Below the pieces are notes generated by a model that was given only the letters and a program-made list of their open reading frames with translations, did not search any database and had not been told where the DNA came from. This document shows, in pieces, positions 1 to 64,000 of a stretch of 64,000 nt of DNA (positions are counted from its first letter, which is position 1; every line of letters starts with the position of its first letter). The stretch spans positions 54,377 to 118,376 of the forward strand of contig CAVPMW010000010.1 of NCBI GenBank assembly GCA_963706515.1, written 5' to 3'. Both the position numbers and the translations under genes were made by a program. Source of the stretch: an uncultured Chloroflexia bacterium. GTDB taxonomy: Bacteria > Chloroflexota > Anaerolineae > Anaerolineales > UBA4823.

Positions 1-678
1 TTTGCTCAGGCACTCGGAGCTGACCACGTGGTATAAGCCGCTTTCCTTCACAGCAAGCAAACGGAGCAGGATGCGCCCCAGGTCGTTTGCCAGTAATGGA
101 CAAAAGTAAATGTCGGTAAAGCCCGGGACTCGCTCACCAGCCTTGAGGTTATTGAAGAAAAATTCCGCCAGGCTGCGGTTCCCGCGCATGCTCCAGCCGA
201 ACAGGTTTACCCGAGCGATGAGCGCATCCGGATCAGCCTCCGCGACGGCCTGCTCGCCGGAGAGCTTGGTACGGGCATATACGCTCAGAGGCTGGGGCGG
301 ATCTGTCTCTGTGTAATTTCCCTTGAGCCCATCAAAGACTGCATCCGTGGAAACGTGCAGCAGGCGCGCTCCGCCCCTGGCGACACAGGTCGCCAGGATT
401 CGAGGCACCTCAGTGTTCAATTGGGCCGCCAGGGCCGGCTTGGCCTCGCATTCTTCCAGCATTACCATTGCCGCGCAATGGATGACCCAATCAGGTTGGG
501 TGCGTTCCAGGAGCGGCTCGATCATGCCTGGGGTCAGCAGGTCGCCTTCAATGGTTTGAAAGGCATCCGTCTTCAGACGATGACGGCTGACCAGCCCTAT
601 GACGGTATGCTCCTTCGCCGCCTCCAGCGCCAGGTTGAGGCCGAGAAGCCCGCTGGCGCCGGTGACGAGAATACGCAT
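1..678 (-). CDS. RmlD-family NAD(P)-dependent sugar-nucleotide reductase (3' end lies beyond window edge)
   Basis: Absent from the ORF track because it has no stop inside the window. My own reverse-strand translation from ATG 678..676 reads MRILVTGASGLLGLNLALEAAKEH...VIHCAAMV...LLHVSTDAVFDG...PLSVYARTKLSGE and stays open to nt 1. It has a GxxGxxG Rossmann motif and YxxxK. GGAG lies 8 nt upstream. Confidence 0.75.
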   Translation of the reverse strand, partial: MRILVTGASGLLGLNLALEAAKEHTVIGLVSRHRLKTDAFQTIEGDLLTPGMIEPLLERTQPDWVIHCAAMVMLEECEAKPALAAQLNTEVPRILATCVARGGARLLHVSTDAVFDGLKGNYTETDPPQPLSVYARTKLSGEQAVAEADPDALIARVNLFGWSMRGNRSLAEFFFNNLKAGERVPGFTDIYFCPLLANDLGRILLRLLAVKESGLYHVVSSECLSK

Positions 679-754
679 AACCGTATCTCCGCCGGTTGCC
701 TGGTTTAATTCCCTGCCCGGGCAGTGGCAACCATCCTGCCTGGAAGGGTTTTAC

Positions 755-1762
755 TCAGGACGCCGTGTCCTGCAACAGCTCCGCTTCGAGCGGAGAGATC
801 AGCTCCCGGATTTGTTGGATGGACAACTGCACAGGATTGGTATCGCTGCTGTAGCGAAATCCATCGGGCAAGCGCCTGCCTTTCGCCTCCCAGGAGTGTC
901 CAAACCAGAGTGGGGTGGTCGGCTGGACAACGAACATATCTTCCAGCTCAATCGTGCTGCGAGCCTCGTCCTCATTGATCAGGACTTCGTGGAGCTTTTC
1001 CCCAGGACGGATGCCGATCACTTCCAGCTCCGCCTGCGGGGCAATCACCCGGGCAAGGTCGATGAGGCGCGTCGAAGGGATTTTCGGCACGAAGACTTCT
1101 GCGCCGCTCATTTGCTCGATGCAGCGGATCACAAACCGCACACCCTGCTCGAGGGTGAGCCAAAAGCGGGTCATGCGGTCATCGGTAATGGTCAGCTTGC
1201 CGTTTGCCCGCTGCGTCAGAAAGATCGGGATAACACTTCCGCGGCTTCCGATGACGTTGCCATACCGTACGCAGCTAAACCGGGTGGCGGATCCGGCTGC
1301 ATAGGCGTTGCTCTGGACGATTAATTTTTCCGCCGCCAGCTTGGTCGCCCCATAAAGGTTGACCGGGTTAACGGCTTTGTCTGTGCTCAATGCGATCACT
1401 TTCTGGATGCCTGCATCCAGAGCTGCTTCGATGACGTTGCTGCTGCCGAGGATATTGGTTTTTATCGCTTCCAACGGGTTATACTCGCAGGCGGGCACCT
1501 GTTTTAAGGCAGCCGCGTGAACTACAACACTCACTCCATTCATCGCCCGCCGTAAGCGGTCCTGGTCGCGCACATCCCCGATGAAATAACGCAAGCTGGG
1601 ATGGTCATACCCGTTCACCCGCATCTCGTGCTGTTTTAGCTCGTCACGGCTGAAGACGATGACTTTCGCCGGCTGGTATTCGTCCAGGATGATGCGGATA
1701 AATTTCTTACCGAAGGAGCCGGTGCCCCCGGTCACCAAAATGACTTGTTCTTTCCAGTTCAT
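755..1762 (-). CDS. pseB: UDP-N-acetylglucosamine 4,6-dehydratase (inverting), PseB/FlaA1 type
   Basis: 335-aa ORF. Motifs LVTGGTGSFGK, SRDELKQ, FIGDVRD, HAAALKQVP..EYNP.EAIKTN, STDKAVNP.NLYGATKL, RYGNV.GSRGSVIP, RMTRFW.TL and GIRPGEKLHEV match my memory of H. pylori FlaA1/PseB almost block for block. Confidence 0.75.
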   Translation of the reverse strand: MNWKEQVILVTGGTGSFGKKFIRIILDEYQPAKVIVFSRDELKQHEMRVNGYDHPSLRYFIGDVRDQDRLRRAMNGVSVVVHAAALKQVPACEYNPLEAIKTNILGSSNVIEAALDAGIQKVIALSTDKAVNPVNLYGATKLAAEKLIVQSNAYAAGSATRFSCVRYGNVIGSRGSVIPIFLTQRANGKLTITDDRMTRFWLTLEQGVRFVIRCIEQMSGAEVFVPKIPSTRLIDLARVIAPQAELEVIGIRPGEKLHEVLINEDEARSTIELEDMFVVQPTTPLWFGHSWEAKGRRLPDGFRYSSDTNPVQLSIQQIRELISPLEAELLQDTAS

Positions 1763-2034
1763 AGCACGATCTCTTCTACAACCTGATAATTTCTAATCTG
1801 GATGGATGGTGATTCGATTAACTGCCAGAAACCGTCGACCAGACGGACGGCAAGCGGCAAGACCAGCCCAAATTCATCTGCTGCGTACAATTCTGGGACA
1901 ATCTCTTCGTAACCGGCAGGGAGCATCGGGGAGTCGAGTGCTTCTTCGAATGCCTGCCCTGGCGCAGAACGCCCCATTATAATCCACTCCTGGATGCGGT
2001 CAGATTCACAGGTTGACCATTCATGCGTAATCAT
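1759..2034 (-). CDS. hypothetical small protein (91 aa)
   Basis: Trimmed from ORF 1759..2130 to the ATG at 2034, which has AAGGGG 5 nt upstream and an ATGA overlap with the upstream reading frame. Its stop overlaps the pseB start. No recognisable motifs. Confidence 0.4.
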   Translation of the reverse strand: MITHEWSTCESDRIQEWIIMGRSAPGQAFEEALDSPMLPAGYEEIVPELYAADEFGLVLPLAVRLVDGFWQLIESPSIQIRNYQVVEEIVL

Positions 2035-2923
2035 GCAGACCCCTTGCGGATGACGATCAATGGGTACTGTCCATTTTCCCCAAAGAAATGCGGGAAGCGC
2101 TCTTCCAGCCAGTAGATTACGCTTAACCACTGCCGCCCCAGCAGCCTGGGATGGATCAAGCTGCGCATAAACCGCACGCTGAGGCTCCTCCAGACCAGGA
2201 TCTCAACCGGCATCTGAGAGCCCACGCGGGTTTTGATCCAGGCGACGTCGTGTCGGTTTGTAAAAGTGCCTTTGGCTTGCGCCGGCTCGCCGCCGGTTTG
2301 GGCAGGGTTTCCTTCGACCTTTTTTATTTCAGGCGGTTGAGCCGGCTCACCTTTCTCGTGCCCGAGGCGATTGCGCAATCCGGTTGCCCAGGCGGATCAA
2401 TGGGTCAGCGATGCGCATCAAGGTGGAGCTTGGCCAGCCGTTTACTACCACTGCATTCGCCTGTTCAGCCATTACCCGGTAAAGCTCCTGGTAAGCCTTC
2501 AGGTGCTCGCCTTCGGGCAAATGGTGGATCGTGTGCAGCGAGATTGCGGCATCGAAGCAGCCCGGCTTGAAGGGCAGATTGCGCGACGTCGGCGACCACG
2601 TACAGCCCATGCTCTCCGATTCGCTTGCGAGCCTCCTTAATTGCCGTCTGCGAGAGATCAACACAGACGCGGTACTGGTAGCTGCGCGAGTATTCCAGGT
2701 ACTCCGGGTATTGGATCGGACCAGAACCCGCGTCTAACAGGTAGGTTCCTTGCGGTTTAAGGTGACGCGCGACGCGCAGGTGGCAGCGGTGTATATAATC
2801 GTGTGCAACCGGGCGCAGATCTTCGTAGCGAGCATTCTGGTATACGTCTTCACCGACAAGCTGCCACCCAACCTGGTCATAGAATTCGCGCACCTGCTGT
2901 TTAATCTGCGGCTCACTGCTCAT
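2031..2923 (-). pseudogene. class I SAM-dependent methyltransferase interrupted by two frameshifts (or two indel errors)
   Basis: Three consecutive minus ORFs in three different frames (2465..2923, 2347..2664, 2031..2378) read as one protein: ...YLLDAGSGPIQ...HGLYVVADV / NLPFKPGCFDAAISLHTIHHLPEGEH...VVVNGW / ...GTFTNRHDVAWIKTRVGSQMPVEILVWRSLSVRF...WLEERFPHFFGENGQYPLIVIRK. The shifts lie near 2583 and near 2360-2375. Confidence 0.65.
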
Positions 2924-4566
2924 GAGTAGCTTTCTTCTTCTATGACCTCAGGGGTACGGTAGTCGCGAGGGAAACCAGCCAGGCAGTTGAATGCCTCACC
3001 GAACCTGGCTTGCCCTTCAGGTGATAGGACGCGTTCCACCGACCACGCTTCCTGCTCTGAGCCGAAGCCGAGCAGATGCCAGGGAAAAGGCAGCGGGTAA
3101 TTGAAGAAAAAGCGGTAAGCGTACCTCCAGGCAAGCTCGATCTTTTCTTTTTCCAGGCGGAAAGCAGGAAGATCCCCCAGGACTATTTTTACCGTATCGA
3201 AATACTCTTGCCATGAACCTGGGTCGCGGGTAAATCCCTTCCCCCGGTAGTGGGTTTGACCGGCAACGATCACCGGCATTCCACTCATCGCCATCTCCAG
3301 GCCGACCGTTGTCGTATAGACCAGCCCCAGGTCCGAGATTTGCAGCAGATCATAGGTGTTCACCGGGTCATCCGCAGCCACCAGGCGCAGATTCTCGGGA
3401 AGGCTGGGTAAGACCGAGCGAACGACGTCTGCTACTGAAGGACCTTTGGTGTAGCGCTCGCCTGGGTGAATGCGAATAACAAACTGCACGTCGCCCAGCT
3501 CGGCAAATAAGCAGGCGGTTCGCTGCAGCCATTCGGTCATCGTCTGGCTGAAGCACTGGCGACCTAAGGTCAGGCTGTCGCCGATCACGTTGGCTGCCAG
3601 CAAAACGATTGGACGCTGGTCCAGGGCAAGGTCCTGCCTGGTTTTTTCTCCGCCCTGACCGGGCTGCCCCTGCCACAGGCGGGCAAAGTTCTCCCACAGA
3701 CTGGCTTGCTGGCGTGAAGCGAAGAGCGACTGAACCTGCTGCCATTCAGAGGCAGTAAGCGGGTGATCTTTATACTCTTTCCAAAGATCGGTTGTGTCCT
3801 GCCGCATGACTTCGTCGTTTTGGGCGAGCCAGATACGTCCGCGCTGTTCGCCGAACTCGTAGGTCACGGTCGGAATTCCCAGGAAGCGCGCCACCTGGTA
3901 CAGGACGCCCATCTCCAGGATCATCCCGTTGGGGATGACGATCACCTCAGGCTCCCTTGCTCTCAGCCAGGTCAGGGCTGCTGAGGCTGCCTGGTTGTTG
4001 CGCTCCAGCCTGAGGCGGTAAAGGCTGGCAGAGGGAGAGTTTGCGCCATCCGCAGCAAAATCTTCGAGCTGGAGCGTGTATTGGACGTCGCGCGCCGTCA
4101 CCTCCCGGATCGCCTGGCTGAGGCTGGCAGGCAAGCTGTTCGTCTTTGATTTAATATCCAGCAGTGAGACGACGTCGATCAATGGAGCGGCTTTCTCCAA
4201 AATACTGGCAATATACGCATTCTGACGGCGCAGGTCAAAGCGAGTGATCGCTGTCCGCCAGCTGGTATAAGGCAGGTAAGCCATACTCACCTGATGACCC
4301 AATCCCGCCATGCTGCAGCTTAATAAAGCGCTGTACTCAATCCAGTAGCGCAAGGTCGCAAACAGGGCAATTTTTTTGCCAGGGAGCGCCCGCGCACGCG
4401 CAGATTCAGCTTGAGAGCGCCATTCCGGCAGCCATTGCTCAATGCTTTTCAAAGAGCTGCTCTTGCTGAGCGGCTTGCCTTGCTGGCGAAACTGCCAGTA
4501 CAGCTCGGCAGTGAAAGGCAGCTCACCGAGGATGTGCTTGACGGATTTTTTGTAAGCCTGCACCAT
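2920..4566 (-). CDS. GT-B-like capsule polysaccharide biosynthesis protein (Capsule_synth, KpsS/KpsC-like)
   Basis: Trimmed from ORF 2920..4632 to ATG 4566 (GGGAG 8 nt upstream, 1-nt overlap with the wzt stop). The C-terminal half, ...RPIVLLAANVIGDS...FVIRIHPGERY...LGLVYTTTVGLEMAMSGMPVIVAG..., resembles the HP-motif nucleotide-sugar domain of KpsS/KpsC-type proteins. It sits directly next to wzm/wzt. Confidence 0.45.
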   Translation of the reverse strand: MVQAYKKSVKHILGELPFTAELYWQFRQQGKPLSKSSSLKSIEQWLPEWRSQAESARARALPGKKIALFATLRYWIEYSALLSCSMAGLGHQVSMAYLPYTSWRTAITRFDLRRQNAYIASILEKAAPLIDVVSLLDIKSKTNSLPASLSQAIREVTARDVQYTLQLEDFAADGANSPSASLYRLRLERNNQAASAALTWLRAREPEVIVIPNGMILEMGVLYQVARFLGIPTVTYEFGEQRGRIWLAQNDEVMRQDTTDLWKEYKDHPLTASEWQQVQSLFASRQQASLWENFARLWQGQPGQGGEKTRQDLALDQRPIVLLAANVIGDSLTLGRQCFSQTMTEWLQRTACLFAELGDVQFVIRIHPGERYTKGPSVADVVRSVLPSLPENLRLVAADDPVNTYDLLQISDLGLVYTTTVGLEMAMSGMPVIVAGQTHYRGKGFTRDPGSWQEYFDTVKIVLGDLPAFRLEKEKIELAWRYAYRFFFNYPLPFPWHLLGFGSEQEAWSVERVLSPEGQARFGEAFNCLAGFPRDYRTPEVIEEESYS

Positions 4567-5837
4567 CAACCAATCTCCCGGATTTGCCAATCTAATCGAG
4601 GCCGGAGAGGACCCAGGCGGGGTTCCGCCCACTGGACACCCGGTGACCCGGTGGCATCTACATTGAAAGAGAGGGCGTGTTCATCCTGGAAGAAGCGGCG
4701 AACGCGGAATGAGCTGGCGTTGACGCCCAGAACGTAACGTCCTTCATTGAGCAGGTCGGCAGGAATCTCAACCCGGCTGACGTAGCGCCCCGCAAGCCGT
4801 ACTCCGAACTGCTTGAACTCGCGCGGGTTATCGGTATCGAACGAAGTGAAGATGAGATCACCAAGGGTCGAGAACAGGTAGATTCCCACCCGTAAACCCG
4901 TAATGGCTGAATCAAGAGAATATTCCATCTCAATCGTGAAGGATTCGGTTGAGCGGATGGTATCGGTGATCTTTCCCTGGGAGCTGCGTAAACGCAGAGC
5001 AAGCGGCTTGAAGGGAGCAATATCGGGGGACAATTCATCTGGCTGCCAGCAGCGCTCGCCTGTCTGGGAAAATCCTGAGGAGAGGTAATAATCCACCGCC
5101 TGAGCAGAAGGGGCCTGATAAATAATCCGCCCTTTTTCCAGCACGATTGTAGTCTCTGTCAGGCGCAGAATGGCTGACATGTTATGGCTGACAAACAGCA
5201 CTGTCCGTCCTTCCTGCGCCACGTCGCTCATCTTGCCGAGGCACTTGCGCTGGAACTCGGCGTCGCCGACCGCCAGGACTTCATCGACCACCAGGATTTC
5301 AGGCTCCATGTGGGCTGCCACAGCGAAAGCCAAACGCAGATACATCCCGCTTGAGTAGCGCTTAACCGGCGTATCGATGAATTTCTCTACCCCTGAGAAT
5401 TCGACGATTTCATCAAACTTCCGCTGGATTTCCTTGCGGTGCATCCCGAGGATGGCTCCGTTCAGGGCAATATTCTCCCTCCCGGTCAGCTCAGGGTGAA
5501 AACCGGTGCCGACTTCCAGCAGGGAGCCGACCCGTCCATGGATTTCAGCAAATCCTTCCGTTGGCTCCGTCACTCGCGAAAGGATCTTCAGCAGGGTGCT
5601 CTTACCCGCACCGTTCCTGCCGATCACACCCAGGACATTCCCTTTTTGAACTTCGAAAGAAACATCTTTGAGCGCCCAGATAATCTCCTTTTTAGGCGGT
5701 AAGTCCTTGCGGAGCACTTTGATAGGCCAGTGGACGGCGTCGCTCAAGCTGTCGCGCAGCGTCTTATACCGCTCGGTGTTGATCCCGATGCGGAACGCTT
5801 TTCCCAGGCTGTCCACCCGGATTGCAGTATCACTCAT
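4566..5837 (-). CDS. wzt: polysaccharide ABC exporter ATP-binding protein with C-terminal Wzt_C-like carbohydrate-binding domain
   Basis: 423 aa. Walker A GRNGAGKST, signature YSSGM, Walker B ILVVDE. About 170 extra C-terminal residues follow the ATPase core, as in O-antigen Wzt proteins. It lies adjacent to an ABC-2 permease. Confidence 0.8.
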   Translation of the reverse strand: MSDTAIRVDSLGKAFRIGINTERYKTLRDSLSDAVHWPIKVLRKDLPPKKEIIWALKDVSFEVQKGNVLGVIGRNGAGKSTLLKILSRVTEPTEGFAEIHGRVGSLLEVGTGFHPELTGRENIALNGAILGMHRKEIQRKFDEIVEFSGVEKFIDTPVKRYSSGMYLRLAFAVAAHMEPEILVVDEVLAVGDAEFQRKCLGKMSDVAQEGRTVLFVSHNMSAILRLTETTIVLEKGRIIYQAPSAQAVDYYLSSGFSQTGERCWQPDELSPDIAPFKPLALRLRSSQGKITDTIRSTESFTIEMEYSLDSAITGLRVGIYLFSTLGDLIFTSFDTDNPREFKQFGVRLAGRYVSRVEIPADLLNEGRYVLGVNASSFRVRRFFQDEHALSFNVDATGSPGVQWAEPRLGPLRPRLDWQIREIG

Positions 5838-5864
5838 CTGTATTGCCTGCCAACGACATCGGGA

Positions 5865-6719
5865 TTACACCATATCTGCAAAGGTGCGCTCCATCCTGCG
5901 AAAGTAATACATCCCGGAAATCAATAGAATAAGTGCAATCACAGTAGATGAGGTTATAGCCAGCATGGATGGAGGAGGCGTCCCAACCAACGCCCAGCGA
6001 AAACCTACCACCACAGCTGACATTGGATTGAGGATATTCAAAACCTGAAGTTTTACCGAAAAGGAGTTAGGCGCATATCCGACCGGGGTCAGCAGCAGCC
6101 AGAATTGGGTTAAAAACGGGAGAATGTAATTCACATCTCGGTAGAGGACGTTCAATGCAGAGAGCCATAACCCTACTCCTAATGCAGTGATAAGGCTCAG
6201 TAATAGAAAGAACGGGAGTGTCAGCATATTCCTGGTCAGAGGATATTTGTAGAAATACATCATAAAAAGCAGAACCACAAACTGGATAGCGAAATCGACG
6301 AGCCCGCCCAGAACGGATGAAAGCGGGATGATCATGCGTGGGAAATAGACCTTTGTGATCATGGTACGGTTCGAGAGCATTGATCTTCCAGCATCGTTCA
6401 AAGCCTTACTGAACAATCCCCAGGGCAAGAGAGCAGAAAATGTGAACAATGGACGGGGGATACCCTGGGTACCCAGGTTTCCTAAGGTACCAAAGATCAG
6501 GTTTAATACAACCATGTTGATCACGGGGTTGATGATCGCCCAGGCTGCGCCCAACACCGTCTGCTTGTAGCGGACGATAACATCCCGCCAGGTGAGGAAA
6601 TAGACCAACTCCCGGTAGATCCATATATCTTTAAGGTTTAGGGTCGACCAGCCTCGGGAAGGTTTGAGGAGGATGACCTCTTCTGCCTGAGTTTGCGGGG
6701 TCAGTGATGTATCGGTCAT
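5865..6719 (-). CDS. wzm: ABC-2 type polysaccharide export permease
   Basis: 284 aa, about 6 hydrophobic segments. The N-terminal ...[31 protein letters not shown]... block is typical of Wzm/TagG/KpsM. ATGA overlap with fcl. Confidence 0.8.
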
Positions 6720-7750
6720 GATAGTATGCCCATCAACCCTTTTGGAGTCTCTGCGATTTGGCTTTCATGCTCCTTGTACCAGGCAATTGTCCTCCGCAGT
6801 CCTTCTTCGAAGGTCATTTTTGCCTTGAAGCCGAAATATTCTTGTGCTCGGCTCACATCCAACGCCCGCCGCGGCTGCCCGTTTGGTTTGCTGGTGTCCC
6901 ATACGATCTTGCCTTCGAAGCCGGTAAGGCGGCTGATCGTATTTGCCAGATCGTGGATGCTGATCTCGGTGCCTGCGCCCAGGTTGACCGGATCAGGTCC
7001 GTTATAGCGCTCGGCTGCCAGCAGTATTCCTTCTGCGGCGTCCTCGACGTATAAGAACTCCCGCGTCGGAGAGCCATCGCCCCATAAAACCACCTCGTGC
7101 TGGCCTCTTTCCTGAGCCTCGATGAACTTATGGATGAGGGCTGGGATAACGTGGGAGGTCTCTAAATTGAAGTTGTCCCGCGGCCCGTACAGGTTGACCG
7201 GAAGCAAGTAAATGGCATTGAACCCATACTGCTCGCGGTACGTTTGAGCCTGTACCAGCAGCATCTTCTTGGCGAGACCGTAAGGGGCATTCGTCTCTTC
7301 TGGATAACCTTCCCAGAGATTCTTTTCCTGAAACGGCATTGGGGTGAATTTCGGATAGGCGCAGATCGTCCCAATGGCAACAAACTTATCAATCCCCAGC
7401 TTCCAGGCCTGGTGCATCAGCTGGACGCCCATCATCAAGTTGATGTAGAAGAAATCAGCAGGGCGCGCGCGGTTTGCGCCGATCCCCCCAGCAAGGGCGG
7501 CGAGGTGGATGACAATCGTTTTAAGTTGTCCATCCGGGCGGTCTTCAAGCGCATCTGCATACATCCTTTGGATGTCGACCAGGTTTACAAGGTCATAGTT
7601 TTCAATCTTGGGTATAAAAATTTGCGCAGCCCCTAGCTTTTGAAGCTTTTGAGTTACAAATGAGCCCAGAAAGCCCGCTCCACCGGTCAGGACCACCCGC
7701 TTATCTTTCCAAAAAGTCGTTGTTATTGAAAGATTTTCATTAGCTTCCAT
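6716..7750 (-). CDS. fcl: GDP-L-fucose synthase (GDP-4-keto-6-deoxymannose 3,5-epimerase/4-reductase)
   Basis: 344 aa. Motifs [30 protein letters not shown]....[26 protein letters not shown] and N.G.G.E.SI..LA. GGAG lies 7 nt upstream. Confidence 0.8.
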
Positions 7751-7818
7751 CTGTTAACTCCGCTGCATAGACATTTACTGTACGACGAATGGTGTGTTGC
7801 GGTAAAGGGCATCCGTCA

Positions 7819-7875
7819 GGTCATAGAGCAACCTGCAGGTCATGGAGCAACCTGCGGGTCACAGATCAACCCGCT
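7819..7875. repeat. three tandem 19-nt direct repeats in the regulator-fcl intergenic region
   Basis: GGTCATAGAGCAACCTGCA / GGTCATGGAGCAACCTGCG / GGTCACAGATCAACCCGCT. Copies 1 and 2 share 17/19 positions; copies 2 and 3 share 14/19. They are followed by the small palindrome CTGCAGAGCGTGCAG. Confidence 0.85.
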
Positions 7876-7972
7876 CTGCAGAGCGTGCAGCACTTTACGG
7901 ATGCCATGATCAAACTCCAGGAAGTAGCCAGCCCGCCGGTAATTATTATATGGTTCAGCTCATCCACAGGGT

Positions 7973-8455
7973 TCATTTTCCATCCGCCAATTGCAGGTAT
8001 ATTTTTGCCCCACGGATCTCTAGGGAAGGGATATCTTCTGTATCGCTTACCCGGATTCCTTGCTCCAGGCAGGTCAGGCGGCAGATGTCGGCAATATCGC
8101 CGTCGCCAATAATCCGAACGCGGTCAAATCCATTAGCTTTCACCTCAACTAAAAGCTCACGGACGTGGTCACGCGTCCTATGATAGAGGTGCATGGAATT
8201 TTCTATATAATTTACTGTAAGACGAGCGCGGAATGCCAGCCCCTCCGGAGTAATGATGTAGCGTAATTTTTTCCGTTGGGCGCGTTTTACCTTGACGTAG
8301 CCTTTGGCAATCATTCGCTTGAGATGCCAGTTGACCGTGCCTACTGCCACACCAAGCTGCGCGGCCATTGTCGCCTGATTAATATCCGGGTCATGCTCGA
8401 TTTGCTCGAGCATGATCAGATCTCGGTCGGATTCTGCTGCGGATTGGTTATCCAT
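7973..8455 (-). CDS. winged-helix (MarR-like, EPS-locus-associated type) transcriptional regulator with extra C-terminal domain
   Basis: 160 aa. The segment ...INQATMAAQLGVAVGTVNWHLKRMIAKGYVKVKRAQRKKLRYIITPEGLAFRARLT... fits the pattern I recall for EPS-associated MarR regulators (LG.S.GK.NY.LK.L..KG.VK......K..Y.LTP.G). About 60 further residues (VRIIGDGDIADI...) follow. Confidence 0.65.
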   Translation of the reverse strand: MDNQSAAESDRDLIMLEQIEHDPDINQATMAAQLGVAVGTVNWHLKRMIAKGYVKVKRAQRKKLRYIITPEGLAFRARLTVNYIENSMHLYHRTRDHVRELLVEVKANGFDRVRIIGDGDIADICRLTCLEQGIRVSDTEDIPSLEIRGAKIYLQLADGK

Positions 8456-8458
8456 AAT

Positions 8459-8482
8459 CTAAAATTCAATAACTGAATTATA
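8459..8482 (-). promoter_or_regulatory. candidate -10 box plus palindromic operator (copy 1, upstream of the regulator gene)
   Basis: The plus strand reads CTAAAATTCA-ATAAC-TGAATTATA, which is TATAATTCA-N5-TGAATTTTAG on the coding strand. The inverted repeat AATTCA/TGAATT lies at 8463..8479, and TATAAT lies 21 nt before the ATG. The same 19 fixed positions recur at 10394..10417 and 27880..27903. Confidence 0.6.
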
Positions 8483-8529
8483 ACATGAGTTAGACTTCGG
8501 CTTTAATCTCGAATGCCGTAAACAAAGAG

Positions 8530-10237
8530 TTAAGGAGCAGCCGGCTCTCCAGCCTGTTTCATGTTGTAGATCCAGGCGTAATCGAAACCATCGATCGTGA
8601 CAGTATATTCAGGGGTTAGCGTCTGGAAATATGCCAGGATTTTCGGACTGGGTAACTGCCGTTGCATCTGAAGGAAATATAGTACGACATAATCTGCCTG
8701 TTGTAATTGTTCGAGCGATATGTTATCGTCCATAAACTTGGATGTGCCGTGGAAAAAATATGAGAAACTACCCTCGTTGTACCAGGAAATCACCTTTAGC
8801 TTTCTCACGTGGGGTTTCGTGTTGAGATATTCAGCAGCTTGCTCCAGTTCTTCTCCCCGCCCAATCATCATAACCTCTTTCGCCCGCTGAATGCCTCCCA
8901 GGAGAGGATTGTAATAATTGTAAAAATATGGATAGGTGCTAAAAACCCCGATGGATTGGACAAGAACCAGACAGGTCAGGATAGCCCAAGTGCCAATCGT
9001 TGCCGTCCTGGCAGAGGCGATCTTGGTCAAACCTCGGCTCACAGCCTGAATGATGGTGTACCATCCAAGGGCTGCAATAAGGATCATCGGTCCTTGAATG
9101 GGGAGCTGGTAACGGTCGAATTTTTTTAAGCTCAAACTGATAAAGATGGTGAATAGTATAGAAAATGCGAGCAAGACGAGTAAATAGCGTTTCTGCTCTT
9201 CGGTAAGCTTTAGTATTTTTGGCAAGAACAAACTCAATATTGCCAGGAAGATTCCAATTGAAACCACTCCGGTGATCCGCCAGATAAAAGATACCGGATA
9301 GAAATACCAGGCTGAATTCGCCGCTATAATAGATTGTTCCATTGAAGAAAGTACTGTGATCGTGACCTTCTACTGCATAGTCGGCAGCCTGGGTGAAGAC
9401 CTGCCTGAGAGTCCAGATAGGATTGACCCACATAGCGGGCCAGAGCAGTACAAAGATCAGGCACGCAACAAACAGCCAAAGCAGAACCGGCTTGACCGAA
9501 CTCCAGATTACTCTTGCATTCCGCTGATCAGGACGGCGCCAAGATTGGATGAGGTTTAGTAATACCAACGCGCCGATAAAAGGGATCAAAAAGAAGGCAG
9601 GCGATTTTGTCAGCCAGCTTAGCCCTGCAACAACAGCGGATACGAGCAGGTCAAGCGTTCGCCGAGATTGGTACATGAATCTCATGAAAGCTAATAAGGA
9701 AAGGAGCATCAGTGCACTGACCAATCCGTCTAGATGTAACAGCCGGGAAAGGGAAATGGTGAAAGGGTCCAAAGCGATCAGGAGGATGCCGAGCAATGCC
9801 GGGATTAAACCGAACAGCTTCAAGCAATACCAGAATGTCAAAACTGACGCGATTACAATCAACAAGACGGTGAAAAATCGCCCGCTTGCCAGGACATCAA
9901 CAGCATCAACCAGATGGTTACGCAGGAAAAAATAGAAATTCGGTAGACCATGGAATTGTTGGTCGACCTTTTTTACAAAATCGGGGTACTGCCATAAAAA
10001 TCCGGCAGTACCTGCCCAGGTAACTAATACGCCAGGGTGCTCTTTTTGGTATGTGTTTTTGAAATCTCTGACCGATAATGCCTGGTAGAAATTCCCAGAC
10101 CGCATCAGCCAAAGGGGTTCATCGACCGTCACGCCGCTATCCAGGCGTAAGGCGCGCGGGAGAAGTAAAGAAGCAATTACTACTCCGGAAATCAATATCG
10201 AAAAAACGATTTTTTTGAGGTTAATTTTTCCAAACAT
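8530..10237 (-). pseudogene. GT-C (PMT_2/ArnT-like) glycosyltransferase, tandem paralog copy 1, frameshifted
   Basis: ORFs 8939..10255 and 8530..9342 together align end to end with the intact 568-aa neighbour. They read FFNGTIYYSGE / SAWYFYPVSFIWRITG versus FFNGVIYPSGDAAWFFYPIAFIWRITG. One extra base lies within GAATTC 9314..9319. Start trimmed to ATG 10237 (MFGKINLKKIV). Confidence 0.75.
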
Positions 10238-10282
10238 CGATCGATTACCCGTCAAGCAAATGACCGGTTAGTTTGTGAAATT

Positions 10283-10390
10283 TTATTCGACCCTGGAGCA
10301 TCTCAGCTGGCTTTTCATAGCTGGGTCATGCTCGATTTGCTCGAGCATGATCAGATCGCGGTCGGATTTTGCTGCGGATTGGTTATCCAT
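10283..10390 (-). pseudogene. truncated duplicate of the regulator 5' end (35-codon remnant)
   Basis: 10322..10390 is near-identical to 8387..8455 and encodes MDNQSAAKSDRDLIMLEQIEHDP. It then diverges to a stop at 10285..10283. Confidence 0.8.
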
Positions 10391-10393
10391 ATG

Positions 10394-10417
10394 CTAAAAT
10401 TCAGCAGTTGAATTATA
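10394..10417 (-). promoter_or_regulatory. candidate -10 box plus palindromic operator (copy 2, upstream of the regulator remnant and GT-C copy 1)
   Basis: CTAAAATTCA-GCAGT-TGAATTATA; palindrome at 10398..10414. Confidence 0.55.
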
Positions 10418-10465
10418 GCATGGGATAAGCTTCGACTTCAATATCAGCTACCGGCAGTAATAGAG

Positions 10466-12172
10466 TCAGGGAGCAACCGGCTCCCCAGCCTGTTTCATAT
10501 TGTAGATCCAGGCATAATCGATGCCATCGATCGTGACAACATGTTCCGGTGTCAGGTTTTGGAAATATGCCAGGAATTTCGGACTGGGCAGCTGCCGCTG
10601 CTTTTGGCGGAAGTATAGGACGACGTAATCGGCATGTTTTATTGTCTCAAGGGAGGAAAACGCGTCAATTGGTTTTGAATTTCCGCGGAAAAAATACGAG
10701 AAACTGCCATCGTTGTACCATGAAAAAACTTTCAGCTTTCTAACATCAGGCTTCGTGTTAAGATATTCAGCAGCCTGGTCCAGCCCTTCACCACGGCCTA
10801 TCACCAAAACCTCTTTTGCCCGCTCAATGCCTCCCAGGAGAGGGTTGTAATAATTATAAAAATACGGGAAAGTTTTCATAACCCCTGTGAATTGCACAAA
10901 GACCAGGCAGATCAGGATAGCCCAGGAGCTAATTGCGGCTGCCCTGGCGGAGGCAATCCTCGACATTGCCAACGACACGGCCTGAATGAGGGCATACCAT
11001 CCCAAGGCTGCGACGAGGATCATCGGTCCCTGGATGGGGAGGAAATAGCGATCGGACTGTTTCAAACTCACGCTGATGAAGAGGGTGAAGAGGATTGAGA
11101 AGGCAAGGAGGACGAGTAGATACCGCTTCTGCTCCTGGGTAAGCTTGAGTATTTTGGGCAAGAACAAACTCGCAACCGCCAGGAGGATGCCGATCGTGAC
11201 TACTCCGGTGATGCGCCAGATGAAAGCTATCGGATAGAAAAACCAGGCAGCATCGCCGCTTGGATAGATTACCCCATTAAAAAAAGTAACGCTGTCGTTA
11301 CCTTCAACCGCGTAGTCGGTAGCCAGGGTGAATACGCGGCGGAGCGTATCGAGCGGAGCGACCCACATTGCGGGCCAGAGCAGAACAAAGACGGCGCAAC
11401 CAACCAGGAACCAGAGCAATGCTGGCCTGATCGCCCGCCAGATTACTCTCGCATTCCGCTGATCAGGATGGCGCAAGGACTGGACGAGGTTGAGGAAAAC
11501 CAGCGCACCGATAAAAGGGATCAAAAAGAAGGCAGGCGATTTGGTCAGCCAGCTGAGCCCTGCAGCTACCCCGGAAACGAGCAGGTCGAGCATCCGTCGA
11601 GACTGATAAAAGAACCGCATGAAGGCCAATAAGGAGAGGAGCATCAAGGCGCTGACCAGGCCATCCAGGTGCAGCAGACGGGAAAGGGAGATGGTGAACG
11701 GATCAAAAGCGATCAAGAGAATCCCGAGCAAAGCCGGCATTAAACCGAGCAACTTCCAGCAGTACCAAAACGCCATTATCGAGGCGACAACGATGATTAA
11801 AACTGTAAAAAACCGTTCGCTCACCAGGATATCGAGAGGCTCGACCTTGCGAGTACGCAGGAACAATTGTAAATTCCCCGGACCACGGAATTGGCGGTCG
11901 GCCTCTTTTACATAATCGGGATACCGCCATAAAAATCCGGCAGTCCCTGCCCAGGTGACCAACACGCCAGGGTGCTCTTTTTGGTATGTGTTTTTGAAAT
12001 CTCTGACCGATAATGCCTGGTAAAAATTTGCAGACCGCATCAGCCAGAGGGGTTCATCGATCGTCACTCCGCTATCCAGGCGTAAGGCGCGCGGGAGCAG
12101 CAGGGAGGCAATGACCACCCCGACGATCAATATCGAAAAAACGATTTTTTTGAGGTTAACTTTTTGCAGCAT
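10466..12172 (-). CDS. GT-C (PMT_2/ArnT-like) glycosyltransferase, tandem paralog copy 2 (intact)
   Basis: 568 aa and polytopic. The first-loop acidic motif ...LDSGVTIDEPLW... is typical of GT-C enzymes. It has a soluble C-terminal domain of about 130 aa. Confidence 0.7.
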   Translation of the reverse strand: MLQKVNLKKIVFSILIVGVVIASLLLPRALRLDSGVTIDEPLWLMRSANFYQALSVRDFKNTYQKEHPGVLVTWAGTAGFLWRYPDYVKEADRQFRGPGNLQLFLRTRKVEPLDILVSERFFTVLIIVVASIMAFWYCWKLLGLMPALLGILLIAFDPFTISLSRLLHLDGLVSALMLLSLLAFMRFFYQSRRMLDLLVSGVAAGLSWLTKSPAFFLIPFIGALVFLNLVQSLRHPDQRNARVIWRAIRPALLWFLVGCAVFVLLWPAMWVAPLDTLRRVFTLATDYAVEGNDSVTFFNGVIYPSGDAAWFFYPIAFIWRITGVVTIGILLAVASLFLPKILKLTQEQKRYLLVLLAFSILFTLFISVSLKQSDRYFLPIQGPMILVAALGWYALIQAVSLAMSRIASARAAAISSWAILICLVFVQFTGVMKTFPYFYNYYNPLLGGIERAKEVLVIGRGEGLDQAAEYLNTKPDVRKLKVFSWYNDGSFSYFFRGNSKPIDAFSSLETIKHADYVVLYFRQKQRQLPSPKFLAYFQNLTPEHVVTIDGIDYAWIYNMKQAGEPVAP

Positions 12173-12230
12173 CGACCGAATTTGTTGTCAGAATAGTCGT
12201 TTTACGCAGTGAACGCAGCACCCTCTCAGG

Positions 12231-13724
12231 TTAAGAGCCGCGATATACACTTCGGAGCAGGTAGAAATGCGATTTTCCCCACGAGTATATCGTGCGGTAA
12301 TCATTGCGCAGATGGTCGCTCAGTTTCTGAAATTTAAACCGCCCCAGGAGTATCTCAGCAGGCTGATATTCGTCCACATATTTGATGATGTCGTCCTCAG
12401 ATAATGTACCGGTGGTGAGACGTTTCTCTGAGATAACTGCAAGCGGTGGGGGAATGGGCAATCCAACCCGGAAAGCGTACATCGGGACGTCAGTAAAGAT
12501 CCAGTTTGAATTCGCTGCATACTGGCGCAAGTTACTAAGGATTTCTTCTTCATGCCCGGCAGGCTTAGCGACAGGCTCGATGAGATAAGCAGGCAGTCGA
12601 AAATTATAGTAAATTGGTGGGACCCTGGCAACTAAAATAAGCACAAACCCGGCGATTGAAACCAAAGCAATTAAAGTCTCCCATTGTATCAAGGAGTGGA
12701 GAGAGCGGTTCCTGAGCAATGTGAGCACTGCTTCGGCAATGCCAATGGCTGCCAGCATAGCCAGGGGTACCGTTACTAATAGCTGGTGGTGGTACCAGAC
12801 TGGAGTGTGGAAAGCGAGCAGCAGATAAGCTGTAGCCGACCAGGCGAGCAGGTAAAAGGTGAGCCACTTTTTTTGAATAATAGCAAAGACAGAACCACAG
12901 AAAGCGAGAAGGACGAAGGGCCAGGAGGGGCGGATATAAGCGGTTATGGATAGGGTTTTACCGAGAGATTCATAGAGCTCAACTGTCCGGGCAGCCAGAT
13001 GGGTGTTGAAAAGCTCCGGTAAATAGGCTGGTCCGATGAAAATGAGGGAGACCAGCAGAGATAAAGCAGTGAATGATACGCCCCAAAGGAATGCTGGCGT
13101 CAGCCTGCTGCGCCAAATGTGTTTTTGGTTGGAGGCTGGCTGATAATCCATGAGTATGCCCAACAGGAATATTGGTACGAGGAATAAGGTGAAGATCTTC
13201 GTAAAAGCAGAAAGACCTAATGCCAGCGCGGAAATGAAAAGCCAGAAATTCCGGCGGGAGGTGTGCCAGGCGCCCAATGCCAGCAAAGATAGCATAGCAA
13301 ATGTTAGCGCAGGTAGACCAATCATCACCGAAACGGATAGGGAAGCATAAAAAGGGAGGAGTGCAATCAGCAGAACAGCAAAAAGCGCATGAAGAGTTGA
13401 CCAGGAGAGGCGGACGAACAGTGCGGCTGAAAGCAGAAGGATTGAGGAGAGAATGAGCACGAATGTCCTGGCAATATTGATATCAAAACGGGTCAGCCGG
13501 AGAGTGATTGCCAGCAGGTAGGTGAAGACCGGAGGCTGGTCGCTCCAGATTTGAGAGTAGAGTGGAAAGCCGCGGGCGAGCATCAGGGCTTTGATGGCAT
13601 TGATGCCTTCATCCGGATCGAACTCGAAGCGAGCGCGAAACGGGTAGAAAAGGAAGATCAATAGAAAGAATGCAGCAACAGAAATGAATATAAGTACTTC
13701 CGGGCGTGCAAGCCGGGAGAACAC
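12231..13724 (-). CDS. GT-C (PMT_2/GT39-like) glycosyltransferase
   Basis: Polytopic. The first loop reads ...FEFDPDEGINAIKALMLARGFPLYSQIWSDQPP... (DxDE-type GT-C motif). The start is uncertain: GTG 13724 (GAAAGGAAA upstream, no overlap) is preferred over ATG 13802 or 13916, which overlap the upstream gene. Confidence 0.65.
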   Translation of the reverse strand: MFSRLARPEVLIFISVAAFFLLIFLFYPFRARFEFDPDEGINAIKALMLARGFPLYSQIWSDQPPVFTYLLAITLRLTRFDINIARTFVLILSSILLLSAALFVRLSWSTLHALFAVLLIALLPFYASLSVSVMIGLPALTFAMLSLLALGAWHTSRRNFWLFISALALGLSAFTKIFTLFLVPIFLLGILMDYQPASNQKHIWRSRLTPAFLWGVSFTALSLLVSLIFIGPAYLPELFNTHLAARTVELYESLGKTLSITAYIRPSWPFVLLAFCGSVFAIIQKKWLTFYLLAWSATAYLLLAFHTPVWYHHQLLVTVPLAMLAAIGIAEAVLTLLRNRSLHSLIQWETLIALVSIAGFVLILVARVPPIYYNFRLPAYLIEPVAKPAGHEEEILSNLRQYAANSNWIFTDVPMYAFRVGLPIPPPLAVISEKRLTTGTLSEDDIIKYVDEYQPAEILLGRFKFQKLSDHLRNDYRTIYSWGKSHFYLLRSVYRGS

Positions 13725-13758
13725 AAGTTTCCTTTCAGAATGCCGATTGCCGGTTGTG

Positions 13759-15861
13759 CTATTGTCCAAGCGAATCGCCTGTGGGGGTACACGTGCCCGC
13801 ATCGGTCCGGGGTGCAAGGATCTGGACGTGGATAGATTTGAGGGTTTTTTGTGGTTGGTAATAGCACAAGATCTGCGTTGAAACCTGATCCACCCAGACA
13901 TCATTTTCTTCGCCAAAGGCTTCTAAGCTGCCTTTATGCCGGCGGGAGAGGGGTTCGGAAATTATGAGCGAAAAGCGGTGGTTGGATATATCTTGATAGA
14001 ATTGGTTTAGATACTCCTGATTGCCTCCCATGACCATTTCCATCAGATAAGTTTTTTCATATTCCGGCACGAGAGTAATATCCTTCAGAAAATGGAAAGT
14101 AAGCAGCTGTCGCTCGGTTAATAACAGGACTTCTCCGCCGCTTTTGTTTAGGTGCTTAATTTGTCGTTTCAGTTGTTCGATAGCCTGCATTTTTTCCGCG
14201 GTATAGCGCCGCGTAATTGGCTGGGCAGTAGCAACCACGAAATAAATCGGCAGCAGCAGAGTGATGATTAAGAGAATGTAGCTGACAGCTGCAAAAGCTG
14301 CCGGCAACGGTTTTAGCGGTTCTTTCTCGGTATCCGATCCAATCGGTTCGGGAACTACTTTTTGGAAGAGGAAGAAGGCGGTTATGGTCAATAAAAATGT
14401 CAGGTATGCATCCAGGTTGTGCAGGTTGCTGCCGCCACCAATCTTTACGCTCACCAGCAAGCCGCCGGCAAATAGGACGCCCAGGATCAAGCCAAGCCCG
14501 AGGTAGCGGAGAGGGTGATACCATCTCCACTTGCCTGCCAGGCCTATCGCAATCAGTCCGAAAAATGGCAGTGAAACGATGATCGCTGCCGGAAAAATAC
14601 CCCAGCGGTAAGTCGGGTTTGGCAGCAGACGATACCAGAGCAGGGAGGAGCTGAAACTCGTTGAAAATTGGTCGGGTGGAATCCCAGACCAAACTATGTA
14701 CAGCTCATGGAATACGTATGCGGTGATCAGACCCAGCACCCCCCACACGACCGGTTTTAACAGATATCGCCAGAAACCCAGCTCGCTAACGGGTTGTTTG
14801 AGTAAGTAGAGAGTCACTGCCAGCATGGCTGGGATTGGGAACCAGTTCACCCGGCTCAGCCCCACCCAGGCGGAGGCGATCAGGATAACCAACAGGGTTT
14901 GCCATTTCTTGCGCAGGTTGAATCCAAATAAAACCAGGATCACGGGAACCAGGAGATGGTAGTACACCGGCGGGATCAATACGAATAAAAACACCCAGGC
15001 AGCGACCAAAACTCCGTACAACCGGTCTTTGAGTGACAGCTGCCTCACGAGTGCTACTCCGGTGAGCAGTGCAGTCACTGCCCACAGGATCTGCTGCCAC
15101 AAACGGTGAACGAGGATGGGTGTATTGGGGATTAGGAATGGAGCCGCTTCCATCAAATAACGGGTTGGATGCAGCGTTGGAGGGGGAACGTGGAATCCAT
15201 AGATCCACTGCGATAGATACAGCGAGGCAAAATAATAGCGACTCGCCTCGGACCAGTCCAGCGAGAATGGATAGCTCGTTATTGGTTCTATAAGCGCGGC
15301 GATCTCGATAATTACGCTGCCTAACAGCAGTGCGCTGATCAGTATCAAGCCCAAATTGCGCTTCAGACCAGCAGCCTTCAGAAAGAATCCCCCGCAAAGC
15401 GTAGCCATCCAAAGTAAAGCGAACCGGATATACGTAGGATCGAACAGCTCAGCCTTAGGACCTAAGAGCAAGAATGTGTATCCACCGAATATCAGAACGA
15501 AGAAGAAATAATTGAGATAGCCTAAACGCTGCAGGATGTGGAGGATCCTGTAATAAATCGAAATCAAATTATCTTTCCAACGCGTCCAGGTCAGAATGAA
15601 GAGAATCCCAGTCAATAGAATTCCAACAATTCCGATGACCAGGACAGCGATCCAGCGCAGCGAGCTAAAAAGCGCGCCTATCTCGTAATAGGGTCCTAGA
15701 AGACGAACTAACCCTACTATCTCTGCGAAAAGGGTGACTGCCAGGATGCCGCGCAGGTAGCTTAGCTGCCTGGAATGCGCGTCAGAATTCGGAGAGAGCT
15801 TTAATAATTCGGTCAAGGGCTTTTTTGTCCGGAGCGGAAATCTCCCGTTCGTTATGGCCAA
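13759..15861 (-). CDS. 700-aa polytopic membrane protein with soluble C-terminal domain, unclassified (GT-C-like or polymerase-like?)
   Basis: Long ORF with more than 12 hydrophobic segments. It is a paralog of 15852..17870. Shared blocks are YPFSL.WSE, YRL.PNPTY, KIGGG.NLHN.D and a C-terminal RQLLTF...LVP.YEK.YLM...RFSLII.EPL...FGEEN..WV. Confidence 0.6.
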   Translation of the reverse strand: MAITNGRFPLRTKKPLTELLKLSPNSDAHSRQLSYLRGILAVTLFAEIVGLVRLLGPYYEIGALFSSLRWIAVLVIGIVGILLTGILFILTWTRWKDNLISIYYRILHILQRLGYLNYFFFVLIFGGYTFLLLGPKAELFDPTYIRFALLWMATLCGGFFLKAAGLKRNLGLILISALLLGSVIIEIAALIEPITSYPFSLDWSEASRYYFASLYLSQWIYGFHVPPPTLHPTRYLMEAAPFLIPNTPILVHRLWQQILWAVTALLTGVALVRQLSLKDRLYGVLVAAWVFLFVLIPPVYYHLLVPVILVLFGFNLRKKWQTLLVILIASAWVGLSRVNWFPIPAMLAVTLYLLKQPVSELGFWRYLLKPVVWGVLGLITAYVFHELYIVWSGIPPDQFSTSFSSSLLWYRLLPNPTYRWGIFPAAIIVSLPFFGLIAIGLAGKWRWYHPLRYLGLGLILGVLFAGGLLVSVKIGGGSNLHNLDAYLTFLLTITAFFLFQKVVPEPIGSDTEKEPLKPLPAAFAAVSYILLIITLLLPIYFVVATAQPITRRYTAEKMQAIEQLKRQIKHLNKSGGEVLLLTERQLLTFHFLKDITLVPEYEKTYLMEMVMGGNQEYLNQFYQDISNHRFSLIISEPLSRRHKGSLEAFGEENDVWVDQVSTQILCYYQPQKTLKSIHVQILAPRTDAGTCTPTGDSLGQ

Positions 15862-17870
15862 TCTTCACCACTATAGAATTGGAAATTTGGCTCAGAAATC
15901 GCCGGTGCAGAAGAAAGCAGCTCCTGGACCATTAGATCACAGTTTTCCACATTTTCCCTGGGAATGAGCATTTGGACTTTAACTTTCTTATAGAGTTTAA
16001 AGGATTTGTAGTAGCAAAGAACCGGATTCGATACCCACTTTACCCATGCAGCATTTTCTTCGCCAAAGCTATCACCTGTATCCGAAATGTTGGTATATAA
16101 CGGTTCAGTGATAATCAGGCTAAAACGCTTTTTTGCCAGGTCAGCATAAAATTGTTGGAAATATGCGCTGTTTCCGGCCATAGCCTGATCCATCAGGTAA
16201 TTCTTTTCGTAATCTGGAACCAGGTTGGCAGAGCGAATATTCCCAAAAGTAAGCAGCTGGCGCTGATCGATGAACAGAACTTCTGTCCCAGCCTTGTCTA
16301 CGTTTGTCTTAATCTTATTGAGCGCTTTTTGGACGTACTCCTGTGGGGGAAAAATAAGCGGCCTAGTTTGGGTAGATACACTCCAGATCGGAACCAGGAA
16401 TGCCAGGACGGCAAATGTCTTGACCCAGTTTGGGAGAGCCTGGAAAGAGGGTAAGCCCCCTCTTCTCAAAAACTGTGAGATCAGGATGACGATCGTGATC
16501 AAGAACATATCCATGTTGTGGAGGTTATTACCCCCGCCGATCTTAATACTGGCGACTAAGCCTGCGATCAGGAAAGCGAAACAAACACCAAATGAAACAA
16601 TAATCTGTGTCCAGGTAAGCTTCCACCGCCGAGAGGCTGCCAACCAGCAAAGAAGTAAGATCACTGGACCAGTGGCGATGAGCAAAGAGAGCAAGATTCC
16701 ATTTGGATAAGTAGGATTGGGGAAAAGTCTGTAAAAAAGAAGGGGCTGAGATAACGACAGGGTGGATTGGCGTAAATTTGTCCAGCGCTGGTAGTTGCTC
16801 AGCAGTCCGGGAATGCTGCCGACCAGTCCAATGATAATGGCAGGCAGTATTCGTGAGAACCAGCTCCCTGACCTTTGCGGAAAGTATTGGTCAATATCGA
16901 TCAATCCAGCCCAGACACCGGGTGAGAGCGACCAGGTCCAGCGGCTGAGACCCGCATAGAGGCTGGCTATCCCCGTCGGGATGGCGCGCTTCCAAAGCTC
17001 GACCCGGTCGATCATCACGGTCAGGATAGCTGCAATAAGCAGCGGTGCGTAGATAGGACCCTGGTACAGGAAGAGCGCTAACCATACTGCCAGGGCGAAC
17101 CGGGTGATGCGCGGCTGGGTCCCTTTCGCGCAGATCCATCCGAAAATCAGCGGTGGAAGGATCCAAAGCAAAGCATTCCATAAGCGATGAAACCAAATCG
17201 GTAAGTTTGGGATCAAAAACCAGATCCCCCACAGCCCGAAGCGACCAGGAGAAAAATAAGGGATCGTCAATGAATCCTGGGTTGGATAAAGGGATTTAGC
17301 GAAGATTAGCGAGTAATCGTACAGACGGTTCCCTTCGGACCAGGTCAGTGAGAACGGGTAATTCACTACGTAGACCAGCTGCCCTGCAGCAAGAAACAGG
17401 TACGCGCTGAATAGCATGGTTAATATAAGCCGGAATGAATATTTTGATTGGGCGAGGCTGGGGAAGAATAGACTTGTGACCAGTAAGAATGGGATGAGCA
17501 GGATGCTCCTAAACCCGGGGGAATCGGTCACCCCGCGGCTGATTCCCGAAAAGGAAAGATAGATCGGGAATAACAGAAGCGCGACGTATATCAAGATACG
17601 CAGCCAGTATTTAAGCTTGAAGGGCAACCCGGCAATTTGGTCGAGAGTACCCCGGATATTGGCTGATTTTTTCGAAAGAGCCCAACCGATCAAAACCAAA
17701 CAGGTCAGAATGGCAAAAACCCAGCCAAGCTCGAGGATAATTTTCAGGCGAGGAGATACGCCGCCATCAATGACCTGCTTTACCGCAAAACTCAACAGGC
17801 AGGCATATGCACCGATAGCAGCGATAAGGATAATTTTAAGGTAGCGATTGGTCGTTGTTTGCACTTCCAT
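15852..17870 (-). CDS. 672-aa polytopic membrane protein with soluble C-terminal domain, unclassified (paralog of 13759..15861)
   Basis: Same conserved blocks as its neighbour. 10-nt overlap with the downstream paralog. Confidence 0.6.
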   Translation of the reverse strand: MEVQTTTNRYLKIILIAAIGAYACLLSFAVKQVIDGGVSPRLKIILELGWVFAILTCLVLIGWALSKKSANIRGTLDQIAGLPFKLKYWLRILIYVALLLFPIYLSFSGISRGVTDSPGFRSILLIPFLLVTSLFFPSLAQSKYSFRLILTMLFSAYLFLAAGQLVYVVNYPFSLTWSEGNRLYDYSLIFAKSLYPTQDSLTIPYFSPGRFGLWGIWFLIPNLPIWFHRLWNALLWILPPLIFGWICAKGTQPRITRFALAVWLALFLYQGPIYAPLLIAAILTVMIDRVELWKRAIPTGIASLYAGLSRWTWSLSPGVWAGLIDIDQYFPQRSGSWFSRILPAIIIGLVGSIPGLLSNYQRWTNLRQSTLSLSQPLLFYRLFPNPTYPNGILLSLLIATGPVILLLCWLAASRRWKLTWTQIIVSFGVCFAFLIAGLVASIKIGGGNNLHNMDMFLITIVILISQFLRRGGLPSFQALPNWVKTFAVLAFLVPIWSVSTQTRPLIFPPQEYVQKALNKIKTNVDKAGTEVLFIDQRQLLTFGNIRSANLVPDYEKNYLMDQAMAGNSAYFQQFYADLAKKRFSLIITEPLYTNISDTGDSFGEENAAWVKWVSNPVLCYYKSFKLYKKVKVQMLIPRENVENCDLMVQELLSSAPAISEPNFQFYSGEDWP

Positions 17871-18822
17871 CCTGAGCAGCCTGATTTATGTCTACATTTG
17901 ATGCACCGGAGAAAATCCGCGGCAGCCACAATGCTCCGGGAAAGGTAACCGTTAATGCGATCAAGCGCGTGATCACCGCCAGCGCTGTGGCCTGCTCGAT
18001 ATTGGCTCCGAGTTTTAGATACAGTGTTGTAATAGCGACTTCACGTACGCCCAGCCCATTTACTGATATCGGCAGCATGGTAATGAAATAGGTGATGGCG
18101 GTCGCGCCCATAACCTGATATAAAGCGACGGAAATTCCCAGCCCACGGGCTATCAGCCAGATTGCAACCATCACCACAAATATTGAAAACCAGGATACCA
18201 GGAAGGCAGCCGCGAGGATGAAAGGGCGTTTAAGCCAGATCGAAAATGCATCGCGTGTTTTGATCAGCCAGCGGTAAACCCGAGCGGAATATTTTTGGAT
18301 AACCCCAATTCTCTGAGTAAAGAATGCGGAGGCTGATATAGCACCTGGAAGAGAGTTACCGGTTAGCAGTGAGCCATTAACTATAAAGGTAAGCATGGAT
18401 AGAGGCAGGATGGTTACGAATGCTGCCACATTCACAAATCGATCAAGTGCGACCGATGCCAAACATATCGCCCGGTTATCGGTATAACGGAATAAGCTGG
18501 CGAAGCGAATAGCATCTCCCCCGACTGTTGATGGTAAAAAATTCGAAACAAAAGCCCCGCTCAGGCTGATCTTAAATGTCTGCCGGAATGGGATTTGTAC
18601 GGGTGGCGCGTGCAGTAAGATATACCAACGCAATGCATTTGCCACCTGACCGGTGAAATACAGCCCGATTGCCAGCAGCAAGGATACCCTGGGAATATCG
18701 GATATGTAGAGAACGACGATCTGCCATTTTTGCTGAGTAAGCAGCCATAAAAAGATGAGCAAAGAGATAATCGTACCTGCCCAGCGGAGCCATTTAAACC
18801 GGGATTGATTTTGTTTAAACAT
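17836..18822 (-). CDS. UPF0104 / LPG_synthase_TM (MprF flippase-domain-like) membrane protein
   Basis: 328 aa, about 8 TM segments. Motifs ...ANALRWYILL... and ...SNFLPSTVGGDAIRF... are typical of this family. Confidence 0.7.
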   Translation of the reverse strand: MFKQNQSRFKWLRWAGTIISLLIFLWLLTQQKWQIVVLYISDIPRVSLLLAIGLYFTGQVANALRWYILLHAPPVQIPFRQTFKISLSGAFVSNFLPSTVGGDAIRFASLFRYTDNRAICLASVALDRFVNVAAFVTILPLSMLTFIVNGSLLTGNSLPGAISASAFFTQRIGVIQKYSARVYRWLIKTRDAFSIWLKRPFILAAAFLVSWFSIFVVMVAIWLIARGLGISVALYQVMGATAITYFITMLPISVNGLGVREVAITTLYLKLGANIEQATALAVITRLIALTVTFPGALWLPRIFSGASNVDINQAAQDGSANNDQSLP

Positions 18823-18837
18823 TAACGAAGCTGCGTT

Positions 18838-19884
18838 TCATCCTTGAGTGACAATTACTTTCAGTCGATCGGATATCATTTTTTGGTGTTGGTGAATAAC
18901 CTTGCCCGATTTTGGTAATTCAAGCTCAATCAGCGGGATAGACTGACCGAGTCTTTTTAGTATCTGTCTTTCAGAGTCCTTCCAATTCTGGAGCCAGCCA
19001 GCCAGATCCGTAACTGCACCGGATTTTTGAAGGAGCGTGAGGAAATGGCGTGCCTCGTAAAAATTCATTTCAATCAGGGATTCAAGCGTGCTTTCTTGAG
19101 GGGCTACTGGATGAAACTCCGGAATTGACCGGTCGGATGATCGTTTCAAGATAATGATTGCTCCCGGAATGGCCCTCATGCAAATCTCACGTCCGGGCCA
19201 CAACTGATGGACGTCCACCCGCACGGGCCATTTGATGTTGTCCTGGCTGAATCGGCGCAAGCCGCCGTACATCTCGAGGCGTAATCGCTCCGATCTTGAG
19301 AGCTGGTTTTTCACGCCAGGCACCCATACCAGCAGATCCTTATAGAGATGAGACCGTGTCAGGTACGCGAGGCTTTCAGGACCTGCGCGCAGGAAGACGT
19401 AATCGTCGGCATGAGGCGACCAGGTCTGATCCGTCTCTGCCAGGAGCAGCGAGGTAAAGGTGGTCTTTCCGCTGCCGCCTCTGCCGGTAAAAATCAAGCT
19501 GTGGTCCTGGCGTGTGACGGCGCCTGCATGGAGCAATAAAACACCTTGATTGCTGGATAAATAGCGCAGGCTGGGGTGGACGAGCATGTGATGAACCATG
19601 GGAACGGACAATTTATTCCCGATTACATCGATGTCCACCTGGTCGGGGGATACTCTTAGCTGATAAGCCCAGCGGGCCAGCGTTTTATGCTGGTGAAATG
19701 AAAACCCTGCAGGGGCAGAGAAAGGACCATCTTTTCTGCTGAAATTTAGATTTATCCGGGCAGAAGAGGGCACGTAAACGCTGGGGATATGGTACTGATA
19801 TTCACGAAGGTAGAAATCTGCATCTTCTGAATTGTCTGTCGTTACGGCTAAATCCACAAGCTGATGAAAGCTAAAAAAAGTCAT
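18838..19884 (-). CDS. HPr-kinase-like P-loop protein (HprK-related kinase family)
   Basis: 348 aa. The segment ...GVLLLHAGAV...LIFTGRGGSGKTTFTSLLL...HADDYVFL... parallels the HprK/P core VLITG.SG.GKSE.ALEL...GH.L.ADD. Confidence 0.55.
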   Translation of the reverse strand: MTFFSFHQLVDLAVTTDNSEDADFYLREYQYHIPSVYVPSSARINLNFSRKDGPFSAPAGFSFHQHKTLARWAYQLRVSPDQVDIDVIGNKLSVPMVHHMLVHPSLRYLSSNQGVLLLHAGAVTRQDHSLIFTGRGGSGKTTFTSLLLAETDQTWSPHADDYVFLRAGPESLAYLTRSHLYKDLLVWVPGVKNQLSRSERLRLEMYGGLRRFSQDNIKWPVRVDVHQLWPGREICMRAIPGAIIILKRSSDRSIPEFHPVAPQESTLESLIEMNFYEARHFLTLLQKSGAVTDLAGWLQNWKDSERQILKRLGQSIPLIELELPKSGKVIHQHQKMISDRLKVIVTQG

Positions 19885-21041
19885 TGTTCTACAGGTATTG
19901 CCTTTACTGGCTCATTGACCACAATAGATTCGAAGAGCTCTTCATAGCAATCCACGATTTCTTTGATATCTAATTTTCGCGCAATATTTATGCTTTCTTT
20001 CCGGAACCCTTCGAGCAAGCCAGGGTCAGTCAGCATAGCCGCTAAATGTTGGGAAAAAAGGAACGGCTGATCGAGTGGAACACAATAACCGTTGATTCCA
20101 TTTTCGATGATCCCAGAAAAACCCCCGATTTGAGTGCCTAACATAGCCAGCCCCATGGCTAACGCCTGGATACCTACGATCGGAAATCCTTCGTACAAAG
20201 ACGGCAGGAATAAAATGTCGCTTTTCCGGTACCATTCCAGCACTTCATCCGGAGTGATCCAACCGGTGAGCACTATTCGATCTTGAAGCCTGAGCATCTC
20301 GATCTCACGCAGGATTTCTCCCCGCATCTCCCCATCCCCAATCATGGTGCACTGCCAATCAAGCTCTTTAATCGCGGCGAGCGACCTGACCACCTGGAGT
20401 GGATTTTTTTGGGGGGTCAGCCTGCCGATAAACAATATATGAGGTCTGCTGTTTGGCTGGATCGAGCCCTGCCAGAGTGACTCGAGATCAACGCCGTTGT
20501 GAATAACCTGGACAGGGACGGGATAGCGTTTTAACGCCAGCGCCCGGGTGTACTCACTCACTGCGACAATTTTCGTGGCATTTTTCCATATTGGTGGAGT
20601 CAGCGGAAAGATCCAGCGGAACCAGCGATCCGTTTTATCAGGCACACCGCCGGGGATATCACCGAGATGCACGGTGAGTACGTATGGGATGCTGGTCAGG
20701 CGGTGCCAGGCCCAGGCTGGCGCTCCACCAGGTACTGCGAAGTGGGCATGGATCACATCCGGTCGCCATTCCTGGATCAATCTGAGACCCTTCGCTGTTG
20801 CATTGCAGATATAGGCTGCCATCGATATTAGGCTGGCTTGGTATGCCTGCTGGCGCAAGGCTGATAAGCGGTATATCCGGATCCCGTCGACCAGCTCAAC
20901 CTTCGGCATGCCTCTCATCCCAGAAGTTAATATCGTAACCTCGTGTCCTTTTTTCACCAGGCCGTGACATAAATCATAGGCAACCCGACCGCCTCCGCCG
21001 CCAATCGGGGGAAATTCATGAATGGACACCAATATCCGCAT
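19881..21041 (-). CDS. GT4 family (GT-B) glycosyltransferase
   Basis: 386 aa. N-terminal MRILVSIHEFPPIGGGGGRVAYDL and C-terminal ...LFLPSLYEGFPIVGIQALAMGLA... (E-x7-E region). Confidence 0.8.
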   Translation of the reverse strand: MRILVSIHEFPPIGGGGGRVAYDLCHGLVKKGHEVTILTSGMRGMPKVELVDGIRIYRLSALRQQAYQASLISMAAYICNATAKGLRLIQEWRPDVIHAHFAVPGGAPAWAWHRLTSIPYVLTVHLGDIPGGVPDKTDRWFRWIFPLTPPIWKNATKIVAVSEYTRALALKRYPVPVQVIHNGVDLESLWQGSIQPNSRPHILFIGRLTPQKNPLQVVRSLAAIKELDWQCTMIGDGEMRGEILREIEMLRLQDRIVLTGWITPDEVLEWYRKSDILFLPSLYEGFPIVGIQALAMGLAMLGTQIGGFSGIIENGINGYCVPLDQPFLFSQHLAAMLTDPGLLEGFRKESINIARKLDIKEIVDCYEELFESIVVNEPVKAIPVEQ

Positions 21042-21048
21042 TCAAGCC

Positions 21049-22020
21049 TCAGGCGGTGGTGACATTCTTGCGGATTACCTTGCGGATGATGTACGTAGGT
21101 TTGTCCTGCGATTCATGGTATGTGCGGACTAAAAGCTCGGCGATTAAGCCCATTAAAATCGATTGGAAACCGAGGATGAACAGCATAATGCCGACTGCGA
21201 ACAAGGGTGATTGGATGACGGATACCGAGAAAAGCAGCCGCCTGGCAGCCAGGATAAACAGGATTACCGAACTGATAAACATCAGGATCAGCCCCGCACC
21301 GCCGAAAAGGTAGATCGGTTTGTTGGAGTAGCTGATGAAAAATTTCGCCGTGAACAAATCCAGAATAACTTTAACTGTCCGGTTTAAGCCGTACTTGGTC
21401 TTGCCATAGCGGCGGGGGTAATGATGGACGGGCACCTCGATTATTTTTGCTCCTACTGAGCTGGCATAAGCCGGAATGAAGCGATGCATTTCACCATACA
21501 AGCGGAAACCGGTCAGCACTTCACGGCGGTAAACCTTTAATGTGCAGCCATAGTCGTGCAAGTGCACGCCGGTCACCGTGGAGATCAAGCCGTTTGCCAT
21601 GCGCGAAGGGAGTGTGCGCGTGATGAATGCATCCTTGCGGTTCTTGCGCCAGCCGCTTACGACATCGTAGCCCTCATCTATTTTATCCAGCATCATCGGG
21701 ATGTCGTCAGGATCGTTCTGTAAGTCTGCATCCAGCAAGACGATCAAATCTCCCAGAGCATAATCGATCCCGGCAGCGATCGCCGCGGTCTGGCCAAAAT
21801 TGCGCCGGAATGAGATTACAGAGATATGATCGGGATCGCAGGCTGCCAGGTTTCCAAGGATTTCCAGGCTTTTATCGGAGCTGCCGTCGTCCACGTAGAC
21901 TACTTCCCAGGAGCGTGGAAGCGGTGTGAGCGCCTCTGTTATTTTATTATTCAATAACGGAAGGTTTTCTTCTTCGTTATATACTGGAATAACCAGCGAG
22001 ATACTTGAAATGTTATCCAT
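21049..22020 (-). CDS. GT2 polyprenyl-phosphate glycosyltransferase (GtrB/ArnC/DPM1-like)
   Basis: 323 aa. Motifs LVIPVYNEEENL, VVYVDDGSSD, VLLDADLQNDP and GW...R.D. Two C-terminal TM helices (IYLFGGAGLILMFISSVILF..., FAVGIMLFILGFQSILMGLIAEL), as in GtrB/ArnC. Confidence 0.8.
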   Translation of the reverse strand: MDNISSISLVIPVYNEEENLPLLNNKITEALTPLPRSWEVVYVDDGSSDKSLEILGNLAACDPDHISVISFRRNFGQTAAIAAGIDYALGDLIVLLDADLQNDPDDIPMMLDKIDEGYDVVSGWRKNRKDAFITRTLPSRMANGLISTVTGVHLHDYGCTLKVYRREVLTGFRLYGEMHRFIPAYASSVGAKIIEVPVHHYPRRYGKTKYGLNRTVKVILDLFTAKFFISYSNKPIYLFGGAGLILMFISSVILFILAARRLLFSVSVIQSPLFAVGIMLFILGFQSILMGLIAELLVRTYHESQDKPTYIIRKVIRKNVTTA

Positions 22021-22033
22021 AGCAAAAATTGAT

Positions 22034-23923
22034 TTAATCCGATATTCTCTGGAAAATCCTCAGGCGGTATTTATCTTTACACGGTGTAGTTGAGCTTGAG
22101 CGAGGCAGTTCATCAAATTGACCGGATTCCAGCCGCTGCTTCCAGTCATCGGTGTAACGGCGTTCTTCAATAATAACATAATCAGCCTGACTGAACCATT
22201 GATTGGCGAGCTCCGAGTTCCACAACCCGAACTTGCGCAGCTCATCCGGGTCTCCCCCAATCTTATCTGAATAAGCGCCGTTGATTTGTGGAGAAAAGAG
22301 CTCGACCCCGGGCGCTTGCAGCAGCGGGACAACAGAAAGGCTCCCTTTCCAGTATACCTTAGAACCCGGAGGGATCACCCTGGCGAGATAGCGTCCGACC
22401 GCTTCATTGGATGCGATCACGTCTCCAGAGCAGTCGTGGACATTCTGGTTAGCCAGGACGACTGTCGGCGAAAGAAGCAGGCCAAAAATTAGCAGCCCAT
22501 TTGCGATAAACAGACCATAGCTCGCTTGAATGTCTCTGTTCTTTCTCAGCCGTCGATAAATCAGCCAGACCCCGACCAGCAGTAAAACCCCAACGATTGC
22601 ACCGGCGAGGGTAGGGATGAGCCACCCGGTCAATGTGCGCGGCAGCCCAAAGCGATTTTCCAGCACTCCCCATAAGGAAATGCCGCCAGGCATCAGGTGA
22701 AGATTTTTAACTCTGGGCATGGGCAGCTCTACCAGGGCAACCCCGAGATCCTGGGAGCTTCCTAAGCCAATACTGGTGGTAATCAAGATCACCAGAGCCG
22801 CGCAAATCCAGCTGAACCAGCCAGCCTGCCTCGATTGCCAGGCACGGTTTATGAGAATTACCAGGAGCAAGCCAAGCGGTGCGAAAAAAGTTATATAGCT
22901 GGTGTAACAATATACACAATAATTCTTGGTTAGTGAGGCCCAAATATGTGCCAGCCAGAGCGAGCCAAATAATAGGCTGATGAAGATGCCCATCTTGCGG
23001 TAGGAGCTGTACTTCCAGTGTCTGGAAAAGAAAAACGGGAGACTGAAGATAAGGAATGCCGTCAAAGGGATGAAATTCGCACGATATCCCTGCCAAAAGC
23101 TCAGCCAGCGATCTTCAAACGTGATCGATGGATCCCACACGTTACTAACCCTGTGGAGGAGGCGGAACTGGCTGAGAAAAGGGGTCAGTGCGGGTGGCAG
23201 CCAGGACGCCCAAAGCCGCATAATGTTTGGCCAGAAGACAGCGTGCCCGATGAGGACGGTCAGCAGACAGACTATCGTGGAAATGAAACCGGCTCGGACG
23301 CCGTGTTGCCAGAATATATAGAAGAGCAAGAAGGGGATTACCGGCAGCATATTCATACGGGTGAGCAGCATTGCTCCGGCTAGAAATGATCCTAAGGCGA
23401 GCTGCCAGGTTTTCCGCTCTTCAGCCAGCACCAATACCAGAATCCAGATCAGCATGCAGGAGATCAGGACCTGAGACACGGCGATGCTGTAGGTTTTGAT
23501 CAATGCAGGGTTGAGGGCAACTGCCGCGACCGCGCCCGCCGCCCACCACTCACCTCCCAGCCGGCGTGCCAGCAGCCACAGACCTACCAGCATCAGGAGC
23601 CCCAGGCAGATAGCGAGATAGCGCCCCGTTCGTAAGCCAGGTCCGAACACCTTTTCGATGAAACCTGGAATCAGATAGGATAAAGGCATCTGGTTGGTCC
23701 AGGGTCCATAATCCTGGAATGGGAAATATTTTCCGGTCAGGTATAGATAACCTTTATAGAGGTAAGCTCCCTCATCCAGGATGGATTCCTGATTGTGGGC
23801 GTAGAACACAGTCTGGACAAGATAAACCATCCCAGCCAGCAGTGCGGCTGCCTGTGCTACCCAAGGGGCTGCTTTAAGGCGCTCAATAAGTGATAAGGGT
23901 TTGGAAACTGCGGTGTCTACCAA
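22034..23923 (-). CDS. GT-C (PMT_2/GT39-like) glycosyltransferase, 629 aa
   Basis: Polytopic. First loop ...SILDEGAYLYKGY...; soluble C-terminal domain. Roughly half-identical by eye to 24991..26859. TTG start. Confidence 0.7.
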   Translation of the reverse strand: MVDTAVSKPLSLIERLKAAPWVAQAAALLAGMVYLVQTVFYAHNQESILDEGAYLYKGYLYLTGKYFPFQDYGPWTNQMPLSYLIPGFIEKVFGPGLRTGRYLAICLGLLMLVGLWLLARRLGGEWWAAGAVAAVALNPALIKTYSIAVSQVLISCMLIWILVLVLAEERKTWQLALGSFLAGAMLLTRMNMLPVIPFLLFYIFWQHGVRAGFISTIVCLLTVLIGHAVFWPNIMRLWASWLPPALTPFLSQFRLLHRVSNVWDPSITFEDRWLSFWQGYRANFIPLTAFLIFSLPFFFSRHWKYSSYRKMGIFISLLFGSLWLAHIWASLTKNYCVYCYTSYITFFAPLGLLLVILINRAWQSRQAGWFSWICAALVILITTSIGLGSSQDLGVALVELPMPRVKNLHLMPGGISLWGVLENRFGLPRTLTGWLIPTLAGAIVGVLLLVGVWLIYRRLRKNRDIQASYGLFIANGLLIFGLLLSPTVVLANQNVHDCSGDVIASNEAVGRYLARVIPPGSKVYWKGSLSVVPLLQAPGVELFSPQINGAYSDKIGGDPDELRKFGLWNSELANQWFSQADYVIIEERRYTDDWKQRLESGQFDELPRSSSTTPCKDKYRLRIFQRISD

Positions 23924-23992
23924 TTTTAGAAGAACGCTTTTCTTACAATGTCTCGCCCAAGACCAGCTAAGGGCTCTTTATTTGCTCCTGAT

Positions 23993-24973
23993 TCAGGAGG
24001 GGTCCGTCGCTTGTGCATCTGCAGCCGGGGAATCGGCGGAACGCTCACCTGTGATCAGGCTGGGGACAACGATTGCCCCTGGGAGGCTGACGATCATCAT
24101 GATGGTGCGAAAGAGGAGCGCTGTAGTTAACGCACTGGCCATTGAAACTCCCGCCAACCTGGAAAAGATGAAAGTCATCGATAATTCCTGGACACCATAT
24201 CCATTAATTGAGATCGGGATAAGGGTCACGAAATAGACGACCGAGTATAGACCGGCGATCATGGTGAAGCTAACCGGTTGTCCCTGACCCAGGAACAGCA
24301 GATAGAGCACCGCGAACAACCCGAGCATATTGATCCAGGTAAGAAGGAGGGAGAAAAGCAAGGAGAGCGGAGCGTGGGTCCAGATTGCCAGGGCATTGAA
24401 CGTGCGCTTGATCGCGGAAATTAATTTATCCGCCAGGTTCTTTATGATAAGCGGCAGACCAGCCTGGTAAGCAGGTTTATATCCGCCGGGAATATTCCCC
24501 AATACCTGTGCGGCGCGGAATGCGGGTATACCGAACGGCAGCGCCATTGCCATACCTGCCATCCCGACCAGCCGATCCACGACGAGAGAGGCGAGACTGA
24601 TTGCACCATCCAAACCGAAGCGGACGGCGCCAGCAAAACGAATTACATCGCCTCCTATGGTCGTCGGTAAAAAATTCGTGGCGAATAAACCTGCAAAGGT
24701 GATCCGAGTTATTTCCCAAAAGGTCACTTTGAGCCGAGCGGAGCGCAGCAGGACATACCAGCGTCCGGATACAGCCAGGCGGGATATCACCATGAAGACA
24801 AATGCTAACGCCAGGTAAGATAGTGGGATTTGACGAATTGCGGCCCAAATTTCATGCCAACCCTGCTCGCTGAGTAAAAATAGCAAGAGAGCTATCGCCA
24901 ACAATGTTCCCAGGATGCGCAGGATCATCCATTTCTTTGCTGGTCGCTTTGAGTTCAGGTTTGTTTGGCTCAT
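23993..24973 (-). CDS. UPF0104 / LPG_synthase_TM (MprF flippase-domain-like) membrane protein
   Basis: 326 aa. Motifs ...SGRWYVLLRSARL... and ...TNFLPTTIGGDVIRF.... Second member of the family in this locus. Confidence 0.7.
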   Translation of the reverse strand: MSQTNLNSKRPAKKWMILRILGTLLAIALLLFLLSEQGWHEIWAAIRQIPLSYLALAFVFMVISRLAVSGRWYVLLRSARLKVTFWEITRITFAGLFATNFLPTTIGGDVIRFAGAVRFGLDGAISLASLVVDRLVGMAGMAMALPFGIPAFRAAQVLGNIPGGYKPAYQAGLPLIIKNLADKLISAIKRTFNALAIWTHAPLSLLFSLLLTWINMLGLFAVLYLLFLGQGQPVSFTMIAGLYSVVYFVTLIPISINGYGVQELSMTFIFSRLAGVSMASALTTALLFRTIMMIVSLPGAIVVPSLITGERSADSPAADAQATDPS

Positions 24974-24990
24974 TTAGATAACCACAGGTA

Positions 24991-26859
24991 TCAATCTATT
25001 CTTCTAAATATCCGGATACGTGCTCCGTCTTCACACGTTACCACCGGCGGGCTTGGCTGAAGTTCTTCGAATCCATTGAAATTAAACAGGCCGGCTAGGT
25101 TTGAGTAGTATTTCTCTTGAACCAATATATAGTCCGTCTGATCCAACCAATCTTTTGCCATTTGCTCATTCCAAAAGCCATAGCGGGAGAGCTCCGCAGG
25201 ATCGCCGCCGATCACGTAGGAATAAGTGCCGTTAACTTGAGCAGGATATATTTTTACTCCAGGAATGTACAGCAATGGCACGACTGAGAGACCACCCTTC
25301 CAATAAACGCGCGCGCCGGGGGGGATTACCCCAGCCAGATAGCTCCCGGCGTCCTCGTAGGTGCGAAGCGTGTCGCCGCTGCATTCGTAGAACTGGTAGC
25401 CTCCCGCTAAAGCCAGGCTCGGCGAGAATAAAAAGCCTGCACCCAAAAAAATGACCACAGCCAGGTAGCCGAAAGAATACCCCCTTACGCCCCGCCTGCC
25501 GAGAACATAATGGCTCAGAGCAGCCAGACCAAGCACGGCAAATCCCGCCAGGAAGCCAGCCAGGGTGGGGAGGATTCTGCGCAGGTCACCCACGTCCAGC
25601 TTAGAAAATGGGGTTAGCCATCTGCGCAGCTCGATTGTACCCGGTTCCAGGGTGTGGCTGATAAGCGCTCTGGGTACCGGCAAAGATAGCAAAATGTTGC
25701 CTGTGTCCTCGTATGCGCCATATCCAATCCCGGCAGCAAGCCCCAGGATGAACAAGGCGAGCACGACCTGGTACCAGCCGGGTAGCTCTTTGCGCCAGAT
25801 CCCGAAGGTCAAGACCAGCAGAGCAAGACCAGCTACGGCAAAGAACGTGGTATATCCTGGCAGGCAATACACGCAATAATTTTTAGTCAGAGTCGCCCAC
25901 ATATGCGCGAGCAGCAAGCTGATAAATAGGAGCGACAAGAAGACTGCACTGCGAAAATCAGCGGACCTCTTCCAGCTTTGCCGCTTTGGCCAGAGCAAGA
26001 ATGCGGCGAATGCTCCGCTCAAGGCGACGAAACTCACCCTGAAGCTTAAGAAAAAGCTTGCAGCCCTCCCAGCCAGGGGGACATCCGGATCCCATGCCGG
26101 TTGGCCCGCGGGAGGCAGCCACGGTGATAACCAGGCAGAAAAAGGACCGGGCAGCCAGTAAGCCCAGATGCGCAGGATTCCCGGCCAAAAGAGCCAATGC
26201 CCGAGGATTACGGGCAAACTTATGCAAATGATCGCAAGCAGACCCAGTTTATAACCATGCTCCCAGAATATGTATAGGGCTACCAGGGGCAGGATGGGGA
26301 GCATGTTCTCACGCGTCATAACGATAATCCCGGCCAGGAGCGAGCCGAGTATGATCTGCCAGGATTTACGCTCTGCTCCTAACAGGAAGACCAACATCCA
26401 GACCAGCATGCAGGCGACCAGGCCTTCGCTTACCGCCACAGAAAAGATTTTGATCGTCACCGGATTGATAGCCAGCGCCCATATGACGATTGCAGCCCAC
26501 CAGGGACCGCCCAGGCGGCGGATGAGGATATACAATCCTGCCAGGCCCAGCAACCCAACAAATATTGCCAGGTAGCGACCGGTGCGAATCCCAGGACCGA
26601 ACAGGTATTCTGCTACACCGGGAATATAAAATGCCAGCGGCATATGGTTGCTCCAAAAGCCATTATCCTGGAAGAGGCGGAACTGTCCGGTTACAAAGTA
26701 ATAGCCTTTGAGCAAGTAGGCGCCTTCGTCTAATATCGAGGTGCGCGTATGGGCATAATTCCAGGACTGGAATATATAGAGCAGACCGCCAAGAAATGCG
26801 ACAGCTTCGGCGATACCCGGAGTTCGAACTAAGCGAGCTATTCCAGACTGAACGGTCAA
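24991..26859 (-). CDS. GT-C (PMT_2/GT39-like) glycosyltransferase, 622 aa
   Basis: Paralog of 22034..23923 (ILDEGAYLLKGY..., FGPGIRTGRYLAI..., ...GGDPAEL...). TTG start. Confidence 0.7.
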   Translation of the reverse strand: MTVQSGIARLVRTPGIAEAVAFLGGLLYIFQSWNYAHTRTSILDEGAYLLKGYYFVTGQFRLFQDNGFWSNHMPLAFYIPGVAEYLFGPGIRTGRYLAIFVGLLGLAGLYILIRRLGGPWWAAIVIWALAINPVTIKIFSVAVSEGLVACMLVWMLVFLLGAERKSWQIILGSLLAGIIVMTRENMLPILPLVALYIFWEHGYKLGLLAIICISLPVILGHWLFWPGILRIWAYWLPGPFSAWLSPWLPPAGQPAWDPDVPLAGRAASFFLSFRVSFVALSGAFAAFLLWPKRQSWKRSADFRSAVFLSLLFISLLLAHMWATLTKNYCVYCLPGYTTFFAVAGLALLVLTFGIWRKELPGWYQVVLALFILGLAAGIGYGAYEDTGNILLSLPVPRALISHTLEPGTIELRRWLTPFSKLDVGDLRRILPTLAGFLAGFAVLGLAALSHYVLGRRGVRGYSFGYLAVVIFLGAGFLFSPSLALAGGYQFYECSGDTLRTYEDAGSYLAGVIPPGARVYWKGGLSVVPLLYIPGVKIYPAQVNGTYSYVIGGDPAELSRYGFWNEQMAKDWLDQTDYILVQEKYYSNLAGLFNFNGFEELQPSPPVVTCEDGARIRIFRRID

Positions 26860-26896
26860 TTCAGCGGGTCCTGTAACAAATCTCTGTGATCAATTA

Positions 26897-27903
<1,007 letters not shown>

Positions 27904-27921
27904 AACGTTACCCGGCTGTGG

Positions 27922-29607
27922 TCAAGTGGACTTATCTATAGGGGAGCCAGACTCCTCAAGTGAATGTTCACGAGGATCACCGTGCGGATTTCCGTGCGGA
28001 TCTCCGCGAGCCCAATCCCATAAAATATACAGGACAGCACTGATGACTCCTAACCCAATCGTTTTAAATAGATCCACCACCGGCCATACGACCGGAGTAT
28101 ACCGGCGCAGGTACCAGGGGACGAACCAGAGCAGGATGATCCCGATTGAAACCAGGGCGCGCCTGAATCCCGCATCCTTGCTGCGACGGTAGGCAACCCA
28201 CGCCCAGGCAGCCAGTGCAATCTGAAGGCTGGCAAAAACTGCCCGGTAGCGCGGGTTGTCATCCTGATCACCCCCGCCACGAAAGGAGGCGATGATGATA
28301 CCTAGCCATATGACAATGGTCAGGACCTGGGCCAGCCGGTCTCGGTCGCGCACGCTCCAGGCGCGCAGGGGAGCATAAACCAACAGGAGAAGCAATATCG
28401 TCCAACCGATTGCGCGCCAGATTGTGATCCAGGGCCAAATCAGCGCTTCACTGCCGGCTATCAGGGCTGCCGGGAGGAACGGTCGCAGCACTCCATAACC
28501 GATCAAGAGCGGGGCATGGAGATATTCCGGTGTGCTATGGAATATTTTTTGCATCCAGCCGGAGGCGTGAGTGTTTATGTACGCCTGCCAGTCCGCAGTT
28601 TTAACGATCCACCAGGTGAACAATTCGAGAGGATTAGAGATGTCAGAGGGGGCAAATTCTTTCCAGGCAACCCAAATAGCGGCAAGGATCAGAAGTGCGA
28701 CCAGAGACAGGATTAGTATGATCTGCCAGCCTGGCAGCCTCCGTTTGGGTGCCGCTTTTCTACGCATGAGCAAGGCTGTCAATACGATCGCGACCAGCAG
28801 CAGACCAGCGAATGGCGGCGAGAGAGGCAGGCTCAACAAGAGTGGAACCAGGACCCAGCCTAAACGAGCCGGGCGATGGTCTTGCTGATATCTGATCAAA
28901 CCATAGAAAGCCATCGCCGTAAATGTAATGGCGAATGCTTCTCGCATCTGCGAGCTGCCGACCAGGACAGCTTCGGGATAAATGGCCAATCCCCAGGCAG
29001 CCATTCTCCCGACCAAATCACCCCACGCCAGGCGGGCAAAAGCCCAGGTGAAGATAATTGCCAAAGCAGAAATTGCGGCAGTCAAGACAACGATGGTTAA
29101 GGGCTCGTGAGTGCTTCCGCCAAAATAGCGATAATAGGCTGCACTCAAAAAAAGCATTCCACCGTACTGGTCAACCTTCCGATATTTCGGATAGGTATGA
29201 AAAAGGGACTTAGACGATTTCGCCAGATCCCAGGCTGCCTGATCGCGTGCATAAGCATCTGACATGATATAGCCTGCGCGCTCTTCTATAGAGCCATGAC
29301 CCAGTACGGGAAGAGAGACATACCAGACAACCCCCATCGCCAGACGAAATAGCGCTGCTCCTATCAGCAGATATGCCAGCCATCTAGGCAGCGCCTCGCC
29401 CAGACTGCGCTGCAATAATAACCAGCCTATCAAGAGGATTGCTGCACCGAGCAGGGTCGCTGCCAGGAATACCCACCAGCTCGACAACCCGGTAAAGTTC
29501 GTGGACACCCAGGACAGCAATATTGAGATCAACAGGATCACTGCTCCGCCCAGGAGCCAGAAGCGCCAATGGATTGCAGGCCGGGTGTTTATGCTCACAG
29601 CATTCAT
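27922..29607 (-). CDS. 561-aa polytopic membrane protein (GT-C-like or polymerase-like; weak call)
   Basis: Trimmed from ORF 27922..29760 to ATG 29607 (MNAVSINT), 10 nt after the upstream stop. More than 12 hydrophobic segments. The loop ...YIMSDAYARDQAAWDL... is a possible acidic GT-C-type motif. C-terminal tail GDPHGNPHGDP. Confidence 0.4.
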   Translation of the reverse strand: MNAVSINTRPAIHWRFWLLGGAVILLISILLSWVSTNFTGLSSWWVFLAATLLGAAILLIGWLLLQRSLGEALPRWLAYLLIGAALFRLAMGVVWYVSLPVLGHGSIEERAGYIMSDAYARDQAAWDLAKSSKSLFHTYPKYRKVDQYGGMLFLSAAYYRYFGGSTHEPLTIVVLTAAISALAIIFTWAFARLAWGDLVGRMAAWGLAIYPEAVLVGSSQMREAFAITFTAMAFYGLIRYQQDHRPARLGWVLVPLLLSLPLSPPFAGLLLVAIVLTALLMRRKAAPKRRLPGWQIILILSLVALLILAAIWVAWKEFAPSDISNPLELFTWWIVKTADWQAYINTHASGWMQKIFHSTPEYLHAPLLIGYGVLRPFLPAALIAGSEALIWPWITIWRAIGWTILLLLLVYAPLRAWSVRDRDRLAQVLTIVIWLGIIIASFRGGGDQDDNPRYRAVFASLQIALAAWAWVAYRRSKDAGFRRALVSIGIILLWFVPWYLRRYTPVVWPVVDLFKTIGLGVISAVLYILWDWARGDPHGNPHGDPREHSLEESGSPIDKST

Positions 29608-29617
29608 CGCCTGCCCA

Positions 29618-30790
29618 TTATAAGTCCTGCATGATCCTGCGAACGCGCCCCTCCCAGGTGTAATTCTCGACATCCTGCCTGCCCTGCCCGGCAAGCCGGG
29701 CACCAAGGGTTTCGTTTTCTCGCAGGCTGCACAATGCACCGACCCAGGCGGGCAGATCATCCGGTGGTAAGAGAATTGAGTTTTCCGAATTAAGGATTTC
29801 CTGCAGGACGGGGAGATTACTGGAAATGATCGGCCGTTGACAGGCCATGTATTCGAACATTTTCATTGGGCTGAGGTAGCGTGAAATATCGCCACCGGAA
29901 GATGCGGCTACATGTTCCTGGTAGGGCATCAACAGCACATTGCAGGCAGCCTGGTAAAGAGGCAGGTCAGAATTCAGTACAAATCCTGTCAGGAATACGT
30001 TTGTTAGGCTCCGCGAATCGAGCTCACTTTGCAGGCGAGATACGTCGCTCGGTTCACCGCCGACCAACAGGAAGGTAGTATCGGTCATCGCCTGCGCCAG
30101 ATCTAACAATAAAGCCGTGCCCCGGCCTGAATATAAATGACCGGTATATCCCACAGTGAACCGCTCAGGCATACGCTGCAAACCGGGCGCAGTGAGGCGG
30201 AGCTCCTGCCGGGCGTCTGGCGGGTCGGGCAGTTGATTAAAGCGATTGAGGTCCACCGCGTCGGGAGCGATTACGCACAGAGGTGGCTTGAGCTGGGTCT
30301 CCAGGCGGAGGCTCAAATCCGCAGCCAATGCTGCGGTAATCGTGACCAGCCTCCTGGCGCCGCTCCCCTGCAAAAACCGTTTTGTCAGCCAGATACCGGA
30401 GCTGCTCTGAGGCAGATCGTGTGTCTCATATATGGAGGCTAACCCGAGCTGGCTGGCAATGGCAGCTGCCTGGGGCAGTCGCGTGTAAACCAGGTTCGCC
30501 TTCCAGCGTCGCGCCCAGTTCAAAGCGCGGAGAGCATAGTCATAATGCCGCAAGCCTGGCGAGTCCGGCAGCCAGTCAACATGAACAGCCTTTTCCAGGC
30601 CATAAAATTGCGCCAGGCGCTCGGGATCCAGATCGCTGAGAGCATCACTACTCGCCCGATTTACCGAGCGGGGAGAGCAGAGCCGGGTCTCGTAACCGCA
30701 CAGATCCAGCGCCTGCACCATTTTCATGACCTGCACCGTGTTAGCCCTGCGTGAGGGAATAGAGGTTGGAGCAATTACAGCAATCTTCAT
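29618..30790 (-). CDS. GT4 family (GT-B) glycosyltransferase
   Basis: 390 aa. ...GYTGHLYSGRG...FLLVGG... and SPMKMFEYMACQRPIISS (E-x7-E region). Confidence 0.75.
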   Translation of the reverse strand: MKIAVIAPTSIPSRRANTVQVMKMVQALDLCGYETRLCSPRSVNRASSDALSDLDPERLAQFYGLEKAVHVDWLPDSPGLRHYDYALRALNWARRWKANLVYTRLPQAAAIASQLGLASIYETHDLPQSSSGIWLTKRFLQGSGARRLVTITAALAADLSLRLETQLKPPLCVIAPDAVDLNRFNQLPDPPDARQELRLTAPGLQRMPERFTVGYTGHLYSGRGTALLLDLAQAMTDTTFLLVGGEPSDVSRLQSELDSRSLTNVFLTGFVLNSDLPLYQAACNVLLMPYQEHVAASSGGDISRYLSPMKMFEYMACQRPIISSNLPVLQEILNSENSILLPPDDLPAWVGALCSLRENETLGARLAGQGRQDVENYTWEGRVRRIMQDL

Positions 30791-30806
30791 CCGTGAGTAT
30801 GCCTGC

Positions 30807-32156
30807 TTACGAGCTTGCCGGCTGCGGGGTAAGCTTAACCTGCAGGAGCGAGCGAGTTTTCAAGGAAGCAAGCCCGACACTGAAGATATAAAATCCAGAA
30901 AGCAGGGCTGCACTGGCGATATAGCCGTAGCGCGGGACGAACAATATGATGCCAATCACTTTGATGAACGCGCTGATCAGATTAACTTTCGTCGGATAAT
31001 CCGGTCGCCCTAAAGCCAGCAGTGCAATCCGGTTCCAATAGAAGGTATTGGCTACCAAATAACCGGCAAGCAGAATCATGAGGGCCGGATATGCCGGTAA
31101 ATATTGGGGCGTATACAGAATACGGATCAGGGATTGGCCGAAGATCAGGAGGAAGACTGAGACTAGCAGGGTATAGGTGCCCGCCAGGATTGAACCCTGG
31201 CGCAAGATAAAACGGAAACCGCTCCAATCTTCTTTGGCGACGTCCCGGGAAAGCTCCGGATAGGTCACCTGGGGCAGCGGGCTGACCGGAAGCTGAACCA
31301 TATTCACCAGGGAGAGCGCCAGGCGGTAATATCCTGTCTGTTGAGGATTGGTAAAGAGGGACACCCATAACAGCTCACTATCTTTATTGACCAGGCTGAG
31401 CGTTGCACTGATATTGGTGGAGATAGCGAAATGGGAAAGCTCACGCCCCCGCGCCTGCAATAAGGCGAGGGAAGTAGACCACCAGCGCTTTCCCCAGTGC
31501 CGCCCTGCTTCGAACAGAGCAGCGCCAGTCAACCCTAGTGCGCCGACTGTTTTTCCAAGCAGATAAGCCAGCAGGACGCCGACCATGCCGCCGTGTTCAA
31601 CGAAAACCAGAGTAATCAGCGCAAGGGTTACGATGCTTTGGACTACACCCATCACAGCGATTTGCCGGTAGCGATCAAAAACCTGCAGCAGACCCGTAGA
31701 GCTCTCCGCGATCAAATTAGCGATAACAATCAGGCCGTAAAGCCTGAACCAGCCCGCCAAAGCGGGATTTTTAGCGAATAAAAGGGCTGCCAGAGGCGCC
31801 AGCACCCAGATGAGAACGTATGCCAGAACCGAGGCGGTCAATTCCGCCAGGCCGGCAGATTTATATACAGCTGCTGCGTGGGCATCATCCGCTGATTCCG
31901 AGTACTCCCCGACGTACTTAATCACCAATTCTCCCATGCGGAAGGAAACGAATTTATTGATGACGCTGGTGAACATGATGATAATGCCCAGGATGCCGAA
32001 ATCAGCCACACCGAGCAGCCGTGCGGTGAGGATCCCCTGCACCATACTCAATGCTGCTGCTATTCCCGTAGCACTGAGCAGATATCCTGAATTGAGAAGC
32101 AGACGGCGGATAATTTCGCTTTGGCTAAGCTGGTGGAAGTACCTGGACAGACGCAT
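30807..32156 (-). CDS. MOP-superfamily oligosaccharide flippase (Wzx/RfbX-like polysaccharide biosynthesis protein)
   Basis: About 12-14 TM segments. The N-terminal ...IIRRLLLNSGYLLSATGIAAALSMVQGILTARLLGVADFGILGII... is typical of Polysacc_synt proteins. Start trimmed to ATG 32156; the alternative 32234 overlaps the epimerase. Confidence 0.7.
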   Translation of the reverse strand: MRLSRYFHQLSQSEIIRRLLLNSGYLLSATGIAAALSMVQGILTARLLGVADFGILGIIIMFTSVINKFVSFRMGELVIKYVGEYSESADDAHAAAVYKSAGLAELTASVLAYVLIWVLAPLAALLFAKNPALAGWFRLYGLIVIANLIAESSTGLLQVFDRYRQIAVMGVVQSIVTLALITLVFVEHGGMVGVLLAYLLGKTVGALGLTGAALFEAGRHWGKRWWSTSLALLQARGRELSHFAISTNISATLSLVNKDSELLWVSLFTNPQQTGYYRLALSLVNMVQLPVSPLPQVTYPELSRDVAKEDWSGFRFILRQGSILAGTYTLLVSVFLLIFGQSLIRILYTPQYLPAYPALMILLAGYLVANTFYWNRIALLALGRPDYPTKVNLISAFIKVIGIILFVPRYGYIASAALLSGFYIFSVGLASLKTRSLLQVKLTPQPASS

Positions 32157-32181
32157 GGATGGCGAAAACCTGGCTGGCAGG

Positions 32182-33186
32182 TCAGGCGGTCTCCACCTGG
32201 CTTGCCCAGGCTCGTTCTGACCTGTACCAGTCAATCAGGCGCGTTACCCCGGTTTGCAGGTCGATTTGTGGCGCCCAACCCAGTAGGCGACCTGCCTTGG
32301 AGACATCCGCCCAATTTGCGGACATGTCGGCGGGATGGCGGGGCAGGTATTCGACCCGAGCAGTTCGTCCCAGAATCTCCTCGAACATGCGGATCAGCTC
32401 GTTGATGCGGATGACTTGATGACCACCGAGATTTATAATCTCGTACCCCAACGGTCGCAATCCCAGGATCGTACCCCTGGCAATATCATCCAGATAAGTA
32501 AACCCCCGGGATTGCGTGCCATCCCCGTTAACTTGCACTGGACGACCCTCATCGATCCACTGGACAAAGCGAAACATAACCATATCCGGTCTTCCTGCCG
32601 GGCCATACACCGTAAAGTAGCGGAAGATGGTCACGTCAGTCCCATATAGGTAGTGATAGGCGTAGCACAACGTTTCAGCGGCTTTTTTGCTGGCTGCATA
32701 AGGTTGGAGGGGACGATCGCTGCTTGCCTCCTCCGAAGTCGGAAGGGGAGCATTTTCGCCATAGATGCTCGAGGTCGAGGCCAGGATAAACTTCGGTATA
32801 TCGTACTCACGGCAGAATTCCAGCAAATTGAGTGTCCCGGTAGCATTTGTAGCGAGATACACCCAGGGATTTTCTAAGGATTGCCTCACCCCTGCTCTGG
32901 CAGCCAGGTTAATGACTGCATCGAATGGAGGCTGGCTATTGCCGGCGAGGGTGCCGATATGGCTGGTGAGCGCGTCATGCAGCTCGTCCGGATAGCTGAT
33001 ATCCACCTGGGTAAAGCTAAAATTGGGATGTGCCACCAGCCGCCTCAGGCGCCATTCCTTCATGCGTACGTCGTAAGCCTGGTTCATATTGTCAACGCCA
33101 AACACAGAATGACCGTCGTTCAATAAAAGCTCGGCCACTTTAGACGCAATGAACCCTGCTGCTCCTGTGATCAGGTAATTTGCCAT
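32182..33186 (-). CDS. NAD-dependent nucleotide-sugar 4-epimerase (UDP-glucuronate/UDP-GlcNAcA 4-epimerase family)
   Basis: 334 aa. Motifs ITGAAGFIASKV, INLAARAGVR.S, ASTSSIYG, PYAASKKA.E, FRYFTVYGPAGRPDM and GDG.Q.R.FTY.DDI. Confidence 0.75.
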   Translation of the reverse strand: MANYLITGAAGFIASKVAELLLNDGHSVFGVDNMNQAYDVRMKEWRLRRLVAHPNFSFTQVDISYPDELHDALTSHIGTLAGNSQPPFDAVINLAARAGVRQSLENPWVYLATNATGTLNLLEFCREYDIPKFILASTSSIYGENAPLPTSEEASSDRPLQPYAASKKAAETLCYAYHYLYGTDVTIFRYFTVYGPAGRPDMVMFRFVQWIDEGRPVQVNGDGTQSRGFTYLDDIARGTILGLRPLGYEIINLGGHQVIRINELIRMFEEILGRTARVEYLPRHPADMSANWADVSKAGRLLGWAPQIDLQTGVTRLIDWYRSERAWASQVETA

Positions 33187-33228
33187 GCTGACTACTTCAA
33201 CCTGGATGAGTGATCGCCAACCGTCAGG

Positions 33229-34551
33229 CTACAGGCGAACGATCTTCGGGTGATGGCTCCCTAACACCCCAAAGGCATTGCGCGTATCGACGATAAGGCT
33301 GGCTGCCTCCAGGATTGCATCGTAATCATAAGCAGCGTGATTGGTGATGATGACTACACAATCTGCTGCCCGGATTGCCCCCATCAAGTCTGGGACGCTC
33401 TCCTGCTCCCAGCCTTCGTGGGAGATGCAGGGCACGTATGGGTCATGATAAACGACATGAGCGCCTTTCTGCTTGAGCAATCCAATCACATCCAGGGCAG
33501 GCGCCTCGCGCATGTCATCGATATTGGCTTTATAAGCGACACCCAGCACAATCACCTGGCTGCCGTTAAGTGCCCGGCCGCGCTCATTGAGCGCATCCTG
33601 AACCAGGTTTACGACATAGCGCGGCATTCCAGTGTTGATCTCAGAAGCCAGCTCGATGAAGCGCGCAGTGTAATTTAGAGTTTTTAGCTTCCAGGAAAGG
33701 TAGAGCGGGTCGATCGGGATACAATGACCACCCAGCCCCGGTCCTGGGGTAAATTTCATAAAGCCAAAAGGTTTTGTCGCCGCTGCGTCGATCACTTCCC
33801 ATACATCCACACCGAGCCGGGCGCACATGATCGCCATCTCGTTAACCAGGCCGATATTGATCATGCGGAAGGTGTTCTCCAGGAGCTTCGCCATTTCGGC
33901 TACTTCGGCAGATGACACTGGAACTACGGTTTGTAATGCCTCGGCATACCAGGCGGCGGCGATTTCAGTGCAGGTAGGGGTAATCCCACCAATAACTTTT
34001 GGAGTATTCAGGGTTGTCCAGTCCTCACGTCCTGGATCGACCCGCTCCGGCGAGAAGGCCAGGAAGAAGTCAACACCTACTTTTAACCGTTTTCCTTCTT
34101 CCAGCTTAGGCAGCAGGATTTCGCGCGTGGTACCCGGATACGTGGTGGATTCGAGCACGACCACAATTCCAGGGTGCATATATTTCCCTAATTCTTCCGT
34201 AGCGCTCAGGATAAACGAAAGATCCGGGTCGCCGGTCTGTCGTAAAGGCGTGGGGACGCAGATGCTGACGGCGTCTGCCCCACGGAGAACAGAGAAATCA
34301 GTGGTCGCAGTCAGACGTCCGGCTCGCACGAGACTCGCCACCTGATCGTCGGATATATCCTGGATATGGCTCTTGCCTGCGAGAACCATATCTACTTTGC
34401 GCCGGTCCGGGTCGATGCCGGTGACCGAATAACCGGCCTCAGCAAAGACTACAGCCAAAGGTAAACCGACGTATCCAAGTCCAAGGATCGCCACCTTAGC
34501 TTCTTTTTCTTTGATTTTTTGTTGCAACGTACTTGCGAAATCAACGCTCAT
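33229..34551 (-). CDS. nucleotide-sugar 6-dehydrogenase (WbpO/TviB/WecC-like UDP-N-acetyl-hexosamine dehydrogenase)
   Basis: 440 aa. Motifs ILGLGYVGLPLA, ICVPTP, AFSPERV.PG, AE..KL.EN.FR..NI...NE, GPGLGGHCIPIDP.YL and LG.AYK.NIDD.RE.P. AAGGAAG lies 8 nt upstream. Confidence 0.8.
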   Translation of the reverse strand: MSVDFASTLQQKIKEKEAKVAILGLGYVGLPLAVVFAEAGYSVTGIDPDRRKVDMVLAGKSHIQDISDDQVASLVRAGRLTATTDFSVLRGADAVSICVPTPLRQTGDPDLSFILSATEELGKYMHPGIVVVLESTTYPGTTREILLPKLEEGKRLKVGVDFFLAFSPERVDPGREDWTTLNTPKVIGGITPTCTEIAAAWYAEALQTVVPVSSAEVAEMAKLLENTFRMINIGLVNEMAIMCARLGVDVWEVIDAAATKPFGFMKFTPGPGLGGHCIPIDPLYLSWKLKTLNYTARFIELASEINTGMPRYVVNLVQDALNERGRALNGSQVIVLGVAYKANIDDMREAPALDVIGLLKQKGAHVVYHDPYVPCISHEGWEQESVPDLMGAIRAADCVVIITNHAAYDYDAILEAASLIVDTRNAFGVLGSHHPKIVRL

Positions 34552-34591
34552 TTTGTAACTTCCTTTATAAAAATATTAAAAATCCTCAAAT

Positions 34592-34647
34592 TATGTGATT
34601 GCCCGAAAGTATTTTTACGATCCGAAGCATTAACGTCGGCCTGTCAC
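34592..34647. repeat. 56-nt intergenic element, copy A (imperfect hairpin)
   Basis: TATGTGATTGCCCGAAAGTATTTTTACGATCC... shares 29/32 leading nt plus the TCGGCC..TCAC tail with 56271..56326. It lies between the udg stop and the start of the glycan locus. Confidence 0.7.
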
Positions 34648-34678
34648 CCCATCCGTAAGGCATCTCAGGAACCCCTCA

Positions 34679-35320
34679 TCAAAAAAGGCTGAGCTGCTTG
34701 GGTTCAACTTTGTTCGGCTGCTCCGCAGTGCTTTCTTCAGCTTCCATCTCCGGTTTAATGTCTGCTTTAGAGATCAAATCCGGCAAGCGTGCAAAATCGT
34801 CTTCGATGACGGAGCGCAGTGATTGTTGGTGGAGGGCAGCTGCCGGATGGTACATAGCGACGACCAGCCTGCCCTTAATATTCACAGCCTGACCGTGGAC
34901 CGCGCTGATTTTGGCATTGGGCATAAAACGCGCCATCGAATATCGCCCCAGAGTAACGATCACCCGGGGATTAATCGCCTGGATCTGTCTCTCCAAATAT
35001 GGGTCGCAGGTCTCAATCTCCTCTTGCTCCGGATCGCGGTTGCCGGGTGGGCGGCATTTTACGATATTGGTAATAAACACCTCCGAGCGCTGCATACCAA
35101 TGTTGTTCAATAACTCGTCAAGCAGTTTGCCCGCCGCGCCTACGAATGGTCGCCCTTGTTCATTTTCATGAAAGCCAGGACCCTCGCCAATAAACATGAT
35201 GCTGGCATCCGGCGGGCCTTCTCCGGGCACAGCCAGTTTGCGCGAATAGTGCAGTTTACAGCGTGTGCATACCGCTACTTGCTGGGCGACGATATTGAGC
35301 TCCTCAGCAGAATTTTTCAT
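34679..35320 (-). CDS. uracil-DNA glycosylase, family 4
   Basis: 213 aa. Motifs C.RC.L, GEGP...MFIGEGPG..E...G.PFVG.AG.LL and ..NIVKCRPP.NR.P. ATGA-type overlap with rimI. Confidence 0.85.
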   Translation of the reverse strand: MKNSAEELNIVAQQVAVCTRCKLHYSRKLAVPGEGPPDASIMFIGEGPGFHENEQGRPFVGAAGKLLDELLNNIGMQRSEVFITNIVKCRPPGNRDPEQEEIETCDPYLERQIQAINPRVIVTLGRYSMARFMPNAKISAVHGQAVNIKGRLVVAMYHPAAALHQQSLRSVIEDDFARLPDLISKADIKPEMEAEESTAEQPNKVEPKQLSLF

Positions 35321-35880
35321 GAGGCCTCTCTTTCTATCGAATTCGATAAAATCACTGGCGTCCGGTCTAATCCCTCCAACCAGCGGGCGTATTCTTGCCC
35401 CAGCGTATGGGTGGACATGATCAATGCATCTTCGTTATTATCTTTATAATAGCGCACCCGCCGTCCCACCTCTTCAAACTCGAAATATTGATACAGCGCC
35501 TGAGCGGCGAGGTTGTTTGCGCGCACCTCGAGCGTAGCCATCTGAGCACCCGCACGCATCGCACCCAACAATGCGGCTGCTAATAGATTATAGGCTATCC
35601 GTTGCCGGCGGTAATCAGGATGTACAGCCAGCGTAGCAATATGAGCCTCATCTAAAATCAGCCAGATTACGATCGCGCCGAGGACCTTCAGGCTTCCATC
35701 CGGCAGAGTGGCTTCAGCCACCCGGTGGAGTGAATGGTTATTTTCATATAACTCGTAATAATAGGCATTTTCTGGCCAGGGCAGGCTGAAGGATAACCGG
35801 TCGATGGCGACCACAGCAGGGACATCACTGGCCTGCATTGGACGGATGCGAAGCTGCAACGGACCCAATGGATAGGTCAT
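35317..35880 (-). CDS. rimI: ribosomal-protein-alanine N-acetyltransferase (GNAT)
   Basis: 187 aa GNAT (..IATLAVHPDYRRQRIAYNLL...LEVR..N..A..LY..FGF). Sits in a tsaE-tsaB-rimI arrangement. Confidence 0.75.
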   Translation of the reverse strand: MTYPLGPLQLRIRPMQASDVPAVVAIDRLSFSLPWPENAYYYELYENNHSLHRVAEATLPDGSLKVLGAIVIWLILDEAHIATLAVHPDYRRQRIAYNLLAAALLGAMRAGAQMATLEVRANNLAAQALYQYFEFEEVGRRVRYYKDNNEDALIMSTHTLGQEYARWLEGLDRTPVILSNSIEREAS

Positions 35881-36545
35881 TCAGGGATGGGCTCTGCGAA
35901 GTGGAGATAAATGGGGACCAGGCTGGTGGGGTCATCGACCTGACCGGACTGCCAGCGTTTCCAGCCGAGCTCTGCCAGATACCCGACCCGCCGCAATGAT
36001 TGAGCAGGTGAAGCCAGAAAAATGATCTTGCGTTTCTTGCCTAATAGCGTCCTGTCATCCTCGCTCAACTCACCGCAGATCAGGGTAGGGGATTCGATTG
36101 AATCCGCCAGGGCCTGGGCATTCGTGATTTGAATGTCTTGCAGCGAACGCCAGCCTTCACTGGAAGCCTGGTAGTGACAAATTGCCAGCCGACCGCGGCC
36201 TGCTCGCAGCAAAGCAATCATCGGAATATCCTGGACCGGCTGGGCGGTTGCCAGTACATCCAGGGTTGGGATGCCGACGAGCGGCAGGCGGCGTACCAGG
36301 GCAATTCCCTTAGCCAGAGCCAGCCCAATCCGCAGACCGGTGAAAGAGCCGGGTCCAATTGCAACCGCGATTGCTTTAATATTCTGGATCGACTTGCCTG
36401 TCTTTAACAGCGCATCGTGCACGGCAGGAGCGAGCTCCACCGTATGATAATCTTTGCTGGTCCAGGTTGATTCGAAGGTCACCTGGAAACCATCATACAG
36501 GGCGATGCCGACGGAACGGGTAGAGGTGTCCATTGCCAGGATCAT
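35877..36545 (-). CDS. tsaB: tRNA t6A37 threonylcarbamoyl transfer protein TsaB
   Basis: Trimmed to ATG 36545 (MILAMDTSTRSVGIALYDG...), giving a 1-nt overlap with the tsaE stop. ...AVAIGPGSFTGLRIGLA.AKG. Confidence 0.8.
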   Translation of the reverse strand: MILAMDTSTRSVGIALYDGFQVTFESTWTSKDYHTVELAPAVHDALLKTGKSIQNIKAIAVAIGPGSFTGLRIGLALAKGIALVRRLPLVGIPTLDVLATAQPVQDIPMIALLRAGRGRLAICHYQASSEGWRSLQDIQITNAQALADSIESPTLICGELSEDDRTLLGKKRKIIFLASPAQSLRRVGYLAELGWKRWQSGQVDDPTSLVPIYLHFAEPIPE

Positions 36546-37042
36546 CAGGACACCCCATAGACCAACCGGCGGAAGGCTGCCACCATGTCTTGATATCGCT
36601 TGCCATGCGCAGATATCAACAAGTCGCGCTGCTGGTCTTCGATCCAATTGAGATGAATTTCGAGCTGCTCGGGTGGAAGGGCTGGGAGAATCCGTTCTGC
36701 CCATTCGATGACCAGGGGACCGTCCTCCAGCATCGTATCTAAGTCAAGATCGATTGCTTCTAATGGACTTAACATGCGATACGCATCCAGGTGGAACAAT
36801 TTACTGCCATCTGGCCTGCGGTAGACGTTGACCAGTACAAAAGTCGGACTGGTGACTGAATCTAAGGAACCCCAGCCGTTAGCCAAACCCTGCACCAGGA
36901 CCGTTTTACCGCTGCCCAGGTCGCCAACCAGGGAAATGACATCTCCCGGACGGAGCATCGCCCCGAGACGCATTCCAGCCCGGCGAGTTTGTTCCGGGCT
37001 GCGACTGATGAACTCGAGCGAATTTCGATCCAGGATCGGCAT
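36545..37042 (-). CDS. tsaE: tRNA t6A37 ATPase TsaE
   Basis: 165 aa. Motifs L.GDLGSGKT..V.G, V.SPTF.L...Y and HLD.YR. Confidence 0.85.
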   Translation of the reverse strand: MPILDRNSLEFISRSPEQTRRAGMRLGAMLRPGDVISLVGDLGSGKTVLVQGLANGWGSLDSVTSPTFVLVNVYRRPDGSKLFHLDAYRMLSPLEAIDLDLDTMLEDGPLVIEWAERILPALPPEQLEIHLNWIEDQQRDLLISAHGKRYQDMVAAFRRLVYGVS

Positions 37043-37097
37043 TCTAAGCGGGATTATAACGCCGCAGCGACAAATGCGGAGAAGGATTTTACCCCGG

Positions 37098-39269
37098 TCA
37101 GTTCTTTACCTGCAGGTTCGCCAACGAGGCGGCCACACGTTTCAAACCAACATTCTCAAAGAATATATCGACGATCTCATCCCCATCTTGGAGGCGGCTG
37201 TTTAAAACCATACCTTCGTGCCAGACCGGGTGCTCCACCCGCATTCCGGGGTGGAAGCGCGCCTCGATCCGAACCGAGCTCGCGGAAACATCGCTCCAGC
37301 GCGAAGGCATGGACTGGCGACGAGCTGTTTGCCGCCTCTCTTGACCTGGTTGGACATCCTCTATCAGATCTGCGGGTAGATCTTCCAAAAAGCGGGATGG
37401 ATCGACCGGTTCGAGGTAGCCGTAGGAGCTGCGGTTCTGCGGATAGACCAGATACAGCCGGTCTTCGGCGCGGGTGATGCCGACGTAGAGCAGGCGGCGC
37501 TCCTCCATCATGCCCTCCGGGTCGTCGAACGAGCGGCTGTGCGGTAAGATTCCATCGTTGAGACCGACGATGAGCACAATCCGGAACTCCAGACCTTTGG
37601 CTGCGTGCAGCGTCAGCAAAGTGGGCGCATTGGCGCTGGCGTCGATCGTATCCTGGTCTGAAACCAGAGCGAGCTGCTCCAGGAATATCTCCAATCCGGC
37701 TTCCTGGTACTCGGCTGCCAGGCGGCGCAGCTCAACCACATTTTCCCAGCGGTCTTCGCCTTCTTCGCTGCCATCGTCTATATAAGCATGGTAGCCGTTG
37801 CCTTCCAGGATGCGGTCGAGCAAGTCGAGCGGGCTGAGCGAATCTTTCATTCCTATCCAGTCCACCAAGAGCCTGCCAAAACCTGCTAAGGCTGCCCCGT
37901 AACGCCCGCTGAAGGCTTCCAGGTGTTTTGAAGCTTTGCCGAGTCCCAGATCTAGCAGCAGTTCACCTGAAGACAGCTTATTTCGCTGGGCATAAGTTTT
38001 TAAGGATTGGAGAGTCTTATCACCGATCCCGCGGGGAGGCACATTGAGGATGCGCATCAGGCTGATTTCATCCTGAGGATTGTGCACCAGGCGCAAATAC
38101 GCGATCAGGTCTTTGATCTCCCGGCGACCGTAGAAACGCAGCGCCCCGACTAATTTATATGGCAGATTGGCGTGCAGGAAAGCCTCTTCGAGAAGGCGGG
38201 ACTGCGCGTTGGTGCGGTACATCACTGCAAAATCACCTGGCTGAGCGTGGTCGCGGGCAACCAGGCTGGCAATCGTATCCACCACGAATGCAGCCTCGCT
38301 GCGGTCGTCAGACACTTCAACGAGGGCAGCTTTTTGTCCCTGGCCGCGCTCCGTAAATAACCGCTTGGGAGTGCGATAAGGATTGCGGTCAATAACTGCC
38401 ATCGCAACATCCAGAATCGATTGGGTAGAACGATAATTCTGCTCGAGCAGTATCTTTTGGCTGTCCGGATAATCCTCTTCGAAGCGGATAAGGTTGTGAT
38501 AGTCCGCGCCGCGCCAGCGATAGATGGATTGGTCCGTATCCCCCACGACAAAGATGTTCCGGTGAATAGAAGCGAGGTGTTTAAGCAGGACGTATTGCGC
38601 GTAATTGGTATCCTGGAACTCATCGACGAGTACGTGCTCGAATTTCCGGGCATAACGATTGCGCACTGCAGCATTCTCTTCCAGCAATGTGGCGGTCCAG
38701 AGCAGCAAATCATCGAAGTCCAATCCGTTATTTGCCAGCAGGATTTCCTGGTAGCGCTTGAATACCCGGCGGGTCACTTCGTCCCGGTAGTTGGTTACCG
38801 GATAGGTATCTGGCAGTATCAGCTCGTTCTTGGCGCGTGAGATGCCCGCGTGGATCCCTCCTGGGCGGTATTGTTTTTCATCGAGGTTCAGGTCCTTCAA
38901 GGCCTGGGTGACTATATCGAGCTGGTCGTCAGCGTCGTAAATGATGAAATTCGATTTGAAAGGAAGGTTATCTGCCTCCCGCCGTAAAATACGGGCGCAG
39001 GTCGCGTGGAAAGTACCCAAAGTCAATCCCTGGCTGGTTTCGCCCAGGAGCAGCTGCACGCGGCTCTCCATCTCTCTAGCAGCTTTGTTAGTAAAAGTGA
39101 CTGCCAGGATGTTATATGGGCTGACCCCCATCGATCCGATTAAATAGGCTATTCGGTGGGTGAGAACGCGTGTCTTTCCGGAGCCGGGTCCTGCGAGTAC
39201 CAATATCGGTCCGAGACCAGCCATAATGGCCTGTTGTTGGGGGTAGTTTAAATCTTTAAGTAAATCCAT
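37098..39269 (-). CDS. pcrA: ATP-dependent DNA helicase PcrA/UvrD (SF1A)
   Basis: 723 aa. Motifs LN..Q..A......GP.LVLAGPGSGKTRVLT.RIAYL, TFTNKAA.EM, VDEFQDTN..QY, GD.DQSIY.WRGA, T.H.AKGLEF and LLYVG.TRA. Confidence 0.9.
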   Translation of the reverse strand: MDLLKDLNYPQQQAIMAGLGPILVLAGPGSGKTRVLTHRIAYLIGSMGVSPYNILAVTFTNKAAREMESRVQLLLGETSQGLTLGTFHATCARILRREADNLPFKSNFIIYDADDQLDIVTQALKDLNLDEKQYRPGGIHAGISRAKNELILPDTYPVTNYRDEVTRRVFKRYQEILLANNGLDFDDLLLWTATLLEENAAVRNRYARKFEHVLVDEFQDTNYAQYVLLKHLASIHRNIFVVGDTDQSIYRWRGADYHNLIRFEEDYPDSQKILLEQNYRSTQSILDVAMAVIDRNPYRTPKRLFTERGQGQKAALVEVSDDRSEAAFVVDTIASLVARDHAQPGDFAVMYRTNAQSRLLEEAFLHANLPYKLVGALRFYGRREIKDLIAYLRLVHNPQDEISLMRILNVPPRGIGDKTLQSLKTYAQRNKLSSGELLLDLGLGKASKHLEAFSGRYGAALAGFGRLLVDWIGMKDSLSPLDLLDRILEGNGYHAYIDDGSEEGEDRWENVVELRRLAAEYQEAGLEIFLEQLALVSDQDTIDASANAPTLLTLHAAKGLEFRIVLIVGLNDGILPHSRSFDDPEGMMEERRLLYVGITRAEDRLYLVYPQNRSSYGYLEPVDPSRFLEDLPADLIEDVQPGQERRQTARRQSMPSRWSDVSASSVRIEARFHPGMRVEHPVWHEGMVLNSRLQDGDEIVDIFFENVGLKRVAASLANLQVKN

Positions 39270-39385
39270 TCGCTATCTCGAGGCAGGTGAACGTGGCGGG
39301 TAGTAAACGAGCTCGGATCCAGGAAGTAACCCATTCTACCGTCAGCAGATTCGCATGTCAACGTTGTGAATTGAAGGTCTCACAG

Positions 39386-39414
39386 TTGCCAAGTCCTTCA
39401 CCATACGCTAAAAT
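39386..39414 (+). promoter_or_regulatory. sigma70-like promoter positioned for a leaderless holB mRNA
   Basis: TTGCCA (39386..39391), a 17-nt spacer, TAAAAT (39409..39414), then 6 nt and ATG 39421. No Shine-Dalgarno in between. Confidence 0.45.
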
Positions 39415-39420
39415 CAGCCT

Positions 39421-40410
39421 ATGTCTTGGAATATGATCGGTCATGAATGGGCAACTGCGCTGCTCCAGGGACACCTGCGCCGCGAGCGCTTGCGGCAGGC
39501 CTATCTCATCTCTGGACCGCCCGGCAGTGGGAGGCGTACGCTTGCCGTACATTTTGCACAGGCGATCAACTGCCCCCAGCCTTTAGCTCCAGGGGAGCCT
39601 TGCCTCACCTGCCGCACTTGCCTGGCGATCGAGCGGATGGCGCACCCCGATTTATTCGTTGTGCAGTCCGAGCTGCCCGGAGGAACGCTGAAAGTAGACC
39701 AGGTGCGCAGCCTGCAGCACGACCTGGCGCTTTCCCCTTACGAGGCGCGCTACCGCATCGCGATTTTGTTACGTTTTGAAGAAGCACATCCCGGCGCGGC
39801 GAATGCGCTTCTAAAAGTTTTAGAAGAACCTCCCGCGCAGGTCATCCTGCTGCTGACTGCCAGCAGCAGCGAAGAGCTGCTCCCGACGATCATCTCACGC
39901 TGCGAGTTAATTCCACTCCGCCCGGTGCCAGAAGCCCAGGTCAGCGCTGGCCTGCAATCTCAGCTGGGATTGAGCCCAGAGCGAGCCGACCTGCTAGCTC
40001 ATCTTTCGGGGGGACGGCCAGGATACGCCATTACCCTGGAAAAAGAGCCGGAGAAATTCGAGCAGCGCAATGCCTGGCTGGGCGAGATGCTCGACCTGCT
40101 GACCAGCGACCGGGTGGAGCGGTTCCGCTACTCCGAGAGATTAGCGAAGGATAGGGTCCTTACGCAAAAGGCGCTGCAAACCTGGCTCCTGTTTTGGAGA
40201 GACATCATGCTGCGAGCGAGCGGAGCCACGGCGCCGTTGATCAACCTGGACCGAGAAGCCGAGATAGACGAACTGGCGGTATTTTACGGGATGACGACCG
40301 CTTCCAGGGTCGTCCATGCGATTGAAAAAACGATGAGCCTGGTAGACAAAAACGTGAACGCGCGCCTGGCAACAGAGAACCTGATGCTGGTCCTGCCCTT
40401 TCGAGCATGA
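39421..40410 (+). CDS. holB: DNA polymerase III delta' subunit
   Basis: 329 aa. Motifs ...AYLISGPPGSGRRTLA..FAQA.NC and C..C..C......HPD; AAA+ clamp-loader pattern. Confidence 0.8.
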   Translation: MSWNMIGHEWATALLQGHLRRERLRQAYLISGPPGSGRRTLAVHFAQAINCPQPLAPGEPCLTCRTCLAIERMAHPDLFVVQSELPGGTLKVDQVRSLQHDLALSPYEARYRIAILLRFEEAHPGAANALLKVLEEPPAQVILLLTASSSEELLPTIISRCELIPLRPVPEAQVSAGLQSQLGLSPERADLLAHLSGGRPGYAITLEKEPEKFEQRNAWLGEMLDLLTSDRVERFRYSERLAKDRVLTQKALQTWLLFWRDIMLRASGATAPLINLDREAEIDELAVFYGMTTASRVVHAIEKTMSLVDKNVNARLATENLMLVLPFRA

Positions 40411-40497
40411 CGCCGGTTTAGCGACCCAACATAACTGAGAGAAATCTCGCGATCTAATTGTGCTATACTCTACTGGCGAAATTTCCCGTGCATTTGA

Positions 40498-42637
40498 GTG
40501 AATAAGATGGCAAAATCCGCCATAAAGGCCAAGCCATTACAGAAGGGTAAGGATGCACAGCCAGAGACAGCCCGGGCTTCTCTGGAGCTGCTCTATAACA
40601 TCAGCCGGGAGTTCGCTGCGGCTCTTGATTTACGCACGGTTTTGCAGCGTGTTTTATTCCTCTCTGTCCAATATATTGGTGCAATCAGCGGCTCGGTCAT
40701 CGTGCTGGATGACCTGGGCAAACCGATTGAACTCGGCTCTCATATTCCGGAACCAGTTTCACGAGCACATCACCCGCCAGCTGCGCGATACCCTCGATCA
40801 CGGTCTCGCCGGCTGGGTCGTAAAGAACCGGCAGCCTGCGCTCGTCCAGGACACAAGCAAAGATCCTCGCTGGCTGCGCCGTCCCGACGATGACCCGGCT
40901 CAAACCGGACCGAAATCGGCGGTAAGCGCACCGATCCTGGCGCGTGACCGTCTGGTAGGTGTTTTGACCCTGGTTCACCCCCAGCCGGGGAAGTTCAACC
41001 TCGATCATTTTGAGCTTGTCCAATCCATCGCAGACCAGGCGGGGATTGCGATCGTAAACGCACGCCTTTATGCCGAAAGCCAGCGCCAGGCACGCGTAAT
41101 GACAGCTGTTGCAGAAAGCGCGGCAGTCATCACCGCGTCGCTGAACCCGGATGAGGTCTTAAATCGCATCCTGGAGCAAGTAAGTCAAGCTCTGCGCGTA
41201 GAAGTGGTATCTCTGGCGCTGTTAGACAAGAATTCTCACGTGCTGGAGTTCCGGGCGACGACCTCTGCGGATAAAAATAATATCATCGGGCGTAAATTAG
41301 AACTAGGACAAGGAGTAGCCGGTTGGGTCGCGCTGAAAGGGCGTGGAGCGGTAGTGCATGACGCATACAGCGATCCCCGGTTTTATCCGGATATCGACCG
41401 GGGGACGGGGTTCAAAACTCAAGCGATCGCCTCTGCTCCAGTGCTGCTCCAGGGTGAAGTGATCGGCGTCATCGAGGCAATCAACCCATTAGATGGAAAA
41501 TTCGACCAGGATGCGTTATTAGTCCTGGCTGGGGTGGGGAATCTGGCTGGCACTGCTATCCGCCATGCAGAGCTGTTTGAAAGCCTGCAAGCTGCTCATA
41601 AGCGCTACCGGGAGCTGTTCGAGGATAGCATTGAGCCGATCATTGTTACCGACTGGCAGGGTCGCATTTTCGAAGCTAACCGGTATGCGAAAGTAACAAT
41701 CGGTATCGATGAGGAAGCGCTGAGAAATTATTCCATCACTCATTTGCACGGAATCGACTGGGCAAAAGTTGGATCAGCTTTTGAGAACCTTGCCGCAGGC
41801 GAGACAATATCCTACGAGTCCCTGCTCTATATAACTGATGAGCAGGAGATGCCCGTTCAGGTATACGTTCGCAAAGTACATATTGAAGGGGTCGCTTACC
41901 TTCAATGGATCTTCCGTGACCTTACCGAGAGGAAGCGGTTAGACCGGCTGCGCGAGGATATGGCGTCAATGATCTTTCACGACCTGCGGTCGCCGCTCGG
42001 AAATATCGTCTCCAGCCTGGATATATTATCCACGTTGCTGCCTGAAAATGAGGAAGGACCGCGCTCCCTGGTAGACATCGCCATGCGTTCTACGGAACGC
42101 ATCCAACGCCTGACGAACTCACTCCTGGATATCAGCCATCTGGAAGCTGGTCAGCCCCTGGGGAACTGCCAGCCCGTCGCGATCTGGACTTTGGTCGATG
42201 ATGCTGTGGATGCATTAGCCGCAATCGCCAAAAATAAAAAACAGCAGATCGACCTTGCCATCCCAACGGATCTGCCAGAGGTTTCAGTTGATCAAGATAT
42301 GATTCGCCGGGTGCTGATCAACCTGATCGAGAATGCTATCAAGTTTTCTTCATCCGAGGGAAAAATCGCAATCGGTGCAAAAGCGGATGACACAGCGATC
42401 ATTGTTTGGGTAAAGGACGATGGCCCCGGCATCCCGCAGGGAGAACAGGGACGCATATTCGAAAAATTCATTCGATTACAGCAGAGAGGCGAGCCGAAAG
42501 GGCTTGGGTTGGGATTGGCGTATTGTCGTCTGGCAATCCAGGCTCATGGCGGACGTATCTGGGTGGAAAGTGAAGCTGGTAACGGGGCTGCATTCTTTTT
42601 TACCTTGCCGGTAATCCCTCAAGACCTGATGGCCTGA
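40498..42637 (+). pseudogene. GAF-GAF-PAS sensor histidine kinase with one apparent frameshift near 40730
   Basis: ORF 40498..40893 carries the start of GAF-1 (...LELLYNISREFAAALDLRTVLQRVL...VIVLDDLGKPIE). The next frame (ORF 40553..42637) continues with SALIFRNQFHEH...AGWVVKNRQPALV..., then a second GAF, a PAS, the H-box FHDLRSPL and HATPase motifs (NLIENAIKF, DDGPGIP, GLGLGLA). Confidence 0.75.
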
Positions 42638-42683
42638 GTCCGAATATTGCCGGCTCGAATCCAAGAATTCTTAATGGAGATTT

Positions 42684-43556
42684 ATGCGACAGCTTGAGAG
42701 AGGCATATTTTACGAGGACAGCTATCTCGGCGTAACTTTAGGCGGACTGGTATTTTCCCACGGGACGATCATCATCGATGCACCCTTACGAATTGAAGAT
42801 GCACGGTCCTGGCGGTCAAGCCTGCTTAATCAGCGAGGTGGCTCTAACCGGGTCCTGGTTAACCTGGATGCTCACCCGGATAGGACCCTGGGTTCACGCT
42901 CATTAGAGAGCCCAATTATCGCCCACCAAAAAGCAGCCCAGGTTTTCCGTAATCGCTCCACAATTTTTAAAGGCCAGGCGACCCAAACCGGCGCATTATG
43001 GGAGGACTACGACGATGCAATCGGTCTGCGCTGGGCTGTCCCAGACGTTACTTTCAACCAGGCTATGTACCTGCATTGGGGAGGACCTGAGGTAATCCTG
43101 GAGCACCACCCTGGGCCTGCAGCCGGGGCAAGCTGGGTTGTGATTCCAACCGTTCAAGTCGTTTTCATTGGAGACGCAGTGGTGGTGGACCAGCCGCCAT
43201 TCTTAGCCCATGCCGACCTGGATGAGTGGCTGGCGACAATTGAGCTGCTTCAAACAGATTACAAGCAGTTTTACCGGGTCAGCGGGCGAGGTGGCGTAAT
43301 CACGGATGAGGATGTAAAAAAGCTGCGCGGATTCTTGATGCTGGTGCGCGATAAGCTCGAGAAGCTCGCCAGCCGGAATGAGCTGCCCGAAGCAACCGAA
43401 GGATTGGTTTCCTCCTTATTGGCGAAGCTCAATTTTCCGGCAAAGTGGCGAGAAAAGTATTCGCAGCGGTTGCGCTACGGTCTATACCAATATTACGCCC
43501 GCCATTACCGATCCTCCACATCCTTAGAAGCCGGTCAGCAAATTGAGGTTGAATAA
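42684..43556 (+). CDS. MBL-fold-like protein with degenerate metal motif
   Basis: 290 aa. ...TIIIDAPL...VLVNLDAHPDRT... occupies the position of HxHxDH, and a later ...FIGDAVV... is present. Weak family call. Confidence 0.4.
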   Translation: MRQLERGIFYEDSYLGVTLGGLVFSHGTIIIDAPLRIEDARSWRSSLLNQRGGSNRVLVNLDAHPDRTLGSRSLESPIIAHQKAAQVFRNRSTIFKGQATQTGALWEDYDDAIGLRWAVPDVTFNQAMYLHWGGPEVILEHHPGPAAGASWVVIPTVQVVFIGDAVVVDQPPFLAHADLDEWLATIELLQTDYKQFYRVSGRGGVITDEDVKKLRGFLMLVRDKLEKLASRNELPEATEGLVSSLLAKLNFPAKWREKYSQRLRYGLYQYYARHYRSSTSLEAGQQIEVE

Positions 43557-43604
43557 GGAATCTTGAACAAAGTAGTCTCCTGGAGCCCGCGCCTCAAGCA
43601 GTCG

Positions 43605-44693
43605 ATGACCATGCCCGAATCCGATTATTCCCCGATGTATGTGCTTACCCGAGGCGAAACTGTCGAATCAATCCATTATGGCTCGGCAGCGGTAGTTTCT
43701 GCTGATGGAAAGTTGATCGCCTGGTATGGGAATCCCAATGCGGTCGCGTTCCTGCGCTCCACAGCCAAGCCTTTCCAGGCGCTGCCATTCCTGGAAAATG
43801 GGGGAGACGTCTATTATGGATTGAGCGCCCAGGAAATTGCTATAACCTGCGCATCTCATACTGGGACCGATCAGCATCTGAGTGTCGTGAGCCTCTACCA
43901 GCAGATGGTAGGAGTATCTGAGTCCGAGCTGCTTTGCGGCGCTCATATGCCGAGCGACGTGAACAGCGCCAGAGCGCTGCGCGACAGAAACGAGCTGCCT
44001 ACCCCCAACTACAATAATTGTTCAGGGAAACATACCGGCATGCTGGCATACGCAAAGATGATGGCGGCTAACGGAGATCAACTCCCGCAAGACATGCCTT
44101 ACATCGATTTTTCTCACCCTGTGCAAACCAATATCCGCAAGACCGTTGCTGAGATATGCGGTTTAGCGGAGCAGGAGATTAAATTGGGGATCGATGGCTG
44201 TTCCGCACCGAATTTTGCCATCCCCTTGCAGAATACTGCCCTGGGGTTTGCGCGGCTTTGCGACCCGGAGATCGGCGAAGTCCAATCCCAGGCACGCGCG
44301 ACCGCGTGCCGGCAGGTCACTCGAGCGATGCAGGAATATCCGGTTTTGGTCAGGGGACCAGGCAGGTTCGATACGGCACTCATAGAGACGGGCAAGGGAA
44401 GGCTCATCTCGAAGGGTGGAGCTGAGGGTTATTATGGGATTGGATTACTACCGGGTGTGCTGCGTCCTGGATCGCCAGGGGTGGGTATCGCAATTAAGAT
44501 CTCAGACGGCGACCCGGAAGACCGGGCGGGCTCGGCGGTGGCGTTAGATATTCTCACACAGTTAGGGGTTTTCAGTGCCGATGATTTATCCAACATGGCA
44601 CAATTTGGTCCAATTCGACCTGTATACAACTGGCGAAAGATTGTTGTGGGGCAAGGGCGCCCGGTTTTCTCGCTCCGTTTTGCAGGTGAATGA
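43605..44693 (+). CDS. L-asparaginase II family protein (Rhizobium-type asparaginase)
   Basis: Motifs ...LRSTAKPFQALPFLE..., ...ASHTGTD.H... and NNCSGKHTGMLA. The ORF-track start 43563 is TTG; ATG 43605 or 43611 is more likely. Confidence 0.65.
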   Translation: MTMPESDYSPMYVLTRGETVESIHYGSAAVVSADGKLIAWYGNPNAVAFLRSTAKPFQALPFLENGGDVYYGLSAQEIAITCASHTGTDQHLSVVSLYQQMVGVSESELLCGAHMPSDVNSARALRDRNELPTPNYNNCSGKHTGMLAYAKMMAANGDQLPQDMPYIDFSHPVQTNIRKTVAEICGLAEQEIKLGIDGCSAPNFAIPLQNTALGFARLCDPEIGEVQSQARATACRQVTRAMQEYPVLVRGPGRFDTALIETGKGRLISKGGAEGYYGIGLLPGVLRPGSPGVGIAIKISDGDPEDRAGSAVALDILTQLGVFSADDLSNMAQFGPIRPVYNWRKIVVGQGRPVFSLRFAGE

Positions 44694-45399
44694 CGAATTG
44701 ACTGTAACCGAACAGCTTCTGGCTGAAAAAGCCCGTGAAGTCCACGCACGATTGCTGGAGTTCTACGGGTATCCAGCCTGGCCCCAACCGCTCCCACCCG
44801 TCGACGAGCTGGTCTCAACGATCCTATCGCAGAATACAAATGATGCCAATCGCGATCGCTCCTTCAAAGCCCTGCGCGAGCGATTTCCGACCTGGGAATC
44901 CGTGCGGGATGCTCCTGAAAGCTCAGTTATCGCGGCAATCCGCCCGGCGGGCCTGGCAAACCAGAAAGGGCCGCGCATCCAGGCAGTCTTACGCCAGATC
45001 AGCTCCGAAAGGGGAGACCTTGATTTGACCTTCCTGGCGGATATGCCCACGGAGCAAGCCCGCCAGTGGCTGATGCGATTCAAAGGGGTTGGACCAAAAA
45101 CTGCTGCGATCGTCCTGCAATTTTCGTTTGACAAAGCAGCCTTTCCAGTGGATACCCACATCTACCGGGTGACAGGTCGCCTCGGTCTGCGCCGGCAAAA
45201 GATGACCGTAGAGCAATCCCATGAATATCTCGCTCAATTATTCCAGCCGGAAACTTATTATGCAGCTCATCTAAATATCATCCGCCTGGGGAGGGAAATC
45301 TGCCACCCTCGCCATCCCGACTGCCCAGGCTGCCCGCTGCGAGGTGTGTGTGATGCTTACCAGGAACGTCCCGCCGGCGCAGAGAGGGCGAATTTTTAG
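44686..45399 (+). CDS. nth: endonuclease III (HhH-GPD DNA glycosylase with [4Fe-4S] cluster loop)
   Basis: Motifs LVSTILSQNT.D, GVGPKTAA.VL and PVDTH..R. C-terminal C-x6-C-x2-C-x5-C (CHPRHPDCPGCPLRGVC). Start uncertain (GTG 44686 or TTG 44698); the longer ORF-track start overlaps the asparaginase. Confidence 0.8.
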   Translation: MNDELTVTEQLLAEKAREVHARLLEFYGYPAWPQPLPPVDELVSTILSQNTNDANRDRSFKALRERFPTWESVRDAPESSVIAAIRPAGLANQKGPRIQAVLRQISSERGDLDLTFLADMPTEQARQWLMRFKGVGPKTAAIVLQFSFDKAAFPVDTHIYRVTGRLGLRRQKMTVEQSHEYLAQLFQPETYYAAHLNIIRLGREICHPRHPDCPGCPLRGVCDAYQERPAGAERANF

Positions 45400-45464
45400 A
45401 CCAGCTGACTGCTATCTGAGCTATTGATCAGGTTATACCTTGAATTGGAAGCCTGTGAAAAAAA

Positions 45465-47286
45465 GTGAGTGAGCCAAATCAAACCAAACTGAAAGAGCTA
45501 CAAATTGCCCTGGATAAACTGGAAAGCCAGCCGCTGCCAGTGGAGACGAGGGCTTTGTTGAGTGCAGCCCAAACTGAGCTCGGTTCATTGCTGATCGAAG
45601 AGGAAAAGGATAAAGAGCAAAGGCGGCTGGCGGCACTATTTCAGGTCTCGCATTCTATCGGCGCCTCTCTCGATCTGGATGTTGTCCTCAATCAAGTCAT
45701 GGATGCGGTGATCGACCTGACCAGCGCGGAGCGAGGCTTTCTCTTCCTGGGCGGGAAAGGCGAGGGGAAGTTGGAGCTGCGGGCTGCGCGCAATTACGAC
45801 GGAGAAGACCTGGAAGCAACACAAGCCGAAGTGAGCCAGACGGTGATCGATACAGTTTTGGAGAGTGGTGAGGGGGTGCTCAGCACCGATGCAATGTCTG
45901 ACCCGCGTTTTTCGCACCAGGATTCGGTGGTATTTTATTCACTTCGCTCGATCATGTGCGCACCATTGCAGGCGCGGGGCCAGGTTATCGGGGTTATTTA
46001 CGTTGACCACCGCGCCCAAACAGGGATATTCCATAAGGATGACCTGAGCTTGCTGAGCGCATTTGCCAACCAGGCTGCCAGCGCTATCGAGAATGCGCGC
46101 ATCTATACCCGCACTGACCGGGCGCTCGCGCAGCGCCTCGCAGAGCTGGAGCTCGTCACCCATATCGACCGGGATATGAATGCTCGCCTGGATTTCCAAC
46201 ACGTTCTGGCAATTATCCAGAACTGGGCGATACGAGGCACAGGCTCGAGCGCCTGCCAGATTTTCCTCGTATGGAATGAAACTCTGCCTGGTATGAACCT
46301 GCCGGACCAGGTTTATCCGATTACCCCGGATTCGCCTCACCTCATCCACCAAATCCTCGAGCGACAATCGCCGTATATCTCTGCACCGGAGGAAAACCAC
46401 CCGGCGCAGCTGATGGTTCCGATCCTCCTGGGCGATAGACCCCTCGGTCTAATTCTTGCAACTCGACCTTCATCATATACTGTACGGGATATGCAGTTCC
46501 TCACCCGGTTGGCACACCGGGCGGCGACAGCTATCGAGAATAGTCGGCTTTATTTGGCAGTCCAGCAAGCTAATTTAGCAAAATCGCAATTTGTCTCTGT
46601 GGTTACGCATGAGCTGCGTGCGCCCATGACTGCTATTCGTGGTTACGCTGAGCTGCTGTATCGCCAGGCAGCTGGTCCGATCAATGAGCAGCAGGGCGAC
46701 TTTCTCGAAATCATCCAGAACAATGTCGTCCGTATGGCAGCCCTGGTGTCAGATCTTTCGGATATCTCGCGGATCGAGTTCAGGTCAGCTCAAGCTGGTG
46801 CTGGAGAAGATCCAATTAGAGGGATGTATTACTGAAGCGATCAAGAATTTAACCCCGAAGATTGAGGAGAACGAGCTGGAAGTAGAATTGAAAATCCCGG
46901 CTGGGATTCCGGCAGTGATCGCTGACCCAAAGCGAGTGCTGCAGATTCTGGAGAATCTGTTGAGCAATGCCTGTAAATATACTCCAAAAGGAGGAAAGAT
47001 CCAGATCCAGGCTTACCCTGGCACAAAAGGAGTACGGTTAGAGATCACTGACACCGGGATTGGTATCAGCCCAGACGACCAGGCAGCTTTGTTTACCCAA
47101 TTTTTCCGGGCGGACCATCCCGTGGTCCTCGACCAGCCTGGCTGGGGATTGGGCCTCCACGTGACCCGCCGCCTGGTCGAGCTCATGGGGGGTGAGATTG
47201 GCGTGAAAAGCGCCCTGGACCAGGGAAGCACCTTCTGGTTCACATTGCCTTATTCCGGGGAAGTAAAGGACGATGAAGGCGCGTAA
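45465..47286 (+). pseudogene. GAF-GAF sensor histidine kinase with one apparent frameshift at about 46779
   Basis: ORF 45465..46835 ends ...VTHELRAPMTAIRGYAELL...SDLSDISRIE. ORF 46639..47286 continues SGQLKLVLEKIQL... followed by HATPase motifs (NLLSNACKYTP, DTGIGISP, GWGLGLHV). One extra base lies in GAGTTCAGG. Confidence 0.75.
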
Positions 47287-47884
47287 ATCTGGCAAGCGGC
47301 ACCTGCTGCTTCTCTACAAGCGCTCGATGGATCGCCTGTGGGGCTGGACGTTAGTGCTTGGGATTCTCCTGGCAATACTGTGGGTAGGGGATAGCTGGGA
47401 CATTCTGCCGATCTTCGCTGCGAACAGCTCAATCTGGCTGCTGGCAGGCGCGGCGGTATCTCTCGGATTTAGCGCGTTCGCTTTCATAGCCCGGCGAATG
47501 GCTTACGTGCAGGCGCGCCCCGACTGCATCTTGATCGTTACGCCTTTCCTGAAGCTGAAGATATCGTATCGCCGGATCCGCGCCATACATCCGACCAGTT
47601 TTCAACAGCTCTTTCCACCAGTAAAAATGGGATCCCTGCAGCGCAGGTTTCTGGAGCCATTTTATGGACAGACCGCAGTGGTCGTCGATCTGACCAGCTA
47701 TCCGATGAGGGAATCGTTACTGCGCCTGTTTTTACCCCCTCAGATGTTCTCTCCCGAGCACTCCGGGATGGTGTTGCTGGTAGCGGATTGGATGGATTTG
47801 AGCACCGAGCTCGACTCGCTCCAGGGAGGCTGGCTGCAGGATCGCGCTAACCAGCAGAGATTCAAAGCAACCCGCCGCGTCTAA
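47273..47884 (+). CDS. hypothetical membrane protein
   Basis: 203 aa with two N-terminal hydrophobic segments. Overlaps the end of the kinase ORF. No family recognised. Confidence 0.4.
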   Translation: MKARKSGKRHLLLLYKRSMDRLWGWTLVLGILLAILWVGDSWDILPIFAANSSIWLLAGAAVSLGFSAFAFIARRMAYVQARPDCILIVTPFLKLKISYRRIRAIHPTSFQQLFPPVKMGSLQRRFLEPFYGQTAVVVDLTSYPMRESLLRLFLPPQMFSPEHSGMVLLVADWMDLSTELDSLQGGWLQDRANQQRFKATRRV

Positions 47885-48012
47885 TTGTGCAATTTATCAC
47901 TTATTATCCGTGATTTTTGACAATAAAAGATTTTTCTATTGTTGAGTATGATAGCTGCGGATTGGTGAAGAACACAGCAGATTGCTCATCGCTGTTTCCT
48001 CCTTTGGCGAAG

Positions 48013-48052
48013 GTCTCCGCCAGGAATTAAACCTGGCGGAGACTATTTATTT
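48013..48052 (+). terminator. rho-independent terminator between convergent genes
   Basis: Perfect 12-bp stem GTCTCCGCCAGG / CCTGGCGGAGAC, loop AATTAAA, then TATTTATTT. Confidence 0.65.
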
Positions 48053-48066
48053 CGGGGGATATTTAA

Positions 48067-49992
48067 TTACAGGTTACTCTGGACGATGGGTAAGACTACA
48101 GTGAATACAGTACCATGATTGGGCGCTGAGTCGACCCAGATGCGACCGAGGTGGTTCTCCACAATCGACTTCACGATAGCCAGTCCCAGGCCGGTCCCCG
48201 GGATATCACTCTGGATATTGCTGCCCCGGTAAAACTTATCGAAGATATACGGCTGATCGGACTGGGGGATACCCGGCCCATCGTCGCTCACCTGGATGAT
48301 GATCTGACCATCCTCAGATTTTGCCTGGATGCGTATCTCTCCGCCTTCCGGGGTATATTTGATCGCGTTACCGATCAGGTTGCTGATCATCTGGCGCAAT
48401 CTCACCGGGTTGCCAAGCGTCGGTGGGAGCTCCGAATCAGCATCGAGGATGAGGGTTTGCCCTTTTTCTTCGGCCCGGCTCTTTAAACCGTCAATTGCAT
48501 AGCGAATAATGATGTAAGGGGGGATGATCTCTTTGCGGCTGTCGAAGCCTGCTTCGATGCGCCCGAGGTCCAGCAGGTCGTTGATCAAGGCGGTGATGTT
48601 ATGCACACTGAACTGCACCCGCCGGATGAACTCAGATTGCTGCTGGTTGACCGGACCGACCCGGTCTAACAGCTCCACGTAACCCAGAATTGCAGTCAGG
48701 GGTGAGCGCAGGTCATGGGAAACGGTATTGACGAAATCACTCTTAATCCGGTCCAGCTCCTTCAGGTAGGTAATATCTTGCATTACCAGCGCATACCCGA
48801 GTTCGTGAATCGTAGTCAATTGAGCGTTAAATATCCGTCCATCTTCGAGTGCAATCTCTGCGCGGTAGGAGCTGCTTTTCTTTTCTTGTGAGAACAGATC
48901 GAGCAGATCGGGGTGGGAGAAAACGTCTTGGATCGGTCTGCCGGATATGTTCTCATCTTGCAAACCAAATGCCGAGCGAGCAGTCCGGTTGACCATTAGC
49001 AGACGGCTGTCCAGGTCCGTTACGATGATCGCCTCTTCGATATTGGTCAGCAGGGATTCCAGCTTCTTACGTTCCTGCTCAGCACGGGCGTAAGATCGAG
49101 CGTGTTCAATTGCATTTGCCGCGATCTCAGCCAGGGATGAAACCATGCTTAAATGTTCTGGGGTGAAACCTGAGGTTTGCTCGTGTTGGGTGACCCCTAA
49201 GACCCCAATCACACGTTCTTGGACCGCCAGTGGAGCATAGATAAGGGAACGCACCAGGTAAGAAGTTAATATCTTGAACGGGGCGTCCTGGTTGATCAGC
49301 ACAGGCTGGTTGGTGCGGAAGACCTGTCCAGCCAGGGAGTCCTGGACGGGGAGGCGAAAGGTCTGGACAATATCGGCTTGAAAATTATGCTCGGCTCTGA
49401 CGTAAAGCTCCCCGCTGACTTCATCCAGAAGCAGCAGGCTGCCTTCCTCAGCTCCAGTCAGTTTGACGGCTGCGTCAACGATGACCGGAAGGATCAAATC
49501 CAGCTCAAGCGAAGAGGTGATCTGGTGGCTGAAAGAATGCAGCGTTTCGAGAGATTCAATCCGGTTCTGTAAGGATTTTGCGTCCTGGTTGGTTTCGAGG
49601 TGGACCCATTCCTTGAGCTTCTGGCTCCGTGACACGGCAGCTTCGACTGCACGGGATATTTCTTGAGGGTGAATGGGTGTGCTTAAGATATCGCAAAAAC
49701 CCCGGTGGACCGCCTGGGAGGTTAATTCGTTCGTAGGTTCATTCGAGAAAAATATTACCGGTATTTGTGGGAAACGGGATATTAGCTCAGAGCCAACCGC
49801 CAGGGCATCCGCCTCTTGCAAGGGATGCGTGAGGATGATTGCATCTGGTGCGGATTTTTCGATGGATTTAACCGCTGATTCGAGCGTGGGCAGATTCCTT
49901 ACCTGATAACCTGCGGGTTGCAGGATAGAATGCTCCAATGTTTGTAGGGTAAAAGGATCGGTGGCAATCAGGAGGATCTGTTGATCAGGCAT
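48067..49992 (-). CDS. pseudo-receiver / GAF / PAS sensor histidine kinase
   Basis: 641 aa. The N-terminal REC-like fold lacks the acceptor Asp (..DAIILTHPL..). It is followed by a GAF, a PAS, the H-box VSHDLRSPL and HATPase motifs (NLIGNAIKYTP, DDGPGIP, GTGLGLA). Confidence 0.8.
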   Translation of the reverse strand: MPDQQILLIATDPFTLQTLEHSILQPAGYQVRNLPTLESAVKSIEKSAPDAIILTHPLQEADALAVGSELISRFPQIPVIFFSNEPTNELTSQAVHRGFCDILSTPIHPQEISRAVEAAVSRSQKLKEWVHLETNQDAKSLQNRIESLETLHSFSHQITSSLELDLILPVIVDAAVKLTGAEEGSLLLLDEVSGELYVRAEHNFQADIVQTFRLPVQDSLAGQVFRTNQPVLINQDAPFKILTSYLVRSLIYAPLAVQERVIGVLGVTQHEQTSGFTPEHLSMVSSLAEIAANAIEHARSYARAEQERKKLESLLTNIEEAIIVTDLDSRLLMVNRTARSAFGLQDENISGRPIQDVFSHPDLLDLFSQEKKSSSYRAEIALEDGRIFNAQLTTIHELGYALVMQDITYLKELDRIKSDFVNTVSHDLRSPLTAILGYVELLDRVGPVNQQQSEFIRRVQFSVHNITALINDLLDLGRIEAGFDSRKEIIPPYIIIRYAIDGLKSRAEEKGQTLILDADSELPPTLGNPVRLRQMISNLIGNAIKYTPEGGEIRIQAKSEDGQIIIQVSDDGPGIPQSDQPYIFDKFYRGSNIQSDIPGTGLGLAIVKSIVENHLGRIWVDSAPNHGTVFTVVLPIVQSNL

Positions 49993-50049
49993 AATGTGAG
50001 CAGTCTAGGATATGGAATAGGAGCAAAATCGTCTTTGGCCTCTTTCGAT

Positions 50050-51240
50050 CTACTTTTGTGGTCCGGGACGATAGTTGGCAATAATACTGCCAACCCGTTT
50101 CATTTCCGCCTGGGCTGAGCGTAAAACCCCCTTTTGAGCGGCATTAAGCCGGCTCTCTTCACTGAGCAGTAAGTTCTGGAGAGTGATGATCGCATTATCC
50201 AAAGGGGTTTTTAATTCTCCCTGCAGTCGTAAAATCAATTGTTCTTTGCTCCGTTCGTTAGATTGGGCCATCTCCACGGTTTTTTGCAGGGATTGCGCCC
50301 TATCCTCCAGGGCATGGAAAAGCTGCGCATTCACCAGTGAAATTGATGCATAATCCGCTACAGCTTCTAAGAGCGTCTGGTTGCTCGGGCTGAAAGGTTT
50401 CGCCTCCTTCCGAATCACAACCAGGATCCCAATTACTTCTTTCCGTACTTTTAGTGGAACGATGAGGGCAGATTGGCCGATATTGGATATCTTGAACCGG
50501 GCCAGCGGAGAACCATGTATGGATAAGCTTTCACCTGAAAGAGCAACCAGCGAGCTGATACCATCATCCCAGGGCAATCCGGTTTTGTCTGCGATCACCT
50601 TTGGGAGGTTGCGGTGCGCAGCCAGGTTAAATACTTTGCTTTGTTCAGAACGCAGCAGGAGCCACCCGCTATCCGCCTCGGTAACGTATACCGCCCCTTC
50701 CAGGATTTTTTCAAACAGCTTGCTTTGATCGGTGATCGAGGTAACCGCCTTGCCGACTGCAAAGATCGTGGTTAATTCGCGCACCCTGCGATGCAGCTCT
50801 TCATTCGTCTGTTTTACCTGTCTCGCTAAAGCTTCACGCTCCCGGCGAGAACGCACTTGTTTCAAAACACGTTCGACGGCTGAGACAACTTCTGCCTCAC
50901 GCACTGGCCAGAGGAGATAATCCGATGCTCCCAGGCGGAATGCCTGGATAATATCGGCTTCCATCCCTTTCTGGGCTAAGACGATTACCGGTATTTCCAG
51001 CCCCTGGGAATTAAGCGCTACCAGGAGATCTTTACCACTCAACCCGGGAAGGTTCAAATTGGCGATGATTACGTCAGGGGAATAGCGTGCCGCTTGCTGA
51101 ATCGCTTCGGGAGCACCCTGGGAGATCTCAACACGGAAATCCATGGCCTGTAAAGTCTGGCGGGCAATCAAATCAATGACGTCTGGGTCATTTTCTACCA
51201 CCAGGATGCGTTCAGGGGGCGTGCGCATGCTGGCAATCAT
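50050..51240 (-). CDS. pseudo-receiver / GAF / degenerate DHp protein (no ATPase domain)
   Basis: 396 aa. REC-like N-terminus with Asn at the acceptor position (DVIIANLNLPGLSG), Ala at the T87 position and Trp at the K109 position (DYLLWPV). A GAF follows. The C-terminal DHp-like helix has QGELKTPL in place of SHELRTPL. Confidence 0.7.
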   Translation of the reverse strand: MIASMRTPPERILVVENDPDVIDLIARQTLQAMDFRVEISQGAPEAIQQAARYSPDVIIANLNLPGLSGKDLLVALNSQGLEIPVIVLAQKGMEADIIQAFRLGASDYLLWPVREAEVVSAVERVLKQVRSRREREALARQVKQTNEELHRRVRELTTIFAVGKAVTSITDQSKLFEKILEGAVYVTEADSGWLLLRSEQSKVFNLAAHRNLPKVIADKTGLPWDDGISSLVALSGESLSIHGSPLARFKISNIGQSALIVPLKVRKEVIGILVVIRKEAKPFSPSNQTLLEAVADYASISLVNAQLFHALEDRAQSLQKTVEMAQSNERSKEQLILRLQGELKTPLDNAIITLQNLLLSEESRLNAAQKGVLRSAQAEMKRVGSIIANYRPGPQK

Positions 51241-51471
51241 AGCACGGATGGATGAAAAGCGGGAGACGTAGTAAATCTTTCTTGCGTAAACATTACAAAA
51301 TTCATAGGTGTTTACGATATAGCGAGCAAATCACTGCAAGTATTTTGAATACTATCCTTCCTGAAATGGCGGTTTGCACTGGCAAGAGCCTTTTAATAGG
51401 CGAATCGTGGAGACATCATTCCGCAAAAGCACTTAATTGTCTTAGAGTTAGGTAATAATATTGAAAATCGC

Positions 51472-51501
51472 TTGACTTTGCCCGCTCTACTAGCATAGAA
51501 T
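51472..51501 (+). promoter_or_regulatory. candidate sigma70-like promoter for the dnaJ-like gene
   Basis: TTGACT (51472..51477), an 18-nt spacer, TAGAAT (51496..51501), 23 nt before ATG 51525. Confidence 0.4.
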
Positions 51502-51524
51502 CAGTAATTGGGTTATAAGAAAAA

Positions 51525-52463
51525 ATGGATTACCAAGATTATTACAAAACCCTGGGGGTTGATCGCAAGGCTGGCGAAGAGGAAATCAAGCGCGCTTATC
51601 GGAAGCTGGCGATGAAATATCACCCCGATCGCAATCCTGGCAATAAGCAATCAGAAGAAAAGTTCAAAGAAATCAATGAGGCATACCAGGTGCTCAGCGA
51701 TCCGCAGAAGAGAGGCCGATACGATCAATTAGGCGAGACTTATAACCAGTACCAGCAGCACGGCGGATCTCCGGGTGGATTTAATTGGGAAGACTGGTAT
51801 ACCAGTAGACCGGTTGGCGGGAATGTGCATGTTGAGTATGGGGATATTAATGATATCCTGGGCGGCGGTTTCTCGGAATTCTTCAACCGGATATTTGGCG
51901 GAGCAGCGGGAAGCAGCCGCACGCGTGCCCGGCAGGAAGTCTACCGCAGCAAGCCGGCTCCCCCGCAATCCTACGAGCAGGAAGTTGAAATTAGCTTGTA
52001 TGAGGCCTACCATGGGAGTAAACGATTATTGGAGCTGGATGGTCGCCGCCTTGAAGTAAAAATACCTCCAGGTGCCCGGACGGGAACCAAAGTACGCGTG
52101 CCTCAAGTGGTACCGGCAGGTACGCCTGAGCAGAAAGCTGATCTCTTATTGGTAATCAAAGTGGCAGATGACCCGGTTTATGAAAGGAAAGGCAATGATT
52201 TGTATATGGAAGTGCCCATCGACCTGCTTACTGCAGTATTAGGCGGTAAAACCGAAGTCGAGACGCTGAGCGGTAAAGTTGTGCTCTCTATACCTCCCGG
52301 GACCCAGCCTGGTCAGACTTTTCGCCTGGCAAAGAAAGGGCTGCCCCTGTTAAAGTCGCCTGACCAGCACGGTGACTTATACGTCCGGGTAAAAGTCAAC
52401 ATCCCCCGCGAATTAACAGAAAAGCAGAAGGAATTATTCCAACAATTAGCAAAGCTGGGATAG
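51525..52463 (+). CDS. DnaJ-class co-chaperone without zinc-finger domain (CbpA-like, class B)
   Basis: 312 aa. J domain DYYK.LGV...[20 protein letters not shown], a G-rich linker and C-terminal beta domains. No CxxCxGxG repeats. Confidence 0.8.
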
Positions 52464-52509
52464 CCATTTTTTACTTAATGCCTGGCTGGTAATTTTTACA
52501 GGAGCTGTC

Positions 52510-53727
52510 ATGAAGAAAACAGTCGGTTTGTTATCGGTGGTGATCATCGTTGGATTGGTCAGCCTGGCCTGTCTGGGCCTGGCTGGGATTCGAGACGGTA
52601 AAAATGCAGCTCTGCCTTTGATGCCGACCCAGGTTATACAGGTCGTGCAGCCAACCCTGGCTCAATTCGCGAGCGGCGCTACCCAAGAAAGCGCAGCCTT
52701 ACCCCAGGTTAACGTCCTGGATTCCCTCTCGGAGCAAGATACCCTCATCCAGCTCTACAAGAAAATCAATCCTGGCGTGGTATCGGTACGTGTCTCAACC
52801 CAGGATGGAGGCGGGTTGGGATCAGGTTTTGTTCTGGATAAGCAAGGACATGTGGTGACGAATTACCATGTCGTCGAAGGGGTGCAGGATTTAGAGGTCG
52901 GTTTTGCCTCCGGCTTTAAAGCGCATGGGGAGGTGATCAGCCAGGACCTGGATTCTGATCTGGCAATCATCGCTGTGGATGCCCCTGCGGAAGAATTAGT
53001 GCCTCTACCTTTAGGTGACTCGGATAAGGTACAGGTCGGCCAAACGGTCATCGCGATCGGGAATCCGTTCGGGCTAGAAGGGACGATGACGATTGGCATC
53101 ATCTCCGGTTTGGGACGGACCTTAAGCTCTTTCCACGATACCGGGGAAGGGGGCACATTCTCCGCTGGTGATATTATCCAGACGGATGCTGCGATCAACC
53201 CGGGAAACTCGGGTGGCCCTTTGCTCAATCTCGACGGCGAGGTGATTGGCATCAATGAAGCCATCCGTACGACCAACTATTCCACGAGCGGTGAACCGGT
53301 TAATTCCGGGATCGGATTTGCTATCTCGGTGAATGTTATGAAGCGGGTCACCCCGGATTTGATCGCTTCCGGAAAATACGCTTATCCCTACCTGGGAATT
53401 ACCAGTATTGACGAATTAACCCTGAAGATGAGTGAGGCATTGGGCTTATCGCGCCCTACGGGCGTATACATTACCGGCGTAACTGCCGGCGGCCCTGCTG
53501 ACAAAGCCGGTATCCGCGCAGGCTCCAACCCAACCGACGACCCTAACTTATTGAGCGGGGGAGATTTGATCGTCGCAATCGACCAGGTGCCTGTACGGAC
53601 TTATAATGACTTGATCAGCTATCTGGTAGAGAATAAAAGTCCAGGGGATAAAGTAACCTTGACAGTATTACGGGATGGAGATCAGCTACAACTGGAGGCA
53701 GTACTGGACAAACGACCTGACAATTAG
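52510..53727 (+). CDS. htrA: HtrA/DegP-family serine protease with PDZ domain
   Basis: 405 aa. N-terminal signal/TM, catalytic-triad contexts (VTNYHVV, DLA, GNSGGPL), then a PDZ (...GVYITGV..GGPA.KAG...GD.I...). Confidence 0.85.
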   Translation: MKKTVGLLSVVIIVGLVSLACLGLAGIRDGKNAALPLMPTQVIQVVQPTLAQFASGATQESAALPQVNVLDSLSEQDTLIQLYKKINPGVVSVRVSTQDGGGLGSGFVLDKQGHVVTNYHVVEGVQDLEVGFASGFKAHGEVISQDLDSDLAIIAVDAPAEELVPLPLGDSDKVQVGQTVIAIGNPFGLEGTMTIGIISGLGRTLSSFHDTGEGGTFSAGDIIQTDAAINPGNSGGPLLNLDGEVIGINEAIRTTNYSTSGEPVNSGIGFAISVNVMKRVTPDLIASGKYAYPYLGITSIDELTLKMSEALGLSRPTGVYITGVTAGGPADKAGIRAGSNPTDDPNLLSGGDLIVAIDQVPVRTYNDLISYLVENKSPGDKVTLTVLRDGDQLQLEAVLDKRPDN

Positions 53728-53793
53728 TTATCCTGCAAAGATATAAGCCCGGACCACGATCAACACTCGATAACCATACTTCAGGAGGAGGCT

Positions 53794-54894
53794 ATGTTCA
53801 CTGATCATGATCTCAGGGATTTACTCAATTACACGCCAAATGCGCCGGTGCTCAGCGTATACCTGAGCACGGATCCAGCCGAGGGCAATGCCGATGCATA
53901 CAAACTTCGCCTGCGCAGTATGCTCAAAGAAATTGATTTACCTGAGGATGTAGCTGCTGTTCTGCGCTATTTTGATCGCGAGCATGATTGGTCGGGCAGG
54001 AGCGTGGTGCTTTTTTCCTGTGCCGAAGAGGATTATTTCAAAGTTTACACGCTGCAGCTCAACATTCGCAGCCGTGTACGCGTGAGCGATAAGCCGTTCG
54101 TCAAACCACTTCTCGATCTGCTGGATTTTTATGGCGGCTACGGCGTAGTTCTAGTGGATAAACAGGGCGCTCGCCTGTTCTCATTCCAATTAGGAGAGCT
54201 CCAGGAGCGAGATGGCGTCCTGGGAGAGAGCATCCGGCGCACGAAGCGCGGAGGCGGGTCTCAGGCCACAGGACGGCGAGGCGGGGTGGCCGGCCAGACC
54301 GACCATATGGACGAAATAACCGATAGAAATATCAAAGAAACCGTGGGATTTGCAACCGAGTTTTTTTCCGCAAACAACGTGCGGCGCATATTAATCGGCG
54401 GAGCAGACGATACTGTTGCTCTTTTCCGAAGCCAGCTGCCGAAAACCTGGCAAAGCCTTGTTGTTGGCACATTTCCTATGAGCATGACCGCTTCACAAAA
54501 TGAGGTGTTGGAGCGGTCGCTGCGCGTGGGAGAGGCTGCAGAGAGGAAACGCGAAGATCAATTGGTCGAAGCGCTGGTTACGAGCTCGGCCAAGCACCGT
54601 GGCGCTGTTCAAACCATGGATGATACCCTGGAAGCAGTCCGGGGAGGCAGGGTACAAACCCTCGTTATCCAGGAAGGGTATCGCGCCCCGGGTCAGCGCT
54701 GCCAGGGCTGCGGTTTTATCACCGTTAAGGAGATGGAAATATGCCCGTTTTGCGGGAGCAAATTTGGGGATGTTCCCGATGCAGTTGAAGAGGCGGTCCG
54801 GCAGGTGCTTACCTCAGGAGGCGAAGTGGAAGTCGTACACGGTGACCACAACCCGGCAGGTTTTAGCGATATTGGCGCGTTGCTCCGCTATTGA
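53794..54894 (+). CDS. eRF1-fold protein, Vms1/ANKZF1-like (VLRF1/baeRF-type) putative peptidyl-tRNA hydrolase
   Basis: 366 aa. The central loop RRTKRGGGSQATGRRG resembles the eRF1 GGQ loop but carries the GxxQ (GGSQ) variant I recall for Vms1. A C-terminal zinc ribbon CQGCG...CPFCG is inserted in an eRF1-domain-3-like region. AGGAGGAGG lies upstream. Confidence 0.5.
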   Translation: MFTDHDLRDLLNYTPNAPVLSVYLSTDPAEGNADAYKLRLRSMLKEIDLPEDVAAVLRYFDREHDWSGRSVVLFSCAEEDYFKVYTLQLNIRSRVRVSDKPFVKPLLDLLDFYGGYGVVLVDKQGARLFSFQLGELQERDGVLGESIRRTKRGGGSQATGRRGGVAGQTDHMDEITDRNIKETVGFATEFFSANNVRRILIGGADDTVALFRSQLPKTWQSLVVGTFPMSMTASQNEVLERSLRVGEAAERKREDQLVEALVTSSAKHRGAVQTMDDTLEAVRGGRVQTLVIQEGYRAPGQRCQGCGFITVKEMEICPFCGSKFGDVPDAVEEAVRQVLTSGGEVEVVHGDHNPAGFSDIGALLRY

Positions 54895-54938
54895 ACTGAA
54901 AAAATAGAGCGACCTCTCTGCGATAATATTGATAAAAC

Positions 54939-55700
54939 CTATTTTTGCGGAGCTAACAGCAGGATCAGATTTGGAGAGTCCTCAGAATAGGGCGAGAAAT
55001 CAAAATCTCCATATACACCGGCTGGCTCAAGTCCATGCACGTCGAGCTCTCCCAGCAGGTTTTGCAGGGGAATGATTTGGTGGGTCGTCGTGATTGAAGC
55101 CCTATCCACATAACCGTCTGCCAACAGGTGGTCGTAATGCCAGGAAAGCCTGAAGGAATGCGAATCACGGCTCCAGGAGCTGCTCACCTGGACAGGTTCG
55201 CCGTCGAGTGGGTGTGGAAAAGTGTCTTCCAGCTCTGAATCCGATTTGCGGGGTAAGCGGACTAAGAGCGCAGGATTTGGCAAGCTGGCAGCGAAACAGC
55301 CGCCCGATCGAAGATGCTGTTTCACCAGCGAATAGAGCTTATGGCGCCCGGTGCTCTCCAGGGTGCTGAACGTATTGCATGGCAGGCATATCAATCCGAA
55401 GCCACAGTTCAGGTGAAAAGCGGTTAGATCGGCTTGAAAAACGAGCAATTGGTCTGTACCATGGCTCCGGTGGATCTGAATGAGGGTAGTCAGCATTGCC
55501 AGGTCATTATCCAGGCCCACGACCTGCCTGCCGGCTGCGAGAAGGTGTGTAAGCACGCGGCCCGTGCCGCAGCCCAGCTCCAAAATTGGATCGCCGTACC
55601 GATTAGCGAGAGCCATCCAAAAGGGGAGGTCCTCGTCATGCAGTCCGTGATGGGTGTGGTAGAGCATAGCCAGGTTGTAGGGGTTGGGGGTCATAAACAT
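54939..55700 (-). CDS. class I SAM-dependent methyltransferase
   Basis: 253 aa. Motif I ILELGCGTGRV; ..VVGLDND..ML. Confidence 0.7.
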   Translation of the reverse strand: MFMTPNPYNLAMLYHTHHGLHDEDLPFWMALANRYGDPILELGCGTGRVLTHLLAAGRQVVGLDNDLAMLTTLIQIHRSHGTDQLLVFQADLTAFHLNCGFGLICLPCNTFSTLESTGRHKLYSLVKQHLRSGGCFAASLPNPALLVRLPRKSDSELEDTFPHPLDGEPVQVSSSWSRDSHSFRLSWHYDHLLADGYVDRASITTTHQIIPLQNLLGELDVHGLEPAGVYGDFDFSPYSEDSPNLILLLAPQK

Positions 55701-55704
55701 TGCC

Positions 55705-55734
55705 TTGACGTATTGTGCGCAAACAGATTATACT
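55705..55734 (+). promoter_or_regulatory. sigma70-like promoter for tRNA-Pro
   Basis: TTGACG (55705..55710), an 18-nt spacer, TATACT (55729..55734). The mature tRNA 5' end lies 10 nt downstream. Confidence 0.55.
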
Positions 55735-55743
55735 CTTCACACT

Positions 55744-55820
55744 CGGGGCGTAGCGCAGTCCGGTAGCGCACCGCGTTTGGGACGCGGGGGTCGGCGGTTC
55801 GAGTCCGCCCGCCCCGACCA
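55744..55820 (+). tRNA. tRNA-Pro (anticodon UGG), CCA encoded
   Basis: Hand-folded cloverleaf. Acceptor CGGGGCG/CGCCCCG, D stem GCGC/GCGC, anticodon stem CCGCG/CGCGG with loop TT-TGG-GA, variable loop GGGTC, T arm GGCGG-TTCGAGT-CCGCC, discriminator A, then CCA. 77 nt. Confidence 0.95.
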
Positions 55821-55891
55821 TGGCGATCATTGGGCGGTGTTAGCGGTCATTCCTTACAACAGTAAGCATCACACCCAGAGGAGCATGCCTT

Positions 55892-56203
55892 ATGGCGAAA
55901 GTAAAGTATGACGGCGTGGTAGAGGCCGTTCATTACCGACCGGATGGGCAGGTTGAATGGGTGCGTACTTATCTTCGCCGCGGGCCGACCTTTTCAGATT
56001 ACATACTATTAGACCGGGAAGCATTAATCGAGCATTTGAATTCAGGAAAAAAATATTACTCGGGCAGGCGCATCCCGCTGCTGGCAAGCACCTTCGAAAT
56101 CTCATCCCAGGTTAAATTAATTAAGAAAAATGGAAGCGAAATCCTGGTTACAGATGACCAGGAGTCAGACCAGGATTGTCTGAAAAACGTGCCGGTTATT
56201 TGA
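55892..56203 (+). CDS. hypothetical protein (103 aa)
   Basis: ORF with AGAGGAG upstream. No family recognised. Confidence 0.45.
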   Translation: MAKVKYDGVVEAVHYRPDGQVEWVRTYLRRGPTFSDYILLDREALIEHLNSGKKYYSGRRIPLLASTFEISSQVKLIKKNGSEILVTDDQESDQDCLKNVPVI

Positions 56204-56270
56204 GAACTTGACTATAATATTCCGACTAAATTGTAAGTTTCATCCTCCTTCGCTTGGCATATAATCCAGC

Positions 56271-56326
56271 TATGTGATTGGCCGAAAGTATCTTTACAAT
56301 CCTTAATGTTTAATTCGGCCAATCAC
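56271..56326. repeat. 56-nt intergenic element, copy B (perfect 13-bp hairpin)
   Basis: TATGTGATTGGCCGAAAGTATCTTTACAATCC...TTCGGCCAATCAC. Stem 56274..56286 pairs with 56314..56326 around a 27-nt loop. Homologous to 34592..34647. Confidence 0.75.
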
Positions 56327-56539
56327 TATGAGCAATTCGCAGTATGCTGACACGGCGAAAATAATATTTCTGTCGGCGAATTGCTTAGCATACAAACCAG
56401 GATAATGGCATGCAAGCTGCATCTCTTGCAACTGTCTGTCTGGATCCGGAGTGGATTTAATTTTTCCGGTTGTTCAGAGTAAGCGTGATCTGGCTCATTT
56501 TTTTGATAGAGGCTGGAGTATCGCCACCGGGAGGCTTAC

Positions 56540-57367
56540 ATGAAAGTAATTGACCTGTCATCTGCTGGAGAACCTGAAGAGAAGTCGGGGATCTTTTCAA
56601 TCATAAAAGGGATTCTACCAACGGTAAACGATCAAGTAGATCGCTCAGCCAACAATGCTGTTACAAGCTCCTTACAGCGTGTGCTCGATAATCAATATAC
56701 TGTATTACAGCAAGTGCAGCTAGAAGGGCTGGACGTGCCCATTCCGCTGGTGCTGGTTGGCCCTTCCGGGATATGGGTGCTGCTTGCCAGCTCGATCAAA
56801 GGGGTATATCGCGCCAAAGAGGACAACTGGGAGCTGCTGGATGAGGGATCCCAGCATTACCGGGTTGCTAAACCGAATCTGATGACCAGGGCTCATCTCA
56901 TGGCGCGCGCCGTTGAAACCTACCTGGTCACTCGGAATTTGCATGTCCACCACGTCGAGCCGGTGCTGGTATTTTCCGATCCCGGGATTCATGTCGATGC
57001 GATCCGGGCCGCGATCCGTATCGTCATGGTGGATGCTCTGGATCGCTTCACAGCAAGCCTTGCCCAGGATATCGTCCAAATCGATCGGGAAGGCGTGCAG
57101 CACATTGTGGACGTCCTGGCTGGTGGAAAAGCGGGTGGAAACGCTGGAAAACCGGTTGAAGAAGTCCGCGATGCATTTTCCTTCCAAGATGTACCTCCAG
57201 AAAAATCTTTTCGGCAGAACCCCACTGTGATTTACGATCAAAGTGAAGCCCCGATCCTGAGAGGTGTTCCCTTTACAAAGAGCCAATTGATCGTTTTAGG
57301 CTTATTGGTCCTGTTAGATGTTGTAATTTTAGGGGTTTTTGTGGTATTTATATTGGCAACTTCGTGA
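56540..57367 (+). CDS. NERD-domain protein with C-terminal TM anchor
   Basis: 275 aa. ...YTVLQQVQLEGLDVPIPLVLVGPSGIWVLLASSIKGVYR..EDNWELL... fits the NERD core pattern. The C-terminus LIVLGLLVLLDVVILGVFVVFIL is hydrophobic. Confidence 0.55.
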   Translation: MKVIDLSSAGEPEEKSGIFSIIKGILPTVNDQVDRSANNAVTSSLQRVLDNQYTVLQQVQLEGLDVPIPLVLVGPSGIWVLLASSIKGVYRAKEDNWELLDEGSQHYRVAKPNLMTRAHLMARAVETYLVTRNLHVHHVEPVLVFSDPGIHVDAIRAAIRIVMVDALDRFTASLAQDIVQIDREGVQHIVDVLAGGKAGGNAGKPVEEVRDAFSFQDVPPEKSFRQNPTVIYDQSEAPILRGVPFTKSQLIVLGLLVLLDVVILGVFVVFILATS

Positions 57368-57391
57368 TCCTACCACAAAGAGACCCCTGGT

Positions 57392-58135
57392 TTGGGAAAT
57401 CCATTTTTAAGCCTGATCATTCCCGCATTTAATGAAGAACACCGTCTGCCCGGTACCCTGGAGCAGGCGGTCAATTTTTCGCAAAACCAAGCGTATGAGG
57501 TAGAGATCCTGGTCATTGAAAATGGCAGCCAGGATCGCACCTATGCGATAGCCCAAGAGTACGCATTACGCCATCCAATTGTGCGCGTGCTGCAGGAGAA
57601 AGAACGGGGGAAAGGTCTGGCAGTGAAGCGGGGGATGCTTGCCGCCACGGGGGAATTCCGTTTTATGGCGGATGCTGATTTTTCGATGCCTATTACGGAA
57701 ATCAATCGTTTTCTGCCGCCAGCATTAACCTCATTTGATATTGCCATCGCCTCGCGTGAGGCCGCCGGGTCTGTCCGTTATAACGAGCCACCCTACCGGC
57801 ACCTCGTTGGCAGAGTTTTCAATACAATGATCCGCTTATTAGCTTTGCCCGGTCTTGAGGATACTCAATGCGGGTTCAAGTGCTGGCGAGCTCCGGTTGC
57901 CGAGGCTATCTTCCCTTGCCTGACCGTTCAAGGTTGGTCTTTCGATGTAGAGGTGCTCTATATTGCCAGGCAGCATGGGTATAAGATTATCGAAGTACCA
58001 ATCCCGTGGTATTTCAACTCGGACAGCAAAGTGCGGGTGGTGCCGGATTCATTTAAAATGGCGCTCGACTTGCTCCGCATCCGGAAAAACGGCTATTACC
58101 ATAGATATAATCATCCCGATGGATCCGGCAAATAG
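57392..58135 (+). CDS. GT2 glycosyltransferase (ALG5/dolichyl-phosphate glucosyltransferase-like, soluble)
   Basis: 247 aa. Motifs LIIPAFNEE.RL, ILVIENGSQD, GKG.AV..GM, ADADFS, QCGFK and DVE.L. TTG start. Confidence 0.75.
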   Translation: MGNPFLSLIIPAFNEEHRLPGTLEQAVNFSQNQAYEVEILVIENGSQDRTYAIAQEYALRHPIVRVLQEKERGKGLAVKRGMLAATGEFRFMADADFSMPITEINRFLPPALTSFDIAIASREAAGSVRYNEPPYRHLVGRVFNTMIRLLALPGLEDTQCGFKCWRAPVAEAIFPCLTVQGWSFDVEVLYIARQHGYKIIEVPIPWYFNSDSKVRVVPDSFKMALDLLRIRKNGYYHRYNHPDGSGK

Positions 58136-58751
58136 GTCCACCTGGCCTGATCTCGGATATGAGCTGCCCCTCTGGCAGGCCGGCTATTCTGCCGTCGCCG
58201 GGCTGGATGAAGCTGGCCGCGGTGCCCTGGCTGGACCGGTCGCAGCGGGAGCGGTGATTTTGCCCCCTCGGTCAGAAATTCACTCAGCTCTCTCAGGAGT
58301 CCGCGATTCAAAACTGATGACGCCGTCTGCGCGGCTTTTTTGGGCGAAAAGGATCCGCGATCAGGCTCTCGCCTGGGGCATCGGCTGGGCTACTTCAGCG
58401 GAGATCGATCAGTGGGGAATTTTGCATGCGACCCGCGTGGCTATGACCCGCGCATTGGAAAACCTGGTATATTTCCCCGAATTCCTGTTGGTGGATTTCT
58501 TGATATTAGGCGAGTGTCCTTTGCCGCAGATTGCTATCGTCAAAGGAGATGTCTGCTCGCTGAGCATCGCCGCCGCGTCTGTACTGGCAAAAACTGCCAG
58601 AGATGCTGAGATGAGACGGGCTGACGGAGAATATCCTGGTTATGGTTTTGCACAGCATAAAGGCTATGGTACCCTCTCCCACCGCCAGGCGCTGTCCCGG
58701 TTAGGGTCCTCACCCATCCACCGTCGCTCATTCCATTGTAAAGAACTTTAA
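58119..58751 (+). CDS. rnhB: ribonuclease HII
   Basis: Trimmed to ATG 58119. Motifs AGLDEAGRGALAGPV.A.AV, DSK.., KGD......IAAAS.LAK..RD, YPGYGF..HKGYGT..H and SP.HR.SF. Confidence 0.85.
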   Translation: MDPANRSTWPDLGYELPLWQAGYSAVAGLDEAGRGALAGPVAAGAVILPPRSEIHSALSGVRDSKLMTPSARLFWAKRIRDQALAWGIGWATSAEIDQWGILHATRVAMTRALENLVYFPEFLLVDFLILGECPLPQIAIVKGDVCSLSIAAASVLAKTARDAEMRRADGEYPGYGFAQHKGYGTLSHRQALSRLGSSPIHRRSFHCKEL

Positions 58752-58785
58752 CCCGAAGATTTTCCGTTCAGATTCAGCCAGGAGC

Positions 58786-60711
58786 TTGAAATGCCGGAGC
58801 AGAAAAGCTCGTCTTCAATATGGAATCTGGAAGAGCCCAATCTCGCCTAGAAGGATTGCGGAGAGCCTGGATTTTGAAGGCATCGCCTGGGATGAAGGAG
58901 GGGATCTGGTCTGGCTGGAAGGGCGCGGGGGGCGGAGTGTTCTGGTGGTTGAGGGAAGCGATGGAGGGGCGGCGCGCGACATGAACAGCGATTTATCAGT
59001 CCACGCCTCAGTCGGTTATGGGGGCGGCGACTTCTGTGTTGGGCATGGGCAGGTATTTTTTATCGAAGAAGAATCGGGATGTGTCTACAAGCAGCCGGTA
59101 CAGGCGGGGACAGCCGCTGCAGTGACTCCAGCCTTCGGGCGGGCTGCCTCTCCTTCTCTCTCCCCCGACGGGCGCTGGCTTCTCTATGTTCATTCCTACC
59201 AGGGAGAGGATTGTCTGGCAATCGTCGATATCCATGGAAAATATTGGCCTCAGAAACTGGTGAGCGGCGACGATTTTTATATGCAGCCGGTCTGGCAGCC
59301 GCAAATCGAGTCTGGGCAAGCCCGGATTGCCTGGATTGCGTGGAACCACCCCAACATGCCATGGGATGAAACCGAGCTTCGCACGGGTGTGCTGCGAGAA
59401 AGGACAGGCGGGCTGCCCGTCCTCGAGCAAATAGAAACCATCGCAGGCGGTCCGGATATCTCGATCTTCCAGCCCGAGTTTTCTCCCGATGGACATCACC
59501 TGGCTTATGTTTCCGACGAGACCGGTTGGTGGCAGCTTTACCTGCACGATCTCGCCAGCGGCGCCTCCAGGCAGCTAACCGATACGCCTGCGGAACACGG
59601 GCTTCCAGCCTGGATCCAAGGGATGCGGACCTATGCATTTAGCCCGGACAGCCGGTGGATATTCTTTTTACGCAATCAAGACGGACGGATCACCTTATGG
59701 CGCAGCGACCTCTCTGCTCGAGCGGAGGAAAAGTTAGAAATTGGGGAGGAGTACACATACCTGGATCAAATCAGCGTTTGCCCGAGAAAGGACAATCCGC
59801 TCGAGCTTGCCCTAATCGCCTCGGGTGATCGAATGCCGCCGCGCCTGCTGAGCTATCAGGTCGAGGCAAGGTCGCTCCGCGTCCGGCGCCGCTCGACTAC
59901 CGAAGATTTGCCTGCCAATTACTATTCAGCGTCAACCCCGCTGACCTGGATGGCGCAGGACGGTGATTCTGTCCACGGACTGTTCTACCGGCCCAATCAC
60001 CCTCTCTACGATGGCGTCGGAAAGCCGCCGCTGATCGTCATGGTGCATGGAGGACCAACCAGCCAACGGTTTGCGCGCTTCGATCCAGAGGTGCAATTTT
60101 ACACCAGCCGGGGTTACGCGGTTCTGAATATCAACTACCGGGGGAGCAGCGGCTACGGCCGCGCTTACCGGAATGCCTTGCGCGGCAACTGGGGTATATA
60201 CGACGTCGAAGATTCGATCAGCGGCGCTGCTTACCTGGCGCAGCAGGGGGAAATCGACTCTCGAAAAACGGTCATCATGGGCGGCAGTGCCGGTGGATAT
60301 ACTGTCCTCCAGGCGCTGGTTAATTTTCCTGGATTTTTCAAGGCTGGTGTTTGCCTCTACGGCATCTCGAACCAGCTTACCCTGGTGGCTGATACACACA
60401 AGTTCGAAGCGCATTACTCCGACAGCCTGCTCGGCCCCTTCCCCGAAGCCGCGGAGGTCTACCGGCAGCGCTCACCAATATTTTATGCCGCGCAGATCCA
60501 GGACCCGCTTGCCATTTTTCAGGGAGAAATCGACCGGGTCGTTCCCCGCCAGCAATCGGATGAGATCGTCGAGATTCTCAGCCGGCGAGGCGTCCCCCAC
60601 ATCTATCACGTCTATCCCGGCGAAGGACACGGATTTCGTAAACCAGAATCGATCGAGCACTTTTATCAAGCCACGGAAGCCTTCTTGCGCCAATACGTGG
60701 TCTTCGCCTGA
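58786..60711 (+). CDS. S9 family serine peptidase (prolyl oligopeptidase / acylaminoacyl-peptidase-like)
   Basis: 641 aa. N-terminal beta-propeller region (YG.WKSPIS...), catalytic GGSAGGY, Asp context GE.D..VP and His context GEGHGF. The start is uncertain (TTG 58786; see finding). Confidence 0.8.
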   Translation: MKCRSRKARLQYGIWKSPISPRRIAESLDFEGIAWDEGGDLVWLEGRGGRSVLVVEGSDGGAARDMNSDLSVHASVGYGGGDFCVGHGQVFFIEEESGCVYKQPVQAGTAAAVTPAFGRAASPSLSPDGRWLLYVHSYQGEDCLAIVDIHGKYWPQKLVSGDDFYMQPVWQPQIESGQARIAWIAWNHPNMPWDETELRTGVLRERTGGLPVLEQIETIAGGPDISIFQPEFSPDGHHLAYVSDETGWWQLYLHDLASGASRQLTDTPAEHGLPAWIQGMRTYAFSPDSRWIFFLRNQDGRITLWRSDLSARAEEKLEIGEEYTYLDQISVCPRKDNPLELALIASGDRMPPRLLSYQVEARSLRVRRRSTTEDLPANYYSASTPLTWMAQDGDSVHGLFYRPNHPLYDGVGKPPLIVMVHGGPTSQRFARFDPEVQFYTSRGYAVLNINYRGSSGYGRAYRNALRGNWGIYDVEDSISGAAYLAQQGEIDSRKTVIMGGSAGGYTVLQALVNFPGFFKAGVCLYGISNQLTLVADTHKFEAHYSDSLLGPFPEAAEVYRQRSPIFYAAQIQDPLAIFQGEIDRVVPRQQSDEIVEILSRRGVPHIYHVYPGEGHGFRKPESIEHFYQATEAFLRQYVVFA

Positions 60712-60747
60712 GAAATCACCCACATGCTATCCTGTTCAGGATCTATT

Positions 60748-60756
60748 TGCTATAAT
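60748..60756 (+). promoter_or_regulatory. extended -10 promoter element upstream of icd
   Basis: TGCTATAAT (TGnTATAAT consensus), about 100 nt before the icd start. Confidence 0.4.
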
Positions 60757-60850
60757 TTGCGGTCGATAGGATGTACACCGGTTCGGGAATTCAATTAGGA
60801 ATTATGTAAGTCCTATTTATTTGTGTAATTTTAAAGGAAATATCTGAGAA

Positions 60851-62170
60851 ATGGGAGAGATGGCGATGGGCTATCAAAATGTTCGTGTTCCGGCTGGTGG
60901 AGAGAAGATCACCATACAGGACGGCAAATTACAGGTGCCGGATAATCCAATCCTGCCTTTCGTCGAGGGAGATGGCACCGGGCGGGATATCTGGCGCGCT
61001 GCTGTGCGTGTGCTGGATGCTGCGGTAGCCAAAGCCTATGCCGGGAAACGGAAAATACACTGGATGGAAGTATTTGCTGGGGAGAAGGCTTTCAACCAAT
61101 TCGGCTCCTGGCTCCCGGAAGAAACGGTCGGCGCATTCCATGAGTTTCTGGTAGGGATTAAAGGACCGCTGACGACCCCTATCGGGGGTGGTATCCGCTC
61201 CCTGAATGTCGCCTTGCGCAAGGCTTTGGATCTATACGTTTGCCAGCGCCCGGTACGTTATTTCCAGGGCGTTCCCTCGCCTGTCAAACATCCTGAAAAT
61301 GTGGACATGGTTGTATTCCGCGAGAACACAGAGGATATTTACACCGGCATAGAATTTGAATATGGCACTCCGGAGGCTAAGCGATTTCTTGAGCTGCTAA
61401 AAGAGCAGTTTCCAAGCGAGTATGCAAAAATTCGTTTCCCGGAGACTGCCGGTTTTGGGCTCAAGCCGATCTCCCGGGAGGGGACTGAACGGCTGGTGCG
61501 TGCTGCGCTGGGTTGGGCGCTGGCGAACAAACGGCGGAGTGTGACCTTAGTCCACAAGGGCAATATCATGAAGTACACCGAAGGTGCGTTCCGCAATTGG
61601 GGCTATGAGCTGGCAGAGAGGGAATTTGCTGACCAGGTTTATACCTGGTCCCAATGGGAGCGCAGCCGGTATGATCGTGGTGAAGATGAAGCCAACGCGG
61701 AGCAAAGTGCCGCCCTTCAATCGGGGAAATTGCTGGTCAAAGATGTCATCGCAGATATCGTTTTCCAACAGACGATCACCCGCGCCAGCGAGTTTGATGT
61801 GCTGGCAACCATGAACCTGAATGGAGATTACCTTTCGGACGCACTGGCAGCCCAGGTAGGCGGGATCGGTATCGCCCCCGGCGGGAATATCAACTACGCG
61901 ACGGGACACGCCGTCTTCGAGGCGACGCATGGTACAGCGCCTAAGTATGCCGACAAGGACATGGTTAACCCAGGCTCAGTGATTCTCTCCGGCGAGATGA
62001 TGCTCCGCTACCTGGGCTGGCAGGAAGCAGCCGACCTGACCGTCAGGGGCATGGAAGGGGCGATTACTGCCAGGACGGTAACCTATGATTTCCACCGGCT
62101 CATGGAGAATGCTACCTTGCTCAAATCCTCTGAATTTGGAGATGCGGTCATCCAGCACATGGCAGATTGA
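60851..62170 (+). CDS. icd: NADP-dependent isocitrate dehydrogenase (homodimeric prokaryotic type)
   Basis: Motifs ...[36 protein letters not shown]...GPLTTP.GGG.RS.NVALR..LDLY.C.RP... and NLNGDY.SDA.AAQVGG.G.APG.N parallel E. coli Icd. The true start is probably ATG 60866 (GGGAGAG 6 nt upstream). Confidence 0.9.
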
Positions 62171-62196
62171 GGTGAATAGAAATAAACATATTTCCC

Positions 62197-63390
62197 TCAC
62201 GGCGTCGGTGTAGGTGTGGCGTCTGCCCCCGGCAGGGGGGTCAGCGCGGGGAGAGTGGCTTTCGCCGCGTCGGCCGCGGTATTGGGGGCTCCCCCTGCTA
62301 CCCAGCGGGTAAAGATTTCGATATATTCGGGCTTGAGCGGCTTGGATGGAGGCATCGGCCCACCCGCGTCGATCGTTTCCCGATTGAGCATCAGGATGAT
62401 ATTGCTGTTGAGATCGAAAGGCTTGACGTTCGGCGCATCGTCGCCCGAGTTCATAACCTCGTCGTAAGAACCCATGAGATAGTTATTATTCTTTTTCCCC
62501 GAGCGATGGCAGGTAACACAGTATCTCTTCACCAGCGGTTCCACATGGACCTCGTAAGAGGGCACCTCATTCGGTCCAAGGGGAGGGACTAACTGTCCCG
62601 TACCAGCGCCGGCAGGTTTTTCCACGCGGTCATCCCAGGTATAGCGCATGAAGGTGACGATCGAGTCCATCTCATCCTTTGATAGCTCGCCGCCCTGCGC
62701 TTTCCCGAATGGAGGCATCCCTTGTTCGGGCTGCCCCAATTCAATAATATTATGGAAGGTTTCGTCAGTGAAAGCGTACATCACATCGTGAATGTTGACC
62801 GGCGGCAGGACCTTACCTTCCAGGCCTTCCACGCCCTTAATTTCCCCGCCCTCGCCTTCCGTTCCATGGCAATTGCTGCAGTTGATGGCGAACAGATCTT
62901 CTCCCTGCGATATTCTCTCAGATATCGAGCCAGCTACTACCACTTGCTCTTGAGGCGGAGTGGTCACGACTGCCCAGATGGTCAGGGCAATAATCCCCAA
63001 GGTCCCCAGGCTGACAACCACGATGGCAAATATGCGTTTCTTCCAGTAGCGAAATGGGCTGCGGTCGTAGAAGGGAAGCAGTAAGAGCAAGCCAACCACA
63101 ACCGTAGGGATAACCACTGCGCCGATCCACTCTAACTTGCCGGGAAACAGCTTTAACATCTGGAACAAGAATAAAAAGTACCATTCGGGTCGCGGGATAT
63201 AGGCGGCATCGTTGGGATCCGCTGGCGGCTCATTTGCCACGCCAATAAAAGTCGCCAGACCGACTAAAAGCAGGAAGATAGCGAAAGAGACCAGCACATC
63301 TTTAAAGATAATATCGGGCCAGAATTTCACTCCGTGCTGTTTTTCCTGGTAGTACTTTTCCTGGATTTCTTTCTTTTGATCTTGGTTCAT
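62197..63390 (-). CDS. qcrC: cytochrome bc-complex subunit IV fused to a di-haem c-type cytochrome domain (QcrC-like)
   Basis: 397 aa. The N-terminal part carries the PEWYFLF motif and 3 TM segments (cytochrome b C-terminal / subunit IV). Two CxxCH motifs follow (CSNCH, CVTCH). Confidence 0.7.
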   Translation of the reverse strand: MNQDQKKEIQEKYYQEKQHGVKFWPDIIFKDVLVSFAIFLLLVGLATFIGVANEPPADPNDAAYIPRPEWYFLFLFQMLKLFPGKLEWIGAVVIPTVVVGLLLLLPFYDRSPFRYWKKRIFAIVVVSLGTLGIIALTIWAVVTTPPQEQVVVAGSISERISQGEDLFAINCSNCHGTEGEGGEIKGVEGLEGKVLPPVNIHDVMYAFTDETFHNIIELGQPEQGMPPFGKAQGGELSKDEMDSIVTFMRYTWDDRVEKPAGAGTGQLVPPLGPNEVPSYEVHVEPLVKRYCVTCHRSGKKNNNYLMGSYDEVMNSGDDAPNVKPFDLNSNIILMLNRETIDAGGPMPPSKPLKPEYIEIFTRWVAGGAPNTAADAAKATLPALTPLPGADATPTPTP

Positions 63391-63408
63391 CTTCTGCCTC
63401 CAGGATGC

Positions 63409-64000
63409 CTAATCGTCCTTCTTGGGGATCGAGCTGATGCCGAGACGGATCAGCAGGTAGAGATGAACACTGATCAAGGTAATAATCCCAGCTGGCAGCC
63501 ACCAGATATGGAATGAGAAGAAGCGCGCCAGCGTGACCGCGCTGAGATCGGTACCTCCTTGCAAGATGCGTGTGATAAATGAACCGATATATGGAACCGT
63601 CCCCGGAATTGCCGTACCCACGGTCGTCGCCCAATAAGAGCGCTGGTTCCAGGGGAGCAGGTAGCCGGTAAACCCCATGCCAAGTGTGAGCAGGAGAAGC
63701 ACGACGCCTGTAATCCAGGTAAGCTCACGCGGGTATTTATAAGATGCAAAGAAAAAAGTGCGCAGCATGTGCAGGAAAACGAAGATTACCATCAGGTTAG
63801 CGCCCCAATGGTGGATGCCCCGGATGAGCCAGCCAAAGGCTACCCCGTTCATAATATACTGGATGCTGTTATAAGCCATCTCGGGTGAGGGGACGTAATA
63901 GATGGTCAAGAAAATTCCAGTTACGACCTGCATCGCGAATAAGAAAAGGCTTGCGCTGCCCAGCGTATAGAACCAGTTGACTTTGGGTACTTTGCGGTCT
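63409..64000 (-). CDS. qcrB: cytochrome b (b6-type, N-terminal haem-binding half); 5' end lies beyond window edge
   Basis: The track ORF 63409..63933 starts at an internal Met. The reading frame stays open to nt 64000 (...NWFYTLGSASLFLFAMQVVTGIFL...). Motifs G.L.R..H.WGA..M, H..R.FF and PW.Q.S.WA. Confidence 0.8.
   Translation of the reverse strand, partial: DRKVPKVNWFYTLGSASLFLFAMQVVTGIFLTIYYVPSPEMAYNSIQYIMNGVAFGWLIRGIHHWGANLMVIFVFLHMLRTFFFASYKYPRELTWITGVVLLLLTLGMGFTGYLLPWNQRSYWATTVGTAIPGTVPYIGSFITRILQGGTDLSAVTLARFFSFHIWWLPAGIITLISVHLYLLIRLGISSIPKKDD

Follow-up and report, generated by a model that had tools for sequence, protein, structure and literature searches.

The analysed stretch of 64,000 nucleotides, from here on termed the window, contains two adjacent open reading frames that code for large polytopic membrane proteins and raise the question of what kind of proteins these are and which role they might play in the surrounding glycan locus. 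In a preliminary description made from the nucleotide sequence, they were regarded as paralogs of 672 and 700 amino acids that could not be assigned to any known family, with a novel GT-C class, a polymerase or an acceptor-recognition component being considered as possible identities. The two genes are:

15852..17870, minus strand: paralog A, 672 aa, ATG start, subfamily A of a family with predicted GT-C_A fold
13759..15861, minus strand: paralog B, 700 aa, putative TTG start, subfamily B of the same family

A family of paralogs without annotated relatives

Both reading frames are present as previously given, and their relationship as paralogs is confirmed by a sequence identity of 34% across 539 aa (BLASTP, E=6e-79). 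The overlaps of 10 nt between A and B and of 35 nt between a flippase-like gene and A, which had been noted before, are correct for starts defined by the ORF rule, and the putative TTG start of B falls within an N-terminal region that is not conserved. Orthologs of A in other genomes share 53–57% identity in the core, orthologs of B form their own set with 49–53% core identity, and all family-invariant residues are also found in B. A and B are real, ancient paralogs of one previously unannotated protein family; what distinguishes them is probably the linkage, the donor or the acceptor position.

In a search for relatives, we found no relevant Pfam match at E<=1 for A, B or any of 38 family members, with neither the PMT and PMT_2 models (PF02366, PF13231) nor the STT3 model being hit in the 38 sequences, and no relevant NCBIfam match for A or B. 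Single sequences did not match any PDB sequence, a profile of the 38 sequences resulted in 0 hits at E<=10, and an hhalign comparison with the four PMT_2 paralogs of the window gave a probability of 7.9%. In its sequence, the family has no relationship to PMT_2/ArnT, to STT3 or to any of the Pfam models, in agreement with the initial failure to assign it. The preliminary description had made its novelty depend on the lack of a confident match to a characterised, unrelated family, and Pfam, NCBIfam and the PDB sequences contained no such match. The family itself comprises 1,166 representative clusters (50% identity) at E<=1e-3 without bleeding into other GT-C families. Its best 80 genomic loci all originate from Anaerolineae (Chloroflexota), the only group in which it has so far been seen among these loci.

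The conserved blocks quoted in the preliminary description were all recovered in the translations of both proteins. These include YPFSL(T/D)WSE (A 171–179, B 197–205), KIGGG(N/S)NLHN(M/L)D (A 443–454, B 473–484) and the motifs YRL(F/L)PNPTY, RQLLTF, LVP(D/E)YEK(N/T)YLM, RFSLII(T/S)EPL and FGEEN..WV. The possibility that they constitute low-complexity artefacts, which had also been raised, can be dismissed based on an alignment of 241 family sequences, where the residues W177, S178, E179, R182, R229, R310, R381, K443, GGG445-447, H451, N452, D454, R537, Q538, Y554, E555, D577, R582 and E605 are conserved in at least 95% of cases, with the motifs being kept by both subfamilies. In the same alignment, residues 1–150 of A are not conserved.

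Predicted topology and fold

The AF2 model of paralog A (pLDDT 90.2, pTM 0.90) shows 15 transmembrane helices in a 4+11 arrangement, consistent with the more than 12 hydrophobic segments counted before. Its parts, as defined by the model and by conservation, are:

17442..17870, minus strand: variable N-terminal extension (A 1–143), four TM helices and one amphipathic helix ahead of the GT-C module
16368..17441, minus strand: conserved 11-TM GT-C core (A 144–501), helices from the AF2 model and conservation
17199..17375, minus strand: first extracytoplasmic core loop (A 166–224), two juxtamembrane helices (179–190, 208–219), carries YPFSLTWSEGNR
17334..17336, minus strand: codon of Glu179 (A), candidate acid/base for catalysis, first residue of JM1 at its N-terminal tip, from conservation and helix position
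15247–15249, minus strand: Glu205 (B), the equivalent of Glu179 in A
16701..16796, minus strand: extracytoplasmic loop after core TM7 (A 359–390), short helices, motif QPLLFYRLFPNPTY and invariant R381
16509..16544, minus strand: motif KIGGGNNLHNMD (A 443–454) in the external loop that joins core TM9 to TM10; B 14410–14445
15891..16364, minus strand: extracytoplasmic alpha/beta C-terminal domain (A 503–660) with the RQLLTF, YEK, RFSLII and FGEEN motifs; B about 13807–14244

The N-terminal extension shows a column conservation of 0.02–0.34, and in homologs of about 780 aa it contains a further ~120 aa of transmembrane helices. The core has its N-terminus inside and its C-terminus outside, with the positive-inside rule being satisfied at every loop and all motifs falling on the outer side. 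This includes KIGGGNNLHNMD, which with a mean column conservation of 0.83 is more strongly conserved than any other block in the family; its location follows from parity together with the positive-inside rule. Some 20 charged or polar residues that face outside remain invariant in more than 240 sequences and in both ancient subfamilies, a pattern that is typical of an active site.

A comparison of the model with the PDB in Foldseek places GT-C_A enzymes on all ranks from 1 to 15 (prob 0.99–1.00, E 6e-5 to 3e-2), including STT3 (6ezn/8age), AftA (8if8), PglB (6gxc/5ogl/3rce) and ArnT (5ezm), followed by a sharp fall to noise (prob <=0.13). The likeness is confined to the level of the fold, with TM-scores of 0.30–0.45 and an rmsd of 10–17 Å. 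GT-C_A enzymes have TM1–7 and the juxtamembrane helices JM1 and JM2 in common, JM1 carries an essential catalytic Asp at its tip, and in AftB 11 TM helices are combined with a periplasmic cap (PMC12041299). In A, the first core TM helix (144–165) is followed by an external loop of 60 residues (166–224), from which six more TM helices lead up to the next long loop on the outside. By DSSP, loop 166–224 contains the two helices 179–190 and 208–219, and the positive-inside rule places it on the outer side. The first residue of helix 179–190 is acidic, but a glutamate (Glu179) instead of the described Asp; it is invariant in the 38 members and conserved in at least 95% of the 241 sequences. Thus, of the identities considered initially, a novel GT-C class gains support from a model matching only GT-C_A enzymes in the PDB and from a juxtamembrane loop with an invariant acidic residue.

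The soluble C-terminal domain, previously estimated to contain about 130 aa, is present in the model with a larger size of about 150–160 aa, and it was not found outside the architecture of this family. Modelled alone (pLDDT 89.8), its best Foldseek matches are the C-terminal domains of AglB-S2, AglB-S1 (3vgp) and STT3, which are weak despite a prob of 0.87–0.99 (TM 0.40–0.46); for AglB-S2 (3vu0), prob is 0.98–0.99 at E 1e-2 with an rmsd of about 7 Å. The earlier view that this domain cannot be assigned consequently holds for its sequence but not for its fold, where it shows weak matches to the globular C-terminal domains of AglB/STT3.

Locus organization and proposed function

The neighbouring genes in the window comprise:

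17836..18822, minus strand: flippase-like membrane protein (LPG_synthase_TM/TIGR00374; Pfam E=8.5e-36, NCBIfam flippase-like domain), directly upstream of A
19881..21041, minus strand: GT4 (GT-B) glycosyltransferase (Pfam Glyco_transf_4/Glycos_transf_1)
21049..22020, minus strand: ArnC/GtrB-type GT2, polyprenyl-phosphate sugar synthase, TM helices at its C-terminus (full-length structure matches, NCBIfam)
12231..13916 and 10466..12172, minus strand: two PMT_2-type GT-C genes directly downstream (Pfam PMT_2/PMT)
22034..23923 and 24991..26859: further PMT_2-type GT-C genes

The GT2 matches the solved structures of ArnC (9hwj, E=2.7e-65) and GtrB (5ekp, 1.4e-40) over its full length and is ArnC- and PgfS-like by NCBIfam. 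It provides the polyprenyl-phosphate sugar synthase found in three-component systems.

We have analysed synteny in 56 loci with a length of 15 kb or more, counting neighbours within 10 kb. The most constant partner is the GT4, which is found in 39/56 loci and as immediate recognised upstream neighbour in 27. Any GT2 is present in 39/56 loci and an ArnC-type GT2 in 23 (41%), Wzt in 21 and the flippase-like gene in 17 (30%); in seven loci, the latter was recognised as the neighbour upstream of the family member. The most widespread form of the locus has the order GT4 – family – (GT2/methyltransferase) – MarR – epimerases – Wzm/Wzt and contains neither an ArnC-type GT2 nor a flippase-like gene nearby. 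The family genes sit in conserved glycan loci with GT4, ArnC/GtrB-type GT2, flippase-like, PMT_2 GT-C and Wzm/Wzt genes, and the proposal that A and B share a pathway with their neighbours is supported by synteny conserved over the 56 loci.

In light of these results, we consider it probable that A and B are catalytically competent integral-membrane glycosyltransferases of the GT-C_A type that define a new sequence family and may use a polyprenyl-phosphate-linked sugar as donor. In enzymes of this class, sugars carried by a lipid are attached to cell-surface glycans or to proteins at the outer face of the membrane. The results themselves provide the fold, the topology, the pattern of conservation, the synteny and the nature of the GT2, while catalysis, the donor, the acceptor and the part played by individual residues can be described only tentatively. 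Each protein combines a variable block of four N-terminal TM helices with a conserved 11-TM core and an extracytoplasmic alpha/beta cap, exposing to the outside the invariant residues Glu179 (at the tip of JM1), Arg182, Arg210, Arg229, Arg310, Arg381, Lys443, His451, Asn452 and Asp454 of the core and Arg537, Glu555, Asp577, Arg582 and Glu605 of the cap. In the proposed mechanism, the ArnC/GtrB-type GT2 encoded in the locus would synthesize a polyprenyl-phosphate-linked sugar on the cytoplasmic side, which the neighbouring flippase-like protein would then flip across the membrane. Its phosphate may then be held by the Arg/Lys cluster at the interface with the outer leaflet, while Glu179 would act as catalytic base or nucleophile in the transfer of the sugar onto an acceptor bound under the C-terminal cap, most likely a cell-surface glycan built by the same locus with its Wzx and Wzm/Wzt export routes.

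Several observations argue against this assignment. The structural likeness does not go beyond the fold, and the acidic residue of JM1 is a Glu and not the described Asp. Pfam, the PDB and the hhalign comparison did not link the family to any characterised GT-C by sequence or profile. An ArnC-type GT2 and a flippase-like gene are close by in only 41% and 30% of the loci, and the most constant partner, a cytoplasmic GT4, is left unexplained by a three-component model. Moreover, other GT-C-like proteins in the loci could be the true consumers of the lipid-linked sugar, and such polytopic proteins are also encoded in nearly all loci that contain an ArnC-type GT2 and a flippase-like gene. In favour of the assignment, one locus (L078) combines both of these genes with a family member and has no other large polytopic ORF. 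Finally, in view of the many invariant Arg and Lys residues and the best fold matches to STT3/AglB, a pyrophosphate-linked donor would fit equally well.

The last point leads to an alternative that we regard as rather unlikely, in which the proteins act as STT3/AglB/PglB-type oligosaccharyl- or polysaccharyl-transferases or ligases that transfer a whole glycan en bloc from undecaprenyl-pyrophosphate after its export by Wzx or Wzm/Wzt, with a protein, lipid or the cell wall as acceptor and the C-terminal domain as acceptor-binding unit. STT3 subunits are the top fold matches of the whole protein, and the isolated C-terminal domain again matches AglB-S2/S1 and STT3 first, although with TM-scores below 0.5. 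The commonest locus encodes a Wzm/Wzt ABC-transporter pathway, which needs a downstream en-bloc transferase; a pyrophosphate would be well matched by the six Arg/Lys residues that are invariant on the outer side, and the strong conservation of the cap suggests a conserved acceptor. Conversely, the WWDYG motif is absent, since the conserved positions of the C-terminal domain, with L, R, Q, L, F, Y, E, K, M, D, I, F, E and P as invariant residues, contain nothing of a WWD type, and neither the STT3 model nor any oligosaccharyltransferase (OST) sequence is matched even by profile. OSTs such as PglB contain a metal site formed by three carboxylates, whereas the TM module of the family has only two invariant acidic residues (E179, D454). 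The presence of at least two paralogs per locus together with several other GT-Cs also fits better to a stepwise addition of sugars than to a single final ligation.

A role as Wzy-type polymerase of a repeat unit flipped by a Wzx of the same cluster appears very improbable. Such proteins are notoriously diverse in sequence and polytopic, and the window contains a Wzx (Polysacc_synt, 30807..32234) with no recognisable Wzy. However, Wzx is found within 10 kb in just 7/56 loci, and in 8/56 an orphan protein of 612 aa following Wzx-GT4 is a better positional candidate. The polymerase option is further disfavoured by the absence of Wzy, WaaL, SEDS or RodA/FtsW structures among the 50 Foldseek matches listed and of Wzy_C or O-antigen-ligase HMM matches in Pfam for A, B and the 38 members. 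Similarly remote is a non-catalytic scaffold, transporter or, as considered initially, acceptor-recognition subunit that has retained a GT-C fold: the Glu in place of the canonical Asp and a so far only predicted enzyme activity might speak for it, but not the ~20 polar or charged residues that are invariant on the outside, including an acidic one at the canonical catalytic position.

Relationship to known systems

With the mycobacterial enzymes AftB and AftA (CAZy GT89/GT85), the family shares a first external loop with two juxtamembrane helices, an acidic residue where JM1 begins, a core of 11 TM helices and an extracytoplasmic cap at the C-terminus, and its genes are likewise accompanied by several other GT-C genes in a locus for cell-envelope glycans. 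It differs by the lack of sequence or profile similarity, a Glu in place of Asp, four extra variable N-terminal TM helices and a cap consisting of a small alpha/beta domain of another type, and its hosts are Anaerolineae instead of Actinobacteria. STT3, AglB and PglB (GT66) provide the best Foldseek matches of the full-length model as well as of the isolated C-terminal domain (the short central-core domain of AglB-S1/S2) and similarly contain a TM domain followed by an external globular domain. Still, TM-scores are just 0.33–0.46, the family has neither a WWDYG or DK/MI-type motif nor an STT3 HMM match, and no counterpart was identified for its motifs WSE, KIGGGxNLHNxD, DQRQLL, YEKK and EEN. 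Its 15 TM helices (4+11) with an EL1-like loop after the fifth also contrast with the 13 of GT66, where EL1 follows the first. PMT_2/ArnT proteins (GT39/GT83) have the fold class (with ArnT 5ezm as Foldseek match), the locus and the expected membrane face in common with the family, from which they are separated by the low hhalign probability (7.9% for the PMT_2 paralogs of the window) and the lack of PMT/PMT_2 HMM hits in the 38 members.

Finally, three-component systems (GtrC-type, YfhO, GacL and the GT136 protein ORF12; PMC11127046) resemble the family in the co-location with an ArnC/GtrB-type synthase and a putative flippase. The latter is in our case an LPG_synthase_TM (MprF-like) protein and not an established GtrA, Wzx or MATE, and the association is found in about 30–40% of the family loci. 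ORF12 of Citrobacter youngae is described to contain a beta-rich CBM after TM11 (PMC11127046), as opposed to the alpha/beta domain found here. Nevertheless, before its characterisation it was also an orphan GT-C, which was recognised from its predicted fold and context and became the founding member of GT136 (PMC11127046), and it thus offers a precedent for the recognition of an orphan GT-C on these grounds.

A compact, unannotated protein family of the Anaerolineae

The two open reading frames proposed in the preliminary description were found on the minus strand of the window as:

15852..17870 (-): paralog A, 672 aa, ATG start
13759..15861 (-): paralog B, 700 aa, putative TTG start, which falls within an unconserved region

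With starts set by the ORF rule, the reported overlaps of 10 nt between A and B and of 35 nt between the upstream gene and A are correct. Both proteins share 34% identity across 539 residues (E=6e-79), and all motifs quoted initially were located in A and B alike by translation from window coordinates. A-type and B-type orthologs in other genomes show about 50-57% core identity compared to the 34% between A and B. Loci in other genomes often have one gene of each type, and 14 of 56 loci contain two family ORFs. Judged by sequence, A and B are thus ancient paralogs, and since both types retain every invariant residue, both are likely active, with different specificities.

Low complexity, named at the outset as an explanation that would undermine the conserved blocks, and chance similarity were both ruled out as their source by the relationship between A and B and by the conservation of the motifs to at least 95% in an alignment of 241 sequences. 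The residues that individually reach at least 95% in this alignment, in the numbering of A, include W177, S178, E179, R182, S187, R210, R229, W231, R310, W313 and R381 as well as K443, G445-447, H451, N452, D454, R537, Q538, Y554, E555, D577, R582 and E605, and residues 1-150 are essentially without conservation.

The view that the proteins cannot be assigned by sequence was borne out, as neither A nor B has a match in Pfam, NCBIfam or PDB sequences. A Pfam scan of both paralogs and 38 members at E<=1 returned scattered noise only (NPL4, SAYSvFN, TrbL and others), with no model recurring among the 38 members and no match to PMT, PMT_2, STT3, YfhO, Wzy or DUF models. The NCBIfam scan of A and B gave nothing, nor did searches of PDB sequences by either phmmer or the 38-sequence profile. 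Homology was not detectable in hhalign comparisons of the family with the four intact PMT_2 GT-Cs of the window (probability 7.9%) or with its 612-aa orphan membrane protein (probability 0.4%).

Searching 5.8 billion proteins, we obtained at least 381 clusters, of which the named ones are all termed 'hypothetical protein' and none carries a precomputed Pfam domain. With the 38-sequence profile, 1,166 proteins were detected among 1.84 billion representatives at E<=1e-3 and 759 still at E<=1e-30, which delineates a compact family (about 1,170 clusters at 50% identity) that, at the level of sequence, does not bleed into other membrane-protein families. In a GTDB scan covering one genome per species, we found at least 576 relatives, with the best 80 loci all assigned to Anaerolineae/Anaerolineales or to unclassified Chloroflexota MAGs, the cultured Leptolinea tardivitalis YMTK-2 among them. 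Extended members proved uninformative as functional clues: forms of about 780-820 aa contain additional N-terminal TM helices only, the extended protein P0242 shows an additional weak alpha/beta-hydrolase match and the fusion protein P0248 (1,313 aa) joins a family member to another orphan polytopic protein.

Predicted fold of the membrane core and the external domain

An AlphaFold2 model of A obtained from the 38-sequence alignment (pLDDT 90.2, pTM 0.90) was compared to the PDB with Foldseek. Ranks 1-15 were occupied exclusively by GT-C_A enzymes, namely yeast and human STT3, AftA, PglB and ArnT (prob 0.99-1.00, E 6e-5 to 3e-2, TM 0.30-0.45), below which the matches fall abruptly to transporters with prob <=0.13, except for weaker matches to PimE and the C-terminal domain of AglB. 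The predicted fold, which matches GT-C_A enzymes and thus speaks for a novel GT-C class among the options considered initially, is very probably of the GT-C_A type.

Based on the modelled helices and the positive-inside rule, A is predicted to contain 15 TM helices with its N-terminus inside and its C-terminus outside. TM helices 1-4 are variable and the conserved core begins with the helix at 144-165. An external loop of 60 residues comes next and holds two short helices (179-190 and 208-219); six TM helices lead from there to another structured loop on the outside (359-390), and four more to the C-terminal external domain. [quoted passage not shown] The helix at 179-190, which resembles JM1 of GT-C_A enzymes, starts with invariant E179 of the WSE motif, and the remaining invariant polar residues are all predicted on the outer face. 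By its placement, E179 may be the positional equivalent of the catalytic Asp of GT-C_A enzymes.

The C-terminal cap domain (residues 503-660), modelled alone, folds into a small alpha/beta domain (pLDDT 89.8). In the PDB it most resembles the C-terminal globular domains of AglB-S2 (3vu0, prob 0.98-0.99), AglB-S1 (3vgp) and yeast STT3, followed by generic Rossmann-like methyltransferases. With TM-scores of 0.40-0.46, the likeness to STT3 and to the two AglB proteins, which are short archaeal oligosaccharyltransferases (OSTs), is a consistent if weak signal of the model. The WWDYG motif that defines OSTs is absent from the cap. A domain-only profile search for the cap recovered fragments of family members only and thus did not reveal the domain outside of the family. 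Apparent stand-alone cap proteins were rejected as contig-end fragments or split genes of indel-rich long-read assemblies whose neighbouring genes are broken up as well. In the long contigs concerned (L083, L084 and L001; ENA ERZ250394xx-ERZ250395xx), which come from long-read metagenome assemblies, many genes are broken into short ORFs, such as one GT4 in pieces of 84, 141, 145 and 94 aa, and such shattering leaves the protein database with C-terminal domains that only seem to be 'stand-alone' proteins.

Genomic context in the window and in related loci

Both genes reside in one long minus-strand glycan-biosynthesis region extending from about 2.9 to 34.6 kb of the window.

Gene order of the region in the direction of transcription
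First (-): UDP-glucose dehydrogenase, epimerase, Wzx, GT4, 612-aa orphan membrane protein, GDP-mannose dehydratase-like enzyme
Second (-): PMT_2, flippase-like protein, second PMT_2
Third (-): GT2, GT4, HprK-like P-loop protein, flippase-like protein, A, B
Fourth (-): two further PMT_2 genes, frameshifted PMT_2 copy
Fifth (-): MarR, epimerase, Wzm, Wzt, capsule-synthesis-like protein

The GT2 (21049..22020) is related over its full length to the solved enzymes ArnC (E=2.7e-65) and GtrB (E=1.4e-40), which identifies it as a polyprenyl-phosphate sugar synthase. Genes of the LPG_synthase_TM family ('flippase-like', MprF-type) at 17836..18822 (-) and 23993..24973 (-) each immediately precede a GT-C gene, A in the first case and a PMT_2 in the second. 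This pairing, found twice in the window and recurring in related loci, suggests that the LPG_synthase_TM family may serve as lipid-linked-sugar flippase partner of GT-Cs in Anaerolineae.

Further features of the window were observed as follows:

27922..29760 (-): 612-aa polytopic orphan without Pfam or NCBIfam matches or profile similarity to the family; its place downstream of Wzx-GT4 and its homologs in 8 of 56 related loci make it a positional candidate for the missing Wzy-type polymerase
18838..19884 (-): 348-aa protein between GT4 and flippase-like gene with weak P-loop/HprK-related-kinase-A similarity only (NCBIfam E=7e-5, far below the cut-off) and homologs in just 3 of 56 related loci
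8530..10255 (-): overlapping ORFs of 438 aa (8939..10255) and 270 aa (8530..9342), which between them match N-terminal and C-terminal portions of the adjacent PMT_2 (10466..12172) at nearly every residue; apparently a tandem duplicate split by a frameshift, owing either to pseudogenisation or to an error in sequencing
55744..55817 (+): one tRNA gene, the sole Rfam match at gathering threshold

Partners within 10 kb of the family in 56 independent loci of at least 15 kb
GT4 homolog: 39 of 56, immediate recognised upstream neighbour in 27
Any GT2: 39 of 56
ArnC-type GT2 (same strand, C-terminal TM helices): 23 of 56
Flippase-like gene: 17 of 56
MarR: 23 of 56
Wzt: 21 of 56
Wzm: 17 of 56

These conserved partners lend good support to the suggestion that A and B share a pathway with their neighbours. 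B-type genes tend to be preceded by a flippase-like gene (for example in L003, L012, L023, L025 and L039) and A-type genes by either such a gene or a GT4. The surroundings of the family in L056 and in the Leptolinea locus L045, where the family gene lies at 9809..11863, include sugar-modifying enzymes, GT4/GT2 enzymes, PMT-type GT-Cs and an LCP ligase.

Unlabelled polytopic neighbours were considered as divergent family members and gave no matches in hmmsearch. Among them is a second recurrent orphan family (about 670-700 aa, 11-14 TM helices) that the family HMM does not detect and that adjoins family genes or lies 5-6 kb downstream (L012 12331..14331 and 15987..18008, L034 15205..17226, L039 11070..13061 and 14634..16655, L044 11611..13725 and others); P0248 is a fusion of one such protein with a family member. 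L003, L004 and L018 contain a third orphan group (about 850-930 aa, 13-17 TM helices).

Proposed function and relation to known glycosyltransferases

As full best explanation, we consider it probable that A and B act outside the cytoplasm as GT-C glycosyltransferases with a polyprenyl-phosphate (monophosphate)-linked donor. E179 would act as catalytic base or nucleophile, the cluster of Arg, Lys and His residues would form a phosphate-binding site and the cap domain might provide the acceptor site. In the chief alternative reading, they would be OST-like transferases that move an Und-PP-linked glycan, exported by Wzm/Wzt or Wzx, en bloc. This is favoured by the leading rank of STT3 and AglB among the fold matches, the rich basic cluster and a widespread minimal form of the locus that lacks a nearby ArnC-type GT2, whereas the missing OST motifs and the presence of several paralogs and other GT-Cs per locus argue against it. 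Only in L078 and, arguably, L025 does an ArnC-type GT2 with a flippase-like gene have the family as its one polytopic partner, and context thus does not separate a monophosphate from a pyrophosphate donor. It appears unlikely that the family constitutes a bacterial sister lineage of STT3/AglB/PglB devoid of the sequon-reading WWDYG motif. Such an enzyme would take a complete glycan, exported by Wzm/Wzt or Wzx, from undecaprenyl-pyrophosphate and attach it en bloc to an acceptor other than Asn, be it a sheath or S-layer protein, a lipid anchor or the cell wall; if true, monoderm-type Chloroflexota would have a glycan ligase of a new kind, whose conserved primer would be built by the GT4 partner. 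There is little support for A and B being a polymerase or non-catalytic.

GT-C enzymes make key glycans of the cell envelope, as in mycobacterial arabinan, lipid A modification and protein N- and O-glycosylation. Anaerolineae are abundant filamentous bacteria of wastewater sludge, sediments and soils, whose cell-surface glycans are, to our knowledge, almost unstudied, and our literature searches returned nothing relevant on a GT-C family described for Chloroflexi or Anaerolineae. Activity of A or B, if shown, would found a new CAZy family and offer a first handle on these envelope glycans. Already now, proteins listed as 'hypothetical' can be annotated by the hundreds as putative GT-C glycosyltransferases, and the family could help to clarify how OST-type cap domains relate to other members of the GT-C superfamily. 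To a glycobiologist this would not be astonishing, because orphan GT-C families keep appearing: such families are still being founded, as for GT136 in 2024, whose founding member was an orphan GT-C known from predicted fold and context (PMC11127046).

What is new is the sequence family, previously unannotated in Pfam, NCBIfam and PDB, while its structural and mechanistic class is itself known. The family is large, clade-specific and distinct in its motifs, with a Glu at the tip of JM1 (WSE), the KIGGGxNLHNxD signature and an AglB-like cap without WWDYG. The proposed function of A and B as monophosphate-dependent GT-Cs fits the logic of three-component systems combining a GT2 synthase, a flippase and a GT-C (reviewed and extended in PMC11127046). 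At the level of sequence, the family falls outside GT66 and GT39/GT83, and by its predicted structure it belongs with the GT-C_A class.
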